DNA from: Candidatus Zixiibacteriota bacterium
GTDB lineage: Bacteria; Zixibacteria; MSB-5A5; UBA10806
Reading direction: 5' to 3'
NCBI GenBank assembly: GCA_020348065.1
Contig: CP070742.1
Coordinates: 2,696,094 to 2,760,093, forward strand
DNA: 64,000 nucleotides
Shown: piece after piece, positions 1 through 64,000 of the stretch
Position numbering within the stretch: position 1 is the first letter of the stretch
Layout: each line of letters begins with the position of its first letter
Program-made: the position numbers and the translations under genes
The notes under the pieces: model-generated
What the model was told of the DNA's origin: nothing
Seen by the model: only the letters and a program-made list of their open reading frames with translations
The model's database searches: none

Positions 1-1622
1 TCGCTGAATATCTCTTTCTCGAATTTGTTGAGTTTCTTGCCGTATTCAACCGAGAGCTCTTTTAAAAATCCCGTATCAATCCTGACTCCGTTTTCCTCCA
101 TATCTCCGAGCACATTTAAAAGCGGCATTTCGATATCAAAAAAGAGCTTCTTCAACTTCAATCTTTCGATTTCGGGATAAAACTCGTTTTTCAGACGCAG
201 CGCAAAATCGGCATCCTCGCTGGCGTAAAAGGTAGCCCTTTTTATATCTACTTCATTAAATCCGATCTGCTTTTTGCCCGATCCTATCAACTCATCTATA
301 TGCATCATCTTATAATTGAATTTATCCAGCGCCAGGCTATCGAGATTATAGGTTCTTCCTCCCGGATTGATGAGATATGCGGCGATCATGGTGTCGAAAT
401 AAATACTATTGAGATATACGCCATGATTTTTAAACACCTGCCGGTCATACTTCAGGTTCTGGCCGATAATCCCGGTATCGGAGCTAAATAGCTTCTTGAA
501 TCTCTCCAGGACTTCATTTAACGGCAGGTTCTCCCCCGCGTCGTGACCGAGCGGTATATAGAAAGCCTTACCCTCCTCGAATGAAAATGATATTCCGACC
601 AGGCGGGCGTCAAGCGGAACCAGCGAAGTGGTCTCGGTATCTATGGCGATCTCACGCTTTTGGGCTGCTTTAGCAAGAATACTATCTAAATCTTTCAGGT
701 TTTTTATCTGTTTATAATCCCCTTGCGCCTGTTCATTGGATGAATCGAATAACGATACCGCCCGCCTTGACGCATATTTTTCCGCCAGCGACTGAAACTC
801 AAGTCTACGGAAAAGTTCAACCAGGGAATCGATATCCGGCTCCGTCAATCTAAACTTATCCAGATCCAATTCGATTGGGCAATCAATTTTTATGGTTACC
901 AGATCCTTAGACAGCTCGGCCTGTTCTTTATAATCTCCCAGTGATTTTGCCAGCTTGCCCTTTTTCTTCGATGGACCCTCTTTTAAAATCCTGTTCAAAT
1001 CGCCGAATTCCTGCACCAGGGAAACAGCCGTTTTCGGACCGACTCCGGGGATGCCCGGCACGTTATCCGATGAATCGCCCATCAAAGCCAGAACCTCTAT
1101 GACTTTATCGGGATACACGCCGAATTTCACTTTTACCGCCTCGGCATCCATAATGCTGTAATCTTTGGGATTGAGGATTTTAATGTTCTCATTTACGAGC
1201 TGATAAAAATCTTTGTCTCCCGTAAAGATTAATACCTCCAGGTCCTTTTCTGAGATCGCTTTTTCAGCGAGGGTCCCGATTAAATCGTCGGCTTCCAAAC
1301 CTTCTATGGATATATTAGTAATATTGAGCGCCTCAACTGTCTTTTCAATCCAGGGCAGTTGTTCCACCAGCTCATCGGGCGCTTTGGCCCTGGTGGATTT
1401 ATATTCCGGGTATTTTTCGTGCCTGAAGGTCGGTTTGGGAGTATCGAATAATACCGCGATATAATCGGGATCGAAGTCGTTTATTATCTTGTTCAATGAA
1501 TTTATAAAGCCGAACACCGCACCGGTATTTTCCCCGCGCGAATTAATGAGAGGATTTCTTATAAGCGCGAAATAACTCCGATAGGCAACCGCAGAACCGT
1601 CTATGAGAATCAGTTTCTTCAT
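1..1622 (-). CDS. polA: DNA polymerase I, N-terminal portion (5'-3' exonuclease plus 3'-5' exo / start of polymerase domain). Partial: the gene continues past the window start.
   Basis: The reverse-complement translation starts at 1622..1620 as MKKLILIDGSAVAYRSYFALI, the classic Pol I 5'-nuclease N-terminus. Near position 1 the frame reads ...FDIEMPLLNVLGDMEENGVRIDT..., which resembles the E. coli PolA thumb/palm entry. The ORF track omitted this frame because it runs off the window. The ATG overlaps the nadD TGA (ATGA). Confidence 0.85.
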   Translation of the reverse strand, partial: MKKLILIDGSAVAYRSYFALIRNPLINSRGENTGAVFGFINSLNKIINDFDPDYIAVLFDTPKPTFRHEKYPEYKSTRAKAPDELVEQLPWIEKTVEALNITNISIEGLEADDLIGTLAEKAISEKDLEVLIFTGDKDFYQLVNENIKILNPKDYSIMDAEAVKVKFGVYPDKVIEVLALMGDSSDNVPGIPGVGPKTAVSLVQEFGDLNRILKEGPSKKKGKLAKSLGDYKEQAELSKDLVTIKIDCPIELDLDKFRLTEPDIDSLVELFRRLEFQSLAEKYASRRAVSLFDSSNEQAQGDYKQIKNLKDLDSILAKAAQKREIAIDTETTSLVPLDARLVGISFSFEEGKAFYIPLGHDAGENLPLNEVLERFKKLFSSDTGIIGQNLKYDRQVFKNHGVYLNSIYFDTMIAAYLINPGGRTYNLDSLALDKFNYKMMHIDELIGSGKKQIGFNEVDIKRATFYASEDADFALRLKNEFYPEIERLKLKKLFFDIEMPLLNVLGDMEENGVRIDTGFLKELSVEYGKKLNKFEKEIFS

Positions 1623-2197
1623 TTATCCATATACAGCGATTTTCTTTCAATATACTCACGCACCGGTTTCGGCAGCAGACCCTCTACGGCCTCATGCGCC
1701 CTGATCTTATCCCTTATCTCCGTAGAGGATATATTAACCGGCGGCATGTTGAACATCTTTATTTTCGATTTATATTTGCCCCGGGGCTCGAAACCGGGCC
1801 TGTTGAAAGCGACAACGGTTGCCGCATTCAGGATTTCATCCGGCAGATACCAGCTTTCCATCTCGGAAATATTATCGGCTCCGATAATAAATACGATCTC
1901 AGCCTCCGGATTTCGCTCTTTAATCTCCTTCAAGGTTTCGATAGTATAAGATAGACCGTTTCTCTTCAATTCGATATCAGAGACTTCGAATTCCGAATGG
2001 CCTCCAGCCGCCAGCTTGAGCATATTCAACCTGTCCTTTTCGGGCGCCACCATTTCAATCGGTTTGTGGGGCGGATATTTCGCCGGGATAAATATAATTT
2101 TCTGAAGATCACATTCTCGTATGGCGGCCCTGGCGACGGCGATATGTCCGTTATGAGGGGGGTCAAAAGTTCCGCCCAGAATGCCTATACGGGGCAA
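1619..2197 (-). CDS. nadD: Nicotinate-nucleotide adenylyltransferase
   Basis: 192 aa with N-terminus GILGGTFDPPHNGHI, the (H/T)xGH nucleotidyltransferase motif. Size and motifs are typical of NadD. Confidence 0.9.
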   Translation of the reverse strand: MPRIGILGGTFDPPHNGHIAVARAAIRECDLQKIIFIPAKYPPHKPIEMVAPEKDRLNMLKLAAGGHSEFEVSDIELKRNGLSYTIETLKEIKERNPEAEIVFIIGADNISEMESWYLPDEILNAATVVAFNRPGFEPRGKYKSKIKMFNMPPVNISSTEIRDKIRAHEAVEGLLPKPVREYIERKSLYMDK

Positions 2198-2200
2198 GCA

Positions 2201-2965
2201 TCAGCCTCCAGACGTAATTGATTGTATTTCGGATATTTTCTCTCTGGCTTTTTTGGACAGCTCGTGATCGGGGAAAGCTATAACGAAATTCTGAAATGTC
2301 TCCAGCGCGTCTGAAATTCGGCCCTGTTTTCTCATGGCCACACCGGTATTGTAGAACGCGCGTTTGGCCCATTCCGTATTGGGATAGTTATCTCGAACCT
2401 GCTCAAAATAAATCAAGGCCGGATCATAATCGTTCATTTTCAGGTATAATTCGCCGTTTTTATAGAGTTTTTTCGCCAGTTTATCATAAAGCTCACCCAG
2501 CTTGTTTTGAGCTTCCTCCTTAAGCGGGCTGCGCGGATACCTGGTTAGAAACAGGTTAAACTCGTCTATGGCATCATACGTCTCGGATTGTTCGTGATAG
2601 TATTTCGGAGATTGATCGTAAAAACTCACGGCCACCTGAAACTGCGTATCATCCGCGAAAGCAGACGAGGGATACGCGCTCAACAGCCTTCTGAATTCCG
2701 TTATAGCTTCCGGATAATGTTTCATTTTATAAAAAGACATCCCCAGATAATATTGAGCGGTGTCGATAAAAGTCTGGCCGGGAAAACTGTAGATCAATCG
2801 CTGGAATGCCATCTGGGCCTTGAAAAATTTTTTATCATTATATTGCTCCATGGCATAACTGTATTGTTCGCGGGGAGTGGCCTGTTTCTTGAAACCGGCG
2901 CCCGAACAAGACACCAGCGTAAACACCATAATAAAAAATCGTACCAATTTTAGCATGCTTTTCAT
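2201..2965 (-). CDS. bamD: Outer-membrane protein assembly factor BamD-like TPR lipoprotein
   Basis: 254 aa. It has a signal peptide plus lipobox (FTLVSCSG). The rest is TPR-like helical repeats typical of the BamD/YfiO family. Confidence 0.55.
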   Translation of the reverse strand: MKSMLKLVRFFIMVFTLVSCSGAGFKKQATPREQYSYAMEQYNDKKFFKAQMAFQRLIYSFPGQTFIDTAQYYLGMSFYKMKHYPEAITEFRRLLSAYPSSAFADDTQFQVAVSFYDQSPKYYHEQSETYDAIDEFNLFLTRYPRSPLKEEAQNKLGELYDKLAKKLYKNGELYLKMNDYDPALIYFEQVRDNYPNTEWAKRAFYNTGVAMRKQGRISDALETFQNFVIAFPDHELSKKAREKISEIQSITSGG

Positions 2966-2972
2966 ATCGACC

Positions 2973-3662
2973 TCATCTATTGGCGAAAAACAGATAAATC
3001 AATGTTCCGACCGCCGCGGTTACAACAACGGGCTCCACGACTTTTTTCAATCCCGAGGACGGAAAAGGAGGATTTAGAGCGGGAATTTTTCTACTTTTTA
3101 CCAGATCGCCCCATTCAGGATTTATCTGATCTTCATAACTTATCGTTATATCCCGTATTTCAGATATCGAATCGTTTCGCATATTTGAAAAGGTTAATTT
3201 CAAGACTGCCATAAACTTCCGTCTTATCATCCTCTTCCGCAAAAACCCTCTGGGATCCCCATTTTCGTATTTAAACTCAAACCCAAGCACATCGCATTCC
3301 AAATTTTGTACACCGCCAGAGGCTCTGTCGTTCCCGACAACGTCGATTTCAAGGTTCTTGAAACCTTCGGACAAACCGATGGCGATAGGACGAGAGATTT
3401 CGTCCTCCAGCACTTTGACGTTGATGATTCCGGGCCTCAGGGATTGGAAATTGCTCTCGACACCTTCACGGGCGGCCCTGACCACGACCTGCTCGTTGGT
3501 TATAACCTGAGCCCTAACAGGCGTCAGCCACAATAATAAAACAACCGGAAAAGGTTTAAAAATTCTGATTTTCTTCAATCTGTCTCCGAAGTTCCAGATA
3601 ATTTTTTTTGACTCTGTTATAATACCTGGCAGGCGGGGTCGCGCCCAGGTACAGGTATTCAC
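2973..3662 (-). CDS. Hypothetical secreted protein. The true start is probably internal (alternative start near an internal signal peptide).
   Basis: The ORF overlaps the upstream SLT gene by about 100 nt. An internal signal-peptide-like segment, KKIRIFKPFPVVLLLWLTPVRAQ, suggests a shorter real product. I recognise no known domain. Confidence 0.3.
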   Translation of the reverse strand: MNTCTWARPRLPGIITESKKIIWNFGDRLKKIRIFKPFPVVLLLWLTPVRAQVITNEQVVVRAAREGVESNFQSLRPGIINVKVLEDEISRPIAIGLSEGFKNLEIDVVGNDRASGGVQNLECDVLGFEFKYENGDPRGFLRKRMIRRKFMAVLKLTFSNMRNDSISEIRDITISYEDQINPEWGDLVKSRKIPALNPPFPSSGLKKVVEPVVVTAAVGTLIYLFFANR

Positions 3663-4224
3663 GCGTTACTGTTTCTCCGAGATTATAGGCGATAATCGCT
3701 TTGCGAACATCCTTGAATTTCAAAATCAACTCGAACAGATAGGCGGTTCCCAATCTTACATTGAGATCCGGATTCCACAGGCCTTTTTTCTGGGGCCAAT
3801 CAATCCCCCATTTTTCGGCAATGCTCTTGCCGATGGAGGGCTTAATCTGCATTAAACCTTCCGCTCCCATATGCGATCTCTGATACCGTTTAAAAGCGCT
3901 TTCGGTTTTTATAACGGCGAGTATGAGCAAAGGATCTATACTGAACTTGACGCTCTCTTCATAAATAACATCGGTTAAGGTCGTAATTTCATCTTCATTA
4001 AACCCGATCTGGTAATCCTCGATAATTTCCAGGATTTTAAGTTTTTCTTCCATCTCCCGGATCTTTTGCGCCTGTTTGTTGATGATCTCTTTTTGATCGA
4101 GGTAGCTCCAGATAAGTAAAATGGTGGCCATCATCTGGAGAGAATATAAAACCAGCAGGAGTATTCCGGCCGGGCGGGATATGAAAATCATCCTGTTTTT
4201 AAATTTTCTCTCCATCAATGACAT
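3556..4224 (-). CDS. Membrane-anchored lytic transglycosylase (SLT domain)
   Basis: It has an N-terminal TM helix. The SLT catalytic motif block is AVIKTESAFKRYQRSHMGAEGLMQI ... AYNLG (E-S, GLMQ, AYN). Confidence 0.75.
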   Translation of the reverse strand: MSLMERKFKNRMIFISRPAGILLLVLYSLQMMATILLIWSYLDQKEIINKQAQKIREMEEKLKILEIIEDYQIGFNEDEITTLTDVIYEESVKFSIDPLLILAVIKTESAFKRYQRSHMGAEGLMQIKPSIGKSIAEKWGIDWPQKKGLWNPDLNVRLGTAYLFELILKFKDVRKAIIAYNLGETVTREYLYLGATPPARYYNRVKKNYLELRRQIEENQNF

Positions 4225-4230
4225 ACCGGT

Positions 4231-5529
4231 TTACTCCTCCTTTAAGGGCTCGGAAAAAAGATCGTAGGCGCCAGCCCGTTTTATTCTAACTTCAATCATA
4301 TCACCGGGTTTCATGTCGGGCTTATCGACATACGTTACTCCGTCCACTTCGGGCGCCTGAAACCAGGTACGGCCTATCGCGACTCCCCCATCGTCGACTT
4401 CCTGTATCAACACCAGCTCGGTCTTTCCCGCTCTTCTATCCAATTTCGCCTTTGAAATCTTATTTTGCAAGTCCAAAAGAGTCAAGTATCTTTCTTCGAT
4501 AATGGTTTCGTCAATCCTGCCCTTTAATTTGAATGCCAGGGTCCCCTCTTCAGGGGAATATTTAAACAAACCCAGATTGTCAAATTGAACCTCTTCACAA
4601 AAATCGAGCAGTTCCTCGAAATCGTTGTCGGTTTCCCCGGGAAAACCGACAATAAAGGTTGTCCTCAGAACGATTTCGGGAATCGACGCGCGCAGCCTGG
4701 CGATAAGATTCATTATCCCCTTTCCGTCTATTTTTCTGTTCATTTTTTTCAGTATTTCATCGCTAATATGCTGTATGGGTAAGTCGATATATTTAAGCAA
4801 CTTATCCTTTGAGGCCACAACCTCAATTATTTCATCCGTCAAATGCGCCGGATGAGCGTACATGATCCTGAGCCATTTCAATCCTTCTATCCTGACCAAC
4901 CGGTTAACAAGTTTCGGCAATTCGGATTTATCGTTTCTATCCAGCCCGAACATGGTTGTGTCCTGTCCTATTAATACCAGTTCTTTCACGAAATTTTGAC
5001 AGAGATACTCGGCTTCCGATACTATTTCATCAAAAGACCTGCTATAAAAAACGCCTTTAATATCAGGGATTGCGCAATAGCTGCACCTGTTGTCGCAACC
5101 ATCGGACAATTTCAGATATCCATAAGGATATCTGGGTCTTACTCTTTTTTCCGAATCTTCCCCGGTTTTTTTCGTCCATCCTATTTTGTTTAGATAGGGA
5201 ACCAATTGATTATGGTTTGTTGAAGGCAGGAATAAATCGACCTCTTTAAAAATCCTTTCCATGTTGTACCGTGCCGGAAGACATCCGCACATAACCAGAA
5301 GAGATCCTTTTTTCCGGTTCATATGTAAATAGAGCGCGGTATCGATCGATTCAATTTTGGCGTCGTTTATAAAACCGCAGCTGTTAACCAGGATCAGATC
5401 GGCGGAGCCGACATCATCGGTTTTGGCAAAACCTGCCGAAATCAGGCTGACCTCTATGGCTTCAGAATCCACCTCATTTTTCGCGCAACCCAGGGTTTCC
5501 AGATAATATTTTTTGGTTAAATTCGACAT
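4231..5529 (-). CDS. rimO: Radical-SAM methylthiotransferase, RimO-like (MiaB family)
   Basis: 432 aa. The N-terminal MTTase domain contains LGCAKNEVDSE. It has a CxxxCxxC radical-SAM cluster (CDNRCSYC) and a C-terminal TRAM domain. The LGCxKNxVDSE signature favours RimO over MiaB. Confidence 0.7.
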   Translation of the reverse strand: MSNLTKKYYLETLGCAKNEVDSEAIEVSLISAGFAKTDDVGSADLILVNSCGFINDAKIESIDTALYLHMNRKKGSLLVMCGCLPARYNMERIFKEVDLFLPSTNHNQLVPYLNKIGWTKKTGEDSEKRVRPRYPYGYLKLSDGCDNRCSYCAIPDIKGVFYSRSFDEIVSEAEYLCQNFVKELVLIGQDTTMFGLDRNDKSELPKLVNRLVRIEGLKWLRIMYAHPAHLTDEIIEVVASKDKLLKYIDLPIQHISDEILKKMNRKIDGKGIMNLIARLRASIPEIVLRTTFIVGFPGETDNDFEELLDFCEEVQFDNLGLFKYSPEEGTLAFKLKGRIDETIIEERYLTLLDLQNKISKAKLDRRAGKTELVLIQEVDDGGVAIGRTWFQAPEVDGVTYVDKPDMKPGDMIEVRIKRAGAYDLFSEPLKEE

Positions 5530-5614
5530 CGTGATCTTCTACCTCTAAATCCTATGCTAATGTTCCATTATAAATAGATTTAATTAAAAAAAGAAGTGTG
5601 ATTTGATCCGGCGG

Positions 5615-6202
5615 TCACTCGGTTAAATCGATAAATTCATAGCCTTCAGGCAAATCCTCGAAGAATTTGTCGAATTTTGACGGCTTTTTCAGCTTTTCTT
5701 TTTTGAAAAGCATGGTTACCTCGTCCCCTTTAGAGTCAAGATACTGAATCTTACGTATCCTGTTTTTGCCATCGGATATTAATAGCAGGCTTTCCGGAAG
5801 AACACTTCCCAGGCTCTTCAGTTTAAACATAGAATAATCGCCGTTTATACGATGTTCGGCGATGGCATAATTATCATCCCAATTCAAGATGAAATTATAA
5901 GGCATCACGCTGCCATCAGTGGCCTTTTTCTGTATCTGTTTGTGCCTTTTCGACATAACCCAGATGGTATCTCCTATGCCGGCGATCTTTTCGAGTTCGC
6001 TGGAAATTAAGAATGTATCGGGCGGAAAGAAATTGAAGTCAATTAGCGTGGTGTCATGCTCTTCAAAAATCTCCGAATAAACCACCGACTCTATTTTCCA
6101 TTGTATGCCCTCGGCCGATGAATAATGCCGGGAGATTTCATCCAGAAGTTCCACATCGGTAGAACTCAACAATATTAACGACATCAGGAGATTCCGAATC
6201 AT
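5615..6202 (-). CDS. LolA-like outer-membrane lipoprotein carrier / lipoprotein-sorting fold protein
   Basis: 195 aa with an N-terminal signal-like segment. It sits immediately downstream of ftsK and overlaps it (the conserved ftsK-lolA gene pair). Sequence similarity to LolA itself is weak. Confidence 0.45.
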   Translation of the reverse strand: MIRNLLMSLILLSSTDVELLDEISRHYSSAEGIQWKIESVVYSEIFEEHDTTLIDFNFFPPDTFLISSELEKIAGIGDTIWVMSKRHKQIQKKATDGSVMPYNFILNWDDNYAIAEHRINGDYSMFKLKSLGSVLPESLLLISDGKNRIRKIQYLDSKGDEVTMLFKKEKLKKPSKFDKFFEDLPEGYEFIDLTE

Positions 6203-8454
6203 TTTTTGAACTCTTCCGATTCCAAATAGGATTCATTGACGAGAACTTCCCGGGCTTTGCTGCCGTCATAAGGTCCCACAATACCGCTATTTTCCAGCTG
6301 GTCTATCAACCGAGCCGCTCTTTGGTATCCTATGCCGAGCCGCCGCTGCAGCAAAGACACCGAACCCTGTTTGTGCCTGACAACCAATTCCACCGCTTCC
6401 CTGTAAAGCGGGTCCGTGGAGGGATCAAAACCGGATACAGCACTGCCGGCGCTTTTTTCGAACGATTCTATCGGTTTAGTTCTATATTCCTGTTCACCGA
6501 TAAATTCGACAATCTGTTCGATTTCATCCCCCGATATAAAAGCGCCATGAATCCTGACAGGTTCGGGCAATCCCGGCCTGGAAAACAGCATATCGCCTCT
6601 ACCGAGAAGCTTTTCGGCGCCGTTGGTATCCAGGATGGTCCGGGAATCGACTTTCGTGGCGGTCTGGAAAGCGATGCGGGTAGAAAAATTGGCCTTTATG
6701 AGCCCGGTAATTACGTCGACCGAAGGCCTCTGGGTGGCCAGCACCAGATGTATACCGACAGCCCTGGCCATCTGAGCCAGGCGAGTTATCAATGATTCCA
6801 TCCGGCTCAAGCCGCTCATCATCATATCCGCCAGTTCATCAACAATAATAACTATAAAGGGCAGAATTTCCTTTTCCCGCTGGTTATAATCATTAATATT
6901 TCTCACGCCTGCCCGCGCCAGTCGCCGGTATCGATCCTCCATTTCAAGTACCGCGTCGCCCAGTAACTTTTCCGCGTCACGCACATCGGTAACTACAGGG
7001 CGTTCGAGATGCGGGAGACCGTCATAAACCGATAACTCTAAACGTTTGGGATCTATAAGAATAAAACGAAGGGCTTCGGGATGAAGATTATATATCAGGC
7101 TGTTGATTAAACAATTCAGGCAGACCGATTTTCCGGAACCGGTCGATCCCGCGATCAGAAGATGCGGCATGGAGGCGAGATCGACGGAAAACGGTTCGCC
7201 GCTGATAGTCAGACCCAATGCCAGCGGCAATGTCGCATCCGATTCCCTCATAGCAGGCGAAGATAAAATCTCTTTTAAATAAATTATTCTGGAGGTTCTA
7301 TTGGGGATCTCCACTCCCACGGCGGATTTCCCGGGAATGGGAGCCACGATCCTGATTCGCTCCGCCTGCATGGCCAGAGCAAGATCATCCGCCAGATTCG
7401 TGATCTGAGAGACCTTTATGCCGCTGGCGGGCTTGAATTCAAAGCGGGTTATAACCGGTCCCGGGAAAATATTCACCTCCCCGGAATCGATATCAATCCC
7501 GAAAGTAAGGAGAGTATGTCTCAGCGCTTCCGCCGTCCGGCGATAATCGGCCTTATCGGGCATTTTCAGTTCGGGTGGGGGATCGTTCAACAAATCTTCC
7601 GAAGGAAGATCATAACCGTCCTTTTTGGGCTTTTTACCGGAACGAAGGCCGATCATATTCCGATTGCCTTCCAGAATCGGTTCATCCTCGCCCGATGCCA
7701 TACCAACGGATTCCGGAGAAACTTCTTCTTTTTTGGCGGATGTTTTTTTCTTTTTGATTCTTATAACTCCGGAAAGAAAGCCGCGTTTTTCCTCTACGTC
7801 CGCTCCTGTATCTTTTTCACCGGCTAATCTGAGCCGTAACTTCGATTTCGCTGCGGAAAACAGGGCCCGGGGATAAGTAGATATAAATCTCGTCAGAAAT
7901 TCCGTCACCCTTTTGAATAAGGAGGGAATGACGAAAATAAGACCGGTAATAATCAATGAAATGGTCAGGGCGTATGAAAAAACAGTTCCGAACAAGGCCA
8001 GCAATGCCTTCGCTATAAAATGCCCTACGGCGCCGCCCGCATAAACACCGAGAACAGATCCGCTCTCTCTTCCGGACGGCAAAGACACAAATGTCATAAT
8101 CGCGAGAATAAAAGCCGTTGAAATATAGCTCCATCTTTTGATGGCGATGGTCGGCTTCCCGAAAAATCGATTGGCGCCCCAGACGATACAGCCGAAAGGT
8201 ATAAGCACCGCGAAATAACCAAAAATCACGTACAGCAAAAAGGATATGGCAGCGCCCACTATGCCGCCGCGATTATTGAGTCCTGAAAAGACAGGACCCA
8301 GATCGCCACCGTCGAATAACGCCCTGATCTTCGAATGGTCACTTTCAAAATCATAGGAGATCAAACTTATAATAAGGAGTAACGCGAATGCGCAAAGAAG
8401 CAATCCCAGTATCTTATCCCGGTTATCTTTCTCGAGTTCTTTTAAGAGCTTCAT
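6199..8454 (-). CDS. ftsK: DNA translocase FtsK
   Basis: 751 aa. It has N-terminal TM helices, a linker, a RecA-like motor with Walker A (GSTGSGKS), and a C-terminal winged-helix gamma domain. Confidence 0.9.
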   Translation of the reverse strand: MKLLKELEKDNRDKILGLLLCAFALLLIISLISYDFESDHSKIRALFDGGDLGPVFSGLNNRGGIVGAAISFLLYVIFGYFAVLIPFGCIVWGANRFFGKPTIAIKRWSYISTAFILAIMTFVSLPSGRESGSVLGVYAGGAVGHFIAKALLALFGTVFSYALTISLIITGLIFVIPSLFKRVTEFLTRFISTYPRALFSAAKSKLRLRLAGEKDTGADVEEKRGFLSGVIRIKKKKTSAKKEEVSPESVGMASGEDEPILEGNRNMIGLRSGKKPKKDGYDLPSEDLLNDPPPELKMPDKADYRRTAEALRHTLLTFGIDIDSGEVNIFPGPVITRFEFKPASGIKVSQITNLADDLALAMQAERIRIVAPIPGKSAVGVEIPNRTSRIIYLKEILSSPAMRESDATLPLALGLTISGEPFSVDLASMPHLLIAGSTGSGKSVCLNCLINSLIYNLHPEALRFILIDPKRLELSVYDGLPHLERPVVTDVRDAEKLLGDAVLEMEDRYRRLARAGVRNINDYNQREKEILPFIVIIVDELADMMMSGLSRMESLITRLAQMARAVGIHLVLATQRPSVDVITGLIKANFSTRIAFQTATKVDSRTILDTNGAEKLLGRGDMLFSRPGLPEPVRIHGAFISGDEIEQIVEFIGEQEYRTKPIESFEKSAGSAVSGFDPSTDPLYREAVELVVRHKQGSVSLLQRRLGIGYQRAARLIDQLENSGIVGPYDGSKAREVLVNESYLESEEFKK

Positions 8455-8501
8455 ATTAAAAAACTACAATCGCGTTTCAAATCTGTCAACCGAATACGAC
8501 A

Positions 8502-11500
8502 TTAATTAAGTGACATAAAAACGTTTGCTCCCCATAAATTCGGTAGACCGTCGTAGTGACCGAAAATGTAAGATCTGGAGATACGATAGGAATTCCAGTA
8601 GCCTTTCCCATCCGCCAGGTTTCGAAGGAATCTCCAATAAAAGGCCGCTTTGATCTCATTCGACAGGTCCCACAGAGGATATATAAACCCGACATTACCG
8701 TCCCGCGCGCTCATGACTGCCTGTAATGCAAGATTTAGATAATTATCTTCGCTGAATGGTTTAACCGTGCAGGCGATATTTCGCTCTCCTTCGTGAGAAC
8801 CATCAAAGAACGAAAAATCCCCGGAGTAGAATCTTACTCTATTGCCGCTTGGCCCGGCAGGCTTTAACAGGGGTTCGGCTATATATTGGATTAAGCGGAC
8901 ATCGGGATCATAACCGGCCTCGAATTCCAGGAACACAGAAGTTCCTTCAAGCGGATCCTTTGGGAATTCCCGCGGCAGGTATATATGCCTTATCAAAATA
9001 AACATCTCCGACAGATAGTCTCCATCCGGCATTTTAAGCGTCTCAAAAGGAAAAGCAAACAGTATGCCATCAGGAATTACCAAAATTCTATCCTTTTCAT
9101 CCAGAAATCTCTCCACGGGAGAAATTATCTCACTGTACCATTTCTCCATGATCGAGTCGGCTTTTTGCTGGTCCGCCAGAAGATCATCCATCATCATAAG
9201 CGATTTACTCAGCTCGTCTTCTTTGAAGCCATACTTATGAATGAAAATCGAATCCTTATCTACATAGGCTGCCATAAAGCCGTTATCGGCCGAGTAAAAT
9301 CTTAGAACGGCCTCATCATCATTCAAATTGCCCTGAAGTTCCTCCACGGAATCCGGCCTTACCCCCCACAATACGCCGTAGGCCAAATTATTTTCCATAG
9401 ATTTAAACTCATTGTCCGTGTATTCTATGTAATCGCGCTCTTTTTCATTCATAAATATATGGTTTAGAATTATATTTTCAGTCGAATCGAAATTCCCGAC
9501 TGAAAAATGCCGTCCCGAGATCTTTTGCGAATAACCCGTCTCCAGATAATTCACCGCCGGACTGGCTCTCTCCTCGCTAATCCTAATTTCTGCAGCCATA
9601 TTATACAGATCGGATCTATCCTCCCATAATCCATGGGCGGCTTTTACATAATCCGGTTCAACAGGATATTCTCTAATTAACCGCTCGGCAGATTCCAGGT
9701 GATTTAATTTAATTTCCTTTTCGGCAATCAACGCCAGATTATAAAATGCCCTCCATTTGAGATATCCCAACGTATTTTTATCGATTGATTTAGAAATTTC
9801 CATAAAATAATTTCCGGCTTTTTTCTTATTGTCTTTTATGACAGCATGATACCCCAGCTGATAACGGCATAGATTCTTGACATATTCCGTTTTCGAATCC
9901 GAAATTATTGCATTATATAGAGAATCCATATCATTACTTCCATTTTCCGAAACCAGCTCTCTTTTATATCTCAGCAGATCCGAAGACTTCCGATATTCAT
10001 AATTACCTATAGCATCTTCCGCCAATCTGTAATCAATCAACGATTTTTCTTTGCGGCCCATAGCTCTATAAATATCGCCCAGCAATTCGTAAGTTTCCAT
10101 TACTATTAATGATTTTCCTCTACCCTTCAATAAGGAGAGACCTTTTTCCGCAGACTCCAGCGCCGATTCGAAATCTCCCCTCATTAAATATATTTTTCCG
10201 AGTAAAACAGCCGCTTCCGCGTTATTTTTATTTTCTTTTAACAATGATTCCAGATTCCGCCTGGCGGATTCGTTTCTAAATGTACCGATATGGTATCTTG
10301 AAAGTTGAATCAGGTACTCGCGATAAATATTATTTTCCCGATCTTTATCTATAAGAACCTCCAGCGAATCGAGCCGCATTTTCGATTTTCCGTACATCTC
10401 CATTAAATTGAATATTTCCGCCAGGTATAATCCCGACCACAATTTATCTTCTATATTATTGGCCGGGAATAGTTCCAGCGATTTTGATAAATCCGCCTGC
10501 GCTTTATCCAGTTCGCCTTTTTCCTTCAGAGCTTTTCCTCGAATGGCAAATCCCTTCGCTCTCATCAAGAAATCTTTCGTTTTTTCCGTTATTTCAATTA
10601 ACATCGTGGCGTAGTCTATGGAGTTTTCCAATTCGTTAATATCATATTTTATTTCCGCCATATCATAATAGATTTTTGCCAGCTGCAGCGAATCGCCCGT
10701 TTTTTCGAAAATCTCAATTAATTTTCCATGATCCCGCTGAATTCTGTAATTATATTCGCCGGTTTTTTCGTATGTTTTCATCAAATTACCGGCGGCGTGC
10801 GCTTTCATCTTACTATCGAACTTTCTGTTACTCACAATATTTAACGCCAGGCTGTAATACTTTTCAGCCATCGCCCAATTTTTCAAAATATAAAACTGGT
10901 TTCCGATCAATACGTATTCATTGAATAGATCTTTAACATGCAGGTCCTCCTCATTTTTGCTCCAGCCATCGTCTCCAAAATATGAAATAATATAACTGTT
11001 ATTATCATTGTTGACGATTGATCCCTGAATGAAAGCCCCGTAATAAGATCTTATTGGCGTACCCGCCTCCAGTCCGTCAAAGAATTTTTTTATATCCGAT
11101 TCCAATGCCGCAGGATCCAGAATATTTTCTATCCTGAGGACGGCATTCACCCCCATGTTTTCGATCAGTTTTATCAATATCGCGTTTTCCGATTCATCCG
11201 GCTCGTTCGCGGGATCAATCAAGATTGCGCCAAAAGCATTATTCTTAATTTTCGGCAGATTTCTTATGGCAAATTTATCCGACCTAATATTATCACCGTC
11301 TCCTCCAAAACGCTCCCAGCTTGAAAAAATAAAGTTTTTATCATCCACGACTAATTTTCCATCAAGAATAATCCAACCGTATTTTGAGAGATCGATTTCA
11401 TATGATGTCGAATCATAATTAATTATGTCCGCTCCAATTTCATCGGCCATTCCGTCCGTCAAAACAAAACCGTCGAATCTCAATATTGCAATCCCGGTTA

Positions 11501-14500
11501 CCTGTCTGATTCCGCTGATTCCCGTTTTATGAGCGTCGTTCAGGGAATATGCTCGTTTAATGATAATCTCCGGTGATTTTCTTAGAATTATATCCCTTAA
11601 TCTCTCATAAATATCGTTTGAGGAGATTATTGTTACGATATTAAAACCGGCTAAATCTTCGATAGATTCGAAGTTGTTAAAATCATCCGGATCATTTAGA
11701 AGCGACAGGTCCAGCGAATCATTTTTGCAAATCCAGAGCGCGATTTCATTTGAAATTTTAAAGGTAACAATATATATCTCGTCGTCGGGGATATCTTCGA
11801 TAAGGGATATTACGGACGGCGGATCAAAGACAAGAGAGGAATACGCCACCGGATCCAGTTCTTTTGTCTCCTGGCGTAATTCGAGTATCCTGCCCCTGAT
11901 TCTCAATATATTTTCGGTTACTTCCCGGAGCCTGATTTTTCCGGTAACTCCGATCGCCTCCAGTTTTTTCTTCTCCATATAAAGGTCGATCAGGTTTTTT
12001 TGATATTGTCGCAGCAAATTAAAGTTGGCCCTGAAGCGGTCCGATTTATATTTGACCGCGTTTATTTGATTCAATCGTGCCGCAAGGAGAAGGTTTTTCA
12101 TGCTTTCCAGGTAAAATAACCCGGAATATATATCGCCTTCATTTATATAATATTCGATAATTCTGGTATATACGGTTTCCAGTAAAGGGGTATCGATCAC
12201 CTGGCTTTTGCCTATCGGCATATTTTCATATAATCCAACCGCGTCCCTCAAAGACTCGATAAAACTATCATCGTCGTCCCTGCTAATTATCGCGTCGAGG
12301 GCCAGCAGCCTGGCGTACAAACTTGCGGATGTCGAAAAAACGGCCGATTTTTTCGCGCTTTTTATCGACGATCTTAAACCTTCAAAATCACCCAGAGAAT
12401 AAGACGCCACCGCGATATTCAATGAAAGTCCGGTTTCGATATCGGGATATTCCCCCGGAACGAGCTCCGCCAGGGCGTCCCTGAAATAATAGACCGCCCT
12501 TGAAAATCTTTCATGTATCCTGTCGGCGCCGCTATTCAAACCCGCCAGAAAACCCCGGACATCAGAATATTCATCATTCAGAACATTACCCGATTCAATC
12601 AATCCACGTATATACTGTGCAAGGCCGGCAATATTTTTCAGATTCGCCCGGGCGTTGGGATAGGACGGCAATATGTAATCATATAAATCCAGGGCTTTAT
12701 CCTCGATCTCATCCATCTGTTTTATAACCGCGGGATAATCCGATCCGGGATAACAATAAAATACGGCCTCCGCCCAATTTAGGAGTTCGATGTAGGCGCC
12801 GTGATAGTCTTCCAGATTCATGCATAGTTTATACGCTTTTTTATAGGACACCATAGATGAATCGAAATAACCGATTTCGAGATATTTGGCGCCGACGTTA
12901 TCCCATAAATCTACACTGTTTGCCTCTTCGTCCGAGTTTTCGAGAATTTCGATCTGCCTGTTTTTTAAGCTTATCCCGGAGATTATATCCCGGCCTTCAT
13001 GCGCCATCTCCAGAAGGAAAGCCTCGTCGGCCGCGCGGGTGAATCCTTTGGGATAAAGCGATCCCCCGAATCTCATGGGGAGAAGCTCGATGAGAGGTAT
13101 ATTTATGCCAAACGGCCACAAAATAAACTTAACCCTGTTATCATATTTTATTTCTTTATATTTGATTTTTTCGGACGATGTTAGCGCCTCGCCTGCGTAT
13201 ACCGATGCGGATTTATCATCTCCCGTCATCTTCAGACAAAACGCCTGTGCCTTTAATAAATCCATTAAAGTCTTACCGTCATTTCGGGCATTATAATATC
13301 TTTTGGCTGCTTCGTATAATTCGGCGGCCTCGATATATTTTCCCTGGAGCTGATTCAATAATCCCAATTTCAAAGCCGCAAAGGCCCTGGTCTCCGCATC
13401 GCCGGAATCGCTCGATTTTTCATAAAGCCTTTCGAAATATTCCTTTGCCGTCTCAATACTGTCGATATAAAGCGCGCTTTCGCCGTATTTCTTTATGAAC
13501 TTCAGATTATTTTCGAGCGCGATATTAATTTCTTTCGCCGCTTTATAATATTTAAACGCCTCGTTATATTGTGTCAATCCGAAATACGCCTCCCCCAGAT
13601 TCAGATAGAATCCATACGCCAGATCTTCATTTTTATTTATCAGGGAGATCCCCTTAAAGGAAGATTCCACCGCTTCTTCGTATAATCCCTGAGGCTCTTT
13701 TGAATTCTCCTCCAGCAAACAGTCGGCATATGAGATCGACAAATATGATAAAGGAAACGAGGGATATTTCTCAATAATCCTCGAGAGTTGCGCCCTGGCT
13801 TTTTTCAGGTCGGATATCTTATTATTATTCTCGAAATTCACTATATTTGTCAGGGCCTTCAGGTAGGCTATACCCGCTCCGGATAATGTATGAAAGACTA
13901 TATCATTTAAGCTTTTGTTGTTTTTAATACTATATCCGGCCGCCGCCAATCCCCAGATCGCATTGTAATTATTCGCGTTGCAGGTTAAGGCTTCTACAAA
14001 TAATTTCCGCGCTTCATCCGAGCTGTTTTTAAGCTTTTCGTATCCCGAAAAAGCGTAATATCCCGCCGCTTTAATTTTGAAGGATTCAACGGTTTTATAA
14101 TTATCTATAAAATCCAGATAGGCCGATGCGGAGTCGATCATGACCCCAGCCTTATCGTAAATATTACCGTCCATATAAAGGTCGAAAAGTTCATTGAACA
14201 CCGCGAATCTCAATCTCGGATTATCGAAATACCTTTCCGAAATCTCCTCCAATCTCCATTGGGCCAGCGATTTTCGCCCCTGCAGAGACAGTATCTTCGC
14301 CTGCTCCAGCGATGCCGATCCCGATAGAAGCGGATACGATTCATAATTGCTCCTTAATTCTTCGAGTTCATCCAGTACATTGCCGGAAGCCGCATCGATA
14401 AGAAGTGCAATCAGGTCATTTACCAGAATTTCGTTTATTTCGGTATTCAGCTCGTATTTTTCAATCAGTTCTATATATATAGGTATTAAATCGTTTATAT

Positions 14501-15923
14501 CTCCGGCATATGTACTTGCAAGATATTTCAGATCCCATCGCTCAAGTACCGCCAATATGTCTGCATCGTTATTAAATTCGCTTATGCCGTCATCGATCAG
14601 TCTTTTCCCGTCATCATACATCTTTTCGTTGAAATACAGGCTTATACAAAATTTATATGTTTCTTTTTTTAGGTTATCGGGCAGTCTTTCATCGCCCAAC
14701 AGGGTTTTACAGATATCGATCGCCTTATACTTCTCCCTCATATATTCCTTTTTACTGGATATCCCGTATCTTATTTTGGCTTCCGTCAACCGAATTTCAT
14801 ATTCGAATAATGAATCAGCGTAATAGCCCGGGTCCGCCAGAATGTCCAGCGCCAGGCCGCGATAGTTCAGTCCAGCATAAATTAATGCCGACCTTGTGAT
14901 AAGTTCTCTACAATTCTCCGGATAATAATTATAGGCCTCATAACATGCAATCCCCCCGATCAAGGAATCATTAAAAGTCAATGATTGCGTAACCAACGAG
15001 TCGCATAACGCATATTGGCTTTCGCCATCCGGTTCTTTTTCCGTCAATCCGCCCGGAGGGATTAGATAGATATTTCCATCGTCGCCCTGCGCCGCTATTA
15101 AATTATTCTTCGAGGCGTCGGGATTCGAAAATTCCAATCCCGGCAGCAATCTCCTTAATCTCATATCAGACAAGTTTAGAATCATTAAATCCGAATCGTC
15201 GCTTATAGTTACTCTTCCATCCTCGCTTGTATCTCTCGATTTTTTTTCAAATAGAATACGATCTCCTCCACCCAGAATAACCGGGTTAAGATGCAATCCG
15301 CCCCCTGTATCGAAAAATATGATCGATGAATCAATCAGACTGTAAACGGCAAGTTTGTTGGCGCCCCTCTCGTCTACCGGCGATACGAATATCAGGCTGT
15401 CGCCCGAGGGGAAAAATGACGGATCCAGTCCCCGGGGTCCCTTTCTTTTTTCATCTCTTTTAACATCATATATGTATATGAATACACTGTCATTCAGATC
15501 GCTGTAAACATAGGCGATCCGGCTTCCATCTCTCGCAGCTGCGGGAGAATCGTAATAACCTCCGCCGCCGATGATCGTTTCCTGTTTTTTTCCGTTTACA
15601 TCTGTTATAAAGATCTCCCCAAGGCTATTGTCACGTCTCGATACAAATAAAATCTTCGAATTTCCCCAAAATTCCGGGGAATAATCCGACGCCGAATGAA
15701 ATGTTATCTGTCGTTTCCGCCGGCTTTCGAGATCAAGCAGCCATATATTTTCATCTCCGTCTGATTCCGCGCAGTATGCAATATACCTGCCGTCGGGAGA
15801 TAATGAAGGATCATATTCCCTGTTTAACGACGATGATATATTTTGCGGAAGATTAAAATCGCGCGCGCTCAAATCTCCGGCTTGATTAATTAATAGAATG
15901 AAGATTAAAAGAAATCTATACAT
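8502..15923 (-). CDS. Giant secreted protein (2473 aa) with an N-terminal TolB-like PD40 beta-propeller, a very long TPR-like helical repeat region, and a C-terminal CHAT-like (caspase-fold) domain
   Basis: It has a signal peptide (MYRFLLIFILLINQAGDLSA). The N-terminus carries PD40 repeats (DGRYIAY..SDGDENIW; DGSRIAYVYSD). The middle is more than 1500 aa of TPR-like repeats. The C-terminus has ILVIPDGILFAFPFETL ... FIYPLWDLSNEIKAAFYWRFLRNLADGK, matching the CHAT core patterns (LVIVPDG.L..LPF..L ... SLW.V.D.....LM..FY..L). The catalytic His/Cys dyad is not confidently identifiable. Confidence 0.65.
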   Translation of the reverse strand: MYRFLLIFILLINQAGDLSARDFNLPQNISSSLNREYDPSLSPDGRYIAYCAESDGDENIWLLDLESRRKRQITFHSASDYSPEFWGNSKILFVSRRDNSLGEIFITDVNGKKQETIIGGGGYYDSPAAARDGSRIAYVYSDLNDSVFIYIYDVKRDEKRKGPRGLDPSFFPSGDSLIFVSPVDERGANKLAVYSLIDSSIIFFDTGGGLHLNPVILGGGDRILFEKKSRDTSEDGRVTISDDSDLMILNLSDMRLRRLLPGLEFSNPDASKNNLIAAQGDDGNIYLIPPGGLTEKEPDGESQYALCDSLVTQSLTFNDSLIGGIACYEAYNYYPENCRELITRSALIYAGLNYRGLALDILADPGYYADSLFEYEIRLTEAKIRYGISSKKEYMREKYKAIDICKTLLGDERLPDNLKKETYKFCISLYFNEKMYDDGKRLIDDGISEFNNDADILAVLERWDLKYLASTYAGDINDLIPIYIELIEKYELNTEINEILVNDLIALLIDAASGNVLDELEELRSNYESYPLLSGSASLEQAKILSLQGRKSLAQWRLEEISERYFDNPRLRFAVFNELFDLYMDGNIYDKAGVMIDSASAYLDFIDNYKTVESFKIKAAGYYAFSGYEKLKNSSDEARKLFVEALTCNANNYNAIWGLAAAGYSIKNNKSLNDIVFHTLSGAGIAYLKALTNIVNFENNNKISDLKKARAQLSRIIEKYPSFPLSYLSISYADCLLEENSKEPQGLYEEAVESSFKGISLINKNEDLAYGFYLNLGEAYFGLTQYNEAFKYYKAAKEINIALENNLKFIKKYGESALYIDSIETAKEYFERLYEKSSDSGDAETRAFAALKLGLLNQLQGKYIEAAELYEAAKRYYNARNDGKTLMDLLKAQAFCLKMTGDDKSASVYAGEALTSSEKIKYKEIKYDNRVKFILWPFGINIPLIELLPMRFGGSLYPKGFTRAADEAFLLEMAHEGRDIISGISLKNRQIEILENSDEEANSVDLWDNVGAKYLEIGYFDSSMVSYKKAYKLCMNLEDYHGAYIELLNWAEAVFYCYPGSDYPAVIKQMDEIEDKALDLYDYILPSYPNARANLKNIAGLAQYIRGLIESGNVLNDEYSDVRGFLAGLNSGADRIHERFSRAVYYFRDALAELVPGEYPDIETGLSLNIAVASYSLGDFEGLRSSIKSAKKSAVFSTSASLYARLLALDAIISRDDDDSFIESLRDAVGLYENMPIGKSQVIDTPLLETVYTRIIEYYINEGDIYSGLFYLESMKNLLLAARLNQINAVKYKSDRFRANFNLLRQYQKNLIDLYMEKKKLEAIGVTGKIRLREVTENILRIRGRILELRQETKELDPVAYSSLVFDPPSVISLIEDIPDDEIYIVTFKISNEIALWICKNDSLDLSLLNDPDDFNNFESIEDLAGFNIVTIISSNDIYERLRDIILRKSPEIIIKRAYSLNDAHKTGISGIRQVTGIAILRFDGFVLTDGMADEIGADIINYDSTSYEIDLSKYGWIILDGKLVVDDKNFIFSSWERFGGDGDNIRSDKFAIRNLPKIKNNAFGAILIDPANEPDESENAILIKLIENMGVNAVLRIENILDPAALESDIKKFFDGLEAGTPIRSYYGAFIQGSIVNNDNNSYIISYFGDDGWSKNEEDLHVKDLFNEYVLIGNQFYILKNWAMAEKYYSLALNIVSNRKFDSKMKAHAAGNLMKTYEKTGEYNYRIQRDHGKLIEIFEKTGDSLQLAKIYYDMAEIKYDINELENSIDYATMLIEITEKTKDFLMRAKGFAIRGKALKEKGELDKAQADLSKSLELFPANNIEDKLWSGLYLAEIFNLMEMYGKSKMRLDSLEVLIDKDRENNIYREYLIQLSRYHIGTFRNESARRNLESLLKENKNNAEAAVLLGKIYLMRGDFESALESAEKGLSLLKGRGKSLIVMETYELLGDIYRAMGRKEKSLIDYRLAEDAIGNYEYRKSSDLLRYKRELVSENGSNDMDSLYNAIISDSKTEYVKNLCRYQLGYHAVIKDNKKKAGNYFMEISKSIDKNTLGYLKWRAFYNLALIAEKEIKLNHLESAERLIREYPVEPDYVKAAHGLWEDRSDLYNMAAEIRISEERASPAVNYLETGYSQKISGRHFSVGNFDSTENIILNHIFMNEKERDYIEYTDNEFKSMENNLAYGVLWGVRPDSVEELQGNLNDDEAVLRFYSADNGFMAAYVDKDSIFIHKYGFKEDELSKSLMMMDDLLADQQKADSIMEKWYSEIISPVERFLDEKDRILVIPDGILFAFPFETLKMPDGDYLSEMFILIRHIYLPREFPKDPLEGTSVFLEFEAGYDPDVRLIQYIAEPLLKPAGPSGNRVRFYSGDFSFFDGSHEGERNIACTVKPFSEDNYLNLALQAVMSARDGNVGFIYPLWDLSNEIKAAFYWRFLRNLADGKGYWNSYRISRSYIFGHYDGLPNLWGANVFMSLN

Positions 15924-15926
15924 TAT

Positions 15927-16496
15927 CTATTTTACCGTCCAGTTGCCCTCATAATCTTCAATCCACGTTCCGTCCGGGGATAGCCTCGCCATCACCTGCG
16001 CGAATTCAATTCTCGCCCCCGATTTGTCTATCTCGTCCTCAATGCCCCTGGATTCAAAATAGAAGGCCAGGATTATCTCCCTGTCATTGTTTTCGGCCTC
16101 GACAATCTTGCCTATTTGATTTTCTGCGCCGACGCTGTCCGACATTATCACCATACGTCCATCATAGGACTCTCCTAACGCTCCCTGCCTTTTCAGTTCG
16201 TCAATATATCCGCTCATCGTTTTTCTTCTGATCTGGGCGAGCGTCAATCGTCTTTTGTTATATTCGTCTCTGTAACGAGTCAACAGTTCTTCATCCTCGC
16301 CTTCCCAGGAGTATTTTTCCAATGAGGCCCAGACGGCGATAGATGTCGAGGGATCGCTGGACACCCTGGCTTTTTCCCCGAACATCTGATTTTCCAGGGC
16401 GGTCTTGTCAGCGGTTATGTGAACCTCGGGCGGCTTAATGGTGCAGGCGCAAATTGCCGATAATATTATACCGAAAAACAGGTATGGCTTTACCAT
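15927..16496 (-). CDS. Periplasmic lipoprotein, hypothetical. Possible YnbE/YdbL-like partner of the AsmA-family protein.
   Basis: 189 aa with a lipobox (ILSAICAC). The start overlaps the AsmA-like gene by 7 nt, and the gene lies 3 nt upstream of the giant gene. The functional assignment comes only from the E. coli ydbH-ynbE-ydbL operon analogy. Confidence 0.4.
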   Translation of the reverse strand: MVKPYLFFGIILSAICACTIKPPEVHITADKTALENQMFGEKARVSSDPSTSIAVWASLEKYSWEGEDEELLTRYRDEYNKRRLTLAQIRRKTMSGYIDELKRQGALGESYDGRMVIMSDSVGAENQIGKIVEAENNDREIILAFYFESRGIEDEIDKSGARIEFAQVMARLSPDGTWIEDYEGNWTVK

Positions 16497-19400
16497 GATT
16501 CCTCCCTTAAGTTGGCCAGCAACGATTTCACCGGTATACGTCCGTACTCAACCGGCATGGGAACCCGCACCAGCGGCAGGACATCGGCAAAAAAAGGCTG
16601 GTCCATAAATAAACGGGGATAAAGTGTCCAGTGCTTGAGTTCAAAAGAAAAATTCTTTGGTTTATAGCTCATGTCTATAAATCCCAGCAGTTTTCTGTTT
16701 AAAAGTTCTTTCGTCTGCATGATACCGGGATTCGAATTCTCCGGGTCCAGAACATCCAGTACTCTGATAGCCACGCCCGGCCCCATTTTCGTTATATGAA
16801 AGGAACCGGATATCGTATAATCCTCATCCGGGGCGATTATGCCGCTTCCCCGGAAATGCGCGTCGGCGCCAAAATCCGCCCGCTGCTCGAAAGGTCCCAG
16901 GCCATATATCAACTGGTTAAAATCGAGATTAGATAATTCCAGGTCTAATCTATAACTCATCGCTTCGTAATTTGGAATTTCACGCATCAAATTAACATTT
17001 CTCAAGTCCGCTCGCAACAAACCGTAAAAATTCCCACCCAGAAGTTCTCCTGTCAAATAAGGAATATCGAAAACGCCGTCTCTGAATCCCGCGTCTATGT
17101 TAATATCGAAAATATAGAACGGATCGGCCTCTATGCGTCCTATTTTCAAACGGCCGTATTCTCGCGCGAGCATATTCGCTAACCTTGCTCTCTGGTAACC
17201 CGAACCGGATATTTCTTTTATGTCTCCCCCCGCCACAAACATCGAATCCCGCAGATTGATTTTTCCCGAAAACGGGATATCTCCATTTACATCGCCGCAT
17301 TTGAAAATACCCCGGGATTCGATTTCCACGTCGCTGAAATCGGCTAAGCCGGAGTATTCCAGCGATGTGTCAATACTGCCGGCTTTGATCTCGGCTTTCA
17401 ATTTTCCTTTGACATAAAGCTGATTTCCGACTTCAACGGGCTCGTCAGAATCAAACGTGAGATACAACGTCAAATTCGAAAACGGGGATCCCCCGGCATA
17501 ACCGAAATCCCCCATCAGGTCCAGTCGCGACTTTAAGGACGGGATTTTCGCGCTCATATTCGTTATGCGCCATGTAGTGTCCGAGAGGGAGACTACTTCT
17601 CCTTCAATGGTGATACCGGAAAAATCAAGCTCGGAATAATTCTCGTTGAATAAATCCTCTATGCCGGAATTCGAAAATAACGATACGCCTCTTTCGGTGA
17701 TCTCCAATTCCGATACGCTTATAAGGCTGTACAGCACGCTTTGAAAGTTATCGATTAAAATATCTGTGGGCTCGATTGTAAGTTTTGAGGAACCCGTAAA
17801 CACGAAAGTATCAACGGGGCTCGAAAATCTCCCGTCTATGACGCTGCCTCCGCTGAGTTCCACAGCTCCGAGCGCCTCCAGAGCAGCCGACGGAAGATAT
17901 GACGGCAATATCGAATTATCGAGGTTCATTTTATAGTACATGATTATGCTGTCAAGAGGGGTCGATTTTAAGGGATATAGAAATTCACCTTCACCGGAAA
18001 TGCTTTTTTGAACCTCATAAGCGAACCTGGAATTAACGGACTCTTTATCTATGACCGTCGAGGCGGAAAAATTAAAATCCTGTCGAGGGATAAAAAGGGA
18101 ATCCTCTTCGAGCCTGATATTGAGATTTTCCAGGGTGGCCGACAAATTCGACTGAAGGGAATCTGTGCGGCCGGATACCTTCAGCGCCATGTCAAAAAGC
18201 CCGCTGAAATCGATATCCTCGCCCGTTAAAAAGGTAGAGACCGCCTTAGATAGATTGACATTTTCAACTCTAAGATCGCCGTCTATTTTCGAACTCTCGG
18301 TGAACGCGAAAATATCAAATTCTCCGCCAAAAAAATCGGCTATACCGGTGGTTATATTGAAATAGACATCTGTGCTCGATATCTCGGCTTCCACGGCCGA
18401 CGATAATTTATATAATCCGAACAACCGCTCGAAATCTGACCCGCCGGAGATCGAATCGGCCGTCAGGGAACTTCCGAATACAACCAGCCCGGGCTCGCCG
18501 CCGGAATATATCGAGCCGTTCACCCCCCCCAGGAAAATCATGTTATCATAATCGATCCCCACGTCATTAATGTCCATCGTAAAATCGTATGAAGAATAAG
18601 AGGATGATCCTGATATTGATAAATCTTCAATTGATATACTCCCCGTCAAAAGCAAGGGGATTTTGAAATCTTCTAAAAGCGGGTTCAGAGCGCCGATGTC
18701 CCAGCTTTTCCTTCTCGCCCGTAAAGATAATTCGGGCTTCTCATTCAATCTCAGCTCCCCTGTAAATCCCAGAATCTCTTCTTCATTGAGTTCGAATGTT
18801 AAATCATCTACCGCAACGAGTTTTTCGCCGAATTTCGAAATCGTATTTAAATTCATACTGAAATCATCCACAAATAGCGATTCCCCCGCAAAAAACCTGA
18901 TATCGGATAAACCTGCTTTAAAATCCTGAGACGTATTTTCCGAGGATGATAACACGCCGGCGGCCGAAATATCGCAGGTTCCAGCCAACGAGAAATCTTC
19001 GGAATAATAATGAATCAATCCTTTATTGGTATTCAGAGAGTAAGTCGCCGAAAAATTATCCGTCGCCAAAAACGATATTCGTGACATGATTAGATCGAAT
19101 TTCAGCTCGGCCTCCGGTCCCGATATCACTAAATTCGCAAGCTCGAAGCGATCCATAATAAAATCGAACGGCAATTTTGTTTCCTCCGGGGGCGCTTCGC
19201 TCTCCGCCGAAACCTCTCGAAAATCGGGAAAATGAATATAGTTGACAAATAAATTTGTAATTATCAAATCAGACACATGAAGATCGCCCGTCACAAGTTC
19301 CAGGGGGTCGAGATCTGCCCGGATATCAGCGATCCTGAGCCAGATGGAATCGCTTTTTTCATTTCTCAATTCCAGATCCTTGAGTTCGATTTTGATAAAG

Positions 19401-19579
19401 CCGCGAATATCCAGAGAACCTATAGTTACGTAGCCGCCGATATTTTCTTTTATGGTATCGGCGATGAGGTTTTTTATCCGGCCGTCGTTAAAATAAATTC
19501 GAAGACCTATCAGCGTTATAACGGCCAGTACGGTTAAAGACACCAAACAAAAAAATATTATTTTAAAAACGCGCCCCAT
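16490..19579 (-). CDS. AsmA-family (TamB/YdbH-like) inner-membrane-anchored envelope lipid-transport protein
   Basis: 1029 aa. It has a single N-terminal TM helix (IIFFCLVSLTVLAVITLIGL) followed by a long beta-rich periplasmic region typical of AsmA-like proteins. It is followed by a small lipoprotein gene. Confidence 0.55.
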   Translation of the reverse strand: MGRVFKIIFFCLVSLTVLAVITLIGLRIYFNDGRIKNLIADTIKENIGGYVTIGSLDIRGFIKIELKDLELRNEKSDSIWLRIADIRADLDPLELVTGDLHVSDLIITNLFVNYIHFPDFREVSAESEAPPEETKLPFDFIMDRFELANLVISGPEAELKFDLIMSRISFLATDNFSATYSLNTNKGLIHYYSEDFSLAGTCDISAAGVLSSSENTSQDFKAGLSDIRFFAGESLFVDDFSMNLNTISKFGEKLVAVDDLTFELNEEEILGFTGELRLNEKPELSLRARRKSWDIGALNPLLEDFKIPLLLTGSISIEDLSISGSSSYSSYDFTMDINDVGIDYDNMIFLGGVNGSIYSGGEPGLVVFGSSLTADSISGGSDFERLFGLYKLSSAVEAEISSTDVYFNITTGIADFFGGEFDIFAFTESSKIDGDLRVENVNLSKAVSTFLTGEDIDFSGLFDMALKVSGRTDSLQSNLSATLENLNIRLEEDSLFIPRQDFNFSASTVIDKESVNSRFAYEVQKSISGEGEFLYPLKSTPLDSIIMYYKMNLDNSILPSYLPSAALEALGAVELSGGSVIDGRFSSPVDTFVFTGSSKLTIEPTDILIDNFQSVLYSLISVSELEITERGVSLFSNSGIEDLFNENYSELDFSGITIEGEVVSLSDTTWRITNMSAKIPSLKSRLDLMGDFGYAGGSPFSNLTLYLTFDSDEPVEVGNQLYVKGKLKAEIKAGSIDTSLEYSGLADFSDVEIESRGIFKCGDVNGDIPFSGKINLRDSMFVAGGDIKEISGSGYQRARLANMLAREYGRLKIGRIEADPFYIFDINIDAGFRDGVFDIPYLTGELLGGNFYGLLRADLRNVNLMREIPNYEAMSYRLDLELSNLDFNQLIYGLGPFEQRADFGADAHFRGSGIIAPDEDYTISGSFHITKMGPGVAIRVLDVLDPENSNPGIMQTKELLNRKLLGFIDMSYKPKNFSFELKHWTLYPRLFMDQPFFADVLPLVRVPMPVEYGRIPVKSLLANLREESW

Positions 19580-19612
19580 AGAGGGAATTTATTCCTTTAA
19601 AACTATGGCTGT

Positions 19613-19645
19613 CCACAAAAAAAAGCCCCGTTATACGGGGCAGAA
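19613..19645 (-). terminator. Rho-independent terminator downstream of hup
   Basis: On the minus strand: stem GCCCCG / loop / CGGGGC, followed by a run of 8 T (the A-run at 19617-19624 on the plus strand). It sits about 20 nt after the hup stop. Confidence 0.55.
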
Positions 19646-19663
19646 AAAACGAGTTTTCTAAAT

Positions 19664-19936
19664 TTAGTTCAGCGCTTCCTTAAATGCTTTGCCGGCCTTA
19701 AACTTAGGCACTTTGGACGCGGCAATTTGAATCTCCTCGCCGGTTTGAGGATTCCTTCCTGTCCGGGCTTTTCTGTTGGAAATGTCAAACGTCCCGAACC
19801 CGGATACGCTGACTTTGTTTCCCTGCTGCAAACTCATGACTATGCCGTCAAATAGAGACTTCACTGCTTTGGTGGCCTGGGATTTGGTGATGCCGACTTC
19901 CTCAACCACTTTTTCAATCATCTGATCTTTGTTCAT
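19664..19936 (-). CDS. hup: HU-family DNA-binding protein
   Basis: 90 aa. It matches the HU/IHF consensus, with GFGTF..R.AR.GRNP.TGE.I.I in the arm. Confidence 0.9.
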   Translation of the reverse strand: MNKDQMIEKVVEEVGITKSQATKAVKSLFDGIVMSLQQGNKVSVSGFGTFDISNRKARTGRNPQTGEEIQIAASKVPKFKAGKAFKEALN

Positions 19937-20027
19937 TCCTAACCTCTTTTTTGAGTTTTCCTATGACTGCTATTTTTTAGGCCAAATTTCCATCGGTTGT
20001 CAATCGGTTTTTTATATTAATTTATTT

Positions 20028-23000
20028 CTAATAATATCTGCCTCTTACTCCTCCCTCGGATTTTTCCACCTTGATGTCGGGGAGGGTCTTTATAAATATT
20101 TTCACGTAGTAGCCCGCGATCGGGCCGCTCGGTATCCACACAAAACTCCCTTCCCAGCAGTGCATATCTCTGGTGATCGTCAGCGACTGAGAAGCTATAT
20201 TTTTATCTTCGATGCTGTAACGGTTCTCGTAAGACATATTCCATTTTAATGTCGGCTTGAGGCTGATGGCGAAATCGAGCCATTGGGTTTTATTGGTTCC
20301 GGTCTGGGTTTTGGTCATGGTGTATCTGTGCGAGAGCGTAAAATCGAAACCTATTTGCGAAGAAATCGACCCCCCTCTCCTGCCGCTGTCGAATGGTGAT
20401 CTAACTCTATTCCCGCCGGGAAAATCCTCACTCCCCTTATCATCGCCTTCGGCGCCGGGGCGGTATCCGCCTCTAAAAGAGGACGAGATGCTCATATTTT
20501 TTAAACGCGGGTTTGTCAACGCCCTGCGCGAATCATCATAATTGTAAAAAGAATAACCCGAACTGTAGGTTATGCTCAAATTGGGTAGGGCCGAGGTGCG
20601 GATGCTTAAAGTCGGATCGCCGATTTTCCTTGTCTCCTGAACGAAATCGTAGCTTCCATTAAAATTCAATGTAAATAAATCCAGCTTTTTTTCGTTTTCT
20701 CCCGACACATATTTCGATTGAAATAAATTGTTCAACGAATAATTTATTCTTTTTGATCTTCTGGACAACGATCCCACGCCGCTGTATTCCCTGTACCCCT
20801 CGTTGTTTTCTATTTCCGGAGTGAAGGTGTAACCGACTGATGGTGTTATCACATGGCGCAGGCCGGTTATACCCAGAATATTCGGGTATACGGTGCCGTA
20901 TAAATCGGTTTTGGCATTCATCCCGAGATTGTAGGTCTCCCTGGTAAAAAGCCTGCTTGTTTCGAGGCCGAGATCTTCCACAATACGGTTCCATTCAAGA
21001 TGGTATATCGTATGTGTCACATCGGTTCGCGGCTCTACGGAGAGAACTCCGAAAATCTTCTGGGGGCTGCTCAATGAGGCTGTAGAATGGAGCGTTTGAT
21101 ATCGCCTCCAGTAATGAGTTGTATCGGTCAGATTCAGGCGCTGAATCAGATTTTGGCCGCTCGTATTGAAGCTGAAATATATACTATGGTAAAATCTCCG
21201 TTTGGGCTCCTCCTGTTCTTCCCACGGCTTAACCCTTTTTTTCTTCTTGGATACGGTAGGATCAGGGAAAATGGGCAAGGACGAACGAGAAAATCTTACC
21301 GACGGGAGATGTTCCAGCCTTGCGTCGTTATCAAGATTCCAGTTTTGATCGGCCGAAATCACAAGCGAGGATGATTGCCATCTCTTTGTCAGACTTGTGG
21401 TTGATCGCACGATTCTGTTCAGGCGTTCTTGCGGATCATAAATATTGTCCGCTATAAAATCCTTATCCGATACAAAACTTCCGGATGCCGCAAGATTGAC
21501 AGTGGGAGTAATCGTCTGTCTATGAGATAAATTGAGACGCCATCTTGTCCTTATACTGCGTTTAAAATCGACCCAGCCTGTTTCTCGCGCGTAATTGACT
21601 CCGATGTTTCCATTTAGTTTATAACGCAGGCCGTATCTGACGCTGTTATTCAATATTATTCGTTCATTCTCATAAAAATCGAGACTCGTTTCCAGGTCCC
21701 AGTAATCGGACGCCGCCCAGTAATAACCCACGTTACGGATAAAACGCTCTCCCCTTTCGAAATTTCCGATTTCAAATGTCAAAAATCCCGAATGCCGCCC
21801 TTTTCTAATGGGAAAAACATAATAAGGGATAGCGAACACCGGGATTTCCCCGATATAGAGTATGACCGGTTTGGCCACTACTTTGTCCTTGCCGATCATT
21901 TTCATCTTATCACTATGAAAGTGGTAATGCGTCTCATCGTTAAGATCGCAAGACGTATAATTGCCCTGCGATACAAACATCTCCTTTTCCGAAATCTGTC
22001 TGATCCTTTCGCTGTTATAGTAAGCGTTCTCATAGACGGTTTTTGCCCGGGATACCTGTCCCTTCTCGGTTTCCAGATTATAGGTCATCCTGACCCCGTC
22101 GAGTTCTTCGGTACCCTGAACGATGACCGGCAGCTGGGAGACTTCTCCCGTCGAATCATCTTTTAATCCCTCAGCCGATAAGATCCTATTATTTATATCA
22201 TAATTGATGTTCCCGGCCCGCAAAGTCATGTCCTGGTAATGAAGGGAACTGTTATTAAAAAGCGATATGCTCGACTCGCTGAAATCGTAGTCTATCACGC
22301 TCCCGTAATAGGTTGTGGTATCATAATAAACGCTGTCTTTCCCGGTAGATTTCGGCTCTATATATTTGCCCTCGGCGCCGCCGGAGATATGCACCCTCTG
22401 AATGGCGCCCTCGTCGAAATATAGAGTTATAGAATCGCCGGAAGCCCGATTCGTACCTTTGGTAATGGTATCCGTTACGGCGGGGATATAAACCGAGATC
22501 GCGTTGTCGCGCATAACGGCTTTATTAACCTTATCATTTTCAAAAAACACCTCGAGCTCTTTACCGGTAAGCTCCGCGGTGGTAAACTCCTCATACAAAG
22601 TGTCGGGCTGGATAGTGTAAAGGGCGCGGGCATTTCCCCGCGTAACCAGCCGCTCAATATCCCTGTTCCTGGAAAATATGGAAATTGTATCCCCCGTGAG
22701 CCTGTTATCCTCCTGTATGACCACCGGATTATCGTATATAACCACGCTTTCAGGATTTCGTGTAAAATCGGCTTTCTCTCCTTTTGCCGTAAGATTCTGC
22801 CTTACGATCAAAACAGAATCGTAAGCCGAACCGCTGGAATCGGCAGCGAAATACTCCAGTTTTTCCGCCGATATCTCAATCCTGGATGAATCATCATAGG
22901 GATTCAAGATCAAAAGCGGTTCCTCGTAAGCGTAAAATTGACGGGACCGGCGGAAATAATCGGCTTTACCGCAGTCGAGAATAACGTCTTCTTTCGAATC

Positions 23001-23372
23001 CTCAATACAGACATTGCCCTGGGCGATCACCCTTCTGTCACGGCTGTAATACGTGACCTCGCGGGCGTCTATTATCCGTTCCTGATCTACGGCGTGTACC
23101 GAACCTATAAAGCGAACCATTCCACTTTTGCGATACCAGGTGGCGTGGTCGCTGTAAAGATCGATTTTTTCGTGCGAGAAATGAACATTGCCGTCAAGCT
23201 CGAGAATATCCGATTCGCCCCCGATAAAATCAAGATGATCCGCGTGTTCCAGAATAAGTTTCGAAACATCGTCCTGAGCCGACGGCGACGAGTAAAATAT
23301 CAGCGATAAAAACACGGCAATTTTTAATAACGACCCCATACCGTATTTTACGCATGAATGGATATCTTTCAT
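20028..23372 (-). CDS. lptD: LptD-like LPS-assembly outer-membrane protein (OstA-like N-terminal jellyroll domain plus large beta-barrel)
   Basis: 1114 aa with a signal peptide. The N-terminal 250 aa carry LptA/OstA-like repeats (LYSDHATWYRKSGMVRFIGSVHA). The rest is rich in alternating aromatic/Gly beta-strand patterns. It is about 300 aa longer than enterobacterial LptD. Confidence 0.5.
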   Translation of the reverse strand: MKDIHSCVKYGMGSLLKIAVFLSLIFYSSPSAQDDVSKLILEHADHLDFIGGESDILELDGNVHFSHEKIDLYSDHATWYRKSGMVRFIGSVHAVDQERIIDAREVTYYSRDRRVIAQGNVCIEDSKEDVILDCGKADYFRRSRQFYAYEEPLLILNPYDDSSRIEISAEKLEYFAADSSGSAYDSVLIVRQNLTAKGEKADFTRNPESVVIYDNPVVIQEDNRLTGDTISIFSRNRDIERLVTRGNARALYTIQPDTLYEEFTTAELTGKELEVFFENDKVNKAVMRDNAISVYIPAVTDTITKGTNRASGDSITLYFDEGAIQRVHISGGAEGKYIEPKSTGKDSVYYDTTTYYGSVIDYDFSESSISLFNNSSLHYQDMTLRAGNINYDINNRILSAEGLKDDSTGEVSQLPVIVQGTEELDGVRMTYNLETEKGQVSRAKTVYENAYYNSERIRQISEKEMFVSQGNYTSCDLNDETHYHFHSDKMKMIGKDKVVAKPVILYIGEIPVFAIPYYVFPIRKGRHSGFLTFEIGNFERGERFIRNVGYYWAASDYWDLETSLDFYENERIILNNSVRYGLRYKLNGNIGVNYARETGWVDFKRSIRTRWRLNLSHRQTITPTVNLAASGSFVSDKDFIADNIYDPQERLNRIVRSTTSLTKRWQSSSLVISADQNWNLDNDARLEHLPSVRFSRSSLPIFPDPTVSKKKKRVKPWEEQEEPKRRFYHSIYFSFNTSGQNLIQRLNLTDTTHYWRRYQTLHSTASLSSPQKIFGVLSVEPRTDVTHTIYHLEWNRIVEDLGLETSRLFTRETYNLGMNAKTDLYGTVYPNILGITGLRHVITPSVGYTFTPEIENNEGYREYSGVGSLSRRSKRINYSLNNLFQSKYVSGENEKKLDLFTLNFNGSYDFVQETRKIGDPTLSIRTSALPNLSITYSSGYSFYNYDDSRRALTNPRLKNMSISSSFRGGYRPGAEGDDKGSEDFPGGNRVRSPFDSGRRGGSISSQIGFDFTLSHRYTMTKTQTGTNKTQWLDFAISLKPTLKWNMSYENRYSIEDKNIASQSLTITRDMHCWEGSFVWIPSGPIAGYYVKIFIKTLPDIKVEKSEGGVRGRYY

Positions 23373-23462
23373 AATGCATTTTATATCCTATGGAGGTTGA
23401 TTTAGCAATTGAAAAAGGGCCGGAATCCGGCCCTCATTCTACTAAACGAAGATATCGCCAGT

Positions 23463-26255
23463 TTATTTAAGCATCGTCATCTTTCTGGTTATACGATGTT
23501 GTCCGGACGTCAATCGATAATAATATACTCCGGAGGCAACCTCCTTATTGAAATCCGATTTGCCGTCCCAGACAGCGGTATGATACCCGGCATCGAAATA
23601 AGAATCGACCAGGGTTCTGACTTTGGCGCCAGTCAGGCTGAAAATCTCGAGTTTAACATATCCCGGATTCGGCAATTCAAACTGTATACCGGTGTTGGGA
23701 TTGAAAGGATTGGGATGATTTTGACACAGGGCAAGTTTCCGTGGCAAACCGGCTATATGTTCAACCTCCAGGCCCGTAGTATGTTCCTGAAGCGTCAACC
23801 TGATCATCCAGTCTCTCCACATATACTGGTTCCAGCCGGCGCCATCAGCGTACCAATATGATTGCAGTTCCAATATTCCCGTCTCGTCCGCCCCGATAAA
23901 AGGCCCCATATCGTCGCGGTCCGCCCAGTGGAGCACCACCCAGAGCGGTCTGTTATCTGCCACATATTGGTCAAAATCGACGCTGGTCCATCTCCCCTGG
24001 CCGGACAGGGGTGGATTGGCCTGGTAAGCAAGAAAACTATTCGTGTCCGGCAAACCGCCTAACTCTTTTGACACTCCGATATAATCGAAAAATCCTGTGT
24101 AATTTACATCCCCTATATAAAACCGTACATTCGTTATGTTAAACGGAGCCGGAATATTGAGTTCAAACCTCTGCGCGAATTTTCTGTTAGTTGAAGCAGG
24201 ATAAAGGTTAACCCAAATATCGACCTCAGGAACTCCGTCGTCATAAATCATCTCATTAGTAACCTCGAAATACTTGGAGACTTCATTATCATCGGGGAAA
24301 TAATCATCGAACACGAACGCTTCAAACTCAACTCTGTAGGTACCGTTTTCTTCCGGATTCCACTCTTCTCCGAATTGAATTTCCTCTTCCACGTAAGGCA
24401 TAAGATTATAGACCGAAGCCTGAGTTGAAAACACCAAAATGTCAGTTGAATCATAGATGCTTGCAAGAATATCAAAGCTCTCCGTATAGGAACCGAAATT
24501 CTTTATATGCGCTATGGGGAACATCGGCCAGTTATAAGTAACCTCGTCGAAGGGAGCGACAGCATCCAGAATTTTAATATCGTGCCAGCTTCGAAGGACC
24601 AGCGAAAGATCGTTATTTGAAAGATCCTCATCGTTTGCCATGTCGGCTGCTATTTCCAATCTGTATCGTCCCTGCGCGGGCATGGTGAAGTCCGGCGAGA
24701 AATAGACCACGCTGGTTGAAAACGACGGCAGATCACTTATCACGAAAGAAGAGGAATATACGACTATTCCGCTGTCAATATCGGTTATGGTGCAATTTGC
24801 GGTGAAGCTCGCGTTATTTTCGCCAACGTTAATAAACGTGGCGGTCGGAATCACGGACTCCCCCGGGTTGACAAATTCGCCCGGCTCGTCAATTGACGCG
24901 GTCGCGATATCATTATCAAGGGGATCGTTAATTTTTATCGAGTAAACCATACCGCCGTTGCCCATAATCCTGGCGTGAATCTCTTTCCCCCCGGCGGCGG
25001 CGTAATTTCCCGAATCTGAAATAGCCACCCCCATAATCGAACCCTCCTCATCTATATCGTCGAGGAGCCGAAATATCGGTATGCTCGTATCTCTTCTGAA
25101 ACAGGTGACAACATCACCATATGTCCCGTCTAATAGCCCGTAGCATGCCGCTATGGCATACTGGCCGTTCGCGGATATGTCGACCGCGCAGACCTCATCT
25201 CCATATTCGTCGTAATCAATAAGGACCGTACCGGAATTAGCGTCGATGAGCATGAATTTGCCGCCCCATCCGCCGCCGCTTAAGAAATCAATGGTCCCGC
25301 ATCCGAACGTCGATCCGTCGGCCGAAATGGCCAGGGCTCGAACCCAATCGTGACGGGTAGGGATACTCCATCGAGTAATATAATTAGTTCCGTTCCACTC
25401 ATATAGTATAACGTTTCCGCTAAATGTGCCGATAACTATCCGTGTTCCATCATCAGAGATTTCCGCCATATTCTGGGAATAGTTATAAAGAGAACCAATC
25501 AGGTTCCCCGCCGGCACGTCATAAACCAGCAACCCGCCATAATTGGAGACTACGATGGTAGAGCCGTCGCCTGAAAAGTCGACTCCATATAATTCGATCG
25601 TGGGCACGAACGACCTGGTGAAAATCGTGTCCCCGGCGATCAAATCATAGACGATAAGGATGGCGGTTTCGGTATTCTTCTTGGCCACCGCGGCCATGAG
25701 GCTCCCGTCGCCGGAAAACGATATCCCCTTTCCTTTATATCTCTCACCATATTCGAATTCATTTATAAACAAGGGGGAATCATGCTCCCAGACATAAGCC
25801 GGCGTCTCGTTGGCAGTGCCGCAGAATTTACTGTCGGTGGCGTCGACCGGCAGCCACCACTCTGTCTCATGTCTGTAAGTCCATATAGGTGAATTCATTC
25901 CAGCGGTGGCATAGGCCGAGAATCGTTCGTTGTTGAGCCACCATCCGACGAAAAACTTAGAACCGTCAGGCGCAAAAGCGAGGTTTTCGGCAATGGCTCT
26001 CTCGTGATTGCGATCTATCCACAATACCTGACCCAAAATACTGGGATTACGAATCGGAAGTTTAGGCCTTATGGTGGATTCGATACTTCCGTCTCTGGGA
26101 GTATCTATCCTGACAACTCTGTTGCCGTTTTCGCTGGAAAACTGGTATGTATGACCGACGTTTTCAGCGAATGAAACAGCGCTGATCCAATAAAATGAGA
26201 TAAGCAAAATAATTGATGATAATTTCATTTTTCCTCCAAAAACGATTTTTGCCAA
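23463..26255 (-). CDS. T9SS-sorted secreted protein with WD40/YVTN-like beta-propeller and Ig/CARDB-like domains
   Basis: 930 aa with a signal peptide. It has repeated blades (FSGDGS.., ISADGS.., ISANGQ.., ISDSGN..). The C-terminal T9SS type-A sorting domain is LCQNHPNPFNPNTGIQFELP...GVYYYRL. Confidence 0.75.
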   Translation of the reverse strand: MAKIVFGGKMKLSSIILLISFYWISAVSFAENVGHTYQFSSENGNRVVRIDTPRDGSIESTIRPKLPIRNPSILGQVLWIDRNHERAIAENLAFAPDGSKFFVGWWLNNERFSAYATAGMNSPIWTYRHETEWWLPVDATDSKFCGTANETPAYVWEHDSPLFINEFEYGERYKGKGISFSGDGSLMAAVAKKNTETAILIVYDLIAGDTIFTRSFVPTIELYGVDFSGDGSTIVVSNYGGLLVYDVPAGNLIGSLYNYSQNMAEISDDGTRIVIGTFSGNVILYEWNGTNYITRWSIPTRHDWVRALAISADGSTFGCGTIDFLSGGGWGGKFMLIDANSGTVLIDYDEYGDEVCAVDISANGQYAIAACYGLLDGTYGDVVTCFRRDTSIPIFRLLDDIDEEGSIMGVAISDSGNYAAAGGKEIHARIMGNGGMVYSIKINDPLDNDIATASIDEPGEFVNPGESVIPTATFINVGENNASFTANCTITDIDSGIVVYSSSFVISDLPSFSTSVVYFSPDFTMPAQGRYRLEIAADMANDEDLSNNDLSLVLRSWHDIKILDAVAPFDEVTYNWPMFPIAHIKNFGSYTESFDILASIYDSTDILVFSTQASVYNLMPYVEEEIQFGEEWNPEENGTYRVEFEAFVFDDYFPDDNEVSKYFEVTNEMIYDDGVPEVDIWVNLYPASTNRKFAQRFELNIPAPFNITNVRFYIGDVNYTGFFDYIGVSKELGGLPDTNSFLAYQANPPLSGQGRWTSVDFDQYVADNRPLWVVLHWADRDDMGPFIGADETGILELQSYWYADGAGWNQYMWRDWMIRLTLQEHTTGLEVEHIAGLPRKLALCQNHPNPFNPNTGIQFELPNPGYVKLEIFSLTGAKVRTLVDSYFDAGYHTAVWDGKSDFNKEVASGVYYYRLTSGQHRITRKMTMLK

Positions 26256-26408
26256 CCTACACCCTTAACAAATCCCGAGTTAAACAAACAATCCCCTCAG
26301 GACATATTTTAATATAAGACTAATTTCCAATTATCCAAGTAAAAAATCAAATATATTTTACAATCGCATTAAATGGTAACTATAATTACTACGATTTATA
26401 ATTCCGGT

Positions 26409-27170
26409 TCATATCTTTGACTTCAATTGATGATAGGGAGTGAAATATTTTTCCGTCGTAAGCTCCACCGCTATCACGGAGGAAATCGTTACAGAGCTTA
26501 GCAACATATACACCACTATCAACTGCCAGAATACAGCCTCCAGAGGTTCGGCTCCTGCGAGAATCATTCCGGTCATTGCTCCCGGCAGCGCCACTATACC
26601 GACGGTTTTCATGAAGTTTAAAATGGAGGTCATTCCGGCGATAACCGCCTGTTTCCGGTACGGCCTGCTCGATTCGCGCCTGTTTTTGCCCAGAGAAAGG
26701 GCCGTCTCTATAGCGAGACTGTTCGATCTTATATCGGACGAAATGCGATTTATAGTCAATGCGGCGGCGTTCATGGCATTGCTTATAATCATACCGGAGA
26801 GCGGAATAATAAACCTGGCTTCAAACGTTATAATTTTCAGGATTAACATAGAGCCGATAGTAACCAGCGATCCCGCCGCGATAGCGGAGAATGATATTAG
26901 AAAGGCGCCCCTGACCTGCTTTGACAGGCTATATGAGGCGTGCGAACCGACCAGAATCATTACAATAATTACCATCAAAATCAGCCAGATCGATTCCAGG
27001 TCGAAGACATATTTTAAGGCGTAGCCGACCGCAATGAGCTGAATAAAAGAGCGGATTATGCCTACCGCCATATTCTTCTGGACCGGGACTTTCCAGAAAT
27101 AACCGATCGCCAACGCTATGGCCGCCAGAACCAGCGAAACCAGGACATTTTCTATTCCCACCCCGGTCAT
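26409..27170 (-). CDS. fetB: ABC transporter permease, FetB/YbbM (UPF0014) family, a putative iron exporter
   Basis: 253 aa. Conserved blocks match E. coli FetB: IQLIAVGYALKYVF, PLSGMIISNAMNAAAL, GIVALPGAMTGMILAGAEPLEAV. Confidence 0.7.
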   Translation of the reverse strand: MTGVGIENVLVSLVLAAIALAIGYFWKVPVQKNMAVGIIRSFIQLIAVGYALKYVFDLESIWLILMVIIVMILVGSHASYSLSKQVRGAFLISFSAIAAGSLVTIGSMLILKIITFEARFIIPLSGMIISNAMNAAALTINRISSDIRSNSLAIETALSLGKNRRESSRPYRKQAVIAGMTSILNFMKTVGIVALPGAMTGMILAGAEPLEAVFWQLIVVYMLLSSVTISSVIAVELTTEKYFTPYHQLKSKI

Positions 27171-27916
27171 ACGCTATCTTTCTCCAGAAAGGATTTGCCG
27201 GATTCGGTTTTCGGCTGAGATATCAGTTCCTTCGCGGGACCGTGCTCCACAAGCTTCCCGTTTATTATAAGCAAGGCTTCACCATTGTAAGTCAATACCT
27301 GCCTGGGATCATGAATTACTATAATCGCGGCAATTCCACCTGCAGAAACTTTATTTTTTATCAATTTCAGCAGCAGCGATGAATTTTTCTCATCTAAGGC
27401 TGAGGTCGGTTCATCCAATAATATTACCTCGGATTTTAAAGCGAACAATCTGGCCAGGGCTATCCTTTGTTTTTCGCCGACAGAAAGAACGTCAACGTTT
27501 GACAGCAAATAATCAGGCCCGAGATTCACTTCGGATAACATGGATGTCATTTTATCGTCGGAAAGCGATGAATCGACGAAGTGCAGGTTGTCTTTGACTG
27601 TTTTAGGAAACAGGAACGGAGTTTGAAATAAGTATCCGATTTTTCTTCGAAGCAGACAGGGATTATACTGACTCGATTCTTTTCCATTAAAATAAATTTT
27701 CCCCCGGGTTATTTCGTCGAGGCGGTTAAAAAGCCGTAAAAGGGACGACTTGCCCGCGCCGGACGGCCCCAGGATATTGTATATTTCTCCTTTATAAAAA
27801 TCGAACGAGAAACCGGCGATGATATTCTTGGGCGTGCCGCCGTTATCCACCACAAGAGATATATTTTCGGCTTTAAGTATCGGATTTTGAGATTCTGACC
27901 GATTTGTTTCAGACAT
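27167..27916 (-). CDS. fetA: ABC transporter ATP-binding protein, FetA/YbbL-like
   Basis: 249 aa with Walker A (GPSGAGKSS), the ABC signature (LSVGEKQR) and Walker B (ILLDEPTSALD). It overlaps fetB by 4 nt. Confidence 0.75.
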   Translation of the reverse strand: MSETNRSESQNPILKAENISLVVDNGGTPKNIIAGFSFDFYKGEIYNILGPSGAGKSSLLRLFNRLDEITRGKIYFNGKESSQYNPCLLRRKIGYLFQTPFLFPKTVKDNLHFVDSSLSDDKMTSMLSEVNLGPDYLLSNVDVLSVGEKQRIALARLFALKSEVILLDEPTSALDEKNSSLLLKLIKNKVSAGGIAAIIVIHDPRQVLTYNGEALLIINGKLVEHGPAKELISQPKTESGKSFLEKDSV

Positions 27917-28017
27917 AAATAGGTCTCTTTCACAGAAATAATATTAGAAATCGGGCGTTTTGGCAAAAAAATCCCCGCCGGAAATTGGGCGGGGATAACT
28001 CATAATTAATATCGGTT

Positions 28018-30591
28018 TTACTTTAATAACAACATCCTCTTAACGTGGCTTTTGAAACCGGATTCGAGGCGATACAGATAAACGCCGCTGGAGACAACCT
28101 TGCCATTCCGCCCGGTACCGTCCCAGATAACCTCATGTATACCGGCCGGCAATTCCCCGGAAATCAGGGTTTTCACCTGCCGGCCCAGAAGATCGTAAAT
28201 AGTCAGCCTGGTAAATTTATTATCATCCAGTGAGAACGAAATCCTGGTTGCGGCGTTAAAAGGATTGGGATAATTCTGGAATAAATCGAAACTTATGGGA
28301 GTGAGAGGGGTGTCCTCTTCAACGTCGGTAGGACCTAAGGTAATGGTGAAATCGTCGATAATTATGCCCTCACGCTGGCCCGAATCGTTGGTTACCAAAT
28401 GAAATCTCAATCTGACATCGGGCTGCCCGCCCAGCGCGCTCAGGCTTACTGTATATTCATTAAAATTGAAAAACGAACCCGTAATTGGATTGGGGAATTG
28501 ATCCCAGCTTGTTCCATCGTCGGTAGAATATTCGAAATACAGAAAATCAACGCCGTTTTGAATTACACCCCGGTAATAAAAGGAGACCTCAGCCCCGTAA
28601 TTATAGAGGAGATTCAATTTGAACTTCGATTCCAGCCAACTATCGGTATTATCAAGATAATATGTATTGGGCGAATCGGAAATACTGATATCTCCGGTTC
28701 TGACCTTCATATGAGTCAAACCCCAGCAATTATTGGTCCCGCCCGATTTCCAGAGAACGATGCCATCCTCGAAAGAATCATCTATTATACCGCTTTCAAG
28801 ATCAATTTTATACGGGTGCATGGAACCGCCGATGGGATCATAAGCGTATGCGTTGACATCAGTTGCCCTGAAATAATATTGCAAAGTTCCATTCTGCGGA
28901 GGTATAACGGCTTTATAATCTATGCCGTTATTGCTGTTCATAAGCGTCTCGGTAAAATCGCCGGAATTGCCGGTACGGTAATAAAGGTAAACATCGGAGA
29001 TATTGATGGCGCCGGTAACGGTAGCGCTGATATTCACGGGCTGCCCCGATCCGGCCATTACCGCGGGCTGGTGATCAAACAGGATATCGCCCCGGGGGTG
29101 ATAGTAAAGCGCGCGCGCCAGATTGACTATTCCCCAGCCGTAATCGTTCGTCGGCGATTGGGCATTGCATCCGGTCATCATCAACGCTTCCCTTACCATA
29201 ACAGGCGTCCAGTTGGGGTGGGCGGAGAACAGCACGCCGCACGATCCGCCGACCAGCGGGGTTGCCAATGACGTTCCCCCCGATGTAGTATAGCCATTCA
29301 TATCGTTGGGATCGGCGCAAACGGTATTGACGCCCTGCGCGCAAACCTCCGGTTTTATCCGGCCATCATATGTGGGGCCGAAAGAAGAAAAGCCGGCGAT
29401 ATAACCGTTGGGGTCAACCGCGCCGCAACCAATTACCGAATCACCATCGGCCGGCGCCAGTAGCGATCCCGCCCAGTTTCCCTCGTTGCCCATGGCGGTC
29501 GCCACGGCGATACCATTATAAGCGGCAAGATCGGCGGCGATGGTAACTATAGTCGTGTTGCCATCGATATCCTCATACTGATAATCTCCCTGACCCGCAT
29601 CGAACCATCTATATCCCAGAGAGGATGAAATAACGGAGGCCCCGATGGAATCGGCCCATTCGGCCCCGGCCGCCCAATTGTCCTCCTCGATATGCCTTTC
29701 GGAGGATATATCTTCGCTCTTTGATAAAATAAAATGAGACATATAGGAGGGGCCGTAAAGATTGCCTTCGGATTCGCCTCCCAGCGTTGACCAAGTTACC
29801 GTACCGTGATTGGGCTGATTCGGAACATCCTGCACCGGATCATAGTCCGTGTTGGTATCGCCATTTATAAAATCATACTGGGCTATGAGCCTTCCGCCGT
29901 TTATTATATTTTGAAACGCCTGATGGGCCTGGCGATACCCGGTGTCCATCATGCATATAATTATGTCCTGACCTTTGAATCCCAGTTCATGCGCCGCTAT
30001 GGCATTTATCTGTCCCAGTTGACCAAAAGAAGGACCGTAGCTAAGCGTAACCGTAGTTAGATCGGGCTGTATGGAATCGAATTCCAAATCGATGTTTGAC
30101 TTGGCGCCGGCGACGGATTTAACCAATCTTACAAACGGAAATCTTGAAATGGTCTGTATCTGTTCACCGGTAGCGTTAAACGTGGCTGCGTTGAACCATT
30201 TCAATCTATGCCTTAATTCAGCGCCCACAGATAAAATCCGTTCGACATACTCCGGATAAACCGGAAGGTCACGGAAATCAACCAGGTTATCGCGTCCCCG
30301 GGATTTCAGGCGTCTTCCGGACGATTCCGGCGTGAGTTTCATCTCGAGTTCCGCCAACCGTGAGTATAACTCCGATCTGCTGAAAATTCCCTTATCGGTA
30401 AAAAATGCCCAGACGGGAACTTGCCGGTCTATATTCGAAGACAGCAATCGGTTCTGAAGCTTAGCATCAATAACTGGATTCTGCTTCGCCATACTCGTTA
30501 TATAAGGACCTTCCCACGCAACGCGATTTTCCGACGCGAATAGAGGCAATGAAAAAACAAGCAAAATTAAAATTGAGGTCATCGGGCGCAT
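28018..30591 (-). CDS. Subtilisin-like serine protease (peptidase S8) with a T9SS C-terminal sorting domain
   Basis: 857 aa with a signal peptide. The S8 triad context is D (MMDTGY), H (HGTVTWS) and S (GGTSLATPLVGG). The C-terminus has LFQNYPNPFN...GVYLYRL. Confidence 0.85.
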   Translation of the reverse strand: MRPMTSILILLVFSLPLFASENRVAWEGPYITSMAKQNPVIDAKLQNRLLSSNIDRQVPVWAFFTDKGIFSRSELYSRLAELEMKLTPESSGRRLKSRGRDNLVDFRDLPVYPEYVERILSVGAELRHRLKWFNAATFNATGEQIQTISRFPFVRLVKSVAGAKSNIDLEFDSIQPDLTTVTLSYGPSFGQLGQINAIAAHELGFKGQDIIICMMDTGYRQAHQAFQNIINGGRLIAQYDFINGDTNTDYDPVQDVPNQPNHGTVTWSTLGGESEGNLYGPSYMSHFILSKSEDISSERHIEEDNWAAGAEWADSIGASVISSSLGYRWFDAGQGDYQYEDIDGNTTIVTIAADLAAYNGIAVATAMGNEGNWAGSLLAPADGDSVIGCGAVDPNGYIAGFSSFGPTYDGRIKPEVCAQGVNTVCADPNDMNGYTTSGGTSLATPLVGGSCGVLFSAHPNWTPVMVREALMMTGCNAQSPTNDYGWGIVNLARALYYHPRGDILFDHQPAVMAGSGQPVNISATVTGAINISDVYLYYRTGNSGDFTETLMNSNNGIDYKAVIPPQNGTLQYYFRATDVNAYAYDPIGGSMHPYKIDLESGIIDDSFEDGIVLWKSGGTNNCWGLTHMKVRTGDISISDSPNTYYLDNTDSWLESKFKLNLLYNYGAEVSFYYRGVIQNGVDFLYFEYSTDDGTSWDQFPNPITGSFFNFNEYTVSLSALGGQPDVRLRFHLVTNDSGQREGIIIDDFTITLGPTDVEEDTPLTPISFDLFQNYPNPFNAATRISFSLDDNKFTRLTIYDLLGRQVKTLISGELPAGIHEVIWDGTGRNGKVVSSGVYLYRLESGFKSHVKRMLLLK

Positions 30592-30672
30592 TTCATCCTC
30601 CGACGGGCTACTTGATAATTGATTTTTTTCAAGTTAAGCCCTCTCCGAATGATTGTCAAGGCTATTTCACCC

Positions 30673-31182
30673 TTAAAACGGTATATGACCTTTGCCGAGT
30701 TCCTTCTTTTTATCCTTGATTTCTATCTCAAGATTCAGATCGATTTCCGAAGATATCGATGGCATTTCCGCCAGTCCCGTTATCGAAATGTTCTCTTCCG
30801 TCGGCACCCAGCTTATTTTGAAAGGGATCTTTTTCTGGAATCCGATAACAGCCCTGAATGAGGGAATCAGCTCTTCCGATATGAATTTCTTTTGGGTGAC
30901 CTGGTATACGACTACGGCGCTATCGGATAATATTTCGAACCGGATACCCTTAAAGCTTTTTTTATTCGTATCAATAAATCGAAGAAGAGCCAGCAAACCG
31001 GCATACTGGCATTCGAATAAGGTTCCGCTGAATCTGCTTCGATAAACTAAACCCAAATCCGGAATGGCGAATCCAGCCAGCCCCGTGGATTTCGTCATTT
31101 TTTCCTTAGAAAAATTCTGCCCGAAAAAATAACATCTGAGATTTTCTTCAAATTCGAATTCCTGACTCACGCTTTTTCTCAA
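30673..31182 (-). CDS. Hypothetical protein with a weak RNase-H-like pattern (unverified)
   Basis: 169 aa with no signal peptide. A weak E...D pattern (FECQYAGLLALL ... ILSDSAVV) is reminiscent of the RNase H fold, but the first acidic residue is not evident. I treat it as unknown. Confidence 0.3.
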   Translation of the reverse strand: MRKSVSQEFEFEENLRCYFFGQNFSKEKMTKSTGLAGFAIPDLGLVYRSRFSGTLFECQYAGLLALLRFIDTNKKSFKGIRFEILSDSAVVVYQVTQKKFISEELIPSFRAVIGFQKKIPFKISWVPTEENISITGLAEMPSISSEIDLNLEIEIKDKKKELGKGHIPF

Positions 31183-31373
31183 AGCAAACCCTGTGCCCTA
31201 GAAAAAACAATCGTCTCGAGTTTGTAAGTCGCTATTATTTAACGGATTGCGCCAATAGGCGGACGGCTGAACGGCCTGATGATTTATTAAATAAAAACTT
31301 AATATGCAACCGCTTGCTTAACAATAGGAAATTGAAAAACCAATAATAATTCCGATTTTATTTCAATCCCGTT

Positions 31374-31838
31374 TTATACCTCCCCGTCCCCGCCGCAGAT
31401 CCGGCAATCGACCAGTTTTTTCGAATTTGTATGCTCTCCTGCCGCCAGAAGACACTCCGGGCATGATGTCAACCTCACCTTGGCCCCGAACATCTGGCCG
31501 TGTGTCTTATCGTAAGGCGAACCGGCGGCGCAGACCCCGGTGGCGTCACAATGTTCGCAGGGAATTCCCTGTTTTTTCGGTTTTTCGGGTTCTTTCTCAA
31601 TAACCGGTTTTGGTTGCGGTTCAGGTTTGGGTTCAATTTTTTCTTTTTTCTTTACCGCCTTTTTTATGGCTTTCTTTTTAGCGACTTTCTTCTTGGCCGC
31701 CTTTTTTACCGCTGATTTTTTTACGGTCTTTTTGGCGGGAGCTTTTTTGCTTACTTTCTTCTTGGCTGCCGTTTTTTTCTTCGCCGCCTTTTTACCGGAT
31801 ACTTTTTTCTTTGCCGGCATGGTCTCTCCTATTCTCAA
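31374..31838 (-). CDS. Histone-H1-like lysine-rich protein with a Pro-rich linker and a C-terminal Cys-rich zinc-ribbon-like domain
   Basis: 154 aa. The N-terminal roughly 60 aa are (KKAAKKKV)n. Then comes PKPEPQPKP, then 8 Cys arranged as CxxC...C...CxxC...CxxCGGDG (one DnaJ-like CxxCxGxG motif). Confidence 0.5.
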   Translation of the reverse strand: MRIGETMPAKKKVSGKKAAKKKTAAKKKVSKKAPAKKTVKKSAVKKAAKKKVAKKKAIKKAVKKKEKIEPKPEPQPKPVIEKEPEKPKKQGIPCEHCDATGVCAAGSPYDKTHGQMFGAKVRLTSCPECLLAAGEHTNSKKLVDCRICGGDGEV

Positions 31839-32049
31839 TCATGCTTCTATTTTTCCAAAAAATAACGCTCACCCGGATTCCGCATCCGCCAAAACATCAA
31901 TCATCGAAAGAAAATCTACTTTATAATTGTAGCAGTATTCGGCCGTATCGGCAATAAATTTTTGGTTTCAAGGCCGGATATTAGATGCCGATACAATATA
32001 TAATAAGCGGCCGAAATCTTTGGGGCCGTTTTGATCAGGAGGGCATAAG

Positions 32050-32850
32050 ATGAATAGATTTATAGTATTATTTTTAATATTGTTTTCAGCTTCGCTGCAC
32101 GCCAGAAATCATTATACCGGATATTCGGGGGCGCCGGGCTCGAACGGCACTTGCACAAACTCGTGCCACGGGCAGTACGGTTTCCCTCCAACGGTTACTA
32201 TCACCGGTTTTCCCGATCAGTATGTGCCGGGCCAATCTTATTTGATCAGGATAAGTCACCGCGGCGGCAGCGCTATCAATCAGTTCAATGCCTCGATCCG
32301 ACTGGGATTAACGGAAGAAAACGCCGGGGAGATTATAGCCGGTCCAAATACAGAAATTTATAATACTCCCGGAGAGACAAATGGCGTTCATTGGGCCGAC
32401 GCAAATTCCAACTCAGGCATATTTACCTGGATTGCGCCCAATCCCGGAGTTGGCGAGATAAGACTATATTGGGCCGGATTGCAGGGAAGCCGCGTATACG
32501 GCACCGACGTCCAATTCGTGGAGGTCTCGGAAGACGTTACCGCGGGTGTAGAATACATGCCCGGATCGCCGGGGGAGTTTTCTCTGGAGCAAAATTATCC
32601 CAATCCCTTTAACAACAGAACCAACGTGGAATTCACCATAGCCAAAACGGGGCCGGTCGAATTTATAATAACCAATATCCTGGGGCAAGTACTATACTCC
32701 TGGATCGACGACTACGCTCAACCGGGAACGGTTACCGTTCACTGGGATGGTTTCGACATGAACCGCAGGATGCAGCCGTCGGGCGTATACTTCTATCGAT
32801 TGAAAACGCCCGAAATTACACTTACGAATAAAATGATGATTTTGCGATAA
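32050..32850 (+). CDS. Small T9SS-sorted secreted protein, hypothetical
   Basis: 266 aa with a signal peptide. The C-terminal T9SS type-A domain is LEQNYPNPFN...GVYFYRL. It is one of only three plus-strand genes. Confidence 0.65.
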   Translation: MNRFIVLFLILFSASLHARNHYTGYSGAPGSNGTCTNSCHGQYGFPPTVTITGFPDQYVPGQSYLIRISHRGGSAINQFNASIRLGLTEENAGEIIAGPNTEIYNTPGETNGVHWADANSNSGIFTWIAPNPGVGEIRLYWAGLQGSRVYGTDVQFVEVSEDVTAGVEYMPGSPGEFSLEQNYPNPFNNRTNVEFTIAKTGPVEFIITNILGQVLYSWIDDYAQPGTVTVHWDGFDMNRRMQPSGVYFYRLKTPEITLTNKMMILR

Positions 32851-33063
32851 GAGATTCAGGGAAACGCGAAAAAATCGCCCTTCTTGTCTCGAGGGGCGTT
32901 TCGTGCATGGCAGACGTCCTCGTCTGCCATGAGCAATGCTGGCGCACGGGGACGTACGCCAACCACAATATTTTATCTTTTTGAAAAATAATGAGATCGC
33001 TTCGTCGTCTCACTTCGTTCGCCTCCTCGCGATGACGATATTTTAATTTGTCATCAGCCTCAG

Positions 33064-33084
33064 GGGTCACGCACGCGCGACCCC
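33064..33084 (-). terminator. GC-rich hairpin 22 nt downstream of the icd stop. Candidate (bidirectional) terminator.
   Basis: GGGGTC-n10-GACCCC. There is no strong T-run on the minus strand and a TTTTT 12 nt away on the plus strand. It is one of four hairpins in the 32851-33106 convergent intergenic region. Confidence 0.3.
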
Positions 33085-33106
33085 TACAAATAGGTTTTTA
33101 TCGAAG

Positions 33107-34348
33107 CTAAAGATTTTCTATTATATGCGTGGCGAACTGGGAGGTGGAAACTTTGGTGGCGCCCTCCATCTGGCGGTGCAGGTCGTAGGTTACGGTTTTA
33201 TTCAATATAGTTTTTTCCATGGAATCCTCGATGCTTTTGGCCGCCTCTTTCCAGCCGAGATAGTTCAGCATCATTACCGCCGAGAGGATAAGCGAACCGG
33301 GATTGACCATATCTTTATCGGCATATTTCGGGGCGGTACCGTGAGTGGCTTCGAAAAGGGCTACGAAATCGGCCATATTCGCCCCGGGCGCCATCCCCAG
33401 CCCGCCAACCTGCGCCGCGCAGGCGTCGGAGAGGTAATCGCCGTTTAAGTTCGGCGTGGCTACAACGTCATATTCGTCGGTGCGTGTAAGAATCTGCTGG
33501 AACATGGAATCGGCGATACGATCCTTTATAAGAATCCTGCCTTCCGGTATTTCCCCCTTGTATTTGCTCCAGAGTTCATCCTCGGATACAGTCTGCGTGG
33601 AAAACTCCTTGGCGGCCAGCTTGTAGCCCCAGTCGCGGAACGCGCCCTCGGTATATTTCATGATATTGCCCTTGTGAACCAGAGTCACCGAAGGGCGATT
33701 ATTCTCGAGGGCGTACCTGATGGCCTTGCGAACCAACCGCTGCGTGCCGGTTACAGAGATCGGTTTGATGCCGACACCGGAGTCACTTCTGACCTTAACC
33801 TTCATACTTTTATTGAGGAAATCGATTATTTTTTTGGCGTCCTTGGTCCCCCTGGCCCATTCTATTCCGGCGTAAACGTCTTCGGTGTTTTCCCTGAAAA
33901 TAATCACGTTCATTTTTTCGGGATGTTTCACCGGAGAGGGAACGCCCTGAAAGTAACGAACCGGCCGTACGCAGGCATAGAGCTGTAGCACCTGCCTTAA
34001 GGTTACATTCAGGGAACGGTATCCTCCCCCTACGGGCGTCGTTAAAGGTCCTTTTAAGGCAATTATAAACTGTTTTATGGCGTTGAATGTATCTTTCGGC
34101 AAAACCTCTCCGTATCGCTCCAGCGCCGCCTCGCCGGCGTATATATCAAACCAGACAATCTCTTTCCTGCCGGCGTACGATTTTTCAACGGCGGCATCAA
34201 CGACGCGGCGGGTCGCTTTCATAATATCCCGGCCGATACCGTCGCCCTCTATTACCGGAATAATGGGATTGGATGGCACTTTGAGCCTATTGTTTGCTAT
34301 CGTAATCGGTTTCCCGTTTTTGGGAGGCTCAATCATCTTGAACTTCAC
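33107..34348 (-). CDS. icd: NADP-dependent isocitrate dehydrogenase (homodimeric, E. coli type)
   Basis: 413 aa. It aligns near end-to-end with E. coli Icd ([41 protein letters not shown][L/I]SD, GTAPKYA). Confidence 0.92.
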
Positions 34349-34369
34349 GTTTTATCTCCTCCTGAATCA

Positions 34370-34951
34370 TCAATTAACATTATCTATCTTAATCCTGTTT
34401 ATGTTCGAATCTCCGATAACGCCGTTAACGGTTAATAATAGCTTCTTTTCCGATGATCCGAAATTATCATCGGTATGATGGAGTTTCTGAAAAAAACCGT
34501 CCCTTCGAAGGTCATCAAATCCTATACCCCCTACGATAGACCGCGAAGAAAGTTTTACCGCCAATTTATCCGGAATTTTTATTCGTATATCGCCCACCAA
34601 CGACGACGCGCTTATTTTATTTTCGCCGGTTTTAAAATCGGCAGCGGTAAGATCGATTTTAATATCGCCGATCAGGACGAAGTAATGGTGATCCGTTACC
34701 TGTTTGCCGCTTAAAGTAATATCCTGATCGCCGAAAAAACTATTCTCGGAGGCAAACCCACCCGATCCAACACTACCTCTAATTCTTCTCCGGTTTCTAA
34801 TAATATAAATCCCCAGGGCTATCAACGCGATGGGCCAGAGCTTCCAGATGAAATCCCAGAAGTCGAAACCGCCAAAGACATTGTCTATCAAGACAAGCAC
34901 GCCGATAGCTATAATCAGCGTGCCGATAATTCTGTTGGTCTTAGATTTCAT
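34370..34951 (-). CDS. LiaF-like membrane protein (N-terminal TM pair plus C-terminal beta-rich toastrack-like domain)
   Basis: 193 aa with two N-terminal TM helices. The C-terminus has repetitive GDI.I../GGI beta-strand patterns, as in the LiaF/DUF2154 C-terminal domains. Confidence 0.4.
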   Translation of the reverse strand: MKSKTNRIIGTLIIAIGVLVLIDNVFGGFDFWDFIWKLWPIALIALGIYIIRNRRRIRGSVGSGGFASENSFFGDQDITLSGKQVTDHHYFVLIGDIKIDLTAADFKTGENKISASSLVGDIRIKIPDKLAVKLSSRSIVGGIGFDDLRRDGFFQKLHHTDDNFGSSEKKLLLTVNGVIGDSNINRIKIDNVN

Positions 34952-34974
34952 ACTACAAACTGACGCTCAGGTCG

Positions 34975-35172
34975 CTATTTCTTGCCCGTACTCCTATCAG
35001 CGATCATACCGATACCGATTATGATCAGGGCCAGCGGCCACCAGGTGCCGATAAAATCGCCCAGATCGAACCTGACGATATCGAGATTGTCGCCGATCAT
35101 CAGAGCCCCGACGATGATAAACGCCAATCCCCACAGGATACCCGAAGTTTTCCGGCGCATTTTTGACTCCAA
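34975..35172 (-). CDS. Small two-TM membrane protein, paralogous to the N-terminus of the adjacent LiaF-like protein
   Basis: The 65-aa ILWGLAFIIVGALMIGDNLDIVRFDLGDFIGTWWPLALIIIGIGMI aligns with IIGTLIIAIGVLVLIDNVFGGFDFWDFIWKLWPIALIALGIYII of the 193-aa neighbour. Confidence 0.4.
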   Translation of the reverse strand: MESKMRRKTSGILWGLAFIIVGALMIGDNLDIVRFDLGDFIGTWWPLALIIIGIGMIADRSTGKK

Positions 35173-35180
35173 AAGATTAA

Positions 35181-35678
35181 CTAATCCAGCTTAAAATCAC
35201 CGTGCTTTTTAATATGCGAGACCAGGCCGCCGTCATTTAAAATTTTGATCATAGTAGGCGGCAGAGGCTTAAACTCCAGTTCCTTGCCGTTGGTCAGATC
35301 TTTAATCCTTCCGGTTTCGAGATCGATCTCGAGTTCGTCCCCGGCGTCAATCTGATCGGTATCGCAAATCAAAACCGGTAAACCGACATTTATCGAATTG
35401 CGGAAGAATATCCGGGCGAAAGATTTCGCCAGCACCGCAGATACTCCGGCCAGATGAATAATCGTCGGCGCGTGTTCTCTCGAAGACCCCAGACCGAAAT
35501 TGTTGCCGCCCACCACGAAATCGCCGGCCGACATTTTGGACGCGAATTCCGGATCGGCGTCCTCCAGAACGTGTTTGGCGAGCTCCGGCAGATCCGAGCG
35601 AAGATGAAAATACCGTCCGGGAGCGATATGATCCGTCGAAATATCGTCACCGAATTTCCATGCTTTTCCTTTCAGCAT
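35181..35678 (-). CDS. leuD: Aconitase-family hydratase small subunit, LeuD type 2 (3-isopropylmalate/homoaconitate dehydratase-like)
   Basis: 165 aa. It has the swivel-domain motifs GDDISTDHI.P and VGGNNFGLGSSREHA. Confidence 0.8.
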   Translation of the reverse strand: MLKGKAWKFGDDISTDHIAPGRYFHLRSDLPELAKHVLEDADPEFASKMSAGDFVVGGNNFGLGSSREHAPTIIHLAGVSAVLAKSFARIFFRNSINVGLPVLICDTDQIDAGDELEIDLETGRIKDLTNGKELEFKPLPPTMIKILNDGGLVSHIKKHGDFKLD

Positions 35679-35689
35679 TTTATCTCCTC

Positions 35690-37396
35690 CTACCTTCTGC
35701 CGGTTCTTTTTGTGGTTTTCTTAGCCGCTTTTCTCGCGACTTTCTTCACCGCCTTCTTCTTAACGACCTTTTTGGCGGCCTTCTTCTTTACCGCTTTCTT
35801 CTTTGCCGTGTTCTTTTTCGCGGCATTCTTTTTGGTCGCCTTTTTCGTAGAGTTTTTAGGCGGTTTTGAGCTCAATGCGTCTTTAATAGCCCTGGTCGCA
35901 TCGGCAGCGAGTTTGGTTAAGGTTTTTTCAAAATCCTCCGCCGCTTTTCGTACTTTGGGGCCATATTGTTCGGTCGCTTTTCTTGCGACCTTTTCGACTG
36001 TATCCGAAGCCTCTTTCGCCCTCGGACCCAAAACCGTAGCCGTATCCGAAGCCACTCTCTCGATCGTTTTCTGCGCGGATTGCGCCACCGCTTTCAAAGC
36101 CATGGTATCAACAATTTGCGGTTTACCTATGGTTTTTAGTTCTTTTGCGTACTTACGAGGATCGGCTATCACACCCTCAATCGCTGTCGCCGCAATAACC
36201 GCCGGCGATCCGAGGTATATCTCCGCGTTAGGATTTCCCATCCTGCCATGAAAATTCCTGTTCATGGTGGTGAGGCTAATCTCACCATCGGCTGGAATGC
36301 CGCCGTGAATCCCAACACAGGGTCCGCAGCCGGGCGGAACCATTACGGCGCCGAACTCTACCAGCGTTTTATAGTACCCCAGGTCCATGACCTCCTTCAT
36401 CACCTCAACGGAGCCCGGGATGGCTATAAACCGCATTCCCGGAGCGATTTTTTTCCCTTTAACGATTTTCGCCACGACTTCCCAGTCTTCTGTCCTGGAA
36501 TTCGTACAGGTTCCCAAAAATACCTGGTCGATTTTTATTCCGGCGGCTTCGTCAATTGTATAAGTATTATCGACGGTATGAGGGTAACTGACCGTGGGAG
36601 CCAATGTCGAAACGTCGATTTCAATAACGCGTTCGTATTCCGCGTCGCTATCCGCTTTAAGCGGTATCCATTTGTCTCCCCTGCCCCGCGATTCCAGATA
36701 TTTTTTCGTGGTCTCGTCCGACGCTATCAATCCCGCTTTTGCGCCGGCCTCCACCGCCATGTTGGACAAAGTAAACCGCGAAGACATATCCATCTCTTCG
36801 ATCGTCGGTCCGCAGAATTCGAGAGATTTATAAGTTGCCCCATCCGCTCCGATTGTGCCGATCAGATGAAGAATCAGGTCCTTGGGAAATACGCCGAGAG
36901 GGAATGTCCCGGTGACATATACTTTAAAGGATTCCGGAACCCTGAACCAGCTTTTTCCATAAGCCGCTCCGATGGCGACATCCGTGGAACCCATTCCGGT
37001 CGAAAAGCAGCCCAGCGCGCCCCCGGTGCAGGTGTGGCTGTCGGCTCCTATTAATATTTGACCCGGCACAACATAATCCTCATTGATTACCACATGACAA
37101 ATCCCTTTGCCGACTTCCGAAAGCTGAGCCCCGGTTTTTCTGCAAAAATCCCTGATGAATTTATGGTCATTGGAGAGTTCTTTACGGGATGAGGGCGCCG
37201 AGTGATCCAGGAAAAATACGACCCTGTCGGGATTCGCCAATTTGTCCACCCCCAGTTTCTCAAGCTGCCTGATGGCCAGAGGACCGGTTCCGTCCTGAAA
37301 GAGGCAAAGATCTACGTGTGCGATTGCTATCTCTCCGGCAGAAACGTCATGTCCCGCGTGAGAACCAAGGATTTTTTCAGCAAGAGTCTTGCCCAT
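35690..37396 (-). CDS. leuC: Aconitase-family hydratase large subunit (LeuC type) with a C-terminal amphipathic-helical extension of about 150 aa that ends in a lysine-rich histone-H1-like tail
   Basis: 568 aa. The core has the Fe-S ligand context GADSHTCTGGALG ... GTCTNSR ... GCGPCVG. After residue 420 or so comes a helical low-complexity region. The final 55 aa are KKATKKNAAKKNTAKKKAVKKKAAKK... Confidence 0.8.
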   Translation of the reverse strand: MGKTLAEKILGSHAGHDVSAGEIAIAHVDLCLFQDGTGPLAIRQLEKLGVDKLANPDRVVFFLDHSAPSSRKELSNDHKFIRDFCRKTGAQLSEVGKGICHVVINEDYVVPGQILIGADSHTCTGGALGCFSTGMGSTDVAIGAAYGKSWFRVPESFKVYVTGTFPLGVFPKDLILHLIGTIGADGATYKSLEFCGPTIEEMDMSSRFTLSNMAVEAGAKAGLIASDETTKKYLESRGRGDKWIPLKADSDAEYERVIEIDVSTLAPTVSYPHTVDNTYTIDEAAGIKIDQVFLGTCTNSRTEDWEVVAKIVKGKKIAPGMRFIAIPGSVEVMKEVMDLGYYKTLVEFGAVMVPPGCGPCVGIHGGIPADGEISLTTMNRNFHGRMGNPNAEIYLGSPAVIAATAIEGVIADPRKYAKELKTIGKPQIVDTMALKAVAQSAQKTIERVASDTATVLGPRAKEASDTVEKVARKATEQYGPKVRKAAEDFEKTLTKLAADATRAIKDALSSKPPKNSTKKATKKNAAKKNTAKKKAVKKKAAKKVVKKKAVKKVARKAAKKTTKRTGRR

Positions 37397-37471
37397 ATCA
37401 GGTCCTCCTTATTTTTTGAAAACGGATTTCGCAAATGCCGCCCTGTAATTTTCGGGAGGCATTTTTATCGC

Positions 37472-38401
37472 CTAATAACCGATAATCTTCAGCGTTTCTT
37501 TGTATGTTTCAGCTGAATGCTGTAACGATTTTAATTCCTCGTCATTTAACTTTATTTCGAGAATTTTCTCGACACCGTCCTTGCCGATAACAATGGGAAC
37601 CCCGATATAAAGGTCCTTCACGCCGTACTGACCGGTCAGGTAAACGGAGCAGGGCATAACTCTTTTACGGTCGCGAATAACCGAATCGACCATCTCCGTG
37701 GTGGCTGCCGCGGGAGCATAATAAGCGGAACCGGTTTTCAACAGCTTAACTATCTCGCCGCCTCCCACCCGGGTTCTATCGGAGATGGCCTGGATTTTAT
37801 CCTCCGGCAACAACTCGGTTATCGGAATGCCGGATACCGTAGTATACCGCGGCAACGGAACCATTGTATCACCATGCCCGCCGAGTACCATGGCCTGGAC
37901 ATCAGCGACGGAAACGCCGAGCTCCCAGGCCACAAAAGTCCTGAAGCGAATTGAATCGAGAACTCCTGCCTGTCCAAAAACCCTGTGGTTCTCGAAACCG
38001 GTGATTTTCCAGCAGTGGTAGGTCATTATGTCAAGCGGATTCGCCACCATGATTACCATCGCTTTGGGGGCATACTTTTTAATATCTTTAGAAACGGCGC
38101 CTATAATATCGGCATTGGATGTTATCAAATCTTCACGCGACATACCCGGTTTACGAGGCAAACCGGCGGTATGAACCACTATATCGGAGCCTTTTATATC
38201 AGCAAAATCGTTAGAACCGGTGATCACGGTTTCATAGCCATGAACGGGACCGGCCTGGCAAAGATCGAGCCCTTTGCCCTTTGGCATATCCTCAACAATA
38301 TCAATAATGGTAATATCGCAGATATTCTTTTCCGCGAGATACATCGCGGTACACTCGCCCACATGCCCGGCACCAATAACCGTTACTTTCGGTCTCATCA
38401 A
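37472..38401 (-). CDS. mdh: Malate dehydrogenase (LDH-like, NAD-dependent)
   Basis: 309 aa. It has the Rossmann motif VTVIGAGHVG, an Arg in the substrate-loop position (GLPRKPGMSR), and the catalytic His block (GGHGDTMVP). Confidence 0.9.
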   Translation of the reverse strand: MMRPKVTVIGAGHVGECTAMYLAEKNICDITIIDIVEDMPKGKGLDLCQAGPVHGYETVITGSNDFADIKGSDIVVHTAGLPRKPGMSREDLITSNADIIGAVSKDIKKYAPKAMVIMVANPLDIMTYHCWKITGFENHRVFGQAGVLDSIRFRTFVAWELGVSVADVQAMVLGGHGDTMVPLPRYTTVSGIPITELLPEDKIQAISDRTRVGGGEIVKLLKTGSAYYAPAAATTEMVDSVIRDRKRVMPCSVYLTGQYGVKDLYIGVPIVIGKDGVEKILEIKLNDEELKSLQHSAETYKETLKIIGY

Positions 38402-39645
38402 ATTCCTCCTTTTACGTCGATCCTTTCAGGAACCAAAAAACACGCATCTCTCAAAACAGCAATATTAGCTGTGCCGCCGAAATAATCAAGAGCATCTCTT
38501 AACGCGTCCTGCGGCGAACATTTCGGCACAAAATACACTTTTCTAATTACGTTGTCATCCAATTTCGTAACATACCAGATTTTTATTTTTTCAAGCCGCC
38601 TGGCGGTCTTGATAAGTTTGTGAATTCCAAAGCGGTTATCGATCAATGCCGCATCCGATAAGGCTGTCTCAGGAGTCGGGTAATTCTCCGCCAGCTCAAC
38701 GAAATAAGGCGACCCGATACCCTCATCACAGGCCCCAACCACAACTATTATGCCGCCGTCGGATACCGCTTCAGCCCCGTGCTCCTGCGCTTTTTGCAGC
38801 TGATATAGATTAATATCAAGAGGATATTCGCCAATAGCGAACACGATATCGAAAGTTTTGGTTATCGGTATAGAATATATATCCCGCGCCAGCTTCGAGG
38901 CCTTGAGAAAGGTATCCTTAAGATTTCCGCAAAACAGGTCTATAATTTCGCCTTTTCGCGATAATACGAGCTGGATTGAAAATATCGGCGCTTTAACAAC
39001 CATGTCGGCAGCTTCCACGAGGTCAAGATGCACCGGGTTATTCTCGAGATTAAGGCTCTTCGCCTTCTCCGATTTGGCCAGGCTGTGATTGGCGACTACG
39101 GTCTCCCGTCCCGCCAGCCCGGGAACAATCGATTTTCTGCCTCCTGTAAACCCGGCGAAAAAATGGGGTTCGACGGAGTTAATGCATATAACTGCTTCGG
39201 CTTCCAGGAATTTCCGGTTTATCTCTACCGTCGTACCAGATGATGTTAACCCGATTCTCTCCAGATGGTTTTTATCATCACAATTATGACTTGCGACTTT
39301 CGATTTCAATTTATCATACAGGTCGCCAAGTATCTGTTTCAGGTTTTCTTCCGTAAGAACATCATGAGTGCCGGTTGCCGCGAGAATCCGGACGTTATCA
39401 ACCGGCAGAAAATCAAGCAGGATTTTAAGGATTTTCTCTGTGGGGACTCTTCTGGTTATATCGTTTATAATTATTAAGACTTTTTTGCCGCCGAATTCCT
39501 TACGGCGGTCCAGATACTCTTTTTCGATTTTAGCATATACCTCGCTATCCGGAATAGGCCTATGATCATTGCCCGACAATATCGCGGTATCGTCGGGAAA
39601 TTCCATCTTGATGATTTCACCGCCGTATGGGAAATCTATCGTCAT
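38398..39645 (-). CDS. larA: LarA-family nickel-pincer-nucleotide-dependent 2-hydroxyacid racemase/epimerase (lactate racemase homolog)
   Basis: 415 aa. LarA catalytic/cofactor residues are conserved in context: ATGTHD (His), FFAGFTGGRK (the NPN-tethering Lys), and ANHS (second His about 16 aa later). The stop overlaps the mdh start (ATGA). Confidence 0.65.
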   Translation of the reverse strand: MTIDFPYGGEIIKMEFPDDTAILSGNDHRPIPDSEVYAKIEKEYLDRRKEFGGKKVLIIINDITRRVPTEKILKILLDFLPVDNVRILAATGTHDVLTEENLKQILGDLYDKLKSKVASHNCDDKNHLERIGLTSSGTTVEINRKFLEAEAVICINSVEPHFFAGFTGGRKSIVPGLAGRETVVANHSLAKSEKAKSLNLENNPVHLDLVEAADMVVKAPIFSIQLVLSRKGEIIDLFCGNLKDTFLKASKLARDIYSIPITKTFDIVFAIGEYPLDINLYQLQKAQEHGAEAVSDGGIIVVVGACDEGIGSPYFVELAENYPTPETALSDAALIDNRFGIHKLIKTARRLEKIKIWYVTKLDDNVIRKVYFVPKCSPQDALRDALDYFGGTANIAVLRDACFLVPERIDVKGGI

Positions 39646-39654
39646 TTTGGCAGA

Positions 39655-40059
39655 TCAGGAAAAGAAAAAAGCTATTTCGGTTTTGGCGGATTCCTCGCCG
39701 TCGGAGGCGTGGACGGAGTTTTTGGTGAGGCTCAGTGCAAAATCGTGGCGAATGGTGCCCGGAGCCGCTTTCGCGGGATCCGTGGACCCGATTAGAGATC
39801 TGATTTTCGATACCGTATCACCGTCGGATTCCAGAACCATGGCGACGATGGGGCCGGAGGACATGAATTGACACAGTTCTTCAAGAAAAGGCCGCCCCTC
39901 ATGGACTGCATAAAATTTCCTTGCCTCGTCATAAGTTAATCTGACCATTTTCATGGCAAGGATTTTAAATCGCGCCGATTCCAACCGCGAAATAATCCGG
40001 CCAATAAGATCTCGTTCAATCGCATCCGGCTTAATTATCAAAAGCGATTTTTTTCTCAC
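39655..40059 (-). CDS. ndk: Nucleoside diphosphate kinase
   Basis: 134 aa. It has the NDK active-site region ...NSVHASD... and an overall family match. Confidence 0.9.
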   Translation of the reverse strand: MRKKSLLIIKPDAIERDLIGRIISRLESARFKILAMKMVRLTYDEARKFYAVHEGRPFLEELCQFMSSGPIVAMVLESDGDTVSKIRSLIGSTDPAKAAPGTIRHDFALSLTKNSVHASDGEESAKTEIAFFFS

Positions 40060-40624
40060 TCCAGATTCTCCTGGATTCTAAACCAAGCTTAAAACCGAGA
40101 TCGCAGGCCATTTTGTTTTTTTCCTCGGTTCCGAGCGGCGCGCGATCCAGAACCGCATTTTCAATAGATTCCCTGGAACAGATTCCTGAAATGGCCGCCA
40201 CCGCCGCAAGTGATACCACGTTAGCGACTACGGGAGTCCCGACCTTTTCCCTTGCCGTATTTATAAAAGGAAGCGCATGCGCTTTCTGGGTTGGAAGCTG
40301 GCGGACTCTATCGGAATCGACAATCAATAATCCCTCTTCCTTCAGATCCCCGAAATACCCGTCGCAGGATTCTTGTGTCAAACATAGTAATAGATCGAGC
40401 TCGGTTGTCTTGGGGTAATAGATTTCGCCATCGGAAATAACTATATCCGATCTTGACGCTCCGCCGCGCGCCTCGGGGCCGTAAGACTGTGTCTGAGTTA
40501 CATTTTTCCCTTCATAGACGCCCATAGCCTCCGCCAGTATAACACCGGCAAGAACAAGCCCCTGCCCCCCGGAACCCGAGAGACGGATTTCATATCTGCC
40601 GTTATCTTCCTCGGTCTTTTTCAT
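40031..40624 (-). CDS. korC: 2-oxoglutarate:ferredoxin oxidoreductase gamma subunit
   Basis: 197 aa with the GSGGQG motif of the OFOR gamma family. The operon order D-A-B-C matches oorDABC. Confidence 0.7.
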   Translation of the reverse strand: MKKTEEDNGRYEIRLSGSGGQGLVLAGVILAEAMGVYEGKNVTQTQSYGPEARGGASRSDIVISDGEIYYPKTTELDLLLCLTQESCDGYFGDLKEEGLLIVDSDRVRQLPTQKAHALPFINTAREKVGTPVVANVVSLAAVAAISGICSRESIENAVLDRAPLGTEEKNKMACDLGFKLGLESRRIWSEKKIAFDN

Positions 40625-40659
40625 TATCTTCTCATTCGTTCAAATCAAAATCGGATAAT

Positions 40660-41523
40660 CTAAGATTCCTGCAGCTGCCGATTCTCTTCCTCTTCCTCAT
40701 TAAACTTGTCGATGATTTTTTGATATTCGCTTACATATTCCGGCCTGAAAACCTCATGCAGCTTGCCGGTAACAAATTTGCCCTCCAGCTCCTCCCTGGT
40801 CATTCTAGCGGCGGCAGACGCCGGCACCGCATATTCCTTTTGCCATTGAATCATCTTAACCGCCGATCCTTCGCGATTGAGCCGTCCGTATTGCGTATGG
40901 CAATTTGAAATCACTTCCACAAAAGAAAATCCATTATGGGAAATCGCCTGGCTGATAAGGCGGGACAATTGCGAGGCATGATATACCGTGCCCCTGGCAA
41001 CATAGGTCGCGCCCGAGGATTTGGCCAGGTCCGAGGGATCGAATGATTGCTCGATCATTCCATAAGGAGCGGTGGAGGCGTTTTTGGCGAAAGGCGTCGT
41101 GGGAGAATACTGCCCGCCGGTCATACCGTATATGTAGTTATTCACAAGGATGCAGGTGATATCAATGTTTCTCCGGGCGGCGTGAATAAAATGATTTCCG
41201 CCGATGGCCAGAAGATCCCCGTCTCCCGATATAACTATTACATGCAGTTTGGGATTGGCAAGTTTTACGCCGGTGGCAAACGCGATCGCCCTGCCGTGAG
41301 TTGTATGCAGAGTATTAAAATCGAGATATACCGGGATTCGAGCGGTGCAGCCTATACCCGACACCACGGACACATCATCTTTATTAAAGTTAAGCGAATC
41401 AATAGCCCGGATTAGAGCCCCCATGGCTATACCTATCCCGCATCCCGGGCACCAGACGTTGGGAAACGTCTTCTTGGGTCTTAAATATTTATGTGTAACG
41501 TTGGATACCTGCTCAACCATCAA
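40660..41523 (-). CDS. korB: 2-oxoglutarate:ferredoxin oxidoreductase beta subunit (TPP-binding)
   Basis: 287 aa with the TPP motif GDGD...N.IYGMTGGQ and N-terminal Cys ligands. Confidence 0.8.
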   Translation of the reverse strand: MMVEQVSNVTHKYLRPKKTFPNVWCPGCGIGIAMGALIRAIDSLNFNKDDVSVVSGIGCTARIPVYLDFNTLHTTHGRAIAFATGVKLANPKLHVIVISGDGDLLAIGGNHFIHAARRNIDITCILVNNYIYGMTGGQYSPTTPFAKNASTAPYGMIEQSFDPSDLAKSSGATYVARGTVYHASQLSRLISQAISHNGFSFVEVISNCHTQYGRLNREGSAVKMIQWQKEYAVPASAAARMTREELEGKFVTGKLHEVFRPEYVSEYQKIIDKFNEEEEENRQLQES

Positions 41524-42695
41524 TGACGCTCCTCTTTTAACTTGTCGAGTATCTGCTGAGGAGTGATCAATTCGCCGTCAAACCTGTTTAAACCGATGAT
41601 TTTCACATGACGATATCGTAATCTCTTAACTTCTCTGATGATCTGCCCCTGATTCAACTCGGGCACAATGACCAGATCCACCCGCTCCAGGTATTCTCTT
41701 ACAATCTGATCCGGGAACGGCCAGATGATCCTGGGCTGTATCAAACCGACCTTAAAGCGTCTTTTGCGCGCCATCCTGATAGCCTGCCGGGCGGCGCGCG
41801 CCGTCGAACCATACGCGAATATCATTATATGAGCGTCATCCATCATTTCCACTCTAACGTCGGTCAACTCATCCAGGTGTCTCATAGTTTTCAATCTGAG
41901 TTTTTCGAGTTTTCTGACTATTTCAGTCTTGCTGGCCGTGGGAAATCCATATTCATCGTGAGTCAAACCGGTCAGGTGAAACCTGTAACCCTCTCCGAAA
42001 GACGCCATAGGCGAACGAAAATCCGGGGTAATTTCAAAATGCTTATACCATTCGGGAGGTTCGTACGGTTTCGGAACCGTTACAATATTCAGTTCCTCCT
42101 GAGACGGTAATTTAACTATTTCCCTCATATGTCCCAGAACTTCATCGGAAAGCACGGTAACAGGTATCCGGTATTCTTCCGATAGACTGAACGCTTTAAC
42201 CGTATAATCAAAACACTCTTTTACCGATGAGGGTACGATAACGATAGGGAAATAATCACCATGCGTACCCCATTTGGATTGCATAACATCGCCCTGAGCG
42301 ACTTTCGTCGGCAATCCGGTCGACGGGCCTCCGCGCATAACATTAACGATGACGCACGGAACCTCCGCCATATAGGCATAACCGAGATTTTCCTGCATCA
42401 AGGAATAGCCCGGTCCGGATGTCGATGTCATGGCCTTGGCGCCCGCGATAGAGGCTCCGATAATGGCGGCGATGGACGCTATTTCATCTTCCATCTGAAT
42501 AAACTTTCCGCCCACCCTGGGCAGAAGCCTGGAAAGTATTTCGGCGATTTCGGTTGAAGGCGTGATAGGATAACCGGCAAAGAAACGACAACCCGCGGCC
42601 AGGGCGCCGAGCGCGCAGGCTTCGTTTCCCTGCATTAAGAGCGGCACATTTTCTTTATAGAATGATTTTTTGCGTTTCGTTTCGACTTCAGCCAA
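41520..42695 (-). CDS. korA: 2-oxoglutarate:ferredoxin oxidoreductase alpha subunit
   Basis: 391 aa. It has the OFOR alpha domain pattern and overlaps korB by 4 nt. Confidence 0.8.
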   Translation of the reverse strand: MAEVETKRKKSFYKENVPLLMQGNEACALGALAAGCRFFAGYPITPSTEIAEILSRLLPRVGGKFIQMEDEIASIAAIIGASIAGAKAMTSTSGPGYSLMQENLGYAYMAEVPCVIVNVMRGGPSTGLPTKVAQGDVMQSKWGTHGDYFPIVIVPSSVKECFDYTVKAFSLSEEYRIPVTVLSDEVLGHMREIVKLPSQEELNIVTVPKPYEPPEWYKHFEITPDFRSPMASFGEGYRFHLTGLTHDEYGFPTASKTEIVRKLEKLRLKTMRHLDELTDVRVEMMDDAHIMIFAYGSTARAARQAIRMARKRRFKVGLIQPRIIWPFPDQIVREYLERVDLVIVPELNQGQIIREVKRLRYRHVKIIGLNRFDGELITPQQILDKLKEERH

Positions 42696-42716
42696 GTTTT
42701 ACCTCACCCATATCTA

Positions 42717-42980
42717 TCATTTTTCCGAAGACGTTATGGCAAATTCAGGGCAATGCAGCCAGCATATGGAACATTGAGTGCAGTCAAGACCCCTGGTCAC
42801 AACGGGATAACCATCTCGATCCGTATCGAAAACCTTTTGCGGACACATTTCAACACATATAAAACAGGCTTTACACCATTTTTTGTATATAACTACGGGG
42901 TCGGAACGTTTTTTCCACTTCTTTTTTACTTCTACCTTTTCGGTGTCTGCCATTTGAGATACTCTTTTGGTTAGAACCAA
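42717..42980 (-). CDS. korD: 2-oxoacid:ferredoxin oxidoreductase delta subunit (2x[4Fe-4S] ferredoxin)
   Basis: 87 aa with two CxxCxxC...CP motifs (CKACFICVEMCP; CTQCSICWLHCP). Confidence 0.75.
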   Translation of the reverse strand: MVLTKRVSQMADTEKVEVKKKWKKRSDPVVIYKKWCKACFICVEMCPQKVFDTDRDGYPVVTRGLDCTQCSICWLHCPEFAITSSEK

Positions 42981-42986
42981 TCCGAC

Positions 42987-44063
42987 TTACTTCCTTTTCA
43001 AGATTATTTTCTGTTTCTTTTTAACTGCGACCTTCTTTTTTGCCGTTTTCTTAGTCGCTTTCTTTTTTGTGGTCTTTTTTGTCTTCTTTACGACCTTCTT
43101 CGCCGTTTTTTTTGCCTTCTTTATAACCTTTTTCACCGTCTTCTTTTTGGCGGCCTTCTTTTTCGCTTTTTTATGAGCCGCTTTTTCCCTGACTGCTTCA
43201 AGTTTCTCTTTTAAAAGTATCGGCAACTGGGACGGAATATCCGCCACCGGAACACCGACGCTGTTCAAAGCTGCAATTTTATCGCCCGCCAAACCGGAGG
43301 AGCCCGAAATAATGGCACCGGCATGCCCCATTCTCTTTCCGGGAGGTGCGGTACGTCCGGCAATGAACCCGACGACCGGCTTTTTCATCTTCTTGTCAAT
43401 GAACTCCGCGGCCATCTCCTCGTCGGAGCCGCCAATTTCCCCAATCATAACAACTGCCTCGGTTCCCGGATCGTTCTCGAAAGCTTCAAGACAATCGATA
43501 AAATTAGTGCCGATTATCTGGTCTCCGCCTATACCGATACATGTCGATTGACCGAAACCGGCCAGGGTTAGATTGTATACGACCTCGTAGGTCAAGGTTC
43601 CAGAACGCGAAACGACGCCTATTTTCCCCTTTTTATGGATCTGGGCCGGCATTATGCCGACCTTGGTCAATCCCGGAGAAATAATTCCCGGACAATTCGG
43701 TCCGATAAGACGGATGCCTCTATGTTTTAAGAAGTGATATATCTTCATCATATCGTTTGCCGGGATGCCTTCAGTTATGCATACGATCAGTTTTATGCCT
43801 GCGTCCGCGGCTTCATAAATGGCGTCGACGGCAAAAGCGGGAGGAACGTAAATGATGGACGTATTGGCCCTTGTCGCTTTGACAGCCTCCTTCATGGAAT
43901 CAAAAACAGGTATGTCATCCAGTTTGGTTCCGCCTTTACCCGGCGTTACGCCGCCCACTATTTTGGTACCGTATTTAACCATCTGACGAGTATGGAACGC
44001 CCCGTCTCGTCCGGTTATGCCCTGAACTATCACTCTGGTTTTATTATCTGCAAAAATAGCCAT
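42987..44063 (-). CDS. sucD: Succinyl-CoA synthetase alpha subunit with a lysine-rich histone-H1-like C-terminal tail of about 70 aa
   Basis: 358 aa. The core has the CoA-binding site and the phosphohistidine loop (MGHAGAI). After residue 290 or so the sequence is [26 protein letters not shown]... Confidence 0.9.
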
Positions 44064-44093
44064 TTTTCTACCTCTTATTTTAACTATCAGCTT

Positions 44094-45224
44094 TTAGGCC
44101 GCTTTTTCCAACGCCATTTTAACGGCTTCTTCCATGGATGTAGTCGCCTGCAGTCCCACGCTTTTTAAAATCTGCCTGGCTTCATCCTCGTTGGTACCTG
44201 TTAACCTGACCACAATAGGGACATTGGGGTGAAGATGCTCGACAGCCTGAACAATACCGTTGGCCACATCATCACATCTGGTTATACCTCCGAAAATATT
44301 GAATAGAATAATTTTCACTTTCGGTTCCCCGATAATAATTTTCATGGCCGTTATGACTTTTTCGGGAGACGATGATCCGCCGATATCAAGGAAATTGGCC
44401 GGTTCGCCGCCGAAATGCTTGACCAGATCCATGGTAGCCATGGCCAGACCGGCCCCGTTGACACAGCAACCGACATTGCCGTCGAGCTTGACAAAGGAAA
44501 GATCCGCCTTTTTTGCTTCGATTTCGTCCGGATCTTCGGCGTCGAGATCGCGGAATTCCTCAAGATCAGGATGACGATACAAGCCGTTATCGTCAAGGTT
44601 AATCTTGGCATCAAGAGCGATCAGCTTGCCTTCCCTGTCGACTATCAGGGGATTTATTTCGGCGAGAGACGCGTCGCTGTGAATAAAAACATCATATAAT
44701 TTTAGAATAATAGAGGCACACTGGCGCGCGAGTTTGAAATCATCATATACGAACATCCCCAGCCGCGTGGCCTCGAATCCACGAAGACCCATGATGGGAT
44801 TGACCTCGAATTTCATGATCTTTTCGGGAGTTTCCCTGGCCACCTGCTCGATATCGATTCCTCCCGCTGGAGAAACCATCACCACTGCCTTTTTCGATAC
44901 GCGGTCCAGAATAATCCCGACATACGCTTCATTGACTATATCCAGGGCTTCCGAAACAAGAATCTTTTTTACCGGTAATCCCTTTATCTCCATTTTAAGT
45001 ATTTCCTCGGCGTTGAAATAAGCGTCATCCGGTTCGGCGCAGTATTTTATGCCACCGGCCTTGCCCCTGCCACCGACGTGCACCTGCGCTTTGACCATGA
45101 CTGCTTTCTCATACTTTACGGCCAGTTGCCGCGCTTCCTCCGCAGAATTCGTCACATCTCCTTTGGGAATCGGAATGCCGAACCTGGCGAAGATTTCCTT
45201 GGCCTGATATTCGTGTATTTTCAT
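44094..45224 (-). CDS. sucC: Succinyl-CoA synthetase beta subunit (ATP-grasp)
   Basis: 376 aa, beginning MKIHEYQAKEIFARFGIPIPKG, the canonical SucC start. Confidence 0.9.
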   Translation of the reverse strand: MKIHEYQAKEIFARFGIPIPKGDVTNSAEEARQLAVKYEKAVMVKAQVHVGGRGKAGGIKYCAEPDDAYFNAEEILKMEIKGLPVKKILVSEALDIVNEAYVGIILDRVSKKAVVMVSPAGGIDIEQVARETPEKIMKFEVNPIMGLRGFEATRLGMFVYDDFKLARQCASIILKLYDVFIHSDASLAEINPLIVDREGKLIALDAKINLDDNGLYRHPDLEEFRDLDAEDPDEIEAKKADLSFVKLDGNVGCCVNGAGLAMATMDLVKHFGGEPANFLDIGGSSSPEKVITAMKIIIGEPKVKIILFNIFGGITRCDDVANGIVQAVEHLHPNVPIVVRLTGTNEDEARQILKSVGLQATTSMEEAVKMALEKAA

Positions 45225-45307
45225 CCTGAATCTCCCTTAACCCCCATTTGAATTTACGGGATCGTTTTTCCTCAAAAAAATTAATCTTGTAATAAGTGAA
45301 ATTTTTC

Positions 45308-46666
45308 TCAAATGTCAATGGAATTGCGTAAAAAATCCGCGGCTTTCGATAATAAAATTTCCCTGGTATTCATCTGCGGCTCATCCAGCGCTATTTCAAG
45401 CAGTCCATTAAGGATCTGACCGATCAGAGGCCCTTCCTCAAGGCCGAATTTCTCCATCAAGTCGTTGCCATTAATCGCCAGATCCCTAACGCCAAAAGGC
45501 GATTTTTTCTCAATTTCGGAGGTGATTTTAGCCTCGAAATCATCCACCTCCGCGGGATCCTGTCCCAAACCCTGGGCGATGATATCGGCTCGTCTGAGAT
45601 CCAGAAGATCATAGATCAAATCGATTCCGACAGATTTTATCAGACGTCGAACCCCCTTTTCGCCAGCCAGATCGCTGAACATATGCTTTTCCACCAGGAT
45701 TCTTATCTGGTCTATTAAATCGTTGGAATATTTAAGGTTTCGCATCAATTCGACAGCCATTTTGGTCGAAAGTCGATCATGGCCATAGAATGTGGCCCCA
45801 TTTTCAACTAACTCTCTTGTGTCGGGTTTGCCGAGATCGTGAAACAAAGCCGCCAGCCTGACATTGAGCTTGTTAGGCGCGTTATCAACACATACCATGG
45901 TATGATCGAAAACGTCCCATCTGTGGTATCCGCCGGGTTGTTCTACTCCCACGCATTTTGCAAGATAGGGCATTATTCGTTCCAGCACTCCGACTTCAAG
46001 AAGGTATCGAAAGCCGATGGAGGGCTTATCGGCCTTGAGAAGCATTTTATTTAACTCCTCGGAAATCCTTTCCGGTGAAATCGTATCGATAAGATGAGCG
46101 GCCTCTTTCATTTTTTGCAGAGTCTCCGATTCGATCTTGAATTCGAACCGCGCGGCAAACTGGGCTCCCCTAAGAATTCTTAGCGGATCTTCGACGATGG
46201 AATCGGGAAAAACAATTCTGATTATTTTTTTTCCGATATCCTCCCGGCCGCCGAAGGGGTCGATTATCTCGCCGGACGGAATGGCGCGGGCAATGGCATT
46301 GATGGTGAAATCGCGCCTTTTGAGGTCTTCTTCGATCGGTAGATTGGGGTCATAGTCGACACTAAAATCCCGGTGCGCGGTTCCGGTGGAAATCTCTTTT
46401 CTGGGAATCACGACATCGACCGTGTTTTTCGCGCCCCGTTGGGTAAACTTAATGACTCCGAAAGACTTACCAACCAGATCGACTCGCCCGAAATCGTCCA
46501 GGATAGCGGCCAGCCGATCATACGGTATTCCCGTGACCAGATAGTCGCGGTCCTTTATTTCGATGGAGGGATCTATCAGAGAATCGCGGACAGAGCCGCC
46601 GACCTCGTAGAGTTTGCCCCGAGCATTTATTTTCTTTATTAATTCGGGATTGAGAGAATCTGACAT
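45308..46666 (-). CDS. cca: CCA-adding tRNA nucleotidyltransferase (polbeta NTase plus HD domain)
   Basis: The NTase motif GG.VRD and the HD motif LAALFHDLGKP are present. The ORF-track start at 46723 adds 19 unlikely residues. The ATG at 46666 (MSDSLNPELIKK) is the preferred start. Confidence 0.8.
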   Translation of the reverse strand: MSDSLNPELIKKINARGKLYEVGGSVRDSLIDPSIEIKDRDYLVTGIPYDRLAAILDDFGRVDLVGKSFGVIKFTQRGAKNTVDVVIPRKEISTGTAHRDFSVDYDPNLPIEEDLKRRDFTINAIARAIPSGEIIDPFGGREDIGKKIIRIVFPDSIVEDPLRILRGAQFAARFEFKIESETLQKMKEAAHLIDTISPERISEELNKMLLKADKPSIGFRYLLEVGVLERIMPYLAKCVGVEQPGGYHRWDVFDHTMVCVDNAPNKLNVRLAALFHDLGKPDTRELVENGATFYGHDRLSTKMAVELMRNLKYSNDLIDQIRILVEKHMFSDLAGEKGVRRLIKSVGIDLIYDLLDLRRADIIAQGLGQDPAEVDDFEAKITSEIEKKSPFGVRDLAINGNDLMEKFGLEEGPLIGQILNGLLEIALDEPQMNTREILLSKAADFLRNSIDI

Positions 46667-46820
46667 TTCGGTTGACCGCCTTATATAGGCGACATATAAT
46701 ACGCATAATAAATTTAAATGCAAATTTTTTTAAGGGGAATGACTAATATAGAAAAAAACTCAGCATATTTACGCCATATTCAATTTCAAATGATAATTAT
46801 TTTCAAACGATTTTTATTAT

Positions 46821-47792
46821 CTACCGCGTAATCCTCGTCCCGGCATCGCCCATCACCGCCTCGAAACCTTTTTCGAGCGAGGTTATAATCACTTTCTTGC
46901 CGCCGTTTTCGAGAAACTTGATAGCGGCCTGGATCTTGGGCCCCATGGAGCCGGGCGGGAAATGCCCCTCGGTAAAATACTTCTTTATATCGGAAAGGGT
47001 AACATCGCCGAGCTCGGTCTGGTCCGGTTTGCCGAAATTCAATGATACCTGCTCGACCTCAGTAAGAATAAGCAGAAGCTCCGCTTCTATCTCTCGTGCC
47101 ATAACCGCGGCGGCGAAATCCTTGTCTATGACGGCATCGACTCCCATCAAACGGCCCTCTTTGCGGATTACCGGTATTCCGCCCCCGCCGGCCGCTATAA
47201 CTATGGTACCGCCATGAACCAGCTTTTTCACGGTGGCGCCTTCCACCAGGGCTATAGGAGTAGGCGAGGGCACAACGTGCCGCCAGCGATCGTCGTTGGG
47301 GAACTGCGCCACGGCGCCCCAGCCCATTTCCACCTGCAGTTTCTCCGCCTTCTCTTTATCATAAAACTGCCCGATAAACTTGGTCGGGTTCTTGAAAGCA
47401 GGGTCGTTCTCATCGACGAGGACCTGCGATACCAGGGTTACAACATCCCTTTCGATACCCTCTGCCTTCAGACGGTTCTGCAGGCACTGGGCGATCATAT
47501 AACCCATACCGCCCTGCAGGTCGGCGTCGCAGATATACAAAGGCAGTATCGGGGCTTTGCCGCGGGCGAGCTCGACCCGCAGGAGCGCGTTACCGACCTG
47601 CGGGCCGTTGCCGTGAGTTAGAGCGAGCTGATAGCCGTTTTTTATCAGTTCCACAATCGGCGCCAGGCTGTTGTAGGTGTTCACGAACTGGTTGGGGATG
47701 GTGTCTTCTTTATCGCGGTTGGAGATGGCGTTCCCGCCGAAGGCGATCACAGCCCTCTTGGCGGCGTTTGTTTTGTCTTTTTTCGGCATCAT
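46821..47792 (-). CDS. arcC: Carbamate kinase
   Basis: 323 aa with AFGGNAI at the N-terminus, a THGNGPQVG block, and the amino-acid kinase family fold. Confidence 0.8.
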   Translation of the reverse strand: MMPKKDKTNAAKRAVIAFGGNAISNRDKEDTIPNQFVNTYNSLAPIVELIKNGYQLALTHGNGPQVGNALLRVELARGKAPILPLYICDADLQGGMGYMIAQCLQNRLKAEGIERDVVTLVSQVLVDENDPAFKNPTKFIGQFYDKEKAEKLQVEMGWGAVAQFPNDDRWRHVVPSPTPIALVEGATVKKLVHGGTIVIAAGGGGIPVIRKEGRLMGVDAVIDKDFAAAVMAREIEAELLLILTEVEQVSLNFGKPDQTELGDVTLSDIKKYFTEGHFPPGSMGPKIQAAIKFLENGGKKVIITSLEKGFEAVMGDAGTRITR

Positions 47793-47824
47793 GTATTCAA
47801 CGAATCGAACCGATTCCGGTTCTC

Positions 47825-49183
47825 TTACTTTTTGCCCGTCTTTTTTCTTTTTTTCTTCGGCTTTCCGAACAGGTCCTTCAATATGTCTGCGACGCCGGGA
47901 TAACCGATCTCCTGCAGATCGTATTTAACCCTGACGGCGGGCTTGTTTATTTTTATTATTTTGGCCAGATCTATCGGCGTACCGATAATGACCGAATCGC
48001 ATTTTGTGGCGTTAATTGTTTTTTCCAGGTCTTTGATCTGTTTCGCTCCATATCCCATAGCGGGAAGCAACGTGCCGATCCGGGGGTATTTCTGATAGGT
48101 GGCGGTGATTGAGGCCACGGTATAGGGACGCGGATCGACCAGCTCGGCCGCTCCGTATTTTTGCGCCGCTACGACCCCGGCGCCGTAGGTCATTTCGCCG
48201 TGAGTCAGGGTGGGGCCGTCTTCCACGACCAGCACTTTCTTGTTCTTTATCAAATCGGGTTTATCCACAGCGATGGGCGAGGCGGCCTCGATAATGATGG
48301 CCCCCGGGTTCAGTATCCTGACCGATTCTCTCACCGTCTGAATACCTTCAATTGGCGCGGTGGCGACCTTGTTGATAACGATTACATCCGCCAACAACAC
48401 GTTGGTCTCGCCGGGATAATAGGTCCGTTCATGGCCCGGTCTGTGAGGATCGACTACCGTTATATAAAGATCGGGCTGATAGAATGACATATCGTTATTG
48501 CCGCCATCCCAGACTACAACATCGGATTCGGCCGCGGCTTTTTCCAGTATAATTCCGTAATCAACTCCAGCGTACACCACCTGCCCCCTCATGATATGAG
48601 GCTCATACTCCTCGCGTTCTTCGATTGTGCATTTATGTTTATCGAGATCGCTCGGCTTTTCGAATCGCTGCCATATCTGTTTGGTGAGATCTCCATAGGG
48701 CATGGGGTGGCGAACCACTGCCGCTTTAAGTCCCATCTCTTTCAAAACTCCGCATACTTTACGGGTCGTTTGAGATTTTCCGGAACCGGTTCTCACGGCG
48801 CAGATAGATATTACCGGCTTGCCGCATTTCAACATGGTGGGAATTCCCCCGACCAGAGTAAAATTAGCGCCGCAGGCGTTTACAACGGCGGCCTTAGACA
48901 TCACATAGTTGTACGAAACGTCGGAATACGAAAAAACGACCTCATCTATCTTATGTTTGGCAATCAGCATGGCCAGCTTATTTTCAGCGTGTATCGGAAT
49001 ACCGTCAGGGTAAAGTTTACCGGCAAGCCTGGCGGGATATTTCCGTCCCTCGATATCGGGAATCTGCGTGGCGGTAAAAGCGACAACCTCATAATCCTTA
49101 TTATTTCTGTAAAGACAGTTAAAATTATGAAAGTCCCTTCCTGCCGCGCCCATTATCAGGATTTTTTTTCGTTTCATTAACAC
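47825..49183 (-). CDS. P-loop NTPase domain protein, cyclic-2,3-diphosphoglycerate-synthetase-like / DUF1611-like. The function is uncertain. It ends in a short Lys-rich tail.
   Basis: 452 aa. It has a Rossmann-like N-terminus (ILIMGAAGRDFHNFN), Walker A (AVRTGSGKSQTT), and the C-terminus GKPKKKRKKTGKK. The family assignment is from memory only. Confidence 0.35.
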   Translation of the reverse strand: MLMKRKKILIMGAAGRDFHNFNCLYRNNKDYEVVAFTATQIPDIEGRKYPARLAGKLYPDGIPIHAENKLAMLIAKHKIDEVVFSYSDVSYNYVMSKAAVVNACGANFTLVGGIPTMLKCGKPVISICAVRTGSGKSQTTRKVCGVLKEMGLKAAVVRHPMPYGDLTKQIWQRFEKPSDLDKHKCTIEEREEYEPHIMRGQVVYAGVDYGIILEKAAAESDVVVWDGGNNDMSFYQPDLYITVVDPHRPGHERTYYPGETNVLLADVIVINKVATAPIEGIQTVRESVRILNPGAIIIEAASPIAVDKPDLIKNKKVLVVEDGPTLTHGEMTYGAGVVAAQKYGAAELVDPRPYTVASITATYQKYPRIGTLLPAMGYGAKQIKDLEKTINATKCDSVIIGTPIDLAKIIKINKPAVRVKYDLQEIGYPGVADILKDLFGKPKKKRKKTGKK

Positions 49184-49404
49184 CTCTATCTCAAATTCGT
49201 TTCAGCCTGAAAGTAACATATTCAAACTCCAGATAGGCTTTAAAAGTTACAGCCGTTTAAGGCGGGCAATCAATGGTCGTACAGTTTTTTTGACCAGAAA
49301 ATCATGGCGGGAATATGATAATTTATGACATGAAAGTCAAATAATATTATTGCCGGTCCATATAGGTAGTTTGTCGGGATCGCGGGATTTCCGACCTACT
49401 TGTC

Positions 49405-49439
49405 TAAAAGATAAAAGGCGCCGGACAGCAAAATCCGGC
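49405..49439 (-). terminator. Rho-independent terminator downstream of the aldehyde dehydrogenase gene
   Basis: On the minus strand: GCCGGA - 8 nt loop - TCCGGC, followed by GCCTTTTATCTTTT. It lies 19 nt after the stop. Confidence 0.45.
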
Positions 49440-49457
49440 ACCCTTAATTAAATCGTA

Positions 49458-51026
49458 TTACTGGTTATCGATCTGCGCCCTCTGCAGTTTGCCGGAGAAA
49501 TCGACATACACGGATCGCCATTCGGAAAATACGTCCAGCGCCTGCACGCCGGCTTCGCGGTGACCGTTGCCGGTATGCTTTGTCCCGCCGAAGGGAAGAT
49601 GAACCTCCGCGCCGATGGTGGAGGCGTTGACATAGAAAATCCCGGTGTAAACATCTCTGATGGCTTTAAAGGCGTTATTAACGTCCTGGGTGTAAATAGC
49701 TGCTGAAAGGCCGTATATGGTATCGTTGCATTTCTGGATGGCGTCGTCGAGATCATCGCATGGAATAACCGATACCACCGAACCGAAAATCTCCTCCTTG
49801 AAGATAATCATACCCGGCTCAACGTCGGCAAATATGGTGGGTTCGGTGAACCAGCCGTTATCATAATCCCCGCCGGTCAGACGCCCGCCGCCGCACATCA
49901 GCCTGGCCTTATCGGTGTTTTTGCCGATCTCCATATATTCCAGAACCGTGTTCATCTGCGACTCCGATACAGCGGGACCCATGTCCACGGATTCTTCGAG
50001 ACCATTCCCAACTTTCAGGGCTTCAGCCCGCTGTACGAACTTATCCAGAAATTCCTTATAAACTTTCTTATGGACGATGACCCTCGACGCCGCGGTGCAG
50101 CGCTGGCCGGTGGTGCCGAAACCGCCCCAGATGGCGCCATCGACAGCCAGATCGATTTTGGCATCATCCATCACCATTATGGCGTTTTTGCCGCCCATTT
50201 CGAGATGGCAATGCCTGAAATCGGAGGCGCAGGCCTCCGAAACGCGGCGGCCGATATCTGTGGAGCCGGTAAACGAAACCACCATAACTCTCTTATCGGT
50301 CATCAAAGGTTCGCCTACGTTTTTGCCCGAACCGGTTACCATGTTGACCACGCCGGGCGGAATTCCGCATTCCTCGAACACTTTCATGAAATTAACCACC
50401 GAAAGCGGCGTGTACGTGGCCGGTTTTATCACGCAGGTATTACCGCAAACCAGCGCCGGAATCATCTTCCAAGCCGGAATGGCGATGGGGAAATTCCAGG
50501 GGGTGATCATGCCCGCCACACCCAACGGAATCCTCATGGACATCTGAAATTTATTCTCCATCTCCGAGGGCGTGGTATGTCCGAACATCCGGCGGCCTTC
50601 CCCGGCGTAGAGATAGCTCATGTCGATCGCTTCCTGGGTATCGCCTCGGGTTTCTTTTATGACCTTGCCCATTTCGCGGGTCATCTGCTGAGAGATCTCT
50701 TCCTTTTTCTCAAGAAGCTTCAGCCCGACATTGTACAGAAGTTCACCCCTCTTGGGAGCCGGCACCAGCCGCCATTTCTTATAAGCCTCGGCGGCGGCCG
50801 AAATCGCGGCATCGACATCCTCGGCGCTCGAATCCTGGAATATTCCGACCAGGTCATCGGTGTTCGCGGGATTGCGATTTTCAAAAGTCTCACCGGTCTT
50901 CGATTCCAACCACCGTCCGCCGATAAAGTTCCTGTATACATCAGCCATTTTGCCTCCAACTATCAACTTGCGATTATTTCTGTTCCGACAGTCCGAGAAG
51001 ATAATCAGCAGAATGTTGTAAATCAA
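49458..51026 (-). CDS. NAD(P)-dependent aldehyde dehydrogenase (RocA/P5C-dehydrogenase-like or semialdehyde dehydrogenase)
   Basis: 522 aa with the ALDH motifs EMGGKNA (Glu), GQRCTAASR (catalytic Cys) and EEIFGSV. Confidence 0.75.
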
Positions 51027-51134
51027 GGCTATTTGCGATAATATAAATTTATGTTTTTTTTGGACACGGGAACCGTCAACCCTTATTATAGCAAATAGTA
51101 TGAGGTTTTTTAAATTATCGAGGAAAGAAAGTAA

Positions 51135-51476
51135 ATGTCAAAGATATTACTTATTTTAATAGCGTTGCTGTTTATTCTCGCCTGCACTCCGCCCGAAAAG
51201 AATATGCGGGAAAGATATGTAAATGACAATCCCGAATTGAAAAGCGATATTAAAAAGGCGATACTTGAAGGCGACGTTATAGTCGGGATGACAAAAGAGC
51301 AGGTATACGCCAGTTGGGCAACGCCGATATTTAAGGGAGAAAAACGGGAAAAAGGAAGCACTTATGAATACTGGACATATCCGAACGTGAAAAACAGCCC
51401 TTTTGTTAATATATACTTCGCAGATGATTTCGTGGTGAAAATCGAAAAAACTGATAAAGAACCGCTAATAAAATAG
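51135..51476 (+). CDS. bamE: BamE/SmpA-OmlA-like small lipoprotein
   Basis: 113 aa with a lipobox (LFILACT). [14 protein letters not shown] matches the BamE motif G.T..QV...LG.P. Confidence 0.45.
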
Positions 51477-51482
51477 CCTATC

Positions 51483-51944
51483 TTATTTATTTACATCGTC
51501 TCTTGAAATCGTGCTTGTGTCCTCAGGCTTTTCCCTGCCGAATAATTTTCTAAAAAACCGTTTCCTTTTGGCCCAACGCGCTTTTTTTTCAGCCCTGTAT
51601 TTTTTCTTCAGCTCTTTCTCTTTCTGGAATTGAACAGCATCGAGCTCCTCGATTTTCTGCAGAAGCCTCTCCACGTTATCCCGTTTTTCCATCATGCGCC
51701 GAAACGTATTGTATCTGGAAATATCCTTGAAAACAGCCTGCACAAACGGCTCCAGAAAAACCATGGCCTGGGAACCTAAATAATTTAACGGCTTGACGGT
51801 TTCCAGGGTAAGGATGGCGGGGACAGTAAATCCTTTCCTGACAATAAAATCGGCAAGCTTGAACAGCACCTCCTGTTCGTTCTTGCTTAACGTTTCCTCC
51901 TCGGGCGGAAGTTCGTAGCTTCCGAACGGCGATTTATGAGCCAT
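51483..51944 (-). CDS. Hypothetical protein with a basic C-terminus
   Basis: 153 aa. It overlaps the upstream ORF by 11 nt. I recognise no domain. Confidence 0.35.
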   Translation of the reverse strand: MAHKSPFGSYELPPEEETLSKNEQEVLFKLADFIVRKGFTVPAILTLETVKPLNYLGSQAMVFLEPFVQAVFKDISRYNTFRRMMEKRDNVERLLQKIEELDAVQFQKEKELKKKYRAEKKARWAKRKRFFRKLFGREKPEDTSTISRDDVNK

Positions 51945-52389
51945 CGCTTGCCTCTTTAGATTCTTTTTCCGCTATTATCCGGTTTTGCCACTCTATTAAT
52001 TCAGCCAAAACCTTATCAACTTCCTCCTTGTTGTCTCTGCCATATCTGAGATAAAATCCCCTGAAATTTTCGAGTCGGGTCGGTCCCAGATAAGGCGAAA
52101 GCAATATCCCCCTCCGACCGGGAAAGACGCTTCTGAACGCGGATAAGTTCCTTTCCTTCAAGGTAAAAAGATACTTTAATTTCACTTTTTTTTCGTCAAC
52201 GGTATAGGTGGTAGGGAAGAAAAACGTCGTTAATGAGACCAAAAAAATAAGGGCCGCAATAACAACCATAAACGGCTCTTTGGTGATTTCATAGACGAAA
52301 TAAAAAATTATTAAAATGAATATCAGGACAAAAACGGCTGCCACCGGCCGCTCTCGCGCCGGATGAGATTTCCATCGTAGCGAATTCAT
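51934..52389 (-). CDS. Hypothetical membrane protein (2 TM)
   Basis: 151 aa with two hydrophobic helices near the N-terminus. Confidence 0.35.
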   Translation of the reverse strand: MNSLRWKSHPARERPVAAVFVLIFILIIFYFVYEITKEPFMVVIAALIFLVSLTTFFFPTTYTVDEKKVKLKYLFTLKERNLSAFRSVFPGRRGILLSPYLGPTRLENFRGFYLRYGRDNKEEVDKVLAELIEWQNRIIAEKESKEASDGS

Positions 52390-52392
52390 TTC

Positions 52393-52608
52393 TTACAAAT
52401 TCTGTGGGTCCCTGTATCTTTCTTTTCTTATTCTGTCCATTTCGGACTGTAATTCTTCGGGCTTGAAAACGACCTTATCCACCAGTACTTTCACCAGGGC
52501 TTCCAATCCCAAGTTATTTGAAAGTGTCAGTTCGTCAAACGTTACCTCGCGTACCTGGTTGCCGATTTGAATTTTTAAAGCTACTTTTTTAGCCGGATTT
52601 TCCGTCAT
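52393..52608 (-). CDS. Small hypothetical protein
   Basis: 71 aa. It lies immediately downstream of the larE-like gene with a 1-nt overlap. Confidence 0.3.
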   Translation of the reverse strand: MTENPAKKVALKIQIGNQVREVTFDELTLSNNLGLEALVKVLVDKVVFKPEELQSEMDRIRKERYRDPQNL

Positions 52609-53447
52609 TACTTGCCGTCCTTACTGATATTATCGTTCATACTTCCACTTCGATACCCCTGCAGGTCAAGCGTCACATAGGTGAATCCTATCGATTTTAA
52701 CCTGGAGTTGATTTTATCGATTAATCCGTTTTCAACTACTCTCCCCAGCTCGGTTTTTAGAAATTCAAGGCGAGCCATTTTTTCGTGATGCCTCACCCGA
52801 ACCTGGGTAAACCCGAGCGATTTCAGAAAACGCTCGGCTTCGGCCACCTGGAACAGTTTTTCTTTTGTAATTTCCGATCCGTAAGGAATTCGCGAGGCCA
52901 GGCAGGCCATAGACGGCTTTTCCCAATTCGGTAAACCGAGTTCCCGCGCGATTTCCCTGATCTCGTTTTTCGTGATCCCGATCTCGGCAAGCGGAGATAC
53001 CACGTTCAACATTCCGGCTGCCTTTCTCCCGGGTCTCCAATCGCTGATATCGTCCGCGTTTGAACCGTCCAGAATATGATCGGCGCCGACCTTCTTCGCG
53101 ATTTCCCGCAATTTCCCGAAAAGCTCTGTTTTGCAGTAGAAACATCTTTCAACAGGATTTTTGCGATAGTCCGGATCCGACATCTCATCGGTTTTTATCT
53201 CCATAAAATTTCCATTTTCAAGGCCCAGATTCGCTGCCAGTTCCCTGCACAGCGGGAGTTCTTCGGGCATCAAGGATTCGGAATCTCCCGTTACCGCCCA
53301 GACATTTTCTTTTCCCAAAGCGTCAACCGAGGCTTTCAATATCAGGGTAGAATCAACTCCCCCTGAGAAACCGATAACTACTTTCCCCAGGCTTTTGATA
53401 TATTTTTTAAGATCGTTGTATTTTTTTTCTACGGCGGATATCATCAA
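52608..53447 (-). CDS. larE: LarE-family PP-loop ATP pyrophosphatase (ATP-dependent sacrificial sulfur transferase)
   Basis: 279 aa. It has the PP-loop FSGGVDS, a Cys-containing MACLASRIPYG block, and the blocks GFTQVRVRHHEKMARLE and GFTYVTLDLQGYRSGSMND. The last three match L. plantarum LarE blocks (SCSVSSRFPYG, GFPTVRVRFHNDIARIE, GFRYVTLDLGGFRSGRMND), recalled from memory. Confidence 0.65.
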   Translation of the reverse strand: MMISAVEKKYNDLKKYIKSLGKVVIGFSGGVDSTLILKASVDALGKENVWAVTGDSESLMPEELPLCRELAANLGLENGNFMEIKTDEMSDPDYRKNPVERCFYCKTELFGKLREIAKKVGADHILDGSNADDISDWRPGRKAAGMLNVVSPLAEIGITKNEIREIARELGLPNWEKPSMACLASRIPYGSEITKEKLFQVAEAERFLKSLGFTQVRVRHHEKMARLEFLKTELGRVVENGLIDKINSRLKSIGFTYVTLDLQGYRSGSMNDNISKDGK

Positions 53448-55315
53448 TAATCAGCCTTGGCGACTTTATCGCCGTCTATGGTGTAAATACGGACTTCATC
53501 GTTGGCGCGGCCATTGCCTTTAAATGTGATTTTGCATGAAACGCCATGATAATCTTTTATTCCGCCCAAATAATCGCGGAGTTTTTCAGGTTCATTGTAT
53601 CCTTCTCGCATACCGGAAAGAATAAGAGCGACGGCGTCAAATGTCAGCGCCGCCACTTTGTCAGGCTGTCGTCCGAATTCAGCGGAATAGGCGTTGGCGA
53701 ATTCGACCCAATTGACATCATCGGACCCGACGTGAAAATCGGTGGCGAATACCGCGTCTCCGACGTAACGTCTAACCTCACTGACTAACTCCTCCGAATC
53801 CCAGCCGTCCGCGCCCAGAAACTTTGTTCGTATTATATGATACCTGATCTGAGGTATCAGAAGTTTCAATTCGTCCGGATAACCTGGCAGAAATAGACCG
53901 CCGAGATGGACCGGCCACTCTTCGGTATCTATGAATACCACGCTATCGACCGTTTCACCGGTGCTGTCATCGAGGATGATCTGTTCAATTTCGATATAAT
54001 CGGTGCTGTCTATCTCACCGGCGGCGAGCTGTTCCTCGGTTTTCATGAGAAGGAATTCTCTTAAGGGTTTTATCTGCATTTTGAAATCCGTGGAGCCTGT
54101 ACTGTAATAACCGGTATAAACCACCTCTCCCCCCAAACGATAAACTGTCTGGGTAAACGATCGGGAAACCGTCACTCCCCCCAGATCATCCGGGGATATT
54201 ATCGCGAATTCTTTTATGCCCAACTCGTTGACAGCGTATTCGGCTATGGTCTGGCCTATTCTTTCTACCGCCGGAGAAACCTGGAAAACAAAACTTCCCA
54301 GGCTGGCGATTCCTTTTTGCGACGCGGTGGGGGTAATCAAGGGAATTCCATACTGGTTGGAAACCACTCCGGAACCAACCGCCGATTCCGATCTTAAGGG
54401 TCCCACTATGGCGAGACATTCCTCGTTAGCCAATTTGGAGGCGACGTTTGTAGCCCGCACGGGATCGCCGTAAGTATCCTTGATGATCAGCTCAACATCT
54501 ACGGAATCGGGTTTCATATGTTTAATCGCCAATCTCGCGCCCTCGACCATTGAACGGCCGTATTCGCTGTAATTCCCTGATAACGGCGCCAAAACTCCTA
54601 TCAGCTGGCTCCCGGAAAGCCTGGCGGTGCAGAAATCCAGAAGCTGGCGGGCACGTTTTGAGTGTTCGCCGTAAGGATTTCTCCTCAGGAAGGATTTCAA
54701 AGTGCTCGCCCCGCTTCTATAGCGTTTTGAATTCACCTGTCTTTCTGCGAGAGCTATTTCCATGTCTTCGCGCACTTTAGAAACCGGCTGCTCGTCGATG
54801 AGTTTTTTCAATTGCCAGATGGAAAGCCCTCTTTCTATGAGCGGCTCCAGATTTGATACCGCCGTACGTCCGGTTTGGCTTCTTATATCTATATCCGCCG
54901 AAGAGATATATGCCGACGCCGCACCCATCAAATCTCCCGTTTTATACAATGAATGCCCCTTAAGAAGCAAGGCCGACCCGGCATAGCGGGATTGGGGGAA
55001 ATCATCCAGATAGCTATCAAACATCATTATCGCCGCCGCGTATTCGCCCGCCATATACAACGATTTTGCCGCCATGAATCGAAAAGATGAATTGTGACCG
55101 TCGAGGGAATATCGATCGGCAAGGGATCTGAATTTTTTATAAGCCTCCTCATATTTCCCGTTCTGGTAATCGAGCATGGCAGCTTTCATCCCCAGAGCGG
55201 GATCTTCGATATAACCGGCGGCAACGCCCGAAGCGGACAACACCAATATGATAAAAAAAACTTTAATCCTCATACCGTATACTCCCTTGAATATCCACGG
55301 TAATCCTTTGCCCAA
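53444..55315 (-). CDS. Periplasmic TPR plus type-1 periplasmic-binding-fold protein (LpoA-like architecture)
   Basis: 623 aa with a signal peptide. The N-terminal roughly 200 aa are TPR. The C-terminal roughly 380 aa resemble Leu/Ile/Val-binding protein (PBP1) fold proteins. Confidence 0.45.
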   Translation of the reverse strand: MGKGLPWIFKGVYGMRIKVFFIILVLSASGVAAGYIEDPALGMKAAMLDYQNGKYEEAYKKFRSLADRYSLDGHNSSFRFMAAKSLYMAGEYAAAIMMFDSYLDDFPQSRYAGSALLLKGHSLYKTGDLMGAASAYISSADIDIRSQTGRTAVSNLEPLIERGLSIWQLKKLIDEQPVSKVREDMEIALAERQVNSKRYRSGASTLKSFLRRNPYGEHSKRARQLLDFCTARLSGSQLIGVLAPLSGNYSEYGRSMVEGARLAIKHMKPDSVDVELIIKDTYGDPVRATNVASKLANEECLAIVGPLRSESAVGSGVVSNQYGIPLITPTASQKGIASLGSFVFQVSPAVERIGQTIAEYAVNELGIKEFAIISPDDLGGVTVSRSFTQTVYRLGGEVVYTGYYSTGSTDFKMQIKPLREFLLMKTEEQLAAGEIDSTDYIEIEQIILDDSTGETVDSVVFIDTEEWPVHLGGLFLPGYPDELKLLIPQIRYHIIRTKFLGADGWDSEELVSEVRRYVGDAVFATDFHVGSDDVNWVEFANAYSAEFGRQPDKVAALTFDAVALILSGMREGYNEPEKLRDYLGGIKDYHGVSCKITFKGNGRANDEVRIYTIDGDKVAKADY

Positions 55316-55776
55316 TCTATAAATCTTTTCATCTCCTCCTGCAAAACCTTTCTTTTAAAAACCGCGGGATTACCAGCCATCATTGAATTGGGCGGAACTA
55401 CCGTACCCGGTTTTACCACGGAGCCCGCCGCTATTAACGAGCCTTCCCCGACAATTGAGTCGTCAAGTATAATCGATCCCATTCCGATTAAACAACCATC
55501 CTCTATTCTGCAGCCGTGAATCAACGCCCCGTGACCGATAACGACATGATCGCCGATCTCGGCGGGCGAAGTCCCGCCGGTGACATGTATAATACAACCA
55601 TCCTGAACGTTTGTAAAACAGCCTATTTTAATATAATTGATGTCGCCTCTTATAACGGCCTTAAACCAGACGGAGCTTTCAGCTCTTATGGTAACGTCTC
55701 CCACAATTACACAATCGGGCGCTATATAGCAACTTTTGTGAATTCTGGGGCTTTTGCCTTCATAGGGAAGGATCAT
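55270..55776 (-). CDS. Gamma-class carbonic anhydrase family protein (left-handed beta-helix, YrdA/PaaY-like)
   Basis: 168 aa with hexapeptide repeats and His ligands (IHVTGG..., HGALIHGC). Confidence 0.8.
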   Translation of the reverse strand: MILPYEGKSPRIHKSCYIAPDCVIVGDVTIRAESSVWFKAVIRGDINYIKIGCFTNVQDGCIIHVTGGTSPAEIGDHVVIGHGALIHGCRIEDGCLIGMGSIILDDSIVGEGSLIAAGSVVKPGTVVPPNSMMAGNPAVFKRKVLQEEMKRFIDWAKDYRGYSREYTV

Positions 55777-56318
55777 AACTTATAATGGCCGAAATCCTCG
55801 GGATCAATTTTTCTCAAACGGTCTCTGAGAGATTCCTGATCCGGAAGGCCGGATTGCTCCATCTGTTCTTTTTTCAGATTGAAAAGTTTCTCGTTAACAA
55901 AAATAGGCGCTTTGGCCTTGAGGGCCAACGCGAGCGAATCCGACGGCCTGGCATCAATCTTTAGCATTTCGCCATTTAAGTTTATGGAAATTACGGCATA
56001 GAAAGTCTGCTCTTTGAGATCCACAATTTCGACCCTATCGATTTGCCCTTTCATGCTTCTTACCACTGAAAGAAGTAAATCGTGGGTTAATGGACGTTTG
56101 GAGACTATGCCGGATATTTCCATGCTTATGGCCCAGGCCTCGTAATGACCGATCCATATCGGGAGTATTTTCTCCGAATCGCTCGGGGTAATGGTTACCA
56201 CCGGCGAATTTGTGGTAACATCCAATGCCAATCCGCTTATTTTTGATTCAATCATCTTTGGAGATTCCATCTTAATCAGCCTTTCATGAAAAACAACCCC
56301 CATGTGCCGGGCCCGCAA
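55773..56318 (-). CDS. Bifunctional nuclease (BFN/DUF151) domain protein
   Basis: 181 aa with the BFN signature blocks PIWIGHYEAWAI and RPLTHDL. Confidence 0.6.
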   Translation of the reverse strand: MRARHMGVVFHERLIKMESPKMIESKISGLALDVTTNSPVVTITPSDSEKILPIWIGHYEAWAISMEISGIVSKRPLTHDLLLSVVRSMKGQIDRVEIVDLKEQTFYAVISINLNGEMLKIDARPSDSLALALKAKAPIFVNEKLFNLKKEQMEQSGLPDQESLRDRLRKIDPEDFGHYKL

Positions 56319-58072
56319 TGGGCTCCGACAGTCGGGCCGATTTCGCCGGTTAATATTTTATTCAAATCATATCTGCCCTTTAAAGCATCCATTACCAAAT
56401 CAACTTTGGACGGATCGGCGGCATGCGCAACGGCCAGCCTGCCGTCGGAAAGATCCCGCGGAAGAAGCGATAGAATCTTTTCGATAATCCTCTCCCGGTT
56501 GCGCGCTTTTGAAAGCGGCTGAACCTCTCCGTTCACCAGAGTCAGAATCGGTTTTAATCCCAGGATCTTTCCGAGAAATCCCCTGGCTTTTCCTACCCTT
56601 CCGCCCTTTATAAGATAATCGACGCTTTCAAGAGTGAAAAACAATTTCTGGCTTTTTTTCATTTCCGCGAGCTTCCCGGTTATCCGTTCAAGCGAATTCC
56701 CGTCTCTTGCCATCTCGGCCGCTATGATCGCCATCATACCCAATCCCAGAGATACAGTTCCGGAATCAAGCAAGGTTATTTTGCCGTCGAACTCTTCGGA
56801 CGCCTTCAACGCGGAATTATATGTGCCGGATAGATTGGCGGAAATATGTAAAGAGATAATCGTCTCCGCGTCACCCCGGCCGAAAACCTTTTTATAAGCA
56901 CCGGAGAAATCTTCGGGCGACGGCTGGGACGTTTTCGGGAAATCCTCAGACTCCGAAAGCAGTTTATAGAAATCCTTTCGATCCAGATCCATTCCATCTT
57001 TATACGAGTCAGCGCCGAAAATAATATTCAGCGGCACGATCTCAATATCGTAAAAATCGGCAATTTCTTTCGGCAGATCGCAGGTGGAATCGGTGACTAT
57101 TCTGACAGTTTTAGTGACGTTACGTTTTATTCCCGCGCGCCATCGCTGCATCAATCTGTTTTGCGATTTCATGTCATCGATTTTTTCATTTTCGATCGCG
57201 CCCAGTGATTGCGCGAGATCTTTTATTTTTCGCGGCGCATCGGTATGGATATGAATTCTCAGGTATTCGATTTCCCCCTTACCCGTGGACGCGACTATCA
57301 AAGAATCGCCAAGATTCTTGAGCCTGTTTTTCAATCCAGAGGTATCGAAATCAGAGCCTCTAACCAGAAATTCGGAACAATACCTGAACCGGGAATGCTT
57401 TTCTATCAGGCGGGGCAATTCCTGAATATCGGTCTTCACATCGATCTCTTTGGTAAGCTCCCCGGTTTTAATGAAATTATGAATCCCTTCAATGAAATGC
57501 ATAAATCCCTGGGCTCCGGCGTCCACCACGCCGGCGTCGGCCAGTACCTTAAGCTTTACTCTGGTTTCAGAAAGAGATATTCGGCCTCTCTCCATTGCCG
57601 ATTCGAGCAAGGTGTGGACGTTCATGAACTTTTCGCGGGCCTGCTGCAAGTGTTCCCCGATTTCCCGCAGCACGGTAAGGATCGTACCTTCTCTGGGCTC
57701 ACTCATAGCCCTGTATGCGGAGTCGGCTCCGGCGGAAAAAACGCCCGCGATATCGGGTATACGCAGCCGTTCCTTTTTGCCGATAAATTCCGCTATACCC
57801 TTAAAATATTGCGAGAGTATTACCCCGGAATTGCCCCGGGCGCCGCGCAATGAATGCAGTGCGATGGAGTCGGCAACATCCCGCAGGGAGTCGGTTTTGG
57901 ATGAATAGGCGCCCGCAACCGCAGCCTGCAGGGTCAAGGCCATATTGGTGCCGGTATCGCCATCGGCCACCGGGAAAACGTTGATGGCATTCAGCAATTC
58001 ACGATTTTTGTTAAGCCACAGGTATCCCGCTCTTATAGCTCTTTTCAAGCGGATACCGTCAAGATACTGCAT
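56276..58072 (-). CDS. fakA: DAK2-domain protein of the YloV/FakA family (fatty-acid kinase ATP-binding subunit-like) with a C-terminal DegV-type fatty-acid-binding domain
   Basis: 598 aa. The N-terminus has ...VFPVADGDTGTNM (Dak2). The middle has RFRYCSEFLV ... IHIHTD (YloV middle domain). The C-terminal about 290 aa have strong DegV motifs (IVTDSTCDLP; TSQPSP; SGTY; GGRVG). Confidence 0.65.
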   Translation of the reverse strand: MQYLDGIRLKRAIRAGYLWLNKNRELLNAINVFPVADGDTGTNMALTLQAAVAGAYSSKTDSLRDVADSIALHSLRGARGNSGVILSQYFKGIAEFIGKKERLRIPDIAGVFSAGADSAYRAMSEPREGTILTVLREIGEHLQQAREKFMNVHTLLESAMERGRISLSETRVKLKVLADAGVVDAGAQGFMHFIEGIHNFIKTGELTKEIDVKTDIQELPRLIEKHSRFRYCSEFLVRGSDFDTSGLKNRLKNLGDSLIVASTGKGEIEYLRIHIHTDAPRKIKDLAQSLGAIENEKIDDMKSQNRLMQRWRAGIKRNVTKTVRIVTDSTCDLPKEIADFYDIEIVPLNIIFGADSYKDGMDLDRKDFYKLLSESEDFPKTSQPSPEDFSGAYKKVFGRGDAETIISLHISANLSGTYNSALKASEEFDGKITLLDSGTVSLGLGMMAIIAAEMARDGNSLERITGKLAEMKKSQKLFFTLESVDYLIKGGRVGKARGFLGKILGLKPILTLVNGEVQPLSKARNRERIIEKILSLLPRDLSDGRLAVAHAADPSKVDLVMDALKGRYDLNKILTGEIGPTVGAHCGPGTWGLFFMKG

Positions 58073-58076
58073 TTAT

Positions 58077-58532
58077 TCAGACCTGTTCCTCTTTTTTTAC
58101 CACCCAGAGTTTTACCGCCGCAACAACATCCGATGCCAGTTTTATATCTATAGTATAAACGCCCAGAGCTTTCAATGGTTCTTCGAGCATTATTTTCCGC
58201 CGATCAATTTCGAAGCCCTGATCGGACAAAAGCCTGGCGACGGCGGCCGCGGTAACCGAGCCGAATACCTTATCCTCTTCGCCGGTATGAACTTCCGCGG
58301 TAAGCGAAAGCTTCTCAAGTTTGTCTCTTATTTTCTCAGCTTCCCTTTTTTTCTTTCTTTCGCGAAAGATCTTCTGAGTTTTTATCACATCAATAGACTT
58401 CAAATTACCTTTGGTGGCGGGAACGGCGAGATTTTTCGGCATAAGATAATTCCTCCCGTAACCGCCTGAAACCTCGACGATATCGCCGGCTACGCCCAGT
58501 TTTTCGATATCGTCTTTGAGAATCACTTTCAT
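58077..58532 (-). CDS. rplI: 50S ribosomal protein L9
   Basis: 151 aa, beginning MKVILKDDIEKLGVAGDIVEVSGGYGRNYLMP, the canonical L9. Confidence 0.92.
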   Translation of the reverse strand: MKVILKDDIEKLGVAGDIVEVSGGYGRNYLMPKNLAVPATKGNLKSIDVIKTQKIFRERKKKREAEKIRDKLEKLSLTAEVHTGEEDKVFGSVTAAAVARLLSDQGFEIDRRKIMLEEPLKALGVYTIDIKLASDVVAAVKLWVVKKEEQV

Positions 58533-58551
58533 TTTTTACCTCTATCTTTTT

Positions 58552-59604
58552 TCATTCTTTATTTTCGAAATCCTCAATTTCCCTTTTAAAATTAAATTTC
58601 GTATCCGAAAGACCAAGAATCGCCAGGAAAGTCATAGATATCGGACCCGCCAAAATCAGGATAACATAGAAAATTACCTTGATGGGAACGGGCAAAATAA
58701 TCCTTTTAAAAAACGCTTCAACGATCGCCAATCCGACCACCACATAGACATGCCCGGTAACTATCAGTATGTTAAGCCCGACATAAAACCAGAGCTCCTG
58801 CATCCTGAAAACCACCGGAATCAATCCCAGAACCGTCGGCAGAAGCCACCAGCCGCTCGCTTTCCAGTGATGAAAAGGTTGAAATCGCGGAATTATTACG
58901 CCCATTTTAGTGGCGATATATCCGGCTATAGCCAGACTGAAAACCGCGGTACCCAGAAGCGTTATAAAAAGGAATCCGGGAGCGATTTTCAAGGTCGCTT
59001 CAAGAAATTCGGTTGAATCCTTTAAGAACGACATAATACCTTCTTCTCCAGCACCATAATTTGACTCTATAAATCTCAGAAGAATTTCTTTAAAGAATAC
59101 AGGAACCGAATTCATGACTTCGTCAAAATTAGCCGCCGAATAATTAATTAAACTCGGGAGATTGCGCATCCATTCGATATAGGAGTAAGCAAAAAGCAGA
59201 AATAGAATCCCGAACGGTATTAGGCCATAGCATACTACTGAAATCGGTTTGTAAAGGTTTCTCGATGCCCATCCCATTATAAATGCCGGTGCAACCACGA
59301 TAAGGGCGTAGAACGAACCATAGTAAAGGCCTTCCAGATATCCAGTTGTCAAAGAACTTGTCCCTAATGCCAGGATAAAGCCGACGGAAGCCATTGAAAG
59401 TCCTCTGGCGTATCCTAAACGGGTCACTATCAATATCAAGCCTACGATTCCGGCAAAGGCGGCAATTGAATTAATCGCCGGTGCGAGCCAGAACAGCCCG
59501 GAAACGGCAACAACCGCGCCTCCCAGAACCGAAAGCCTATTTTCTGCCGATCGCATCCTCCCGGTTTTAGATATCGGGTTCGACGATAAACGGAAGCAAT
59601 GCAA
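58552..59604 (-). CDS. YybS-like polytopic membrane protein (DUF2232)
   Basis: 350 aa with about 9-10 TM helices. It sits between rpsR and rplI, as yybS does in Firmicutes. Confidence 0.45.
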
Positions 59605-59791
59605 GAACTCTTCCGCGTTTAATAGCCTGTGTCAGCTGCCTTTGATGTTTTGCGCAGACGCCGGTCACCCGCCTCGGAATAATCTTGCCCCGTTCCGAAA
59701 GATATTTCCTCAACATACGATCATCCTTGTAATCGATAATACTGATCTTCTGATCGCAGAAACGGCAAATTTTTCTTTTACGTCTTTCCAT
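59567..59791 (-). CDS. rpsR: 30S ribosomal protein S18
   Basis: 74 aa with the CRFC..K....DYKD and RVTG...K.QR motifs. Confidence 0.92.
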
Positions 59792-59805
59792 CTATTCTCC
59801 GTAAT

Positions 59806-60222
59806 TTAATTGTATTTTTCAACATTTCCGCCATATTCATCATCGCCGAATTCATCGGCATCTTCATCGGGTTCTCCTGTTTTACCCAGAAACTGAATAT
59901 GATGTGCTTTTATTTCTATGACATTTCTTTTCTTGCCGTCCCCGGCTTCCAGGGACCGGGAGCGCAGTTCACCCTCTACATAGACAGCGCTTCCTTTTTG
60001 GAGTTTCGCGGCGCAGGATTCAGCGAGTTTCTCCCAGGCCACAACGCCCACATAGCAGACATCCTCCCGCAACTCCCCGGAGTTATCCCTGAACCTCCTG
60101 TTGGCGGCGATCCTGAAATTGGACACAGATATTCCGGTCGAAGTCGATCTCAACTCCGGGGCCCCGGTTAGATTGCCCACGATCATCACCCGGTTAAGGT
60201 TAGGAAGCCTGGTTGAAAGCAT
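59806..60222 (-). CDS. ssb: Single-stranded DNA-binding protein
   Basis: 138 aa. It has an OB fold (NRVMIVGNLTGAPELR...YVEGELRSRS) and an acidic C-terminus that lacks the canonical DDDIPF tip. Confidence 0.85.
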   Translation of the reverse strand: MLSTRLPNLNRVMIVGNLTGAPELRSTSTGISVSNFRIAANRRFRDNSGELREDVCYVGVVAWEKLAESCAAKLQKGSAVYVEGELRSRSLEAGDGKKRNVIEIKAHHIQFLGKTGEPDEDADEFGDDEYGGNVEKYN

Positions 60223-60225
60223 GGT

Positions 60226-60576
60226 TTATTCCTCGACCGGCGTCGGCTCTTCCGATGGAATTTCGGTTTTTTTCTTCTCCTTCGGCGGAGAGATAACCGC
60301 CTGAACCGTAAGATAACGAAGTATGTTTTCGTTAATCCTCAAAGCCCTTTCAATCTCGGAAACAAGCTTCGCAGGTCCTTCATAAAGGAAATGCGCATAA
60401 AAGCCCTGATTGAATCCCTTGATCAGATAGGTGAGCCTTCTGACTCCCCAGCGTTCGAGTTTGTGGATTTTTCCTTCGGCCGATGTGATCTGATTTTCGA
60501 TTTTCTCGATTTCCGCCTGAACGGCGGATTCTTCCAGAGAAGAATTAATAATAATGGTCAGCTCGTAAAGCTTCAT
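60226..60576 (-). CDS. rpsF: 30S ribosomal protein S6
   Basis: 116 aa, beginning MKLYELTIIIN..., with ...WGVRRLTY.I. Confidence 0.9.
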   Translation of the reverse strand: MKLYELTIIINSSLEESAVQAEIEKIENQITSAEGKIHKLERWGVRRLTYLIKGFNQGFYAHFLYEGPAKLVSEIERALRINENILRYLTVQAVISPPKEKKKTEIPSEEPTPVEE

Positions 60577-60651
60577 TAAACCTCCCTTCGGACATTAAGA
60601 CCTCGCGCAGACATCACAAATAAGCGCCGAGGTAGGGTAACAATATTTTTT

Positions 60652-61281
60652 TCAGTTTTCTTCGACGGCCTGGTTATAAATCGCCGCCGCTTTTTCGTAT
60701 CCTTCCAGAAGCCACGATTTCACCGCCTGAACTGCTCGCTTCAGCATCGCTTCGGCGATTTCGATCTCGCTTCCCTCAAAATATTCCAGGACAAAATCAT
60801 CTGCCACGATACCTTCAGGGACCGGCCCGATTCCCAGCCTTATCCGCGGGAACTCTTCGGTGCCGAGATGATAAATCACAGATGCCAGCCCGTTGTGACC
60901 GCCGTCGGAACCGCTTTGCCTGAGCCTGATCCGTCCCAGGGGAAGATTAAAATCGTCTGCGACTACAAGAACCTCCCGGGGCAAAAGCGACTCGAATTCA
61001 AGGAAGCTCCTTACCGCTTTTCCCGAGCGGTTCATGTAAGTGGTCGGTTTTAAAAGAGCAATCTTTACGGATGATATCGAAGTTTCGCATATACCGTAGT
61101 CCCCCCTTCCGGGAACGAACTCCGATTCTCCTTTCAACAAATTAACAACCTCGAAACCAAGATTGTGCCGGGTACGGTAATATTTTTCGCCCGTGTTGCC
61201 CAAACCGACAATAGCCCTGATCCGGACCGGACGACCGTCCTCCATGACCGAAGATAATAAGCTTTCTTGACATTTTGTCAA
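60652..61281 (-). CDS. pth: Peptidyl-tRNA hydrolase
   Basis: It has GLGNTGEKYYRTRHNLGF and the catalytic His context. The likely true start is the internal Met at about 61245 (MEDGRPVRIRAIVGLGN). Confidence 0.85.
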   Translation of the reverse strand: MTKCQESLLSSVMEDGRPVRIRAIVGLGNTGEKYYRTRHNLGFEVVNLLKGESEFVPGRGDYGICETSISSVKIALLKPTTYMNRSGKAVRSFLEFESLLPREVLVVADDFNLPLGRIRLRQSGSDGGHNGLASVIYHLGTEEFPRIRLGIGPVPEGIVADDFVLEYFEGSEIEIAEAMLKRAVQAVKSWLLEGYEKAAAIYNQAVEEN

Positions 61282-61335
61282 GGGATTTGTGGATTGGCCA
61301 TATCTATGGAGCGATATTGATTACGAAAACGCCTG

Positions 61336-62676
61336 TTATTTGTTCTCTTTTAAATCTATCCCCAATGCCTTCATCTTTTTATACAGGTGACTTCGTTCCA
61401 GCCCGAGAATATCGGCGGCCCGGGTCATATTTCCGCCCGCCTGGGAGATAGATTTTTTAATATACTCTCTCTCAAACTGTTCGCAGGCGGTCTTTAACGT
61501 TCCCGTCGGTGCCTTCTCGACAAGATGGGGCATATACATTTCGATATCTTTTGCGCTGATCGTCTCGCCGGGAGCCATAATAACCACTCGCTCCACATAG
61601 TTGGCTAATTCCCGAATATTACCGGGGTATGAATAATTTGAGAAAAGTTTCAAAGCCCCGCCTTCGAATTTTTTCGGAGGCCGCCCCCGTTTTTTGCAAA
61701 ATCTATCCGAAAAATGCTGAACCAGAAGCGGGATATCCTCCCGTCTTTCCCGAAGCGGCGGTATCTCGATCGGTAAAACCGCCAATCGATAAAATAAATC
61801 TTCCCGGAATTTCCCATCGGAAATCTGATTTTTCAAATTCTTGTTGGTAGCCGAGATTATCCTTACGTCGGTTCTGATTTCAGCCGTACCTCCCAGTCGC
61901 GTGATCACCCCCTCCTCCACCGCTCTTAGAAGCTTCGCCTGCGTCTTTTCAGACATTTCCCCGATCTCATCAAGAAAAAGCGTCCCGCCGCCAGCCATCT
62001 CGAATCTTCCCGGTTTTGACTTTACCGCTCCCGTAAAAGCCCCTTTTTCATATCCAAAAAGCTCCGATTCGATGAGATCATCAGGCAGCGCGGCGCAGTT
62101 GACCGCCACAAAGGGCCGGTCTTTACGAGGAGATGAGTCATGAATTAGCCGGGCTATCAGTTCTTTCCCGGTACCGTTTTCGCCGGTAATCAGCACTCGC
62201 GATTCTTCAGGAGCAATCTGCGAACTCTTTGTCTTCAAATCAGCTATGGCTTTTGACTGACCCACCAGTCGGCCGTCTTCGCCCAATCTCCGGCGAAGAT
62301 CGTCCCGCTCGTTTTCTATGGATTTAAGCCGCCCGATATTGGCTAATAAAACCTCTATTTTGTCCAATGACAAAGGCTTTTCCAGAAAATCATAAGCCCC
62401 CCGCTTCACCGCCGATACAGCCGTTTCGATCTCCGCATGGCCCGATATCATCACGCACTCTATTTCGGCGAATCTCTCTTTTATCAGCTTCAAAAGCTGT
62501 ATGCCGTCTTTTTCGCCCAACCAGACATCCAGAAACGCGACATCGATGCCGTCGTGCAACAGATTTTCAGCTTCCGAATAGGAACTGGCGGTCAGGATAT
62601 CGTGCCCGGACCTTTTCAGGGCGGATCCCAGGGAGGCTAGAATATTCGGTTCGTCATCTACGATAAGTATTTTCAA
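61336..62676 (-). CDS. Sigma-54-dependent two-component response regulator (NtrC family: REC plus AAA+ plus Fis-HTH)
   Basis: 446 aa. It has a REC domain (DDEPN...D), Walker A (GENGTGKE), GAFTGA, and a C-terminal HTH. Confidence 0.85.
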   Translation of the reverse strand: MKILIVDDEPNILASLGSALKRSGHDILTASSYSEAENLLHDGIDVAFLDVWLGEKDGIQLLKLIKERFAEIECVMISGHAEIETAVSAVKRGAYDFLEKPLSLDKIEVLLANIGRLKSIENERDDLRRRLGEDGRLVGQSKAIADLKTKSSQIAPEESRVLITGENGTGKELIARLIHDSSPRKDRPFVAVNCAALPDDLIESELFGYEKGAFTGAVKSKPGRFEMAGGGTLFLDEIGEMSEKTQAKLLRAVEEGVITRLGGTAEIRTDVRIISATNKNLKNQISDGKFREDLFYRLAVLPIEIPPLRERREDIPLLVQHFSDRFCKKRGRPPKKFEGGALKLFSNYSYPGNIRELANYVERVVIMAPGETISAKDIEMYMPHLVEKAPTGTLKTACEQFEREYIKKSISQAGGNMTRAADILGLERSHLYKKMKALGIDLKENK

Positions 62677-62692
62677 TTCGATCCTCTCACTT

Positions 62693-64000
62693 TTATCTTT
62701 TTAACGGAAAATCGATGATTACGGCCGTTCCCCCCTCCATCGAGTCAATGACCCTGATGCCGCCGTCATGTTCGGTCACGATTTTTTTCACAATCACCAG
62801 GCCCAGACCGGAACCGCCGGGCTTCGTCGTAAAATATGGCGTAAAAAGATTTTTCCTGGCCGATTCTGTCAGGCCGTGTCCGTTATCGGCTACAATAACC
62901 GTCGCCTTTCTCTCCGAATAGACGGTCCTTACTGTTACCCGCCCTCCCGGCGGGACCGCCTCCAGACCGTTTTTGATAACATTCATCAAGGCCCTTTTTA
63001 CCTGATCTCTGTCTGCATATACCGGCAGCGGTTTTGAGGATAGATCGGTTTTCAGGCTGCCGCTTTCGATTTCCCGGGGATAGATCGAAACAGCGGATAA
63101 AACAATTTCGTTCAGGTCGTCATTGTCGGGTTTGGGAGCGGGGAAACGGGCGAACTCTGAAAATTCGTCCACTATTTTCGTGAGCGCAGTGACCTCATCC
63201 AGGACCGTTCTGGTAGAATTTTCAAAATCGGAATCGAATTGCCGACCTGATTCCGAATATGATCTTCTCAAATCCTCAATGGCGATTCTTATGGGAGTCA
63301 GGGGATTTTTTATTTCGTGAGCCACTTTTCGTGCCATCATGGTAAACGCCGACAGCCTTTCGGTTTCGACAAGCTTATTGCGGTAAGCCTGGAGATCCGA
63401 TGCCATCTCATTAAATGTATCAGTAAGATTGCCCAGTTCCCCTCTACCTCCATAATCGATCCTTGCCGAAAAATCTCCGCTGGCGAGTCTGTCCGACGCT
63501 TTGATGAGTTTGTAGATGGGATTTGTAAGACGCGATGAGAAGATATATCCGAATATTATGGCCAGCAGCAACCCGCCAAGAGCGAAGCCCCCGTAAATCT
63601 TCTGCATGTTATCGAAAAGAACGTCGAGATCCTGAGTCGATACTCCCATAAGCAGGTCGGCGACTTTCTCGCCCGAAAAATCCAGGAGAGGATACCGTGA
63701 AAACGTGTATGTCAAACCCTCGATTTTTGTTCTGTACCTTTGTTTTTCCTGAAGATACAATAGAAGTTCTTCGGTCCGGCCGGGAATAGTCTTGGCCAGC
63801 AGATCGTTACCTTCCACAAGAAGAATCTCCGCGCCGGAAAGAAGCTGTAAATCGCGGCAGAAGCTATTATCAAGAAACTCGCCGCCGGCGATCGCCCCTA
63901 CAAGCTCTCTATTTTCGTACCAGATCGGAGCGAGTCCCATCGACGTTAGATACTCTTCGCCCGCGTAGGTCGCCTTATTCAAAGATTGAACTCTACGCCC
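62693..64000 (-). CDS. Sensor histidine kinase (HisKA plus HATPase_c). Partial: the N-terminus lies beyond the window end.
   Basis: It has the H-box HEIKNPLTPI and the G-boxes DNGHGL / GGSGLGL. The reading frame stays open upstream of the ORF-track start (a TTG at 63982) to the window edge. One TM helix is visible (GGFALGGLLLAIIFGYIF). Confidence 0.8.
   Translation of the reverse strand, partial: GRRVQSLNKATYAGEEYLTSMGLAPIWYENRELVGAIAGGEFLDNSFCRDLQLLSGAEILLVEGNDLLAKTIPGRTEELLLYLQEKQRYRTKIEGLTYTFSRYPLLDFSGEKVADLLMGVSTQDLDVLFDNMQKIYGGFALGGLLLAIIFGYIFSSRLTNPIYKLIKASDRLASGDFSARIDYGGRGELGNLTDTFNEMASDLQAYRNKLVETERLSAFTMMARKVAHEIKNPLTPIRIAIEDLRRSYSESGRQFDSDFENSTRTVLDEVTALTKIVDEFSEFARFPAPKPDNDDLNEIVLSAVSIYPREIESGSLKTDLSSKPLPVYADRDQVKRALMNVIKNGLEAVPPGGRVTVRTVYSERKATVIVADNGHGLTESARKNLFTPYFTTKPGGSGLGLVIVKKIVTEHDGGIRVIDSMEGGTAVIIDFPLKR

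What the first reader, a model, noticed from the sequence alone, without database searches (positions are those of the whole stretch)
8502..15923. 2473-aa secreted TolB-propeller / mega-TPR / CHAT-like protein inside an envelope-biogenesis operon
The largest gene in the window encodes a signal-peptide protein. It combines an N-terminal PD40 (TolB-like) beta-propeller, more than 1500 residues of TPR-like repeats, and at least one C-terminal CHAT-like caspase-fold module. That module has the ILVIPDG..FAFPFETL and ...PLWDLSNE..AAFYWRF.. cores. A second CHAT-like core may lie around residues 1480-1700 (IYIVTFKIS..LWICK ... AFGAILIDPA). CHAT proteases usually act as cytoplasmic signalling or defence effectors, and a periplasmic, TolB-headed version is unusual. 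The gene lies 3 nt after a lipoprotein gene that overlaps an AsmA/YdbH-like gene, and 47 nt before ftsK-lolA, so it is probably co-transcribed with envelope lipid-transport and division genes. It could be a periplasmic scaffold or regulated protease that couples the Tol-Pal/division machinery to envelope assembly. The His/Cys dyad is not cleanly recognisable, so it may be a pseudo-protease scaffold.
Basis: partly seen in the sequence, partly recalled or inferred. Interest (0 to 1): 0.75.

Follow-up and report, generated by a model that had tools for sequence, protein, structure and literature searches.

The report
Giant exported PD40-TPR double pseudo-CHAT protein
The largest gene in the window encodes a 2473-residue exported protein with a TolB-like propeller, long helical repeats and two caspase-like (CHAT) modules that have both lost the catalytic histidine; in several bacterial lineages it sits in a three-gene cluster with an AsmA-like lipid-bridge gene and a YdbL-like lipoprotein gene, which suggests an undescribed accessory factor of outer-membrane lipid transport.

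Summary

- **Architecture:** signal peptide, PD40/TolB-type propeller, helical/TPR region, a first CHAT-fold module (aa ~1362-1672, not 1480-1700), TPRs, and a C-terminal CHAT-fold module (aa 2185-2473).
- **Catalysis:** neither module keeps the His-Cys dyad, yet all regions have dN/dS of about 0.2. It is a conserved pseudo-protease.
- **Family:** it is the dead-dyad branch of giant exported PD40-TPR-CHAT-TPR-CHAT proteins. Most of these keep a canonical dyad in the last CHAT.
- **Gene linkage:** an AsmA/DUF748-like gene lies within 5 kb in 12 of 15 giant loci, including a Spirochaetota one. Searching outward from the neighbouring long DUF1318 (YdbL-like) lipoprotein finds a giant directly downstream in 15 of 17 informative metagenome loci.
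- **ftsK-lolA:** this adjacency is confined to the Zixibacteria-type clade.

The best reading is a non-catalytic periplasmic adaptor of an AsmA-like bridge. The architecture and the linkage are shown; the mechanism is inferred. I found no paper describing this cluster.

The parts
8502..15923 (-). Giant ORF, 2473 aa. It is 100% identical to P0001, named 'PD40 domain-containing protein' in a Candidatus Zixiibacteriota MAG.
15864..15923 (-). Signal-peptide-like N-terminus (aa 1-20, MYRFLLIFILLINQAGDLSA). It has no lipobox.
   Evidence: Read from the sequence. Comparable N-termini occur in P0002, P0004, P0020, P0022 and P0026. No predictor was run.
14934..15851 (-). PD40 (TolB/Tricorn-type) beta-propeller, aa ~25-330.
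   Evidence: Pfam PD40 42 bits. TIGR02800 E 5.9e-19. TolB PDB chains down to E 7e-11. Precomputed Tricorn_N and Tricorn_2nd hits on orthologues.
12024..14933 (-). Helical/TPR-like region A, aa 331-1300. TPR motifs are detectable only around aa 773-920.
   Evidence: The rest is inferred, not verified.
10908..11840 (-). Internal pseudo-CHAT module, aa 1362-1672. It has no His or Cys at the dyad positions (YGWIILDGK aligns with xxHxxxHG; NAFGAILID aligns with LVxLSAC).
   Evidence: hhalign 95%, E 3.8e-8, against the internal CHAT of remote giants. AF2 pLDDT 81. Foldseek top hits are TPR-CHAT/Csx29, SAVED-CHAT and separase, E 2.7e-6. Alignment.
9384..10883 (-). TPR region B, aa 1681-2180. Pfam TPR_12, TPR_2 and TPR_1 pass their cut-offs at aa ~1790-1970.
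8505..9371 (-). C-terminal pseudo-CHAT module, aa 2185-2473. His is replaced (SGD, D2369). C2385 is retained but not invariant in the family. The His-strand to Cys-strand segment is shortened to about 15 residues.
15927..16496 (-). Long DUF1318 (YdbL-like) lipoprotein, 189 aa. The motif C-T-IKPPEVHIT-x-DKTALE follows the lipobox Cys. It is the conserved middle gene of the trio.
   Evidence: Pfam DUF1318 34.3 bits against a cut-off of 27. 23.5% identity to E. coli YdbL over aa 89-189, E 1e-4. Alignment A4. tblastn to remote loci.
16490..19579 (-). AsmA/DUF748-like protein, 1029 aa, the first gene of the trio.
   Evidence: Weak Pfam DUF748 and AsmA hits at the N-terminus. Full-length tblastn match to the L018 protein, which carries AsmA, DUF748 and YhdP hits.
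19586..19641 (-). Terminator-like hairpin (19641-19625) after the HU gene, followed by a promoter-like site (19615-19586) in front of the AsmA-like gene. This is the likely start of the transcription unit.
   Evidence: consensus scan only
6199..8454 (-). ftsK, 47 nt downstream. No terminator-like site lies in between. The adjacency is specific to this lineage.
   Evidence: synteny
5615..6202 (-). 195-aa ORF, weakly LolA-like.
   Evidence: NCBIfam lolA E 0.0011, 18 bits. The L014 orthologue has a weak Pfam LolA hit.

Best explanation
The gene encodes a Sec-exported protein of about 280 kDa. Its parts, in order, are an N-terminal PD40 beta-propeller, about 1000 residues of helical/TPR repeats, an internal CHAT-fold module, a second TPR block and a C-terminal CHAT-fold module. 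The overall plan resembles separase and Csx29 (helical repeats followed by a CHAT module).

Both CHAT modules lack the catalytic His, so the protein is a pseudo-protease. It is the last gene of a three-gene module that recurs in several lineages: an AsmA/DUF748-like bridge-type lipid-transfer protein, a long DUF1318 (YdbL-like) lipoprotein, and the giant.

The most likely role is a non-catalytic periplasmic adaptor or scaffold. Its propeller, TPR and dead-CHAT surfaces would bind a component of the AsmA-like intermembrane bridge rather than cleave it. The most plausible partner is the DUF1318 lipoprotein or the outer-membrane-proximal end of the AsmA-like protein. Binding would control bridge assembly or stoichiometry. 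In sister lineages the same position is held by versions with an intact His-Cys dyad, which probably act as dedicated periplasmic proteases.

Shown here: the architecture, the CHAT folds, the loss of the dyad, purifying selection and the gene linkage. Inferred: periplasmic location, binding partners and effect on lipid transport.
For: Architecture.

Internal CHAT: hhalign 95%, E 3.8e-8 to the internal CHAT of remote giants, which is itself 100% related to their C-terminal CHAT. AF2 pLDDT 81 and Foldseek CHAT hits.

Dyad loss: no His at the aligned position in any of 17 family members, and Cys in 13 of 17. By contrast, 17 of 27 remote giants match strict patterns for both the His and the Cys motif in the last CHAT, 21 match the His pattern, and none matches in the internal CHAT.

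Selection: dN/dS is 0.21-0.29 in every region against the 84% orthologue. The C-terminal module is among the most conserved parts of the protein.

Linkage, starting from the giant: an AsmA-like gene lies within 5 kb in 12 of 15 loci. The exact AsmA-like/DUF1318/giant order occurs in the Zixibacteria-type clade, in a Spirochaetota MAG (L005), in L016 (giant with intact dyad) and in L018. The window's AsmA-like and DUF1318 proteins match the proteins in those remote loci directly.

Linkage, starting from the lipoprotein: a DNA pattern for the DUF1318 lipoprotein motif retrieved 28 metagenome loci. In 15 of the 17 with at least 250 nt downstream, a giant N-terminus follows directly. An AsmA-like gene lies upstream in 23 of 28.

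Operon signals: gene overlaps and gaps of 7 and 3 nt, with a terminator and promoter pair ahead of the AsmA-like gene.

Biological plausibility: in E. coli, YdbL dosage must be balanced for YdbH-YnbE bridge function, and free YdbL is degraded by DegP (PMC11126948; bioRxiv 10.64898/2026.03.16.712125).
Against: - No direct evidence of any physical interaction, localisation or phenotype.
- Two giant loci have no AsmA-like gene nearby (L007, L017). Three have FecR plus an AsmA-like gene downstream and no DUF1318 gene (L003, L006, L008).
- One DUF1318 locus clearly lacks a giant within 2.7 kb (L031).
- The metagenome loci are not phylogenetically independent, and the motif search samples only one DUF1318 subfamily.
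- The window's AsmA-like protein has only weak Pfam hits and no significant blastp match to E. coli YdbH.
- The signal peptide was judged by eye.
- C2385 is retained in most family members, so residual or non-canonical chemistry is not strictly excluded.
- The AF2 alignment for the internal module included remote CHAT sequences, which may bias the model toward that fold.
Confidence: 0.5

Rival explanations
1. It is still an active cysteine protease that uses C2385 with a non-canonical partner, for example the conserved acidic residue D/E2369 or a residue supplied by another subunit, as proposed for the incomplete DdvA site.
For: In the model, C2385 sits at the end of the strand that directly precedes the helix matching the post-Cys helix of CHAT domains. 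It is kept in 13 of 17 members. Close relatives keep D/E at the His position. DdvA is a precedent for an incomplete CHAT site thought to be completed in trans (PMC11506125).
Against: Four family members replace the Cys with W, L, I or S. The His position varies across the family (D, E, G, R, A and others). The segment between the His and Cys strands is cut to about 15 residues. hhalign aligns the canonical Cys loop to a gap. The internal module has neither residue.
Confidence: 0.1
2. This is the first reader's model: a TolB-headed periplasmic scaffold that couples Tol-Pal and cell division (ftsK) to envelope assembly.
For: The propeller's best sequence matches are TolB propellers. ftsK follows 47 nt downstream with no terminator-like site, and this order is kept across Zixibacteria-type genomes even where the giant is only 28-31% identical.
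Against: ftsK is not next to the giant in any locus outside that clade (L003, L005, L006, L007, L008, L016, L017, L018). The TolB equivalog score is 68 bits against a cut-off of 343, and only the propeller part of TolB is matched. PD40 propellers are common in many unrelated exported proteins (P0006, P0010, P0012-14).
Confidence: 0.08
3. It is a generic periplasmic protein-interaction hub or quality-control factor for outer-membrane biogenesis. Its adjacency to AsmA-like/DUF1318 genes would reflect co-regulation of envelope genes, not a dedicated partnership.
For: The window cluster also holds lptD, bamD, an SLT transglycosylase gene and a lolA-like gene. TPR and PD40 domains are general interaction modules. 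Some giants lack an AsmA-like neighbour.
Against: The three-gene order recurs where the other envelope genes do not (L005, L016). Starting from the lipoprotein motif recovers the giant in 15 of 17 informative loci. That is tighter than expected for loose co-regulation.
Confidence: 0.2
4. It is a signalling or defence-type CHAT sensor, like DdvA, Craspase or SAVED-CHAT. A periplasmic TPR-CHAT would sense a cue and pass it to a regulator.
For: The closest solved folds are Csx29, SAVED-CHAT and DdvA. In remote loci, FecR-domain proteins, a response-regulator/SpoIIE phosphatase and a TIR response regulator lie nearby.
Against: Only a weak TPR hit (E 0.004) in PADLOC, and none for either neighbour. 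There is no transmembrane or anti-sigma domain, and no sigma factor, CRISPR or CBASS genes in the window cluster. The dyad is lost in this clade. The neighbourhood is housekeeping envelope biogenesis and is syntenic across the clade.
Confidence: 0.07

Closest known systems
Csx29 / TPR-CHAT of type III-E CRISPR 'Craspase' (e.g. PDB 8eey_B, 7y9x_B)
   Different: Csx29 is cytoplasmic, about 700 aa, has a single CHAT with an active His-Cys dyad, and works with Cas7-11. The window protein is exported, 2473 aa, carries a PD40 propeller and two CHAT modules, has no dyad and has no CRISPR context.
Separase (e.g. PDB 5u1t_A, 7nj0_A)
   Different: Separase is eukaryotic and cytoplasmic or nuclear, and it keeps an active protease domain. 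Here two separate CHAT modules are split by about 500 residues of TPR, and both are dead in this clade. The relatives with an intact last CHAT would be the closer analogues.
DdvA anti-sigma factor of Myxococcus xanthus (PDB 8rot, 8rw5; PMC11506125)
   Different: DdvA is a single-pass membrane protein with a cytoplasmic sigma-binding domain. It keeps His862 and Cys907 and regulates a defence island. The window protein has no transmembrane or anti-sigma part, no His, and an envelope-biogenesis context.
TolB (Tol-Pal system; TIGR02800; PDB 7mx5_A)
   Same: PD40-repeat beta-propeller in an exported protein. TolB gives the best sequence matches for aa 27-189.
   Different: The score is far below the TolB equivalog cut-off (68 against 343 bits). 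Only propeller positions 228-390 of the TolB model are matched, and the TolB N-terminal domain is not. The protein is six times longer.
E. coli ydbH-ynbE-ydbL operon (AsmA-like bridge, OM lipoprotein, DUF1318 modulator; PMC11126948; bioRxiv 10.64898/2026.03.16.712125)
   Same: An AsmA-like gene is followed by a gene for a DUF1318 protein. The window DUF1318 domain aligns with YdbL. As in YnbE, the lipobox Cys is followed by a short beta-strand-like motif.
   Different: No separate YnbE gene is present. DUF1318 is itself a lipoprotein with a 90-residue N-terminal extension. A third, giant gene is attached, which E. coli lacks. The AsmA-like protein is not demonstrably a YdbH orthologue.

Membership tests
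CHAT domain (Pfam PF12770) | Score at or above the Pfam gathering cut-off (24 bits) | tested here: not met
   18.1 bits on the whole protein and 23.9 bits on the isolated C-terminus. Only profile positions 7-55 are matched. The internal module has no hit.
CHAT domain (Pfam PF12770) | Homology to CHAT domains over the whole module by profile-profile comparison | tested here: met
   C-terminal module: 99.7%, E 5e-27, 275 columns. Internal module: 95%, E 3.8e-8 against the internal CHAT of remote giants, and 66%, E 5.6e-5 against canonical CHAT.
CHAT domain (Pfam PF12770) | Caspase/separase-type fold | tested here: met
CHAT domain (Pfam PF12770) | Catalytic His-Cys dyad | tested here: not met
   His is absent at the aligned position in 17 of 17 family members. 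Cys is present in 13 of 17 in the C-terminal module. Neither residue is present in the internal module. A 3D superposition of side chains was not possible with these tools.
TolB (Tol-Pal system) | NCBIfam equivalog cut-off for TIGR02800 (343 bits) and presence of the TolB N-terminal domain | tested here: not met
   68.3 bits. Only model positions 228-390 (propeller) are matched.
PD40 beta-propeller repeat (PF07676) | Pfam gathering cut-off (20.9 bits) | tested here: met
   29 bits on the whole protein and 42 bits on aa 1-330. The number of blades was not determined.
TPR repeats | Pfam gathering cut-offs for TPR models | tested here: met
   TPR_12 61.1 bits (cut-off 30.1), TPR_2 46.8 (27), TPR_1 35.1 (27.8). 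These cover only part of the helical regions.
Giant exported PD40-TPR-CHAT-TPR-CHAT proteins (unnamed family defined here) | Collinear architecture: N-terminal PD40, an internal dead CHAT at about aa 1350-1800, a C-terminal CHAT, and 2400-2850 aa in total | tested here: met
   Collinear BLAST segments to P0005, P0007, P0008 and P0011. A profile of the internal CHAT also detects a second, C-terminal CHAT in nearly all of 30 giants, with very weak scores in P0009 and P0052. Alignment.
YdbH-YnbE-YdbL-type AsmA-like bridge operon (neighbouring genes) | AsmA-like protein, DUF1318 protein and YnbE lipoprotein encoded together | tested here: inconclusive
   DUF1318 is met (34.3 bits against 27; aligns with YdbL). 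The AsmA-like assignment rests on weak N-terminal Pfam hits plus a full-length match to an AsmA/DUF748/YhdP protein in L018. No YnbE homologue was detected, only a short YnbE-like motif after the lipobox.
Anti-phage CHAT systems (Craspase, SAVED-CHAT/CBASS, DdvA regulon) | Match to defence-system models, or defence genes in the neighbourhood | tested here: not met
   PADLOC gives only a weak TPR hit (E 0.004) and nothing for the neighbours. The neighbours are lptD, HU, ftsK, a lolA-like gene, a radical-SAM gene, an SLT gene and bamD.

The most novel reading that the evidence does not exclude
The AsmA-like gene, the long DUF1318 lipoprotein gene and the giant PD40-TPR-CHAT gene form a previously undescribed envelope module found in several lineages. 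In it, a giant periplasmic caspase-like protease controls assembly or turnover of a bridge-type lipid transporter. Zixibacteria carry a pseudo-protease version. This would be a dedicated counterpart of the YdbL/DegP balance that tunes the YdbH-YnbE bridge in E. coli.
Probability: 0.3. Interest if true: 0.8.

Novelty: new variant of a known kind. Interest (0 to 1): 0.62.

Why it matters
How Gram-negative bacteria move phospholipids to the outer membrane, and how AsmA-like bridges (YhdP, TamB, YdbH) are assembled and regulated, are open questions. Known accessory factors are small (YnbE, YdbL) or are beta-barrels (TamA).

A 280-kDa exported caspase-fold protein that is genetically tied to an AsmA-like/DUF1318 pair in Zixibacteria, Spirochaetota and other uncultured lineages would be a new class of partner. 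It has apparently active and dead versions, and it gives a concrete, testable hypothesis: proteolytic or stoichiometric control of bridge formation.

It also adds a large exported family to the short list of periplasmic CHAT proteins. Like separase and Csx29, these proteins place a long helical array in front of the CHAT module.

Tried and rejected
- **Word-indexed protein searches.** The search with the C-terminal alignment A1 returned only one extra fragment. The search with the internal-module alignment A3 returned nothing at E <= 1e-8. The second search was wasted, so I could not obtain source names to map the phyla of the remote giants. The listing of cluster members gave no taxonomy either.
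- **PDB sequence search.** A search with A1 gave only chance-level hits.
- **Locus scans.** A1 found only five genome loci.
- **Internal module with few sequences.** With only four close sequences, the internal module was not significantly related to CHAT (E 0.06-0.12). It became significant only with nine family members.
- **Placement of the Cys.** hhalign places the canonical Cys loop in a gap. My reading of the AF2 secondary structure (strand 198-202, then helix 208-223) places C2385 at the canonical strand end. I could not superpose coordinates to settle this.
- **The apparent exception L002.** This locus (P0003) has an N-truncated giant and broken upstream synteny. The cause is a run of 100 N directly upstream, and homology runs right up to that gap. 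I treat the locus as uninformative upstream rather than as a counter-example.
- **AsmA-like protein against E. coli YdbH.** blastp and phmmer were not significant, so I do not call it YdbH.
- **Literature.** Searches for CHAT+PD40+TPR, AsmA-like+CHAT and DUF1318 found nothing relevant.
Full report
**1. Observation**

ORF 8502..15923 on the minus strand is the largest in the window, at 2473 aa with an ATG start. It begins 3 nt after the stop of ORF 15927..16496. That ORF overlaps ORF 16490..19579 by 7 nt. The giant ends 47 nt before ORF 6199..8454.

Pfam identifies the neighbours, all on the minus strand:
- LptD (20028-23372)
- HU (19664-19936)
- an AsmA/DUF748-like protein (16490-19579; weak N-terminal hits)
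- a DUF1318 protein (15927-16496)
- FtsK (6199-8454)
- a radical-SAM methylthiotransferase-like protein, an SLT transglycosylase and BamD/YfiO

The 195-aa ORF after ftsK is only weakly LolA-like. The protein is 100% identical to a 'PD40 domain-containing protein' of a Candidatus Zixiibacteriota MAG. That record starts 17 residues later and so lacks the signal peptide.

**2. Domain anatomy**

The N-terminus MYRFLLIFILLINQAGDLSA|RD looks like a cleavable signal peptide without a lipobox. Comparable N-termini occur in homologues that are only 28-41% identical. This was judged by eye.

Residues ~25-330 are a PD40 propeller:
- Pfam PD40 scores 42 bits on the isolated segment.
- The TolB propeller model TIGR02800 gives E 5.9e-19, but 68 bits against an equivalog cut-off of 343.
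- TolB chains are the best PDB sequence matches, E 7e-11.

It is therefore TolB-like in fold class but is not TolB.

Pfam TPR models pass their cut-offs only around aa 1790-1970 and are marginal at 773-920. Several 250-residue segments have no hit or only a weak one.

**3. The C-terminal module (aa 2185-2473) is a CHAT fold without a dyad**

Pfam CHAT is just sub-threshold (18.1 and 23.9 bits against 24) and covers only the first strand region.

An exhaustive profile search of 1.84 billion representatives found 15 proteins matching all 289 positions. It also found about 1400 CHAT proteins that match only positions ~3-130.

A 17-sequence family profile aligns to a 24-sequence canonical CHAT profile with 99.7% probability, E 5e-27, over 275 columns.

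AlphaFold2 on the 17-sequence alignment gave pLDDT 86 and pTM 0.87. Structural matches are:

In the family alignment, the position aligned with the catalytic His is D, E, G, R, A and others, and never His. C2385 lies at the end of the strand that precedes the post-Cys helix, but it is W, L, I or S in 4 of 17 members. The His-strand to Cys-strand spacer is about 15 residues, compared with about 45 in canonical CHAT.

**4. The internal module (aa ~1362-1672) is also a dead CHAT**

With nine family members, the module aligns to the internal CHAT of remote giants at 95%, E 3.8e-8, over 342 columns. It aligns to canonical CHAT at 66%, E 5.6e-5. The remote internal CHAT is itself 100% related to their C-terminal CHAT.

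AF2 gave pLDDT 81. The best Foldseek hits are again TPR-CHAT/Csx29, SAVED-CHAT and separase, at E 2.7e-6.

The aligned dyad positions are YGWIILDGK for xxHxxxHG and NAFGAILID for LVxLSAC. Neither His nor Cys is present.

**5. Family context**

The closest full-length relatives (84%, 65%, 41%, then 28-31% identity) form a small clade of Zixibacteria-type MAGs.

More distantly, at least 27 cluster representatives of 2600-2840 aa share the same collinear plan. Strict sequence patterns for their last CHAT give:
- both the xHxSCHG and the LSACET motif in 17 of 27
- the His motif in 21 of 27
- neither motif in 6 of 27, including the Spirochaetota protein P0009

None of their internal CHATs matches either pattern.

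The window protein therefore belongs to a branch that lost the dyad in a family most of whose members look like active exported proteases.

It is not decaying. dN/dS against the 84% orthologue is 0.21-0.29 in every region, including both dead modules. The C-terminal module is among the most conserved parts.

**6. Gene context is the main new result**

Starting from the giant, the context of 15 loci was as follows.

| Locus group | Arrangement |
|---|---|
| Zixibacteria-type: window, L009, L001, L012, L014, L015 | (LptD-HU-)AsmA-like, DUF1318, giant, (FtsK-LolA-like-rSAM-SLT-x-BamD; contig ends after the giant in L009) |
| L002 (P0003) | Appears broken upstream, but this is an assembly gap of 100 N |
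| L005 (Spirochaetota) | AsmA-like, DUF1318, giant |
| L016 (giant with intact dyad) | AsmA-like, DUF1318, 43-aa ORF, giant |
| L018 | LptD, HU, AsmA-like, DUF1318, giant |
| L003, L006, L008 | Giant, then small toxin-antitoxin-like ORFs, then a FecR-domain gene and an AsmA-like gene |
| L007, L017 | No AsmA-like gene nearby |

In total, 12 of 15 giant loci have an AsmA-like gene within 5 kb. ftsK follows the giant only in the Zixibacteria-type clade.

tblastn shows that the window's AsmA-like and DUF1318 proteins are homologous to those at the remote loci. The DUF1318 match covers nearly its full length.

The reciprocal test started from the lipoprotein. The long DUF1318 lipoproteins share the motif C-[TS]-IK[PA]PEV-x-[IV]T-x-EKT right after the lipobox Cys in seven of the eight sequences aligned. 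A degenerate DNA pattern for this motif retrieved 28 metagenome loci. Results:
- Of the 17 loci with at least 250 nt beyond the DUF1318 gene, 15 continue directly into a giant N-terminus.
- L031 is a clear exception, and L042 is ambiguous.
- 23 of 28 loci have an AsmA-like gene upstream.

Caveats: these loci are not phylogenetically independent, and the motif samples only one DUF1318 subfamily.

In the window, a strong terminator-like hairpin follows the HU gene (19641-19625). A promoter-like site precedes the AsmA-like gene. No terminator-like site separates the giant from ftsK (consensus scans only).

**7. Mechanism**

Shown:
- an exported-looking giant with a propeller, TPRs and two dead CHAT folds
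- purifying selection on all regions
- tight gene linkage, in several lineages, to an AsmA-like gene and a YdbL-like lipoprotein gene

Inferred:
- The giant is periplasmic.
- It binds a component of the AsmA-like bridge, most plausibly the DUF1318 lipoprotein or the conserved C-terminal end of the AsmA-like protein.
- It acts as a non-catalytic adaptor or scaffold.
- Its dyad-intact relatives act as dedicated proteases.

Published work on E. coli makes this plausible. YdbL dosage must be balanced for YdbH-YnbE bridge function, and free YdbL is removed by DegP (PMC11126948; bioRxiv 10.64898/2026.03.16.712125).

I put about 0.9 on the architecture and pseudo-protease status, about 0.65 on a functional link to the AsmA-like system, and about 0.25 on the specific adaptor mechanism.

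**8. Comparison with known systems**

The folds and the helical-array-plus-CHAT logic match Csx29 and separase. A periplasmic TPR-CHAT has one solved precedent, DdvA (PMC11506125).

The protein fails the CHAT dyad test and narrowly misses the Pfam cut-off. It fails the TolB equivalog test. PADLOC gives only a weak TPR hit and no defence-system match.

The neighbouring pair resembles ydbH-ynbE-ydbL, but it has a lipidated, extended DUF1318 protein and no detectable YnbE.

Literature searches found no description of PD40-TPR-CHAT giants or of a CHAT/AsmA-like association. The searchable library is limited, so this is not proof that none exists.

**9. Verdict**

The architecture, the pseudo-protease status and the AsmA-like link hold. 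The Tol-Pal, division and ftsK coupling does not.

The protein itself is a new variant (double dead CHAT, exported, propeller-headed) of a known kind. The conserved three-gene module is the part that could be new biology. Interest is 0.62.

Noticed in passing
window 15872-15923: The public annotation of this protein (P0001, 2456 aa) starts 17 codons downstream of the ATG used here, so it lacks the signal-peptide-like N-terminus. Homologues P0002, P0004, P0020, P0022 and P0026 keep the longer start.
   Followed up: partly
L002 9759-9858 (CP070813.1, 'complete' Zixibacteria MAG chromosome): A run of 100 N lies directly upstream of the orthologue P0003. Homology to the window protein continues right up to the gap. 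The N-terminal truncation (183 aa missing) and the broken upstream synteny (kinase genes) are probably a scaffolding artefact.
   Followed up: yes
window 15927-16496; alignment A4: The DUF1318 protein is a lipoprotein with a ~90-residue N-terminal extension. Seven of the eight aligned sequences share the motif C-[TS]-IK[PA]PEV-x-[IV]T-x-EKTALE right after the lipobox Cys. The motif loosely resembles the start of mature E. coli YnbE (CTPRIEVAAPKEPITI). It could be a fused YnbE-like strand plus a YdbL domain.
   Followed up: partly
L003 18706-19737, L006 18413-18950, L008 9874-11758: In the loci where a FecR-domain gene and an AsmA-like gene lie downstream of the giant, small toxin-antitoxin-like ORFs (PemK, PIN, DUF4926/DUF6883) are inserted between the giant and the FecR gene.
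   Followed up: no
L003 6169-9200; L004 301-3332; L017 17946-18932: TIR-domain proteins (a response-regulator-TIR fusion next to a GAF histidine kinase) lie near some remote giants. A response-regulator/SpoIIE phosphatase and a FecR-domain gene follow the Spirochaetota giant (L005 17911-20195).
   Followed up: no
remote giants P0005, P0007, P0008, P0030, P0036 and others: Across the wider family, the internal CHAT never matches the dyad patterns while the last CHAT usually does. This is a fixed dead-plus-active CHAT tandem separated by a TPR block.
   Followed up: partly
window 19625-19641 and 23415-23435 (minus strand): Two strong terminator-like hairpins with T-runs bracket the lptD-HU pair. 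This suggests lptD-hup is a separate transcription unit from the AsmA-like/DUF1318/giant genes.
   Followed up: no
window 23463-26255; L001 1-2407; L014 1-2336; L015 1-2380: A ~930-aa ORF lies upstream of lptD. Its positional counterparts in L001, L014 and L015 carry beta-propeller and T9SS-tail (Por_Secre_tail) hits. The window ORF itself was not scanned.
   Followed up: no
L011 / L001 (CAZKYQ010000001.1): The MAG that carries the 41%-identical orthologue P0004 is titled 'uncultured Ignavibacteria bacterium', although its gene order here matches the Zixibacteria loci exactly. The label may reflect binning or classification differences.
   Followed up: no

Follow-up and report, generated by a model that had tools for sequence, protein, structure and literature searches.

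Our analysis shows that the lysine-tailed zinc-finger gene in the middle of the window (by which we mean the whole stretch of 64,000 nucleotides from a Candidatus Zixiibacteriota bacterium) is real and under selection, and that its product belongs to a small protein family, which, going by the named records, occurs in Zixibacteria alone. Its domain of seven cysteines and one histidine is new and uncatalogued, while the architecture of an H1-like region with a zinc finger and the knuckle motif itself are already known. Judged by the alignments, it is the zinc domain and not the tail that is the conserved, defining part specific to this protein. The explanation we favour, tentatively and at slightly less than an even chance, is that of a cytoplasmic, Zixibacteria-specific protein whose tail would anchor a module for zinc-dependent protein contact on the nucleoid or on another polyanion.

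The minus-strand open reading frame at 31374..31838 is indeed present in the window, but the TTG listed as its start falls within the Shine-Dalgarno sequence or immediately upstream of it. Translation almost certainly begins at the ATG at 31820 instead, giving a protein with the N-terminus MPAKKK. The initial annotation had counted 154 residues; the position of the Shine-Dalgarno sequence and the identity of the shorter product to UCE65596.1 correct this to 148. The latter record is the "hypothetical protein JSU85_12100" of a Candidatus Zixiibacteriota MAG (3.74-Mb contig), and the N-terminus MP[AV]KK is common to more than 45 homologues and present in all full-length members, with MPAKK itself nearly invariant. 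The gene and the parts of its product are the following:

31374..31820, minus strand: coding sequence of 148 aa (ATG 31820-31818, stop 31376-31374).
31826..31830, minus strand: Shine-Dalgarno sequence AGGAG with a 5-nt spacer to the ATG at 31820, kept in most orthologous loci.
31644..31820, minus strand: N-terminal polycationic tail rich in K, A, V and T, residues 1-59 (AF2 pLDDT below 50 at residues 6-57).
31560..31643, minus strand: Pro/Glu/Lys linker EKIEPKPEPQPKPVIEKEPEKPKKQGIP, residues 60-87 (delimited by the family alignment; AF2 pLDDT ~70-78).
31377..31559, minus strand: Cys-rich module, residues 88-148 (61 residues), with invariant columns in 50 of 50 sequences.

This three-part anatomy of a K-rich tail, a Pro-rich linker and a Cys-rich C-terminus had been recognised in the initial annotation and is borne out, and the order of tail, linker and domain (~61 residues) is the same in all members of the family. 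The tail, however, is not the (KKAAKKKV)n repeat that had been described: TRF finds in it nothing but short, weak DNA repeats, a strict tandem repeat was rejected on this ground, and what remains is a compositional bias. AF2, run with the family alignment, predicts the tail to be disordered. Residues 1-59 have a net charge of about +30, and the whole pre-domain part (residues 1-87, tail and linker) contains 37 K+R against 6 D+E residues, net +31. Among the orthologues the tail ranges from ~10 to ~80 residues (about eightfold) and varies in sequence while keeping its composition; the linker also differs in length. The net charge of the pre-domain part is +5 to +32 across the family and that of the domain only -3 to +5 (about -2 in the window protein), therefore the affinity for a polyanion is expected to lie in the tail and not in the zinc module. 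By the same measure the short-tailed members (net +5 to +8, e.g. those at loci L018 and L009) would bind polyanions weakly.

An exhaustive phmmer search with the C-terminal 73 residues against 1.84 billion representatives retrieved only nine convincing relatives (clusters at 50% identity) and additionally one tail-less outlier of 62 aa, that is about 10 clusters overall. The profile search of a 5.8-billion-protein collection yielded 50 members; their lengths span 39-132 aa, and 48 of them lie between 86 and 132 aa. A single functional name occurs among these 50, "DnaJ-class molecular chaperone" from JGI, and a single Pfam domain, HC2 on a tail. At the DNA level, searches located the gene in 21 more genomic loci; those with a named organism belong to Zixibacteria, with one under the label "Ignavibacteria", and a 22nd match (L008) was set aside as an ordinary DnaJ from Gaiellaceae. 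Another cluster has a member annotated as Zixibacteria bacterium 4484_95. Neither Pfam nor NCBIfam has a model for the family, and searches of Pfam, NCBIfam and PDB sequences with the window's domain gave no useful match; the family profile found only chance-level matches in the PDB (E of at least 0.2). Our literature search on histone-like and lysine-rich proteins of Zixibacteria and on bacterial DnaJ-like zinc fingers found nothing on the family, and the 64-kb window itself holds neither a second copy nor other CxxCxGxG proteins.

When the window's domain was first used as a k-mer query, a 39-aa fragment alone came back, which is a miscalled full-length orthologue (locus L001). The gene caller had run the neighbouring gene through the tail there and of the orthologue had called just the final 39 residues; this miscall explains why the initial protein search came back almost empty. 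In the window, the strand opposite the lysine-rich region reads as an open frame rich in Phe and Leu (31540..31926, plus strand).

The domain follows the pattern C-x-H-C-x-[GA]-x-G-x-C ... PYDK ... LTSC-x2-C-L ... NSKKLV-x-C-x2-C-x-G-x-G. Instead of the eight cysteines previously counted, the window protein has seven (C88, C91, C97, C120, C123, C139 and C142), to which the invariant H90 of the C-x-H-C motif is added. The cysteine spacing, on which the initial annotation had made its proposal depend, is kept in the homologues: all eight positions and the distances between them are invariant in 50 of 50 members. In the same 50-sequence alignment G100, S119, L124, G144 and G146 are invariant as well, and G93, G95, P102, Y103, D104, H108, L117, T118, G128, N132, K134, K135 and V137 are nearly so. 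As the alignment stands, the conservation of the Cys/His pattern is far beyond chance. Comparisons of the window's domain with eight relatives gave 14-32 synonymous and 3-18 non-synonymous differences per pair, with dN/dS of 0.012-0.078; by this measure the domain is under strong purifying selection. The tail and linker gave 0.16 in a single ungapped comparison.

H90 is likely the eighth metal ligand. Seven cysteines and one histidine make eight candidate ligands, which is enough for two tetrahedral zinc sites, and the domain most likely binds two zinc ions in this manner, the identity of the metal being read from the type of motif only. The conserved residues that are not ligands (PYDK-x-H, LTS, NSKKLV) would form a surface that fits a specific partner or self-association rather than the binding of nucleic acid. 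Two other readings of the Cys-rich module were rejected. A weak match to split-Soret cytochrome had suggested haem c, which was discarded because the CxxCH motif is absent. A secreted, antimicrobial-peptide-like protein is contradicted by the polybasic N-terminus and the lack of a hydrophobic signal segment and of a T9SS C-terminal domain, and is disfavoured by the CxxC knuckles too, which fit cytoplasmic zinc binding.

The cysteine-rich domain of DnaJ has four CxxCxGxG repeats, which build two interleaved Zn(Cys)4 sites in a V-shaped zinc-hairpin fold, and DnaJ-type zinc modules mediate protein-protein contact in their known settings. The C-terminus of our protein had been called DnaJ-like, and it does share with DnaJ a CxxCxGxG knuckle at either end of the domain and, with its eight candidate metal ligands, the suggestion of two zinc sites; being stand-alone and without a J-domain, it resembles BSD2. 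The four-repeat layout is nevertheless not reproduced, as CxxCxGxG is found at motifs 1 and 4 only. In the window protein motif 1 is CEHCDATG (CxxCxAxG) and motif 4 is CRICGGDG, a perfect CxxCxGxG knuckle, whereas in most members the first and the last motifs are both exact knuckles. In contrast to DnaJ, the family has a bare CxxC at C120/C123, a predicted helix after C120xxC123, and the single C97 together with H90 in place of motif 2.

In profile and structure comparisons the similarity to DnaJ is limited to the CxxCxGxG knuckles, and no test reached its threshold. The window's domain does not match PF00684 (DnaJ_CXXCXGXG) at E up to 10. When 36 members were scanned singly, 34 gave sub-threshold matches to this family; members other than the window protein score 13-23 bits against a gathering threshold of 32.7, and the best E value (7e-5) belongs to P0013, the most divergent member. 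Many of the 36 also match Anti-TRAP and GRXCR1/2_C below threshold. A six-sequence profile of the DnaJ cysteine-rich domain was aligned by hhalign with a probability of 86% in local mode, in which the alignment spans 10 columns only, i.e. one knuckle; the forced global alignment reached 74% with low per-column confidence, motifs 1, 3 and 4 being in register and motif 2 gapped. AF2 on the full-length protein with the family alignment gave the domain a moderate pLDDT of 62-86 and one short helix starting from C120xxC123; the domain alone was predicted with pLDDT 49 and hence was not used for the fold search. With the full-length model, Foldseek placed BSD2 (6ekb, E 0.22, TM 0.43 normalised to the target), DnaJA2 and DnaJ (1exk, E 3.7) at or near the top of the PDB matches, none of them significant. 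The check for a DnaJ-type fold which the initial annotation had proposed has thus given confidence for one knuckle and, as best structural match, BSD2 without significance. The module is possibly derived from the DnaJ cysteine-rich domain, with C97 and H90 having replaced motif 2.

From these similarities one could argue for a chaperone or redox protein of the stand-alone DnaJ-like zinc-finger kind, as are BSD2, LQY1 and CYO1. Its zinc module would then bind non-native clients or carry out thiol-disulfide exchange, and the tail would serve only to solubilise or localise it. The C-x-H-C motif resembles the CPHC/CGHC active sites of DsbA and PDI, and its histidine is invariant; the motif-level similarity to PF00684, the hhalign probabilities and the top-ranked folds all point in the same direction. 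However, the similarity scores stay below the family thresholds and the fold match is not significant. Additionally, the conserved PYDK, LTS and NSKKLV surface suggests one partner and not promiscuous clients, and the surrounding genes show no connection with DnaK, GrpE or proteases, save for FtsH several genes off in one synteny group. We therefore regard a chaperone or redox role as unlikely.

Anti-TRAP of Bacillus (PF15777) offers another comparison. It is a small zinc protein with DnaJ-type knuckles that works via protein-protein contact and oligomerisation, and its zinc site aligns weakly with the C120xxC ... C139xxCxGxG half of our domain. Weak matches occur in 23 of the 36 members (12.8-15 bits in those examined, below the 32-bit threshold), and hhalign gave a probability of 25% over 30 columns. 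Anti-TRAP differs in having one zinc site and no basic tail, and comes from another lineage.

The closest published analogue in architecture is DdbA (SCO2075) of Streptomyces, in which an N-terminal H1-like region of variable length binds DNA in gel shifts and a C4 zinc-finger domain at the C-terminus, resembling DksA, binds no DNA itself (PMC3643593). The union of a zinc finger with an H1-like tail, called uncommon in bacteria by the initial annotation, thus has a precedent with the same domain order. Both are small proteins restricted to one lineage, with a lysine-rich N-terminal region of variable length before a small zinc module. The zinc modules are unrelated, though: seven cysteines and one histidine (two sites) stand against one C4 site, our protein has no coiled coil, and it belongs to another phylum. 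The DksA/TraR family combines a coiled coil with a CxxC-x17-CxxC zinc finger. A relationship to it was rejected, with hhalign giving 0.2% probability against E. coli DksA; at E up to 10 a total of 49 Pfam families were matched, and PF01258 is absent from the 25 of them that were listed.

The tail itself is K/A-rich, of low complexity, predicted to be disordered and polycationic like Hc1/Hc2 of Chlamydia, the H1-like protein of Burkholderia and AlgP of Pseudomonas. Those proteins lack a Cys-rich domain, and here the tail is N-terminal and starts with a conserved MPAKK. Compared with H1-like models at their curated cut-offs (HC2 PF07382 and NCBIfam NF038052 and NF038053), the tail scored 27.8 bits against HC2 (cut-off 40), 27.3 against hist_H1_lk_Burk (80) and 20.8 against the third model (135). 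These matches are below threshold and driven by composition; one family member (P0027) has a precomputed PF07382 match, on its tail.

In the explanation that we favour, the lysine tail, resembling H1's C-terminal tail, would stick electrostatically and independently of sequence to a cellular polyanion, most likely chromosomal DNA, with RNA or polyphosphate as alternatives. The proline-rich spacer would keep the zinc module off the surface of the polyanion, and this compact, near-neutral module with its two predicted zinc ions would offer the PYDK-x-H-x-Q-x-F, LTS and NSKKLV surface to a partner or to itself. If the module oligomerises, the protein would turn into a multivalent polycation able to bridge or condense its polyanion. 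We infer in this model that zinc is bound and in which ratio, which polyanion is the target, and that the module binds a partner or oligomerises. That the H1-like region of DdbA binds DNA and its zinc finger does not was counted, by analogy, in favour of polyanion binding through the tail, as was the tie of AlgP's tail to polyphosphate granules. The two roles put forward in the initial annotation, a nucleoid-associated protein and a chaperone, are both putative.

The genomic context of the gene is dominated by one neighbour, from which it is separated by a region with two promoters:

31926..31954, minus strand: sigma-70-type promoter TTGCCG-17 nt-TGcTACAAT of the zinc-finger gene, with both hexamers kept in 13 orthologous intergenic regions.
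32050..32850, plus strand: divergent gene of a secreted 266-aa choice-of-anchor V and T9SS protein (NF041895, E 1e-14; TIGR04183, E 1e-10).

The leader of the zinc-finger gene is ~100 nt long; a structured or known RNA leader was rejected (no Rfam match, fold z-score -0.52). An orthologue of the choice-of-anchor V/T9SS protein (44-89% identity, 266-270 aa across the loci) is encoded divergently in 20 of the 22 loci with enough upstream DNA. It is the sole neighbour kept family-wide, and the pairing persists where the identity of the zinc-finger protein's domain drops to ~50%. The remaining surroundings fall into three synteny groups. In that of the window, a 169-aa RNase-H-like gene and an S8 peptidase gene lie downstream; in the second, a 3-hydroxyacyl-CoA dehydrogenase gene ends 5-9 nt upstream of our gene, which is followed by acetate kinase; in the third, it precedes either PhoU-like/PHO4 genes or tilS-hpt-ftsH. 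The context of the examined loci holds no link to DNA transactions, the universal neighbour being the secreted T9SS protein. A role in a defence system was rejected, since PADLOC gave no matches for the gene or its two neighbours.

Zinc-ribbon ribosomal proteins are small, very basic and built on CxxC knuckles, and our protein shares these traits, which would suit an accessory ribosomal protein, an RNA chaperone or a hibernation factor whose tail binds rRNA. Its strong promoter and Shine-Dalgarno sequence are conserved, and in one synteny group the gene lies just upstream of tilS-hpt-ftsH. On the other hand, no ribosomal-protein family appears among the Pfam matches listed at E up to 10, and the zinc-ribbon proteins bL31, bL32, bL33, bL36 and uS14 have no family match among the Pfam and NCBIfam matches listed. 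The gene never occurs in ribosomal-protein operons among the loci examined, and the eightfold variation in tail length would be unusual for a stoichiometric component of the ribosome. Such a ribosome- or RNA-associated function is thus quite unlikely.

A function at polyphosphate granules is a little less probable still. Here the tail would attach to polyphosphate, and it would be for the zinc module to organise the granules or connect them with other components, after the model of AlgP, which associates with polyphosphate granules and needs its KPAA-repeat tail for their normal, even spacing (PMC9239181). PhoU-like and PHO4 phosphate-transporter genes do lie directly downstream in three loci of one synteny group. 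However, this neighbourhood is limited to part of one subgroup, and in the loci examined the gene never adjoins ppk, ppx or CHAD genes.

The constancy of the divergent pair, which survives at ~50% domain identity while the other neighbours change, together with the conserved blocks in the intergenic region could suggest a local transcription factor for the choice-of-anchor V/T9SS gene, with the zinc module reading an operator and the tail adding non-specific affinity. Yet two back-to-back promoters (TATCGGC/CTTGA and TTGCCG/TACAAT) account fully for these blocks and no extra palindrome stands out, so that a specific operator beyond the promoter elements was rejected. Moreover, the near-neutral or acidic zinc domain is unlike a DNA-reading surface, and one subgroup has the two genes parted by a 3-hydroxyacyl-CoA dehydrogenase gene, with which ours is co-transcribed. 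We find a regulatory role highly improbable; the divergent pairing may be an ancestral gene order that was kept by the shared promoter region.

Tails of the (A/V/T)KK type occur in 3 of the ~58 open reading frames of the window, the two others being metabolic enzymes:

35690-37396: LeuC-like dehydratase with a C-terminal (A/V/T)KK tail.
42987-44063: SucD with a C-terminal (A/V/T)KK tail.

Unlike these enzymes, the zinc-finger protein carries its tail N-terminally. The LeuC-like tail is present also in the relatives L002 and L003. The 120 best homologues of SucD (66-100% identity, 318-404 aa, the named ones being Zixibacteria) all continue past the catalytic core into a K/R-rich tail, whose median K+R content is 52%. 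Since all 120 carry it, the lysine tail appears as a reusable module across these relatives, and since it sits on metabolic enzymes such as SucD and LeuC, its target need not be DNA. The protein had been proposed to be the free-standing counterpart of these tails; the tail is of the same kind, but it varies, and it is the zinc domain that defines the protein. To make the zinc-finger protein the hub of a Zixibacteria-wide lysine-tail system, in which its many-tailed oligomers would condense DNA, RNA or polyphosphate into a compartment, the tailed enzymes would co-partition and a DsbA/PDI-like zinc or redox switch at C-x-H-C would assemble or dissolve the whole, is a reading to which we give very little chance.

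The family presents a predicted zinc-binding domain that had been uncatalogued and is conserved across an uncultured phylum. Open antisense frames of lysine-rich tails mislead gene callers and hide such genes in metagenome protein catalogues. Long lysine-rich tails sit on unrelated Zixibacteria proteins, including core enzymes of the TCA cycle and of amino acid metabolism, and this lysine-tailing of core enzymes across close relatives is the more surprising side fact. If these tails share a polyanion scaffold, they would be a simple case of charge-based subcellular organisation in bacteria, and the zinc-finger protein would then be its sole dedicated non-enzymatic component seen so far.

The lysine-rich C-terminal tail of SucD is no peculiarity of the genome from which the window was taken. 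We observe a K/R-rich tail beyond the SucD catalytic core in all 120 of the closest homologues (66-100% identity, 318-404 aa), where its length varies from about 28 to 114 residues, and those homologues that carry an organism name are from Zixibacteria. The LeuC-like orthologues of two related genomes (L003:79-1791 and L002:9-2027) likewise bear K-rich C-terminal tails. The window features considered here are the following:

30673-31182, minus strand: 169-aa protein directly downstream of the zinc-finger gene
31540-31926, plus strand: open Phe/Leu-rich reading frame, antisense to the lysine-rich tail of the zinc-finger gene
32050-32850, plus strand: protein combining a choice-of-anchor-V domain with a T9SS sorting domain, divergent neighbour of the zinc-finger gene
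35690-37396, minus strand: LeuC-like (aconitase-family) large subunit, whose last 60 or so residues form a K-rich tail
42987-44063, minus strand: SucD (succinyl-CoA synthetase alpha), K-rich C-terminal tail

Two more proteins, encoded at 47825-49183 and 51483-51944 (both minus strand), finish with basic stretches (…GKPKKKRKKTGKK and the K/R-rich segment KEKELKKKYRAEKKARWAKRKRFFR) that are shorter than the (A/V/T)KK tails and unlike them in composition.

The frame antisense to the tail can mislead gene calling: at the related locus L001 (113-1480, minus strand) the JGI call ran the adjoining gene through it and left only 39 aa of the real gene. Metagenome protein catalogues probably list fewer lysine-tailed genes than there are. 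On one metagenome contig the family member P0002 (L011:71-601) carries, in place of the lysine-rich tail, an unrelated, acidic and helical-looking N-terminus of about 80 residues, which has no match within the window or the other loci. The swap falls exactly at the boundary between KKAVEKKEK and the linker, and it may represent either a chimeric assembly at a low-complexity region or a genuine variant.

The pairing of the zinc-finger gene with the choice-of-anchor-V gene is near-universal, orthologues of the latter being found in 19 other loci. Roughly 35 residues in from the N-terminus, all inspected orthologues retain the motif GTC-[TS]-x-S-C-H, and this CX3CH arrangement is reminiscent of a variant haem-c site. 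The 169-aa gene is conserved beside the zinc-finger gene solely within the synteny group to which the window belongs (12 loci, 43-89% identity), and the similarity of its product to RNase HI/RVT_3 is weak and below threshold (NCBIfam E 6e-6, 26 bits vs 140). At three loci that belong to a single synteny group (L010:6455-8163, L025:3218-5366 and L027:5509-7285) the zinc-finger gene is immediately followed by genes for a PhoU-like regulator and a PHO4-type phosphate transporter, a weak hint that the zinc-finger gene may have a connection to phosphate or polyphosphate.

Follow-up and report, generated by a model that had tools for sequence, protein, structure and literature searches.

Two adjacent genes on the minus strand of the window (the whole 64-kb stretch of DNA that was analyzed) probably encode a heterodimeric [4Fe-4S] aconitate hydratase of the surrounding TCA-type pathway, a reading to which we give a probability of about 0.75 on sequence grounds. 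Most likely, the pair is the citric-acid-cycle aconitase in this bacterium and in many other anaerobes. The two-ORF heterodimer would interconvert citrate, cis-aconitate, and isocitrate, and would feed, or be fed by, the NADP-isocitrate dehydrogenase encoded in the same block. We infer this substrate and physiological role for a pair whose family membership, conserved catalytic and cluster residues, two discriminating residues, and synteny can be seen directly. The first-pass annotation had read the pair as a stand-in for a TCA aconitase and not as a leucine enzyme, and this reading is well supported, but not proven, by Gln34 of the large subunit, an Arg in a loop of the small subunit, the conserved operon, and the gene context in 79 related loci.

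The gene block around the pair

The large subunit is a LeuC/HacA-type aconitase-family hydro-lyase of 568 aa (35690..37396, minus strand; PF00330, E=1.3e-99), and the small subunit is a 165-aa protein of the archaeal LeuD/HacB type (35181..35678, minus strand; TIGR02087). Both belong to a tightly packed block with the order sucCD-korDABC-ndk-larA-mdh-L-S-liaI-liaF-icd, in which L and S are the two subunits and all genes lie on the minus strand. Malate dehydrogenase (mdh, 37472..38401, minus strand) scored 458.7 bits with TIGR01763, which has a cutoff of 351.85. Beyond it lie a homologue of the LarA-family nickel-pincer 2-hydroxyacid racemases (38398..39645, minus strand; PF09861 and PF21113) and the remaining TCA block of ndk, korC, korB, korA, korD, sucD, and sucC (39655..45224, minus strand; Pfam and NCBIfam). 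At the other end, icd (33107..34348, minus strand) passed the NADP-isocitrate dehydrogenase model TIGR00183 with 671.7 bits against a cutoff of 567.3. The first-pass annotation had described a LeuCD-type two-subunit pair between icd and mdh, and every element of that description was recovered in place by ORF, Pfam, and NCBIfam analysis. Two genes between the small subunit and icd had been overlooked: a LiaI-like two-TM protein of 65 aa (34975..35172, minus strand) and a LiaF-like membrane protein (34370..34951, minus strand; PF09922 and PF22570), both within the operon. Homologues of the LiaI-like ORF at the same position, which carry the Pfam domain LiaI-LiaF-like_TM1, were found in the relative loci L001, L086, and L087, and the position of the LiaF-like gene was kept in L001, L002, L003, L086, and L091. 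The block sucCD-kor-ndk-larA-mdh-L-S-liaF-icd was kept in Zixibacteria relatives with BLAST identity down to 59%.

No leuA, leuB, or second aconitase was detected in the 64-kb window by tblastn with E. coli LeuA, LeuB, AcnA, and AcnB as queries; a Si-citrate synthase and an HCS-type synthase used in the same way gave nothing further, and Pfam annotation of 20 further window ORFs gave no leucine-related genes. The earlier remark that leuA and leuB are missing nearby holds for the whole window. Scans of the window for tRNAs and Rfam families found nothing. Within the operon, 26 promoter-like sites were counted compared to 18.6 in shuffled sequences (sd 4.0, an excess of less than 2 sd), and 14 terminator-like sites compared to 19.2 in shuffles, which is no excess. 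These counts are consistent with one transcription unit, yet the scan is no evidence for one.

The LarA homologue brings up another possible explanation, that the pair acts on a different di- or tricarboxylate (2-methylcitrate/2-methylisocitrate, or maleate/D-malate), possibly tied to the LarA-type racemase. The gene lies two genes upstream of the pair and shares a 4-nt overlap with the start of mdh, and its top NCBIfam match is malate racemase, at 300 bits and under the cutoff of 500. Homoaconitase (HACN) and isopropylmalate isomerase (IPMI) both hydrate maleate to D-malate, and the family includes dimethylmaleate hydratase, as DmdB in the name of TIGR02087 indicates. We regard such a substrate as very unlikely since prp genes are absent near the pair, the adjacency of LarA is limited to the Zixibacteria operons and one further locus (L034) rather than being clade-wide, and the partners found across the clade are citrate synthase and isocitrate dehydrogenase (IDH).

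Active-site residues and profile models

The large subunit was aligned to pig mAcn, whose residue numbers were checked against the PDB chain. Its catalytic core comprises residues 1-414 (36155..37396, minus strand) and is covered by the NCBIfam subfamily models PRK00402, hacA_fam, and IPMI_arch, the last with 516 bits. The Fe-S cluster ligands Cys297, Cys357, and Cys360 are intact, and the counterparts of all 14 mAcn residues checked (D100, H101, H147, D165, S166, H167, N258, E262, C358, C421, C424, N446, R447, and R452) are kept. Together with the match to PF00330 and a match to PF00694 (E=1.6e-16), the Cys ligands and this catalytic set place the pair in the aconitase superfamily.

One position of the large subunit appears, from the alignment, to discriminate aconitases from LeuC, IPMI, and HACN. 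Gln34 (codon 37295..37297, minus strand) aligns with mAcn Gln72 and with AcnB Gln414, a listed active-site residue (PMC13147460). A Gln occupies this position in pig mAcn, E. coli AcnA, E. coli AcnB, and every member examined of the clade to which the pair belongs, and QD was read at the site in 112/112 readable homologues. E. coli LeuC, the IPMI MJ0499, and the HACN MJ1003 have His instead, and the negative side of this discrimination consists of these three characterized H-type large subunits only.

The second discriminating residue is in the small subunit, which scored 196 bits with TIGR02087 LEUD_arch (cutoff 109) and contains the GSSRE motif. Specificity is set by the substrate-recognition loop of the small subunit (PMC7308503), here PGRYFHLRSDLP (residues 20-31; 35586..35621, minus strand; located by alignment), which includes Arg27. 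It exceeds the corresponding loop of the IPMI and HACN structures by one residue, and its motif PGR[LY]FHLR[ST][ND]LPELA is near-invariant across the phyla of the clade. With the Thr of the TD anchor as the zero point, the Arg stands at +12 in the clade and at +12 in AcnB (T179 to R191); the corresponding spacing is +13 in mAcn (T567 to R580) and +10 in HACN, and IPMI has no Arg there. The hydrophobic YLVY type of IPMI loop is thus replaced by YFHLRS with an invariant Arg. Set beside the YLRT-type loop of HACN, this one does contain an Arg and then a Ser, but it has an extra residue and its Arg stands at +12 instead of +10. Arg27 is the swivel-domain counterpart of mAcn R580 and AcnB R191, as expected for an aconitase. 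The comparison of specificity residues that the first-pass annotation had suggested therefore favors aconitase: a Gln is found at mAcn Gln72, and a loop Arg with the spacing of AcnB R191 is found where IPMI is hydrophobic. Gln34 and Arg27 on its lengthened loop take the place of the His and the hydrophobic residues of IPMI. In the proposed mechanism, when the substrate is a tricarboxylate, these two residues would bind its third carboxylate, a ligand role that we assume by analogy with mAcn structures.

The profile models gave a less specific answer. The large subunit passed subfamily-level NCBIfam models only, and the equivalogs LEU2, HacA_Meth, and PRK07229 were all under cutoff. None of the curated aconitase models (AcnA, AcnB, mAcn, PRK07229, and TIGR01342) was passed; the best was PRK07229, with 397 bits for the large subunit, whose alignment spans positions 1-454 of the 647 in the model, and 93 bits for the small subunit, compared to a cutoff of 612. 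Several points stand against an aconitase. No NCBIfam aconitase equivalog was passed, no proven aconitase is as close in overall sequence as IPMI and HACN are, and the loop Arg is also a HACN signature. On the other side, the icd gene of the same block passes the NADP-IDH equivalog model.

The best PDB matches of the pair were the M. jannaschii IPMI/citramalate isomerase (MJ0499/MJ1277; 4kp1, 4nqy, 3vba) and homoaconitase (MJ1003/MJ1271; 4kp2, 2pkp), with E=5e-106 and 1.6e-49. These enzymes have the same two-subunit layout of ~415 aa and ~165 aa, and share the catalytic and Fe-S residues and GSSRE with the pair. The pair differs in having Gln rather than His at mAcn position 72, CT[GSA]G rather than CTHG, the longer loop with its Arg at +12, an added C-terminal extension, and a TCA context in place of leucine or coenzyme B genes. 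The canonical aconitases (mAcn, AcnA/IRP1, and AcnB), whose reaction the pair is predicted to share, have counterparts of both discriminating residues (Gln72/Q414 and Arg580/R191), with identical spacing in AcnB, and are likewise placed beside icd and other TCA genes. They are single four-domain chains, whereas the pair consists of two polypeptides with ~32% core identity to mAcn and falls far short of every AcnA, AcnB, and mAcn equivalog model. A third comparison is the fused putative aconitase of the PRK07229/TIGR01342 type in clostridia, Aquifex, and Pyrococcus, which is related to the LeuCD/HacAB branch and is found beside Re-citrate synthase; in C. thermocellum, the Re-CS gene adjoins an aconitase gene (PMC6115520). 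The fused type and the pair occur in a like kind of operon and were compared by model scores. The pair is split into two genes, and its hacA_fam and IPMI_arch scores are above that for PRK07229.

An ordinary leucine-pathway isopropylmalate isomerase, lying by chance in a TCA operon, is what the database names would suggest, and the M. jannaschii IPMI is the best PDB match. We consider it highly improbable. The LEU2 model TIGR02083 gave the large subunit 466 bits against a cutoff of 611 and leuC (TIGR00170) gave 238 against 560; for the small subunit, leud (TIGR02084) gave 187 against 246 and leuD (TIGR00171) gave 46 against 116. The His is replaced by Gln and the hydrophobic loop residues by Arg. 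The TCA context is also kept across phyla, and among the 79 clade loci, there was neither an adjacent leuB nor an adjacent synthase that reached any leuA model cutoff.

A broader activity is easier to accept, although still unlikely: the enzyme could be a promiscuous hydro-lyase, acting both as aconitase and as the only isopropylmalate/citramalate isomerase of the cell. Its similarity to IPMI_arch is high overall, and the title of a P. horikoshii LeuD structure paper, as cited in PMC8184944, describes dual specificity for the archaeal type of LeuCD. Since the loop Arg is invariant and is accompanied by the Gln, the enzyme is predicted to favor a substrate whose gamma-group is a carboxylate and not an alkyl, and a leu gene was never adjacent. 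In work from 2010 by Jeyakanthan, HACN reportedly gained IPMI activity only after the loop Arg was replaced (R26V or R26K).

A widespread clade and its gene neighborhoods

By sequence, the pair is part of a tight and wide-ranging clade of archaeal-type LeuCD/HacAB-like proteins that is separate from the characterized IPMI and HACN enzymes. Identity within the clade is 55-72% across domains, compared to 41-42% with the M. jannaschii IPMI and HACN. Members were found in at least 10 bacterial phyla as well as in Methanosarcinaceae and DHVE2 archaea; Melainabacteria, Dehalococcoidia, Elusimicrobia, WOR-3, Zixibacteria, and Planctomycetia are among the groups represented. Most homologues are named 3-isopropylmalate dehydratase large subunit in JGI and NCBI. 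The literature searched contained no enzymology of any clade member, no description of a two-subunit or heterodimeric aconitase, and nothing specific on aconitase in Zixibacteria or Dehalococcoides or on LeuCD acting as aconitase.

The context survey covered 79 clade loci from other phyla and archaea. The small subunit was adjacent in 32/79, and TCA-type neighbors were present in 25 of these 32. The neighbors counted were HCS-family synthase (28), IDH-family (20), Si-citrate synthase (7), MDH (5), KOR (2), and SCS (1). The Si-citrate synthase neighbor scored 518 bits with TIGR01800 (cutoff 421).

The HCS/IPMS-family synthase, which lies directly upstream in its 28 loci and has NifV homocitrate synthase as its best NCBIfam match, could be either a Re-citrate synthase or a homocitrate synthase. 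Together with the 335-aa IDH-like genes found in many clade loci, it could in principle form a homocitrate synthase and homoisocitrate dehydrogenase set, which is a further point against an aconitase. The pair would then be a homoaconitase or another chain-elongation tricarboxylate hydro-lyase, interconverting homocitrate and homoisocitrate on the way to 2-oxoadipate in AAA lysine synthesis or 2-oxoacid elongation. The loop Arg followed by Ser or Thr (LRS) resembles the LRT motif of HACN, and the small subunit scored 194.6 bits on HacB2_Meth, near its best score. We judge this alternative to be quite improbable for several reasons. The HACN equivalog cutoffs were all missed (NF040615, 422 against 550 bits; NF040625, 195 against 230; NF040604, 149 against 230; NF010629, 143 against 229), and in the M. 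jannaschii HACN, a His aligns with Gln72 and the Arg stands at +10. The dehydrogenase in the window is an equivalog-level NADP-IDH with mdh, kor, and suc as neighbors, and the window has no AAA-lysine or coenzyme B context. In other loci, a bona fide Si-citrate synthase adjoins in seven cases, and the 335-aa dehydrogenases favor NAD-IDH models (437 and 423 bits) over homoisocitrate dehydrogenase (371) and LeuB (204). The HCS family also includes Re-citrate synthase (PMC12016533).

The C-terminal extension and polybasic tails

The first-pass annotation had noted an unusual amphipathic helical extension of ~100 aa before a K-rich tail, and this feature is real. Residues 415-508 of the large subunit (94 aa; 35873..36154, minus strand) are predicted to form three amphipathic helices punctuated by Gly-Pro or Lys-Pro, with muH of 0.49-0.59 for helices 2 and 3. 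Residues 509-568 (60 aa; 35690..35872 with the stop codon, minus strand) have the composition of a K/R-rich, histone-H1-like tail and are predicted to be disordered; the last 50 residues contain 26 K+R and no D/E. AF2 modeling of the full large subunit placed helices at 431-455 and 464-508 with pLDDT<50, and these were not docked. An assembly or frameshift artifact was ruled out because the amino-acid sequence of the extension is kept in >50 clusters (90% identity) drawn from four sources, JGI, ENA, NCBI, and Logan, with E446, P458, Y478, and L496 invariant. The helical module has only 10 representatives among 1.84 billion proteins and is private to this Zixibacteria lineage. The K-rich tail varies in length among relatives, and some relatives have the tail alone.

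SucD of the same operon also ends in a K-rich tail (residues 294-358, 65 aa, 36 K+R and no D/E; 42987..43184, minus strand), which is kept in the loci L002, L087, and L091, where SucD is 374, 363, and 365 aa long. Such tails are not a general feature of the proteome: among 234 ORFs, they were found only in the large subunit, SucD, an HC2-like protein, and one small ORF. A separate gene at 31374..31838 has a weak HC2 match (29.9 bits, cutoff 40). The extension itself had no match to HC2 (PF07382) even at E<=10, and Pfam searches of the extension and the SucD tail at E<=10 returned sub-threshold noise only. The likeness to apolipoprotein, LEA, or phasin repeats that had been proposed for the extension holds in composition but not as homology: no Pfam family was significant, the best match was Apolipoprotein PF01442 (16.7 bits, E=0.006; cutoff 90), and phasin and LEA were absent at E<=10. 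When the helical module was the only query, a word-indexed search scored 36 candidates, none of them significant; known homologues were missed too, which makes this negative result uninformative.

In PhaF/PhaM-type tethers, which link granules to the nucleoid, an amphipathic phasin domain is followed by a histone-H1-like AKP tail. The order here is the same, an amphipathic helical segment and then a K/A-rich H1-like tail, and we treat this as a lead only. Sequence homology is lacking (no significant phasin, apolipoprotein, or HC2 Pfam match), the module here is appended to an enzyme, and no PHA genes were seen within the window. Within this lineage of Zixibacteria, a flexible amphipathic-helix module and a polybasic tail have been gained by the large subunit, and a polybasic tail by SucD. 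Most likely, although this is speculative, these additions anchor the two enzymes on a polyanionic surface (the membrane, nucleoid/RNA, or polyphosphate). A wider proposal, which we offer as a doubtful one, is that the tails, the helical module, and LiaI/LiaF form a lineage-specific scaffold that tethers TCA enzymes, at the membrane through LiaIF or at nucleoid/RNA/polyphosphate, in a spatially organized TCA metabolon. In this proposal, the enzyme would be the first of a third class of TCA aconitases, one that is heterodimeric and used by many anaerobes.

If the pair is an aconitase, aconitase specificity resides in a LeuCD/HacAB scaffold. Genomes that rely on this clade may be scored as having no aconitase and a broken TCA cycle; a Chloroflexi genome with Re-citrate synthase has been reported as "missing aconitate hydratase" (PMC3971608). 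The two-residue signature of Gln34 and the FHLR loop would permit re-annotation of the clade. The histone-like tails on two TCA enzymes of one operon could reveal how this bacterium localizes its central metabolism.

The subunit pair and its operon

Two ORFs on the minus strand encode the pair: a large subunit of 568 aa (35690..37396), whose core (residues 1-414) is Aconitase PF00330, and a small subunit of 165 aa (35181..35678) of the archaeal LeuD/HacB type (TIGR02087). Both the aconitase reaction and this superfamily are well known. The surrounding genome is of the Zixibacteria type, and the nearest large-subunit homologues in a homology search were Zixibacteria MAG proteins, with up to 94% identity. 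Each subunit reached subfamily-level NCBIfam models only; the equivalogs for LeuC/LeuD, methanogen homoaconitase (HACN), and the fused PRK07229 aconitase were all below cutoff for both. In a neighbor-joining tree, the pair's clade was monophyletic and tight (55-72% identity across domains), and Methanocaldococcus jannaschii isopropylmalate isomerase (IPMI) and HACN fell outside it, at 41-42% identity.

The gene order, all on the minus strand, is sucC, sucD, korD, korA, korB, korC, ndk, a LarA homologue, mdh, the large subunit, the small subunit, a 65-aa LiaI-like TM protein, a LiaF-like protein, and icd, with intergenic gaps of -29 to +75 nt. The icd product is an NADP-isocitrate dehydrogenase (IDH) at equivalog level. 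The first-pass annotation, which had placed a LeuCD-type pair between icd and mdh in a TCA block, was correct in every particular. Its remark that leuA and leuB are absent nearby also held, as tblastn detected no further AcnA, AcnB, LeuA, or LeuB (all E. coli queries), Si-citrate synthase, or homocitrate synthase (HCS)-type synthase in the 64 kb. Pfam searches of 20 additional window ORFs found no leucine-related family. The entire block was kept in L002, a locus where BLAST identity of the large subunit falls to 59%, and in three other relatives' loci, L086, L087, and L091.

The LarA-family nickel-pincer racemase homologue (38398-39645, minus strand) has a 4-nt overlap with the mdh start codon, and its position is kept in all of these loci. 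Its top NCBIfam match was malate racemase (300 bits against a cutoff of 500), and it may be a racemase of D/L-malate or another 2-hydroxyacid tied to the cycle.

Specificity residues

Mitochondrial aconitase (mAcn) numbering was checked on PDB alignments, where Q72, D100/H101, H147, D165-H167, N258, C358, C421/C424, and N446/R447 landed exactly. The catalytic and cluster residues are all kept and, because they are conserved across the whole family, do not discriminate between its members. Two positions do: the mAcn-Gln72 site and the small-subunit recognition loop. The former is Gln in pig mAcn, E. coli AcnA, and E. coli AcnB (Q414, counted among the active-site residues in a 2026 survey; PMC13147460). 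It is Gln34 in the window's large subunit and Gln in every clade member sampled, with QD in 112/112 readable homologues, and it is His in E. coli LeuC and in M. jannaschii IPMI and HACN.

The recognition loop sets specificity in the LeuD/HacB family, according to a passage of PMC7308503 that cites Jeyakanthan 2010. Clade-wide it reads PGR[LY]FHLR[ST][ND]LPELA, and the three solved archaeal LeuD/HacB structures have one residue fewer here. Arg27 lies at +12 from the T of the conserved TD anchor, the same spacing as in AcnB (T179 to R191), compared to +13 in mAcn (T567 to R580) and +10 in HACN (R26); in IPMI this Arg is replaced by V, Y, L, or T. Gln34 and Arg27 are both in the aconitase state, unlike in IPMI, and the residue comparison proposed earlier therefore favors aconitase. 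The main rival reading, a homoaconitase, has the loop Arg in common with the clade, but the Gln at the mAcn-72 site and the difference in loop length argue against it.

The C-terminal extension and K-rich tails

Residues 415-508 of the large subunit, the helical module, form three segments with G-K-P or G-P between them and are followed by a polybasic tail (residues 509-568). Amphipathicity is strong in helices 2 and 3 (muH 0.49 and 0.59, compared to a core mean of 0.18). The extension was kept in more than 50 clusters, with E446, P458, Y478, and L496 invariant, and the amphipathic stretch before a K-rich tail described in the first-pass annotation is real. It is also modular: a long K tail (80-110 aa) is all that some lineages carry, others have a short one (38-48 aa), and the extension is absent from many (416-418 aa). 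AlphaFold2 modeled residues 431-455 and 464-508 as helices and the tail as disordered; none of these parts was docked on the core, and each had pLDDT<50.

No Pfam family rose above threshold on the extension in a search to E<=10, so the suggested apolipoprotein, LEA, or phasin likeness applies to composition and not to homology. When the helical module was searched exhaustively with HMMER against 1.84 billion representatives, only 10 matches emerged. Eight were the large subunit itself: six fragments (P0121-P0126), the full-length P0008, and the 573-aa P0127, counted here by its match position (419-511, the same place as in P0008). The remaining matches were a spurious repeat match and a BON-domain lipoprotein with similar GP-punctuated repeats (E=6e-4). 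By this result, the helical module is a lineage-specific invention.

SucD, the only other window enzyme with a K-rich tail, ends in 65 histone-H1-like residues (294-358; 42987-43184) with 36 K+R and zero D/E, kept in L002, L087, and L091. A survey of ten Zixibacteria-type loci (234 ORFs) found K-rich tracts only in the large subunit, SucD, an HC2/histone-H1-like protein, and a 153-aa ORF (51483-51944, minus strand) whose C-terminal segment is K/R-rich and which matched no Pfam family. The HC2/histone-H1-like protein (154 aa; 31374..31838, minus strand; PF07382 at 29.9 bits, below cutoff) has a K-rich N-terminal half and a Cys-rich C-terminal part with two CxxCxxxG-type motifs (CEHCDATG and CRICGGDG) resembling DnaJ-type zinc fingers. 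It has a counterpart in L001, a relative's locus.

Between the small subunit and icd are genes for two membrane proteins that are unusual neighbors for central metabolism: a LiaI-like one of 65 aa with two TM helices and a LiaF-like one (together 34370-35172, minus strand). One or both were found there in 6/6 helical-module loci and one K-tail-only locus, and neither in extension-less loci; because the loci compared are phylogenetically related, this co-occurrence is a lead rather than a statistic. Our leading guess is that these tails and helices may anchor both enzymes to an anionic surface, with the membrane (possibly through LiaIF), nucleoid/RNA, and polyphosphate as candidates.

Genomic context of relatives and the identity of the enzyme

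One genome per GTDB species was scanned with the alignment-derived patterns DSHTCTGGA and [AC]F[AS]TGMGST. At least 595 relatives were confirmed, and the analysis continued with the top 80 of them (55-71% identity). These came from Zixibacteria, Ignavibacteria, Gastranaerophilales/Melainabacteria, WOR-3, Dehalococcoidia and other Chloroflexi, Elusimicrobia, Aminicenantia, Planctomycetia, Actinomycetota, Bacillota, Thermodesulfobacteriota, and Hydrothermota, and from the archaeal Methanosarcinaceae (Methanolapillus, Methanosalsum) and one DHVE2 archaeon. ORFs were called, neighbors clustered, and cluster representatives annotated, with 79 usable loci.

The small subunit adjoined the large one in 32/79 loci, 25 of which also had TCA-type neighbors. 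Neighbors included an HCS/IPMS-family synthase in 28 of the 79 loci, mostly directly upstream, an IDH-family dehydrogenase in 20, Si-citrate synthase in seven (TIGR01800, 518 bits against a cutoff of 421), MDH in five, KOR in two, and SCS in one. These partners cover the citrate-to-2-oxoglutarate segment and the wider TCA cycle. The HCS/IPMS-family synthases reached no model's cutoff; Re-citrate synthase belongs to this family, and annotations routinely mislabel it as homocitrate or isopropylmalate synthase (PMC12016533). The 335-aa dehydrogenases scored highest with NAD-IDH models and lowest with LeuB. Neither leuB nor a synthase reaching any leuA model cutoff was found in the 79 loci. A promiscuous aconitase that doubles in leucine biosynthesis has a low probability, and so does a homoaconitase. 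Pairing of the latter with HCS-type synthases is possible in principle, but the bona fide Si-citrate synthases, the equivalog-level IDH and mdh/kor/suc surroundings in Zixibacteria, and dehydrogenase scores that are IDH-like rather than HICDH-like all speak against it.

In 13 loci (L018, L024, L025, L027-L029, L036, L039, L041, L043, L047, L053, and L081; mostly Gastranaerophilales/gut MAGs), an ECF sigma factor and anti-sigma factor lie downstream of the large subunit in place of a small subunit, whose gene must be located elsewhere. Some Melainabacteria/Gastranaerophilales-type gut MAGs carry a second, divergent large-subunit paralogue near the clade gene (L067 12587-13864, L075 3439-4704, and L082 4380-5657; 45-47% identity), with Asn at the Gln72 position, CTYG replacing CT[GSA]G, and no adjacent small subunit. 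In L001 (CP070813.1, a 3.83-Mb Zixibacteria chromosome from a complete genome), the orthologous large subunit (10001-11466) has a partial annotation of 487 aa that lacks the N-terminus, and unrelated genes (Pirin, DUF6064) replace the upstream mdh...sucC block; the cause is either a rearrangement that broke within the gene or faulty assembly. The sucD, korA, and korB genes of L086 (3402-6707 of a 239-kb contig) are each in two ORFs, probably due to assembly frameshift errors rather than biology.

Given the LeuCD/HacAB-like scaffold, both discriminating residues in the aconitase state, and the TCA partners, the simplest reading of the pair is a heterodimeric aconitase (probability roughly 0.75). 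The analysis shows its family membership, residues, and synteny, whereas the substrate and physiological role are inferred. A literature search found no description of a heterodimeric aconitase, and current surveys count only AcnA and AcnB as aconitases (PMC13147460). Database names for the clade are LeuC in most cases. The practical weight of the clade lies in metabolic reconstruction.

Follow-up and report, generated by a model that had tools for sequence, protein, structure and literature searches.

Lysine-rich C-terminal tails on two TCA-cycle enzyme subunits of Zixibacteria as candidate tethers to cellular polyanions

The window analysed here, a 64,000-nt stretch of a genome from the uncultured phylum Zixibacteria (Candidatus Zixiibacteriota), contains a TCA-cycle gene cluster in which three proteins had been predicted to end in lysine/alanine-rich tails. 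All three tails are found where they had been predicted. The first belongs to the 568-aa large subunit of a LeuC/HacA/aconitase-family hydro-lyase (35690..37396, on the minus strand like all features below unless noted), and the interval originally given for it, 35690-35870, corresponds to the stop codon and last 59 codons of this ORF. The protein matches NCBIfam PRK00402 (551 bits vs a cutoff of 385) and TIGR01343 (543 bits vs 386), both over aa 3-414, as well as Pfam Aconitase, and has the complete Fe-S ligand and catalytic motifs (DH, DSHTC, GTCTNSR, GCGPC and NRNF). It scores below the specific equivalog cutoffs for LeuC (466 vs 611 bits) and HacA (423 vs 550 bits). The icd-mdh-kor-suc context suggests that it is probably the aconitase of the TCA cluster. 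The ORF of a LeuD-type small subunit (35181..35678, 165 aa, net charge -6), which has no tail, begins 11 nt past the large-subunit stop codon. A LiaF-like membrane-protein gene lies between leuD and icd and is kept at this position across the phylum.

The large subunit consists of three portions. The catalytic domain (aa 1-414, 36155..37396) has a net charge of -12, and is followed by a helical repeat spacer (aa 415-514, 35855..36154, net charge +8) and a polycationic disordered tail of mainly K, A, V and T (aa 515-568, 35693..35854, net charge +27). Together the spacer and tail shift the protein from -12 in the core to +23 overall. Their lengths of 100 and 54 aa agree with the ~100-aa spacer and ~55-aa tail of the original prediction. 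Lysine occupies 25 of the last 60 residues (binomial P = 4e-15, with the background of 0.062 for this and the other binomial tests taken from 40 other ORFs of the window). In an AlphaFold2 model, based on a shallow alignment (mean pLDDT 61) and used for secondary structure and disorder only, two long helices are predicted in the spacer (431-455 and 460-509, pLDDT 44-59), followed by a disordered K-rich segment (510-568) with tail pLDDT of 32-36. The tail DNA includes a weak 15-nt tandem repeat (35768-35833). The K-rich coding DNA also yields a spurious long antisense ORF on the plus strand (35454-36251), rich in F and L, an example of how ORF calling can be misled by low-complexity DNA.

The spacer repeats a unit of ~37 aa, in which a 22-aa part (GPKAKEASxKVExxAKKAIxxY) is followed by a 15-aa part (GPKAxKAAxDTAAVx). 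Copy number varies among homologs from 1.5 to about 5, so that the spacer, ~100 aa long here, reaches ~210 aa in relatives; it has grown to about 4-5 units in P0007, P0015, P0019 and P0080. A search of 1.84e9 representative proteins with the spacer profile returned only 21 matches, essentially confined to the LeuC-type enzyme, and the remote ones (P0372, P0373 and P0378) are Pro/Gly-punctuated amphipathic repeat proteins. Neither Pfam (E <= 10) nor a PDB-sequence profile search gave a significant match. The weak, non-significant Pfam matches are to Apolipoprotein A1/A4/E (E = 0.011) and KMP-11 (E = 0.017), and KMP-11 structures are also among the weak, non-significant PDB matches. Assignment to the Apolipoprotein A1/A4/E family (PF01442) was rejected at 15.8 bits vs a cutoff of 90, assignment to KMP-11 on its non-significant match, and assignment to the phasins on the lack of any phasin family among the Pfam matches even at E <= 10. 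The spacer is an orphan module outside known families. Two small ORFs between leuC and leuD in a related locus (L010), considered as a free-standing spacer ancestor, proved unrelated to it.

The second tail is found on SucD, the 358-aa alpha subunit of succinate-CoA ligase (42987..44063), which matches PRK05678 over aa 1-289 (454 bits vs a cutoff of 336). The gene for the beta subunit, sucC (44094..45224, 376 aa, net charge -13, no tail), is immediately upstream. The remainder of SucD is a C-terminal extension of 69 aa (aa 290-358, 42990..43196; ~70 aa had been predicted) with 35 lysines (binomial P = 4e-24) and a net charge of +36, shifting the subunit from +3 in the core to +39. In an AlphaFold2 model the last helix of the catalytic domain continues to about aa 307, and aa 308-358 have a pLDDT of ~30. 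The tail DNA contains tandem repeats of 12, 15 and 33 nt within 43060-43164. The protein is identical to P0121, an NCBI MAG protein of Candidatus Zixiibacteriota.

The third protein is a GTPase-like P-loop protein of 452 aa (47825..49183), identical to another Candidatus Zixiibacteriota MAG protein (P0241). Its C-terminus GKPKKKRKKTGKK (47828..47866) is basic as predicted, with 8 lysines in 13 residues (P = 2e-7), but at this length is far smaller than the tails of SucD and the LeuC-type protein. A basic end, defined as at least 6 K/R in the last 16 residues, is present in 111 of 120 homologs. The label 'cPGS-like' originally attached to the protein is not supported by any curated model: there is no NCBIfam match, and the sole Pfam match, cobW, is sub-threshold (20.5 vs 20.7). 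Free-text NCBI names of the homologs read 'GTPase' or, for some, 'cyclic 2,3-diphosphoglycerate synthase'.

A six-frame window scan revealed a fourth K-rich domain, which was absent from the original prediction. It forms the N-terminus of a Cys-rich protein of 154 aa (31374..31838), where ~60 aa of K/A-rich, H1-like sequence (about nt 31641-31820) are joined by a PEPK linker to a C-terminal zinc-ribbon-like domain with four CxxC motifs. The gene adjoins the TCA cluster and is syntenic in three related loci (L001, L002 and L004). Membership in the H1-like and Hc2 families was assessed with Pfam PF07382 and NCBIfam NF038052 and NF038053. Only the 154-aa protein approaches the Pfam HC2 cutoff, being sub-threshold at 29.9 bits vs 40, and it also has NCBIfam H1-like matches. 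Against PF07382, the LeuC tail reaches 11.9 bits (E = 0.24) and the SucD tail has no match; the full-length tailed proteins have no HC2 match at E <= 0.01. The proposed resemblance of the tails to H1 and chlamydial Hc proteins is thus one of composition (K+R 0.44-0.51, near acid-free) and does not extend to membership in the Hc2 family.

The same tails recur in related genomes. Spacer and tail are both present in about 70 LeuC-type homologs (59-94% identical), the SucD tail occurs in all 120 of the 120 best SucD homologs, and the gene order of the cluster is kept in independent assemblies. The tails are rich in Ala, Val and Thr and contain almost no acidic residues. In the LeuC-type homologs K+R is 0.44, D+E is 0.00 and net charge ranges from +13 to +35; in the 116 of 120 SucD homologs whose core and tail could be separated, the tails are 33-115 aa long, with K+R of 0.51, D+E of 0.00 and net charge of +15 to +65. 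In line with the low-complexity hallmark named in the original prediction, position and composition are conserved while the sequence is not. Median identity of the LeuC-type protein to its homologs falls from 78% in the catalytic domain to 62% in the spacer and 40% in the tail, compared with 32% for shuffled tails, and the corresponding SucD values are 81% for the catalytic domain, 39% for the tail and 36% for the shuffled tail. Some Zixibacteria orthologs have no tail or only 15-25 basic residues, so enzyme function does not require a long tail.

Codon usage in the tails is also non-random. Lysine is encoded by 9 AAA and 14 AAG codons in the LeuC tail, compared with 35 and 5 in the rest of the gene (Fisher p = 1e-4), and AAG is likewise preferred over AAA when the three long K-rich domains are pooled and compared with 12 neighbouring cluster genes (p = 0.008). 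Due to this preference, poly-A runs in the tails stay at or below 8 nt, and the pattern fits selection for faithful translation. The tails are real and under selection, and the extensions are genuine, translated, lineage-specific additions to two TCA-cycle enzymes, in each of which a single subunit is extended. Across ~275 kb of Zixibacteria loci, all of which re-sample the same conserved cluster, K-rich domains are limited to the same four protein families. Within the TCA cluster, Icd, Mdh, KorABGD, SucC and LeuD have no tail. With only two enzymes of the cluster long-tailed, the suggested co-condensation of the whole module into a metabolon is not evident. Automated annotation calls the proteins plain LeuC and SucD, overlooking 15-27% of each. 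In the original prediction such tails were not a known feature of SucD or LeuC in model organisms, and a literature search likewise found no prior description of Lys-rich tails on these enzymes.

One branch of the LeuC-type family has lost its catalytic residues. In the syntenic ortholog P0365 (locus L007, SRR18214722) and in P0364, the three Fe-S cysteines and the DH, DSH and NRNF motifs are all missing, yet both retain an intact fold-length ORF, the spacer and the basic tail. At the P0365 locus leuD is missing from its usual position. These two sequences make up the catalytically dead clade; one metagenome scan for further members gave only active relatives (L015 and L016) and one distant match. 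Retention of the spacer and tail in the dead ortholog makes a non-catalytic role plausible for the LeuC-type protein that carries them.

The reading favoured here, to which a probability of about 0.5 is assigned, is that the tails, disordered and polycationic, tether their enzymes to cellular polyanions. Each extension ends in some 30-115 residues that are predicted to be disordered, are strongly basic (K+R about 45-50%) and include virtually no acidic residues; this segment may bind polyanions by non-specific electrostatics. The target would most likely be nucleoid DNA, and RNA/ribosomes or polyphosphate are the alternatives. Some of the enzyme would then be tethered to, or concentrated on, a polyanion scaffold rather than freely diffusing, and the helical repeat of the LeuC-type protein could form a stalk between enzyme and tail, or a second amphipathic surface for binding. 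GFP variants with a strong positive charge bind to ribosomes, and their movement in the E. coli cytoplasm is greatly slowed (PMC5726854). Several observations count against tethering. The likeness to H1 and Hc2 is in composition only, and the tails contain less proline than either the H1 C-terminal domain or the KPAA repeats of AlgP and PhaF. Electrostatic attraction of this kind would also favour binding to anionic membranes or to acidic partners such as SucC (-13) and LeuD (-6). In addition, the nucleic-acid handlers encoded in the window (L9, FtsK, the CCA-adding enzyme and a sigma-54 activator) have no such tails, so a tail of this type is not a general mark of nucleic-acid binding in the lineage.

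The closest known parallel in layout is PhaF, in which an amphipathic alpha-helical segment precedes a long disordered Lys/Ala-rich tail, as in the LeuC-type spacer and tail. The tails of both AlgP and PhaF bind DNA, non-specifically in the case of PhaF, which attaches PHA granules to the nucleoid (PMC9239181); the disordered region of PhaF also binds RNA non-specifically (PMC12818456). However, the LeuC-type spacer has no phasin HMM match and is preceded by a 414-aa Fe-S hydro-lyase, the Zixibacteria tails show KKxx/KKKxx patterns with Val/Thr and little Pro in place of KPAA repeats, and no pha genes occur near the tailed genes in the window. AlgP also has a K/A-rich disordered C-terminal domain, with a net charge of +55 compared with +27 to +36 here. 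It is found at polyP granules, and its tail is needed for granule spacing (PMC9239181). It differs as a dedicated structural/regulatory protein with KPAA repeats, whereas the tails described here are carried by active metabolic enzymes. The window showed no polyP genes. Hc1, Hc2 and the H1 C-terminal domain resemble the tails in amino-acid composition, which is kept while sequence is not. The length of the Hc2 tail varies via short DNA repeats (PMC2848022), which the weak 12-33-nt repeats in the Zixibacteria tail DNA recall. Apart from the far sub-threshold HMM scores, the difference is that the Zixibacteria tails are appended to enzymes.

An unlikely alternative is that the enzymes are anchored at the cytoplasmic membrane or on a granule and not on the nucleoid, with the tails binding anionic phospholipids and the LeuC-type spacer resting on the surface of a membrane, lipid droplet or storage granule. 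The helices of the spacer are amphipathic (muH 0.5-0.6 over aa 433-510), but their mean hydrophobicity is low (-0.4 to 0) and the apolar face is mostly Ala. The families weakly matched by the spacer are lipid/membrane-associated and its remote profile matches are amphipathic repeat proteins, although every family match is far sub-threshold. The conserved LiaF-like gene would also suit a membrane location. SucD, however, has no amphipathic spacer, and its tail lacks hydrophobic or aromatic anchor residues. The layout further recalls the granule and lipid-droplet coats PhaF, MLDS and HBHA (PMC9239181; PMC5504291; PMC6176652), but no PHA synthase, wax-ester synthase or phasin gene lies within the window. 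MLDS forms a bridge between lipid droplets and genomic DNA (PMC5504291), and HBHA has a part in lipid inclusions (PMC6176652). In these actinobacterial proteins, as in TadA, an amphipathic helical region is joined by a basic Lys-rich C-terminus. They differ from the Zixibacteria proteins in being small dedicated coat proteins rather than enzymes, and no sequence relationship was detected.

Ranked after membrane anchoring, and likewise improbable, is a role internal to the enzyme complexes. Here the tails would act as entropic bristles, solubility tags or clamps onto an acidic partner or core, stabilising or regulating the heteromer with no external target. Exactly one subunit per enzyme is tailed, the partner or core is acidic (SucC -13, LeuD -6, LeuC core -12), and the plastic tail length of 33-115 aa would be expected if bulk charge alone matters. 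The charge is heavily over-compensated, however, so that a SucCD alpha-beta pair comes to about +26 and a LeuCD pair to about +17, and the dead ortholog keeps its spacer and tail even though leuD is absent from its usual position. A conserved helical stalk of 100-210 aa with variable copy number is also hard to square with a solubility tag.

Doubtful, and placed below both of these, is a more elaborate version in which the aconitase-type enzyme and SucCD double as nucleoid or condensate architecture. Charge-switchable tails, modified for example by succinylation or acetylation, would couple TCA flux to chromosome or condensate organisation, and this role would be strong enough for retention after catalytic loss. 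Aconitase-superfamily enzymes are coupled to DNA or RNA assemblies elsewhere, as in yeast Aco1 (mitochondrial nucleoids), Caulobacter aconitase (RNA degradosome) and IRP1/IRP2 (PMC3045602; PMC8477199). These share with the Zixibacteria protein an aconitase-superfamily TCA enzyme tied to nucleic-acid structures, but they use the folded body or a partner's docking microdomain rather than a polycationic tail, and are monomeric AcnA-type proteins whereas the Zixibacteria enzyme is of the two-subunit LeuCD type. The role of Aco1 in mtDNA maintenance is independent of catalysis, and IRP2, an RNA-binding paralog, is catalytically inactive; if this holds, both would parallel the dead, tail-bearing P0365. 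An architectural aconitase-type protein would then be a bacterial analogue of Aco1 or IRP2 with an appended H1-like tail. Yeast Lsc1, a SucD homolog, was considered as a mitochondrial nucleoid protein, but literature support was not found and it is not used as evidence.

It is very unlikely that the tails serve as acyl-CoA-responsive lysine arrays, acting as sinks or switches for non-enzymatic succinylation or acetylation close to where succinyl-CoA forms, so that charge and binding track TCA flux. The longest and most lysine-dense tail is on SucD, the subunit that handles succinyl-CoA. The proposal is otherwise purely speculative; neither the LeuC-type nor the GTPase-like protein handles acyl-CoA, and published succinylation prefers ordered and alpha-helical regions over coils. 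An origin as artefacts of frameshifts, missed stop codons or mis-assembly, or absence from relatives, either of which would have undone the original prediction, can be dismissed, given the same in-frame extensions with conserved junctions in >100 independent assemblies (JGI, ENA, NCBI and Logan), the 62% identity of the spacer and the non-random codon usage.

Polyanion tethering bears on the spatial organisation of bacterial central metabolism. A putative generic polyanion-binding module would be hard-wired onto two TCA enzymes and kept across a whole phylum. The natural fusions are directly expressible and could show whether the enzymes are placed on the nucleoid, ribosomes, polyP granules or the membrane, and any effect of placement on flux or stress survival could be addressed with them. 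The orphan helical stalk, with its variable copy number, offers an additional handle, and the dead tail-bearing ortholog may separate structural from enzymatic roles. A lineage-specific low-complexity tail of this kind has a precedent in mycobacterial Ku, where a Lys-rich tail of PAKKA repeats modulates DNA binding (PMC3553676). In both cases the tail is added to an otherwise conserved protein, but the mycobacterial carriers already handle DNA, whereas those of Zixibacteria are enzymes of central metabolism. Lys-rich tails are also found on mycobacterial HupB and topoisomerase I.

Three proteins of the window end in lysine-rich tails, all found as the original prediction described. The LeuC-type protein (35690-37396, 568 aa) scores 551 bits (cutoff 385) against the aconitase/IPM-dehydratase/homoaconitase large-subunit family over aa 3-414, carries the full set of Fe-S and catalytic motifs, and then continues for a further 154 aa. 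This extension consists of a spacer (aa 415-514, net charge +8), modelled by AlphaFold2 as a pair of long helices (431-455 and 460-509), and a tail (aa 515-568, net charge +27) with a pLDDT of 32-36. In SucD (42987-44063, 358 aa), the match to the SucD equivalog spans aa 1-289. The 69 aa that follow have a net charge of +36; the first ~18 residues are predicted to lengthen the last helix and aa 308-358 to be disordered. The GTPase-like protein ends in GKPKKKRKKTGKK. Against a lysine background of 6.2%, taken from 40 other ORFs in the window, the binomial P of the lysine counts is 4e-15 (LeuC-type), 4e-24 (SucD) and 2e-7 (GTPase-like). The tails shift the net charge of the LeuC-type protein from -12 (core) to +23 and that of SucD from +3 to +39, and the alpha-beta pairs, including their acidic partners, still carry ~+17 and ~+26, respectively.

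Orthologs carry the same tails. The best ~70 LeuC-type homologs (59-94% identical, 537-678 aa) all show a spacer and then a K-rich tail; they derive from JGI, ENA, NCBI and Logan assemblies, and the named members are Zixibacteria. Tails are present in all 120 best SucD homologs (66-100% identical), with lengths of 33-115 aa in the 116 that could be separated into core and tail, and 111 of 120 GTPase-like homologs have at least six K/R in their last 16 residues. The window SucD and GTPase-like protein have identical entries in NCBI, assigned to a Candidatus Zixiibacteriota MAG. One contig, L013 (ERZ25039554, contig_21850, 1.92 Mb), was counted as tail evidence for SucD only, because its sucC, korA, mdh, LeuC-type gene and icd are each broken into several short ORFs in what look like frameshift errors of long-read assembly. 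Recurrence of the tails in homologs from all four assembly sources, with gene order kept, refutes an origin as artefacts, whose probability is negligible, and the tails are real. Measured against the window proteins, median identity in the catalytic domain is 78% (LeuC-type) and 81% (SucD), and in the LeuC-type spacer 62%; in the tails it falls to 40% and 39%, against 32% and 36% for shuffled tails. The K+R fraction of the tails is 0.44 and 0.51, respectively, and the D+E fraction about 0 in both. The suggested hallmark of low complexity, position conserved without sequence, therefore holds for both proteins, and selection acts on charge and composition rather than on sequence.

In the LeuC-type family the length of the extension forms a graded series. 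It runs from proteins with no extension (416-418 aa, including some named as Zixibacteria), through those with 15-25 basic residues (432-438 aa; TVKKGSSAKSSKKSSKQKKKK in RBG-1) and those with a K-rich tail of 40-110 aa joined straight to the core (451-523 aa), to those with both spacer and tail (537-678 aa). Forms with a short tail or none lie in the same leuC-leuD-icd context and are therefore orthologs rather than leucine-pathway paralogs. An archaeal relative (Archaeoglobi, L006) has a LeuC-type protein without a tail. In a short-tailed relative (L010, 2844-3834) two ORFs of 131 and 202 aa, without Pfam match, lie between the LeuC-type and LeuD-type genes; they were considered as relatives of the spacer and rejected as unrelated.

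The spacer is built of a unit of ~37 aa in two parts, first one of 22 aa (GPKAKEASxKVExxAKKAIxxY), then one of 15 aa (GPKAxKAAxDTAAVx). About 1.5-2 units are present in the window protein and ~4-5, reading DTAAVIGPKAKEASxKVERMAKKAxAEYGPKARKAAK and arranged in tandem, in the homologs P0007 (678 aa), P0015 (671 aa), P0019 (642 aa) and P0080, so the length of the stalk differs between lineages. A profile search of 1.84 billion representative proteins gave only 21 matches at E <= 1e-3. The strong ones are all LeuC-type proteins or their fragments, and the weak ones are unrelated repeat proteins, some of Pro/Gly-punctuated amphipathic helices. No significant match was found in Pfam or PDB, the best being Apolipoprotein (E = 0.011) and KMP-11 (E = 0.017), far below threshold. 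The helices are amphipathic (muH 0.5-0.6), not hydrophobic. We regard the spacer as an orphan module, either a helical stalk or an amphipathic element.

One LeuC-type ortholog, P0365 (L007 2969-4690, 573 aa), occupies the syntenic slot between mdh and the liaF-like gene in the order ndk, larA-like, mdh, P0365, liaF-like; leuD is absent from its usual position beside it. All diagnostic motifs are replaced (DH by ER, ICH by IGN, DSHTC by DSNSG, GTCTNSR by GAAADSR, GCGPCVG by GIGSDDG and NRNFHGRMGN by GYTNSQIIPAA), and the three Fe-S cysteine ligands are gone. The full-length ORF, the helical spacer and the basic tail are all retained. P0364, 59% identical, has the same degenerate motifs, and the nearest active relatives are in L015 and L016. 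This clade of two sequences suggests that fold, stalk and tail together have a function for which catalysis is not needed, and P0365 may be a pseudoenzyme that serves a structural purpose.

The DNA that encodes the tails has weak tandem repeats of 12-33 nt, which fit growth and shrinkage by local duplication. Lysine codons (AAA:AAG) are 9:14 in the LeuC-type tail versus 35:5 in the remainder of the gene (p = 1e-4), and AAG is likewise enriched in the three long K-rich domains pooled versus 12 neighboring cluster genes (p = 0.008). Because AAG is used far more in the tails than in the remainder of the genes, A-runs stay short. Slippage occurs on poly-A tracts, and this preference would be expected if faithful translation of the tails is required. 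Long F/L/A-rich ORFs on the antisense strand, at 35454-36251 (+) and 31540-31926 (+), were rejected as genes, being the mirror of the K-rich strand (AAG/AAA read backwards as CTT/TTT).

The tailed genes lie in a central-metabolism supercluster at 31-51 kb, nearly all on the minus strand. Its order is aldehyde dehydrogenase, GTPase-like P-loop protein, carbamate kinase, CCA-adding enzyme, sucC, sucD, korD/A/B/G (2-oxoglutarate:ferredoxin oxidoreductase), ndk, larA-like, mdh, LeuC-type large subunit, LeuD-type small subunit, LiaF-like membrane protein and icd. This order is kept in other Zixibacteria contigs (L001-L004, L012, L014, L015), where the same genes are tailed. The LiaF-like gene (LiaF-TM plus LiaF-like_C; 34370-34951, minus strand), between the LeuD-type gene and icd, keeps its position in L001-L004, L012 and L015; the remaining cluster encodes soluble enzymes. 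The LarA-like gene (nickel-pincer lactate-racemase family) and ndk (38398-40059, minus strand), between mdh and korG, are similarly placed in L003, L007, L012, L014 and L015.

In ~275 kb of Zixibacteria sequence, mostly repeated coverage of this one cluster, K-rich domains occur only in the LeuC-type, SucD and GTPase-like families and in that of a 154-aa protein, and therefore do not appear to be a proteome-wide habit. Within the cluster they are absent from Icd, Mdh, KorABGD, SucC, LeuD, Ndk and the LarA-like protein. The nucleic-acid-handling proteins L9, FtsK, CCA-adding enzyme and sigma-54 activator of the window also lack them, so the tails are not a generic nucleic-acid tag. The 154-aa protein (31374-31838, minus strand), just beyond icd, emerged from a six-frame scan; the original prediction had missed its long K-rich N-terminus. 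It consists of a ~60-aa H1-like K/A-rich domain, a PEPKPEPQPKP linker and a Cys-rich C-terminal domain with four CxxC motifs (CEHCDATG ... CPEC ... CRICGGDG) resembling a DnaJ-type zinc ribbon. Its matches to Hc2/H1-like HMMs are sub-threshold. Orthologs occur at L001 11164-11628, L002 7355-7867 and L004 15165-15659, and in several genomes its position beside the TCA cluster is kept. Possibly the Zixibacteria lineage uses it as a nucleoid protein.

In composition and likely behavior the tails resemble the H1 C-terminal domain, Hc1/Hc2, AlgP, PhaF and mycobacterial PAKKA tails. The proposed H1-like nature stands for composition; however, the tails are poorer in proline and were not recognized as members by an H1-like family HMM. 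The LeuC-type spacer and tail share with PhaF, MLDS and HBHA the layout of an amphipathic helix ahead of a basic tail, but homology to these is not detectable. Aconitase-family enzymes are associated with nucleic-acid structures in the Caulobacter degradosome (PMC3045602) and as bifunctional enzymes of yeast mitochondrial nucleoids (PMC8477199). Those cases involve the enzyme body or a partner's docking site, whereas in Zixibacteria the tail is appended. Full-text literature searches returned no account of lysine-rich tails on SucD, on aconitase/LeuC-type enzymes or in Zixibacteria. The tails are polycationic low-complexity domains of a known type, here fused to central-metabolism enzymes across one phylum, together with a new orphan stalk.

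From anatomy, conservation and predicted disorder we infer a mechanism. The most economical reading, with a probability of about 0.5, is that the disordered polycationic tails tether part of the LeuC-type and SucD enzyme pool to a cellular polyanion. We consider the nucleoid the most likely target, followed by RNA/ribosomes or polyP. In E. coli, GFP variants with a strong positive charge bind ribosomes, and their diffusion is much slower (PMC5726854). In AlgP and PhaF, disordered K/A-rich tails bind DNA and polyP granules and determine where granules lie relative to the nucleoid (PMC9239181); for PhaF, RNA is a further ligand (PMC12818456). Anchoring to a membrane or lipid surface, at which the amphipathic spacer and the conservation of a LiaF-like neighbor hint, is an unlikely alternative. 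A role of the tails within the enzyme complexes or in solubility seems improbable, and one as a sink or switch for acylation very improbable. The functional interpretation originally offered is reasonable as a hypothesis; its metabolon part, co-condensation of the enzymes, has no specific support.

Outside the supercluster the window is ordinary chromosome, including FtsK, LptD, type-IX-secretion substrates, ribosomal protein L9, peptidyl-tRNA hydrolase, a sigma-54 activator and a histidine kinase. Unrelated to the tails is a giant protein of 2473 aa (8502-15923, minus strand) that contains PD40 and numerous TPR repeats; upstream of it are a DUF1318 protein and a DUF748-like protein of 1029 aa. 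The six-frame scan also revealed a 153-aa protein (51483-51944, minus strand), without Pfam match, in which a basic segment containing aromatic residues (KKKYRAEKKARWAKRKRFFRKLFGREK) lies close to the C-terminus. The composition of this segment is unlike that of the K/A tails, and it may form an amphipathic membrane-binding helix.
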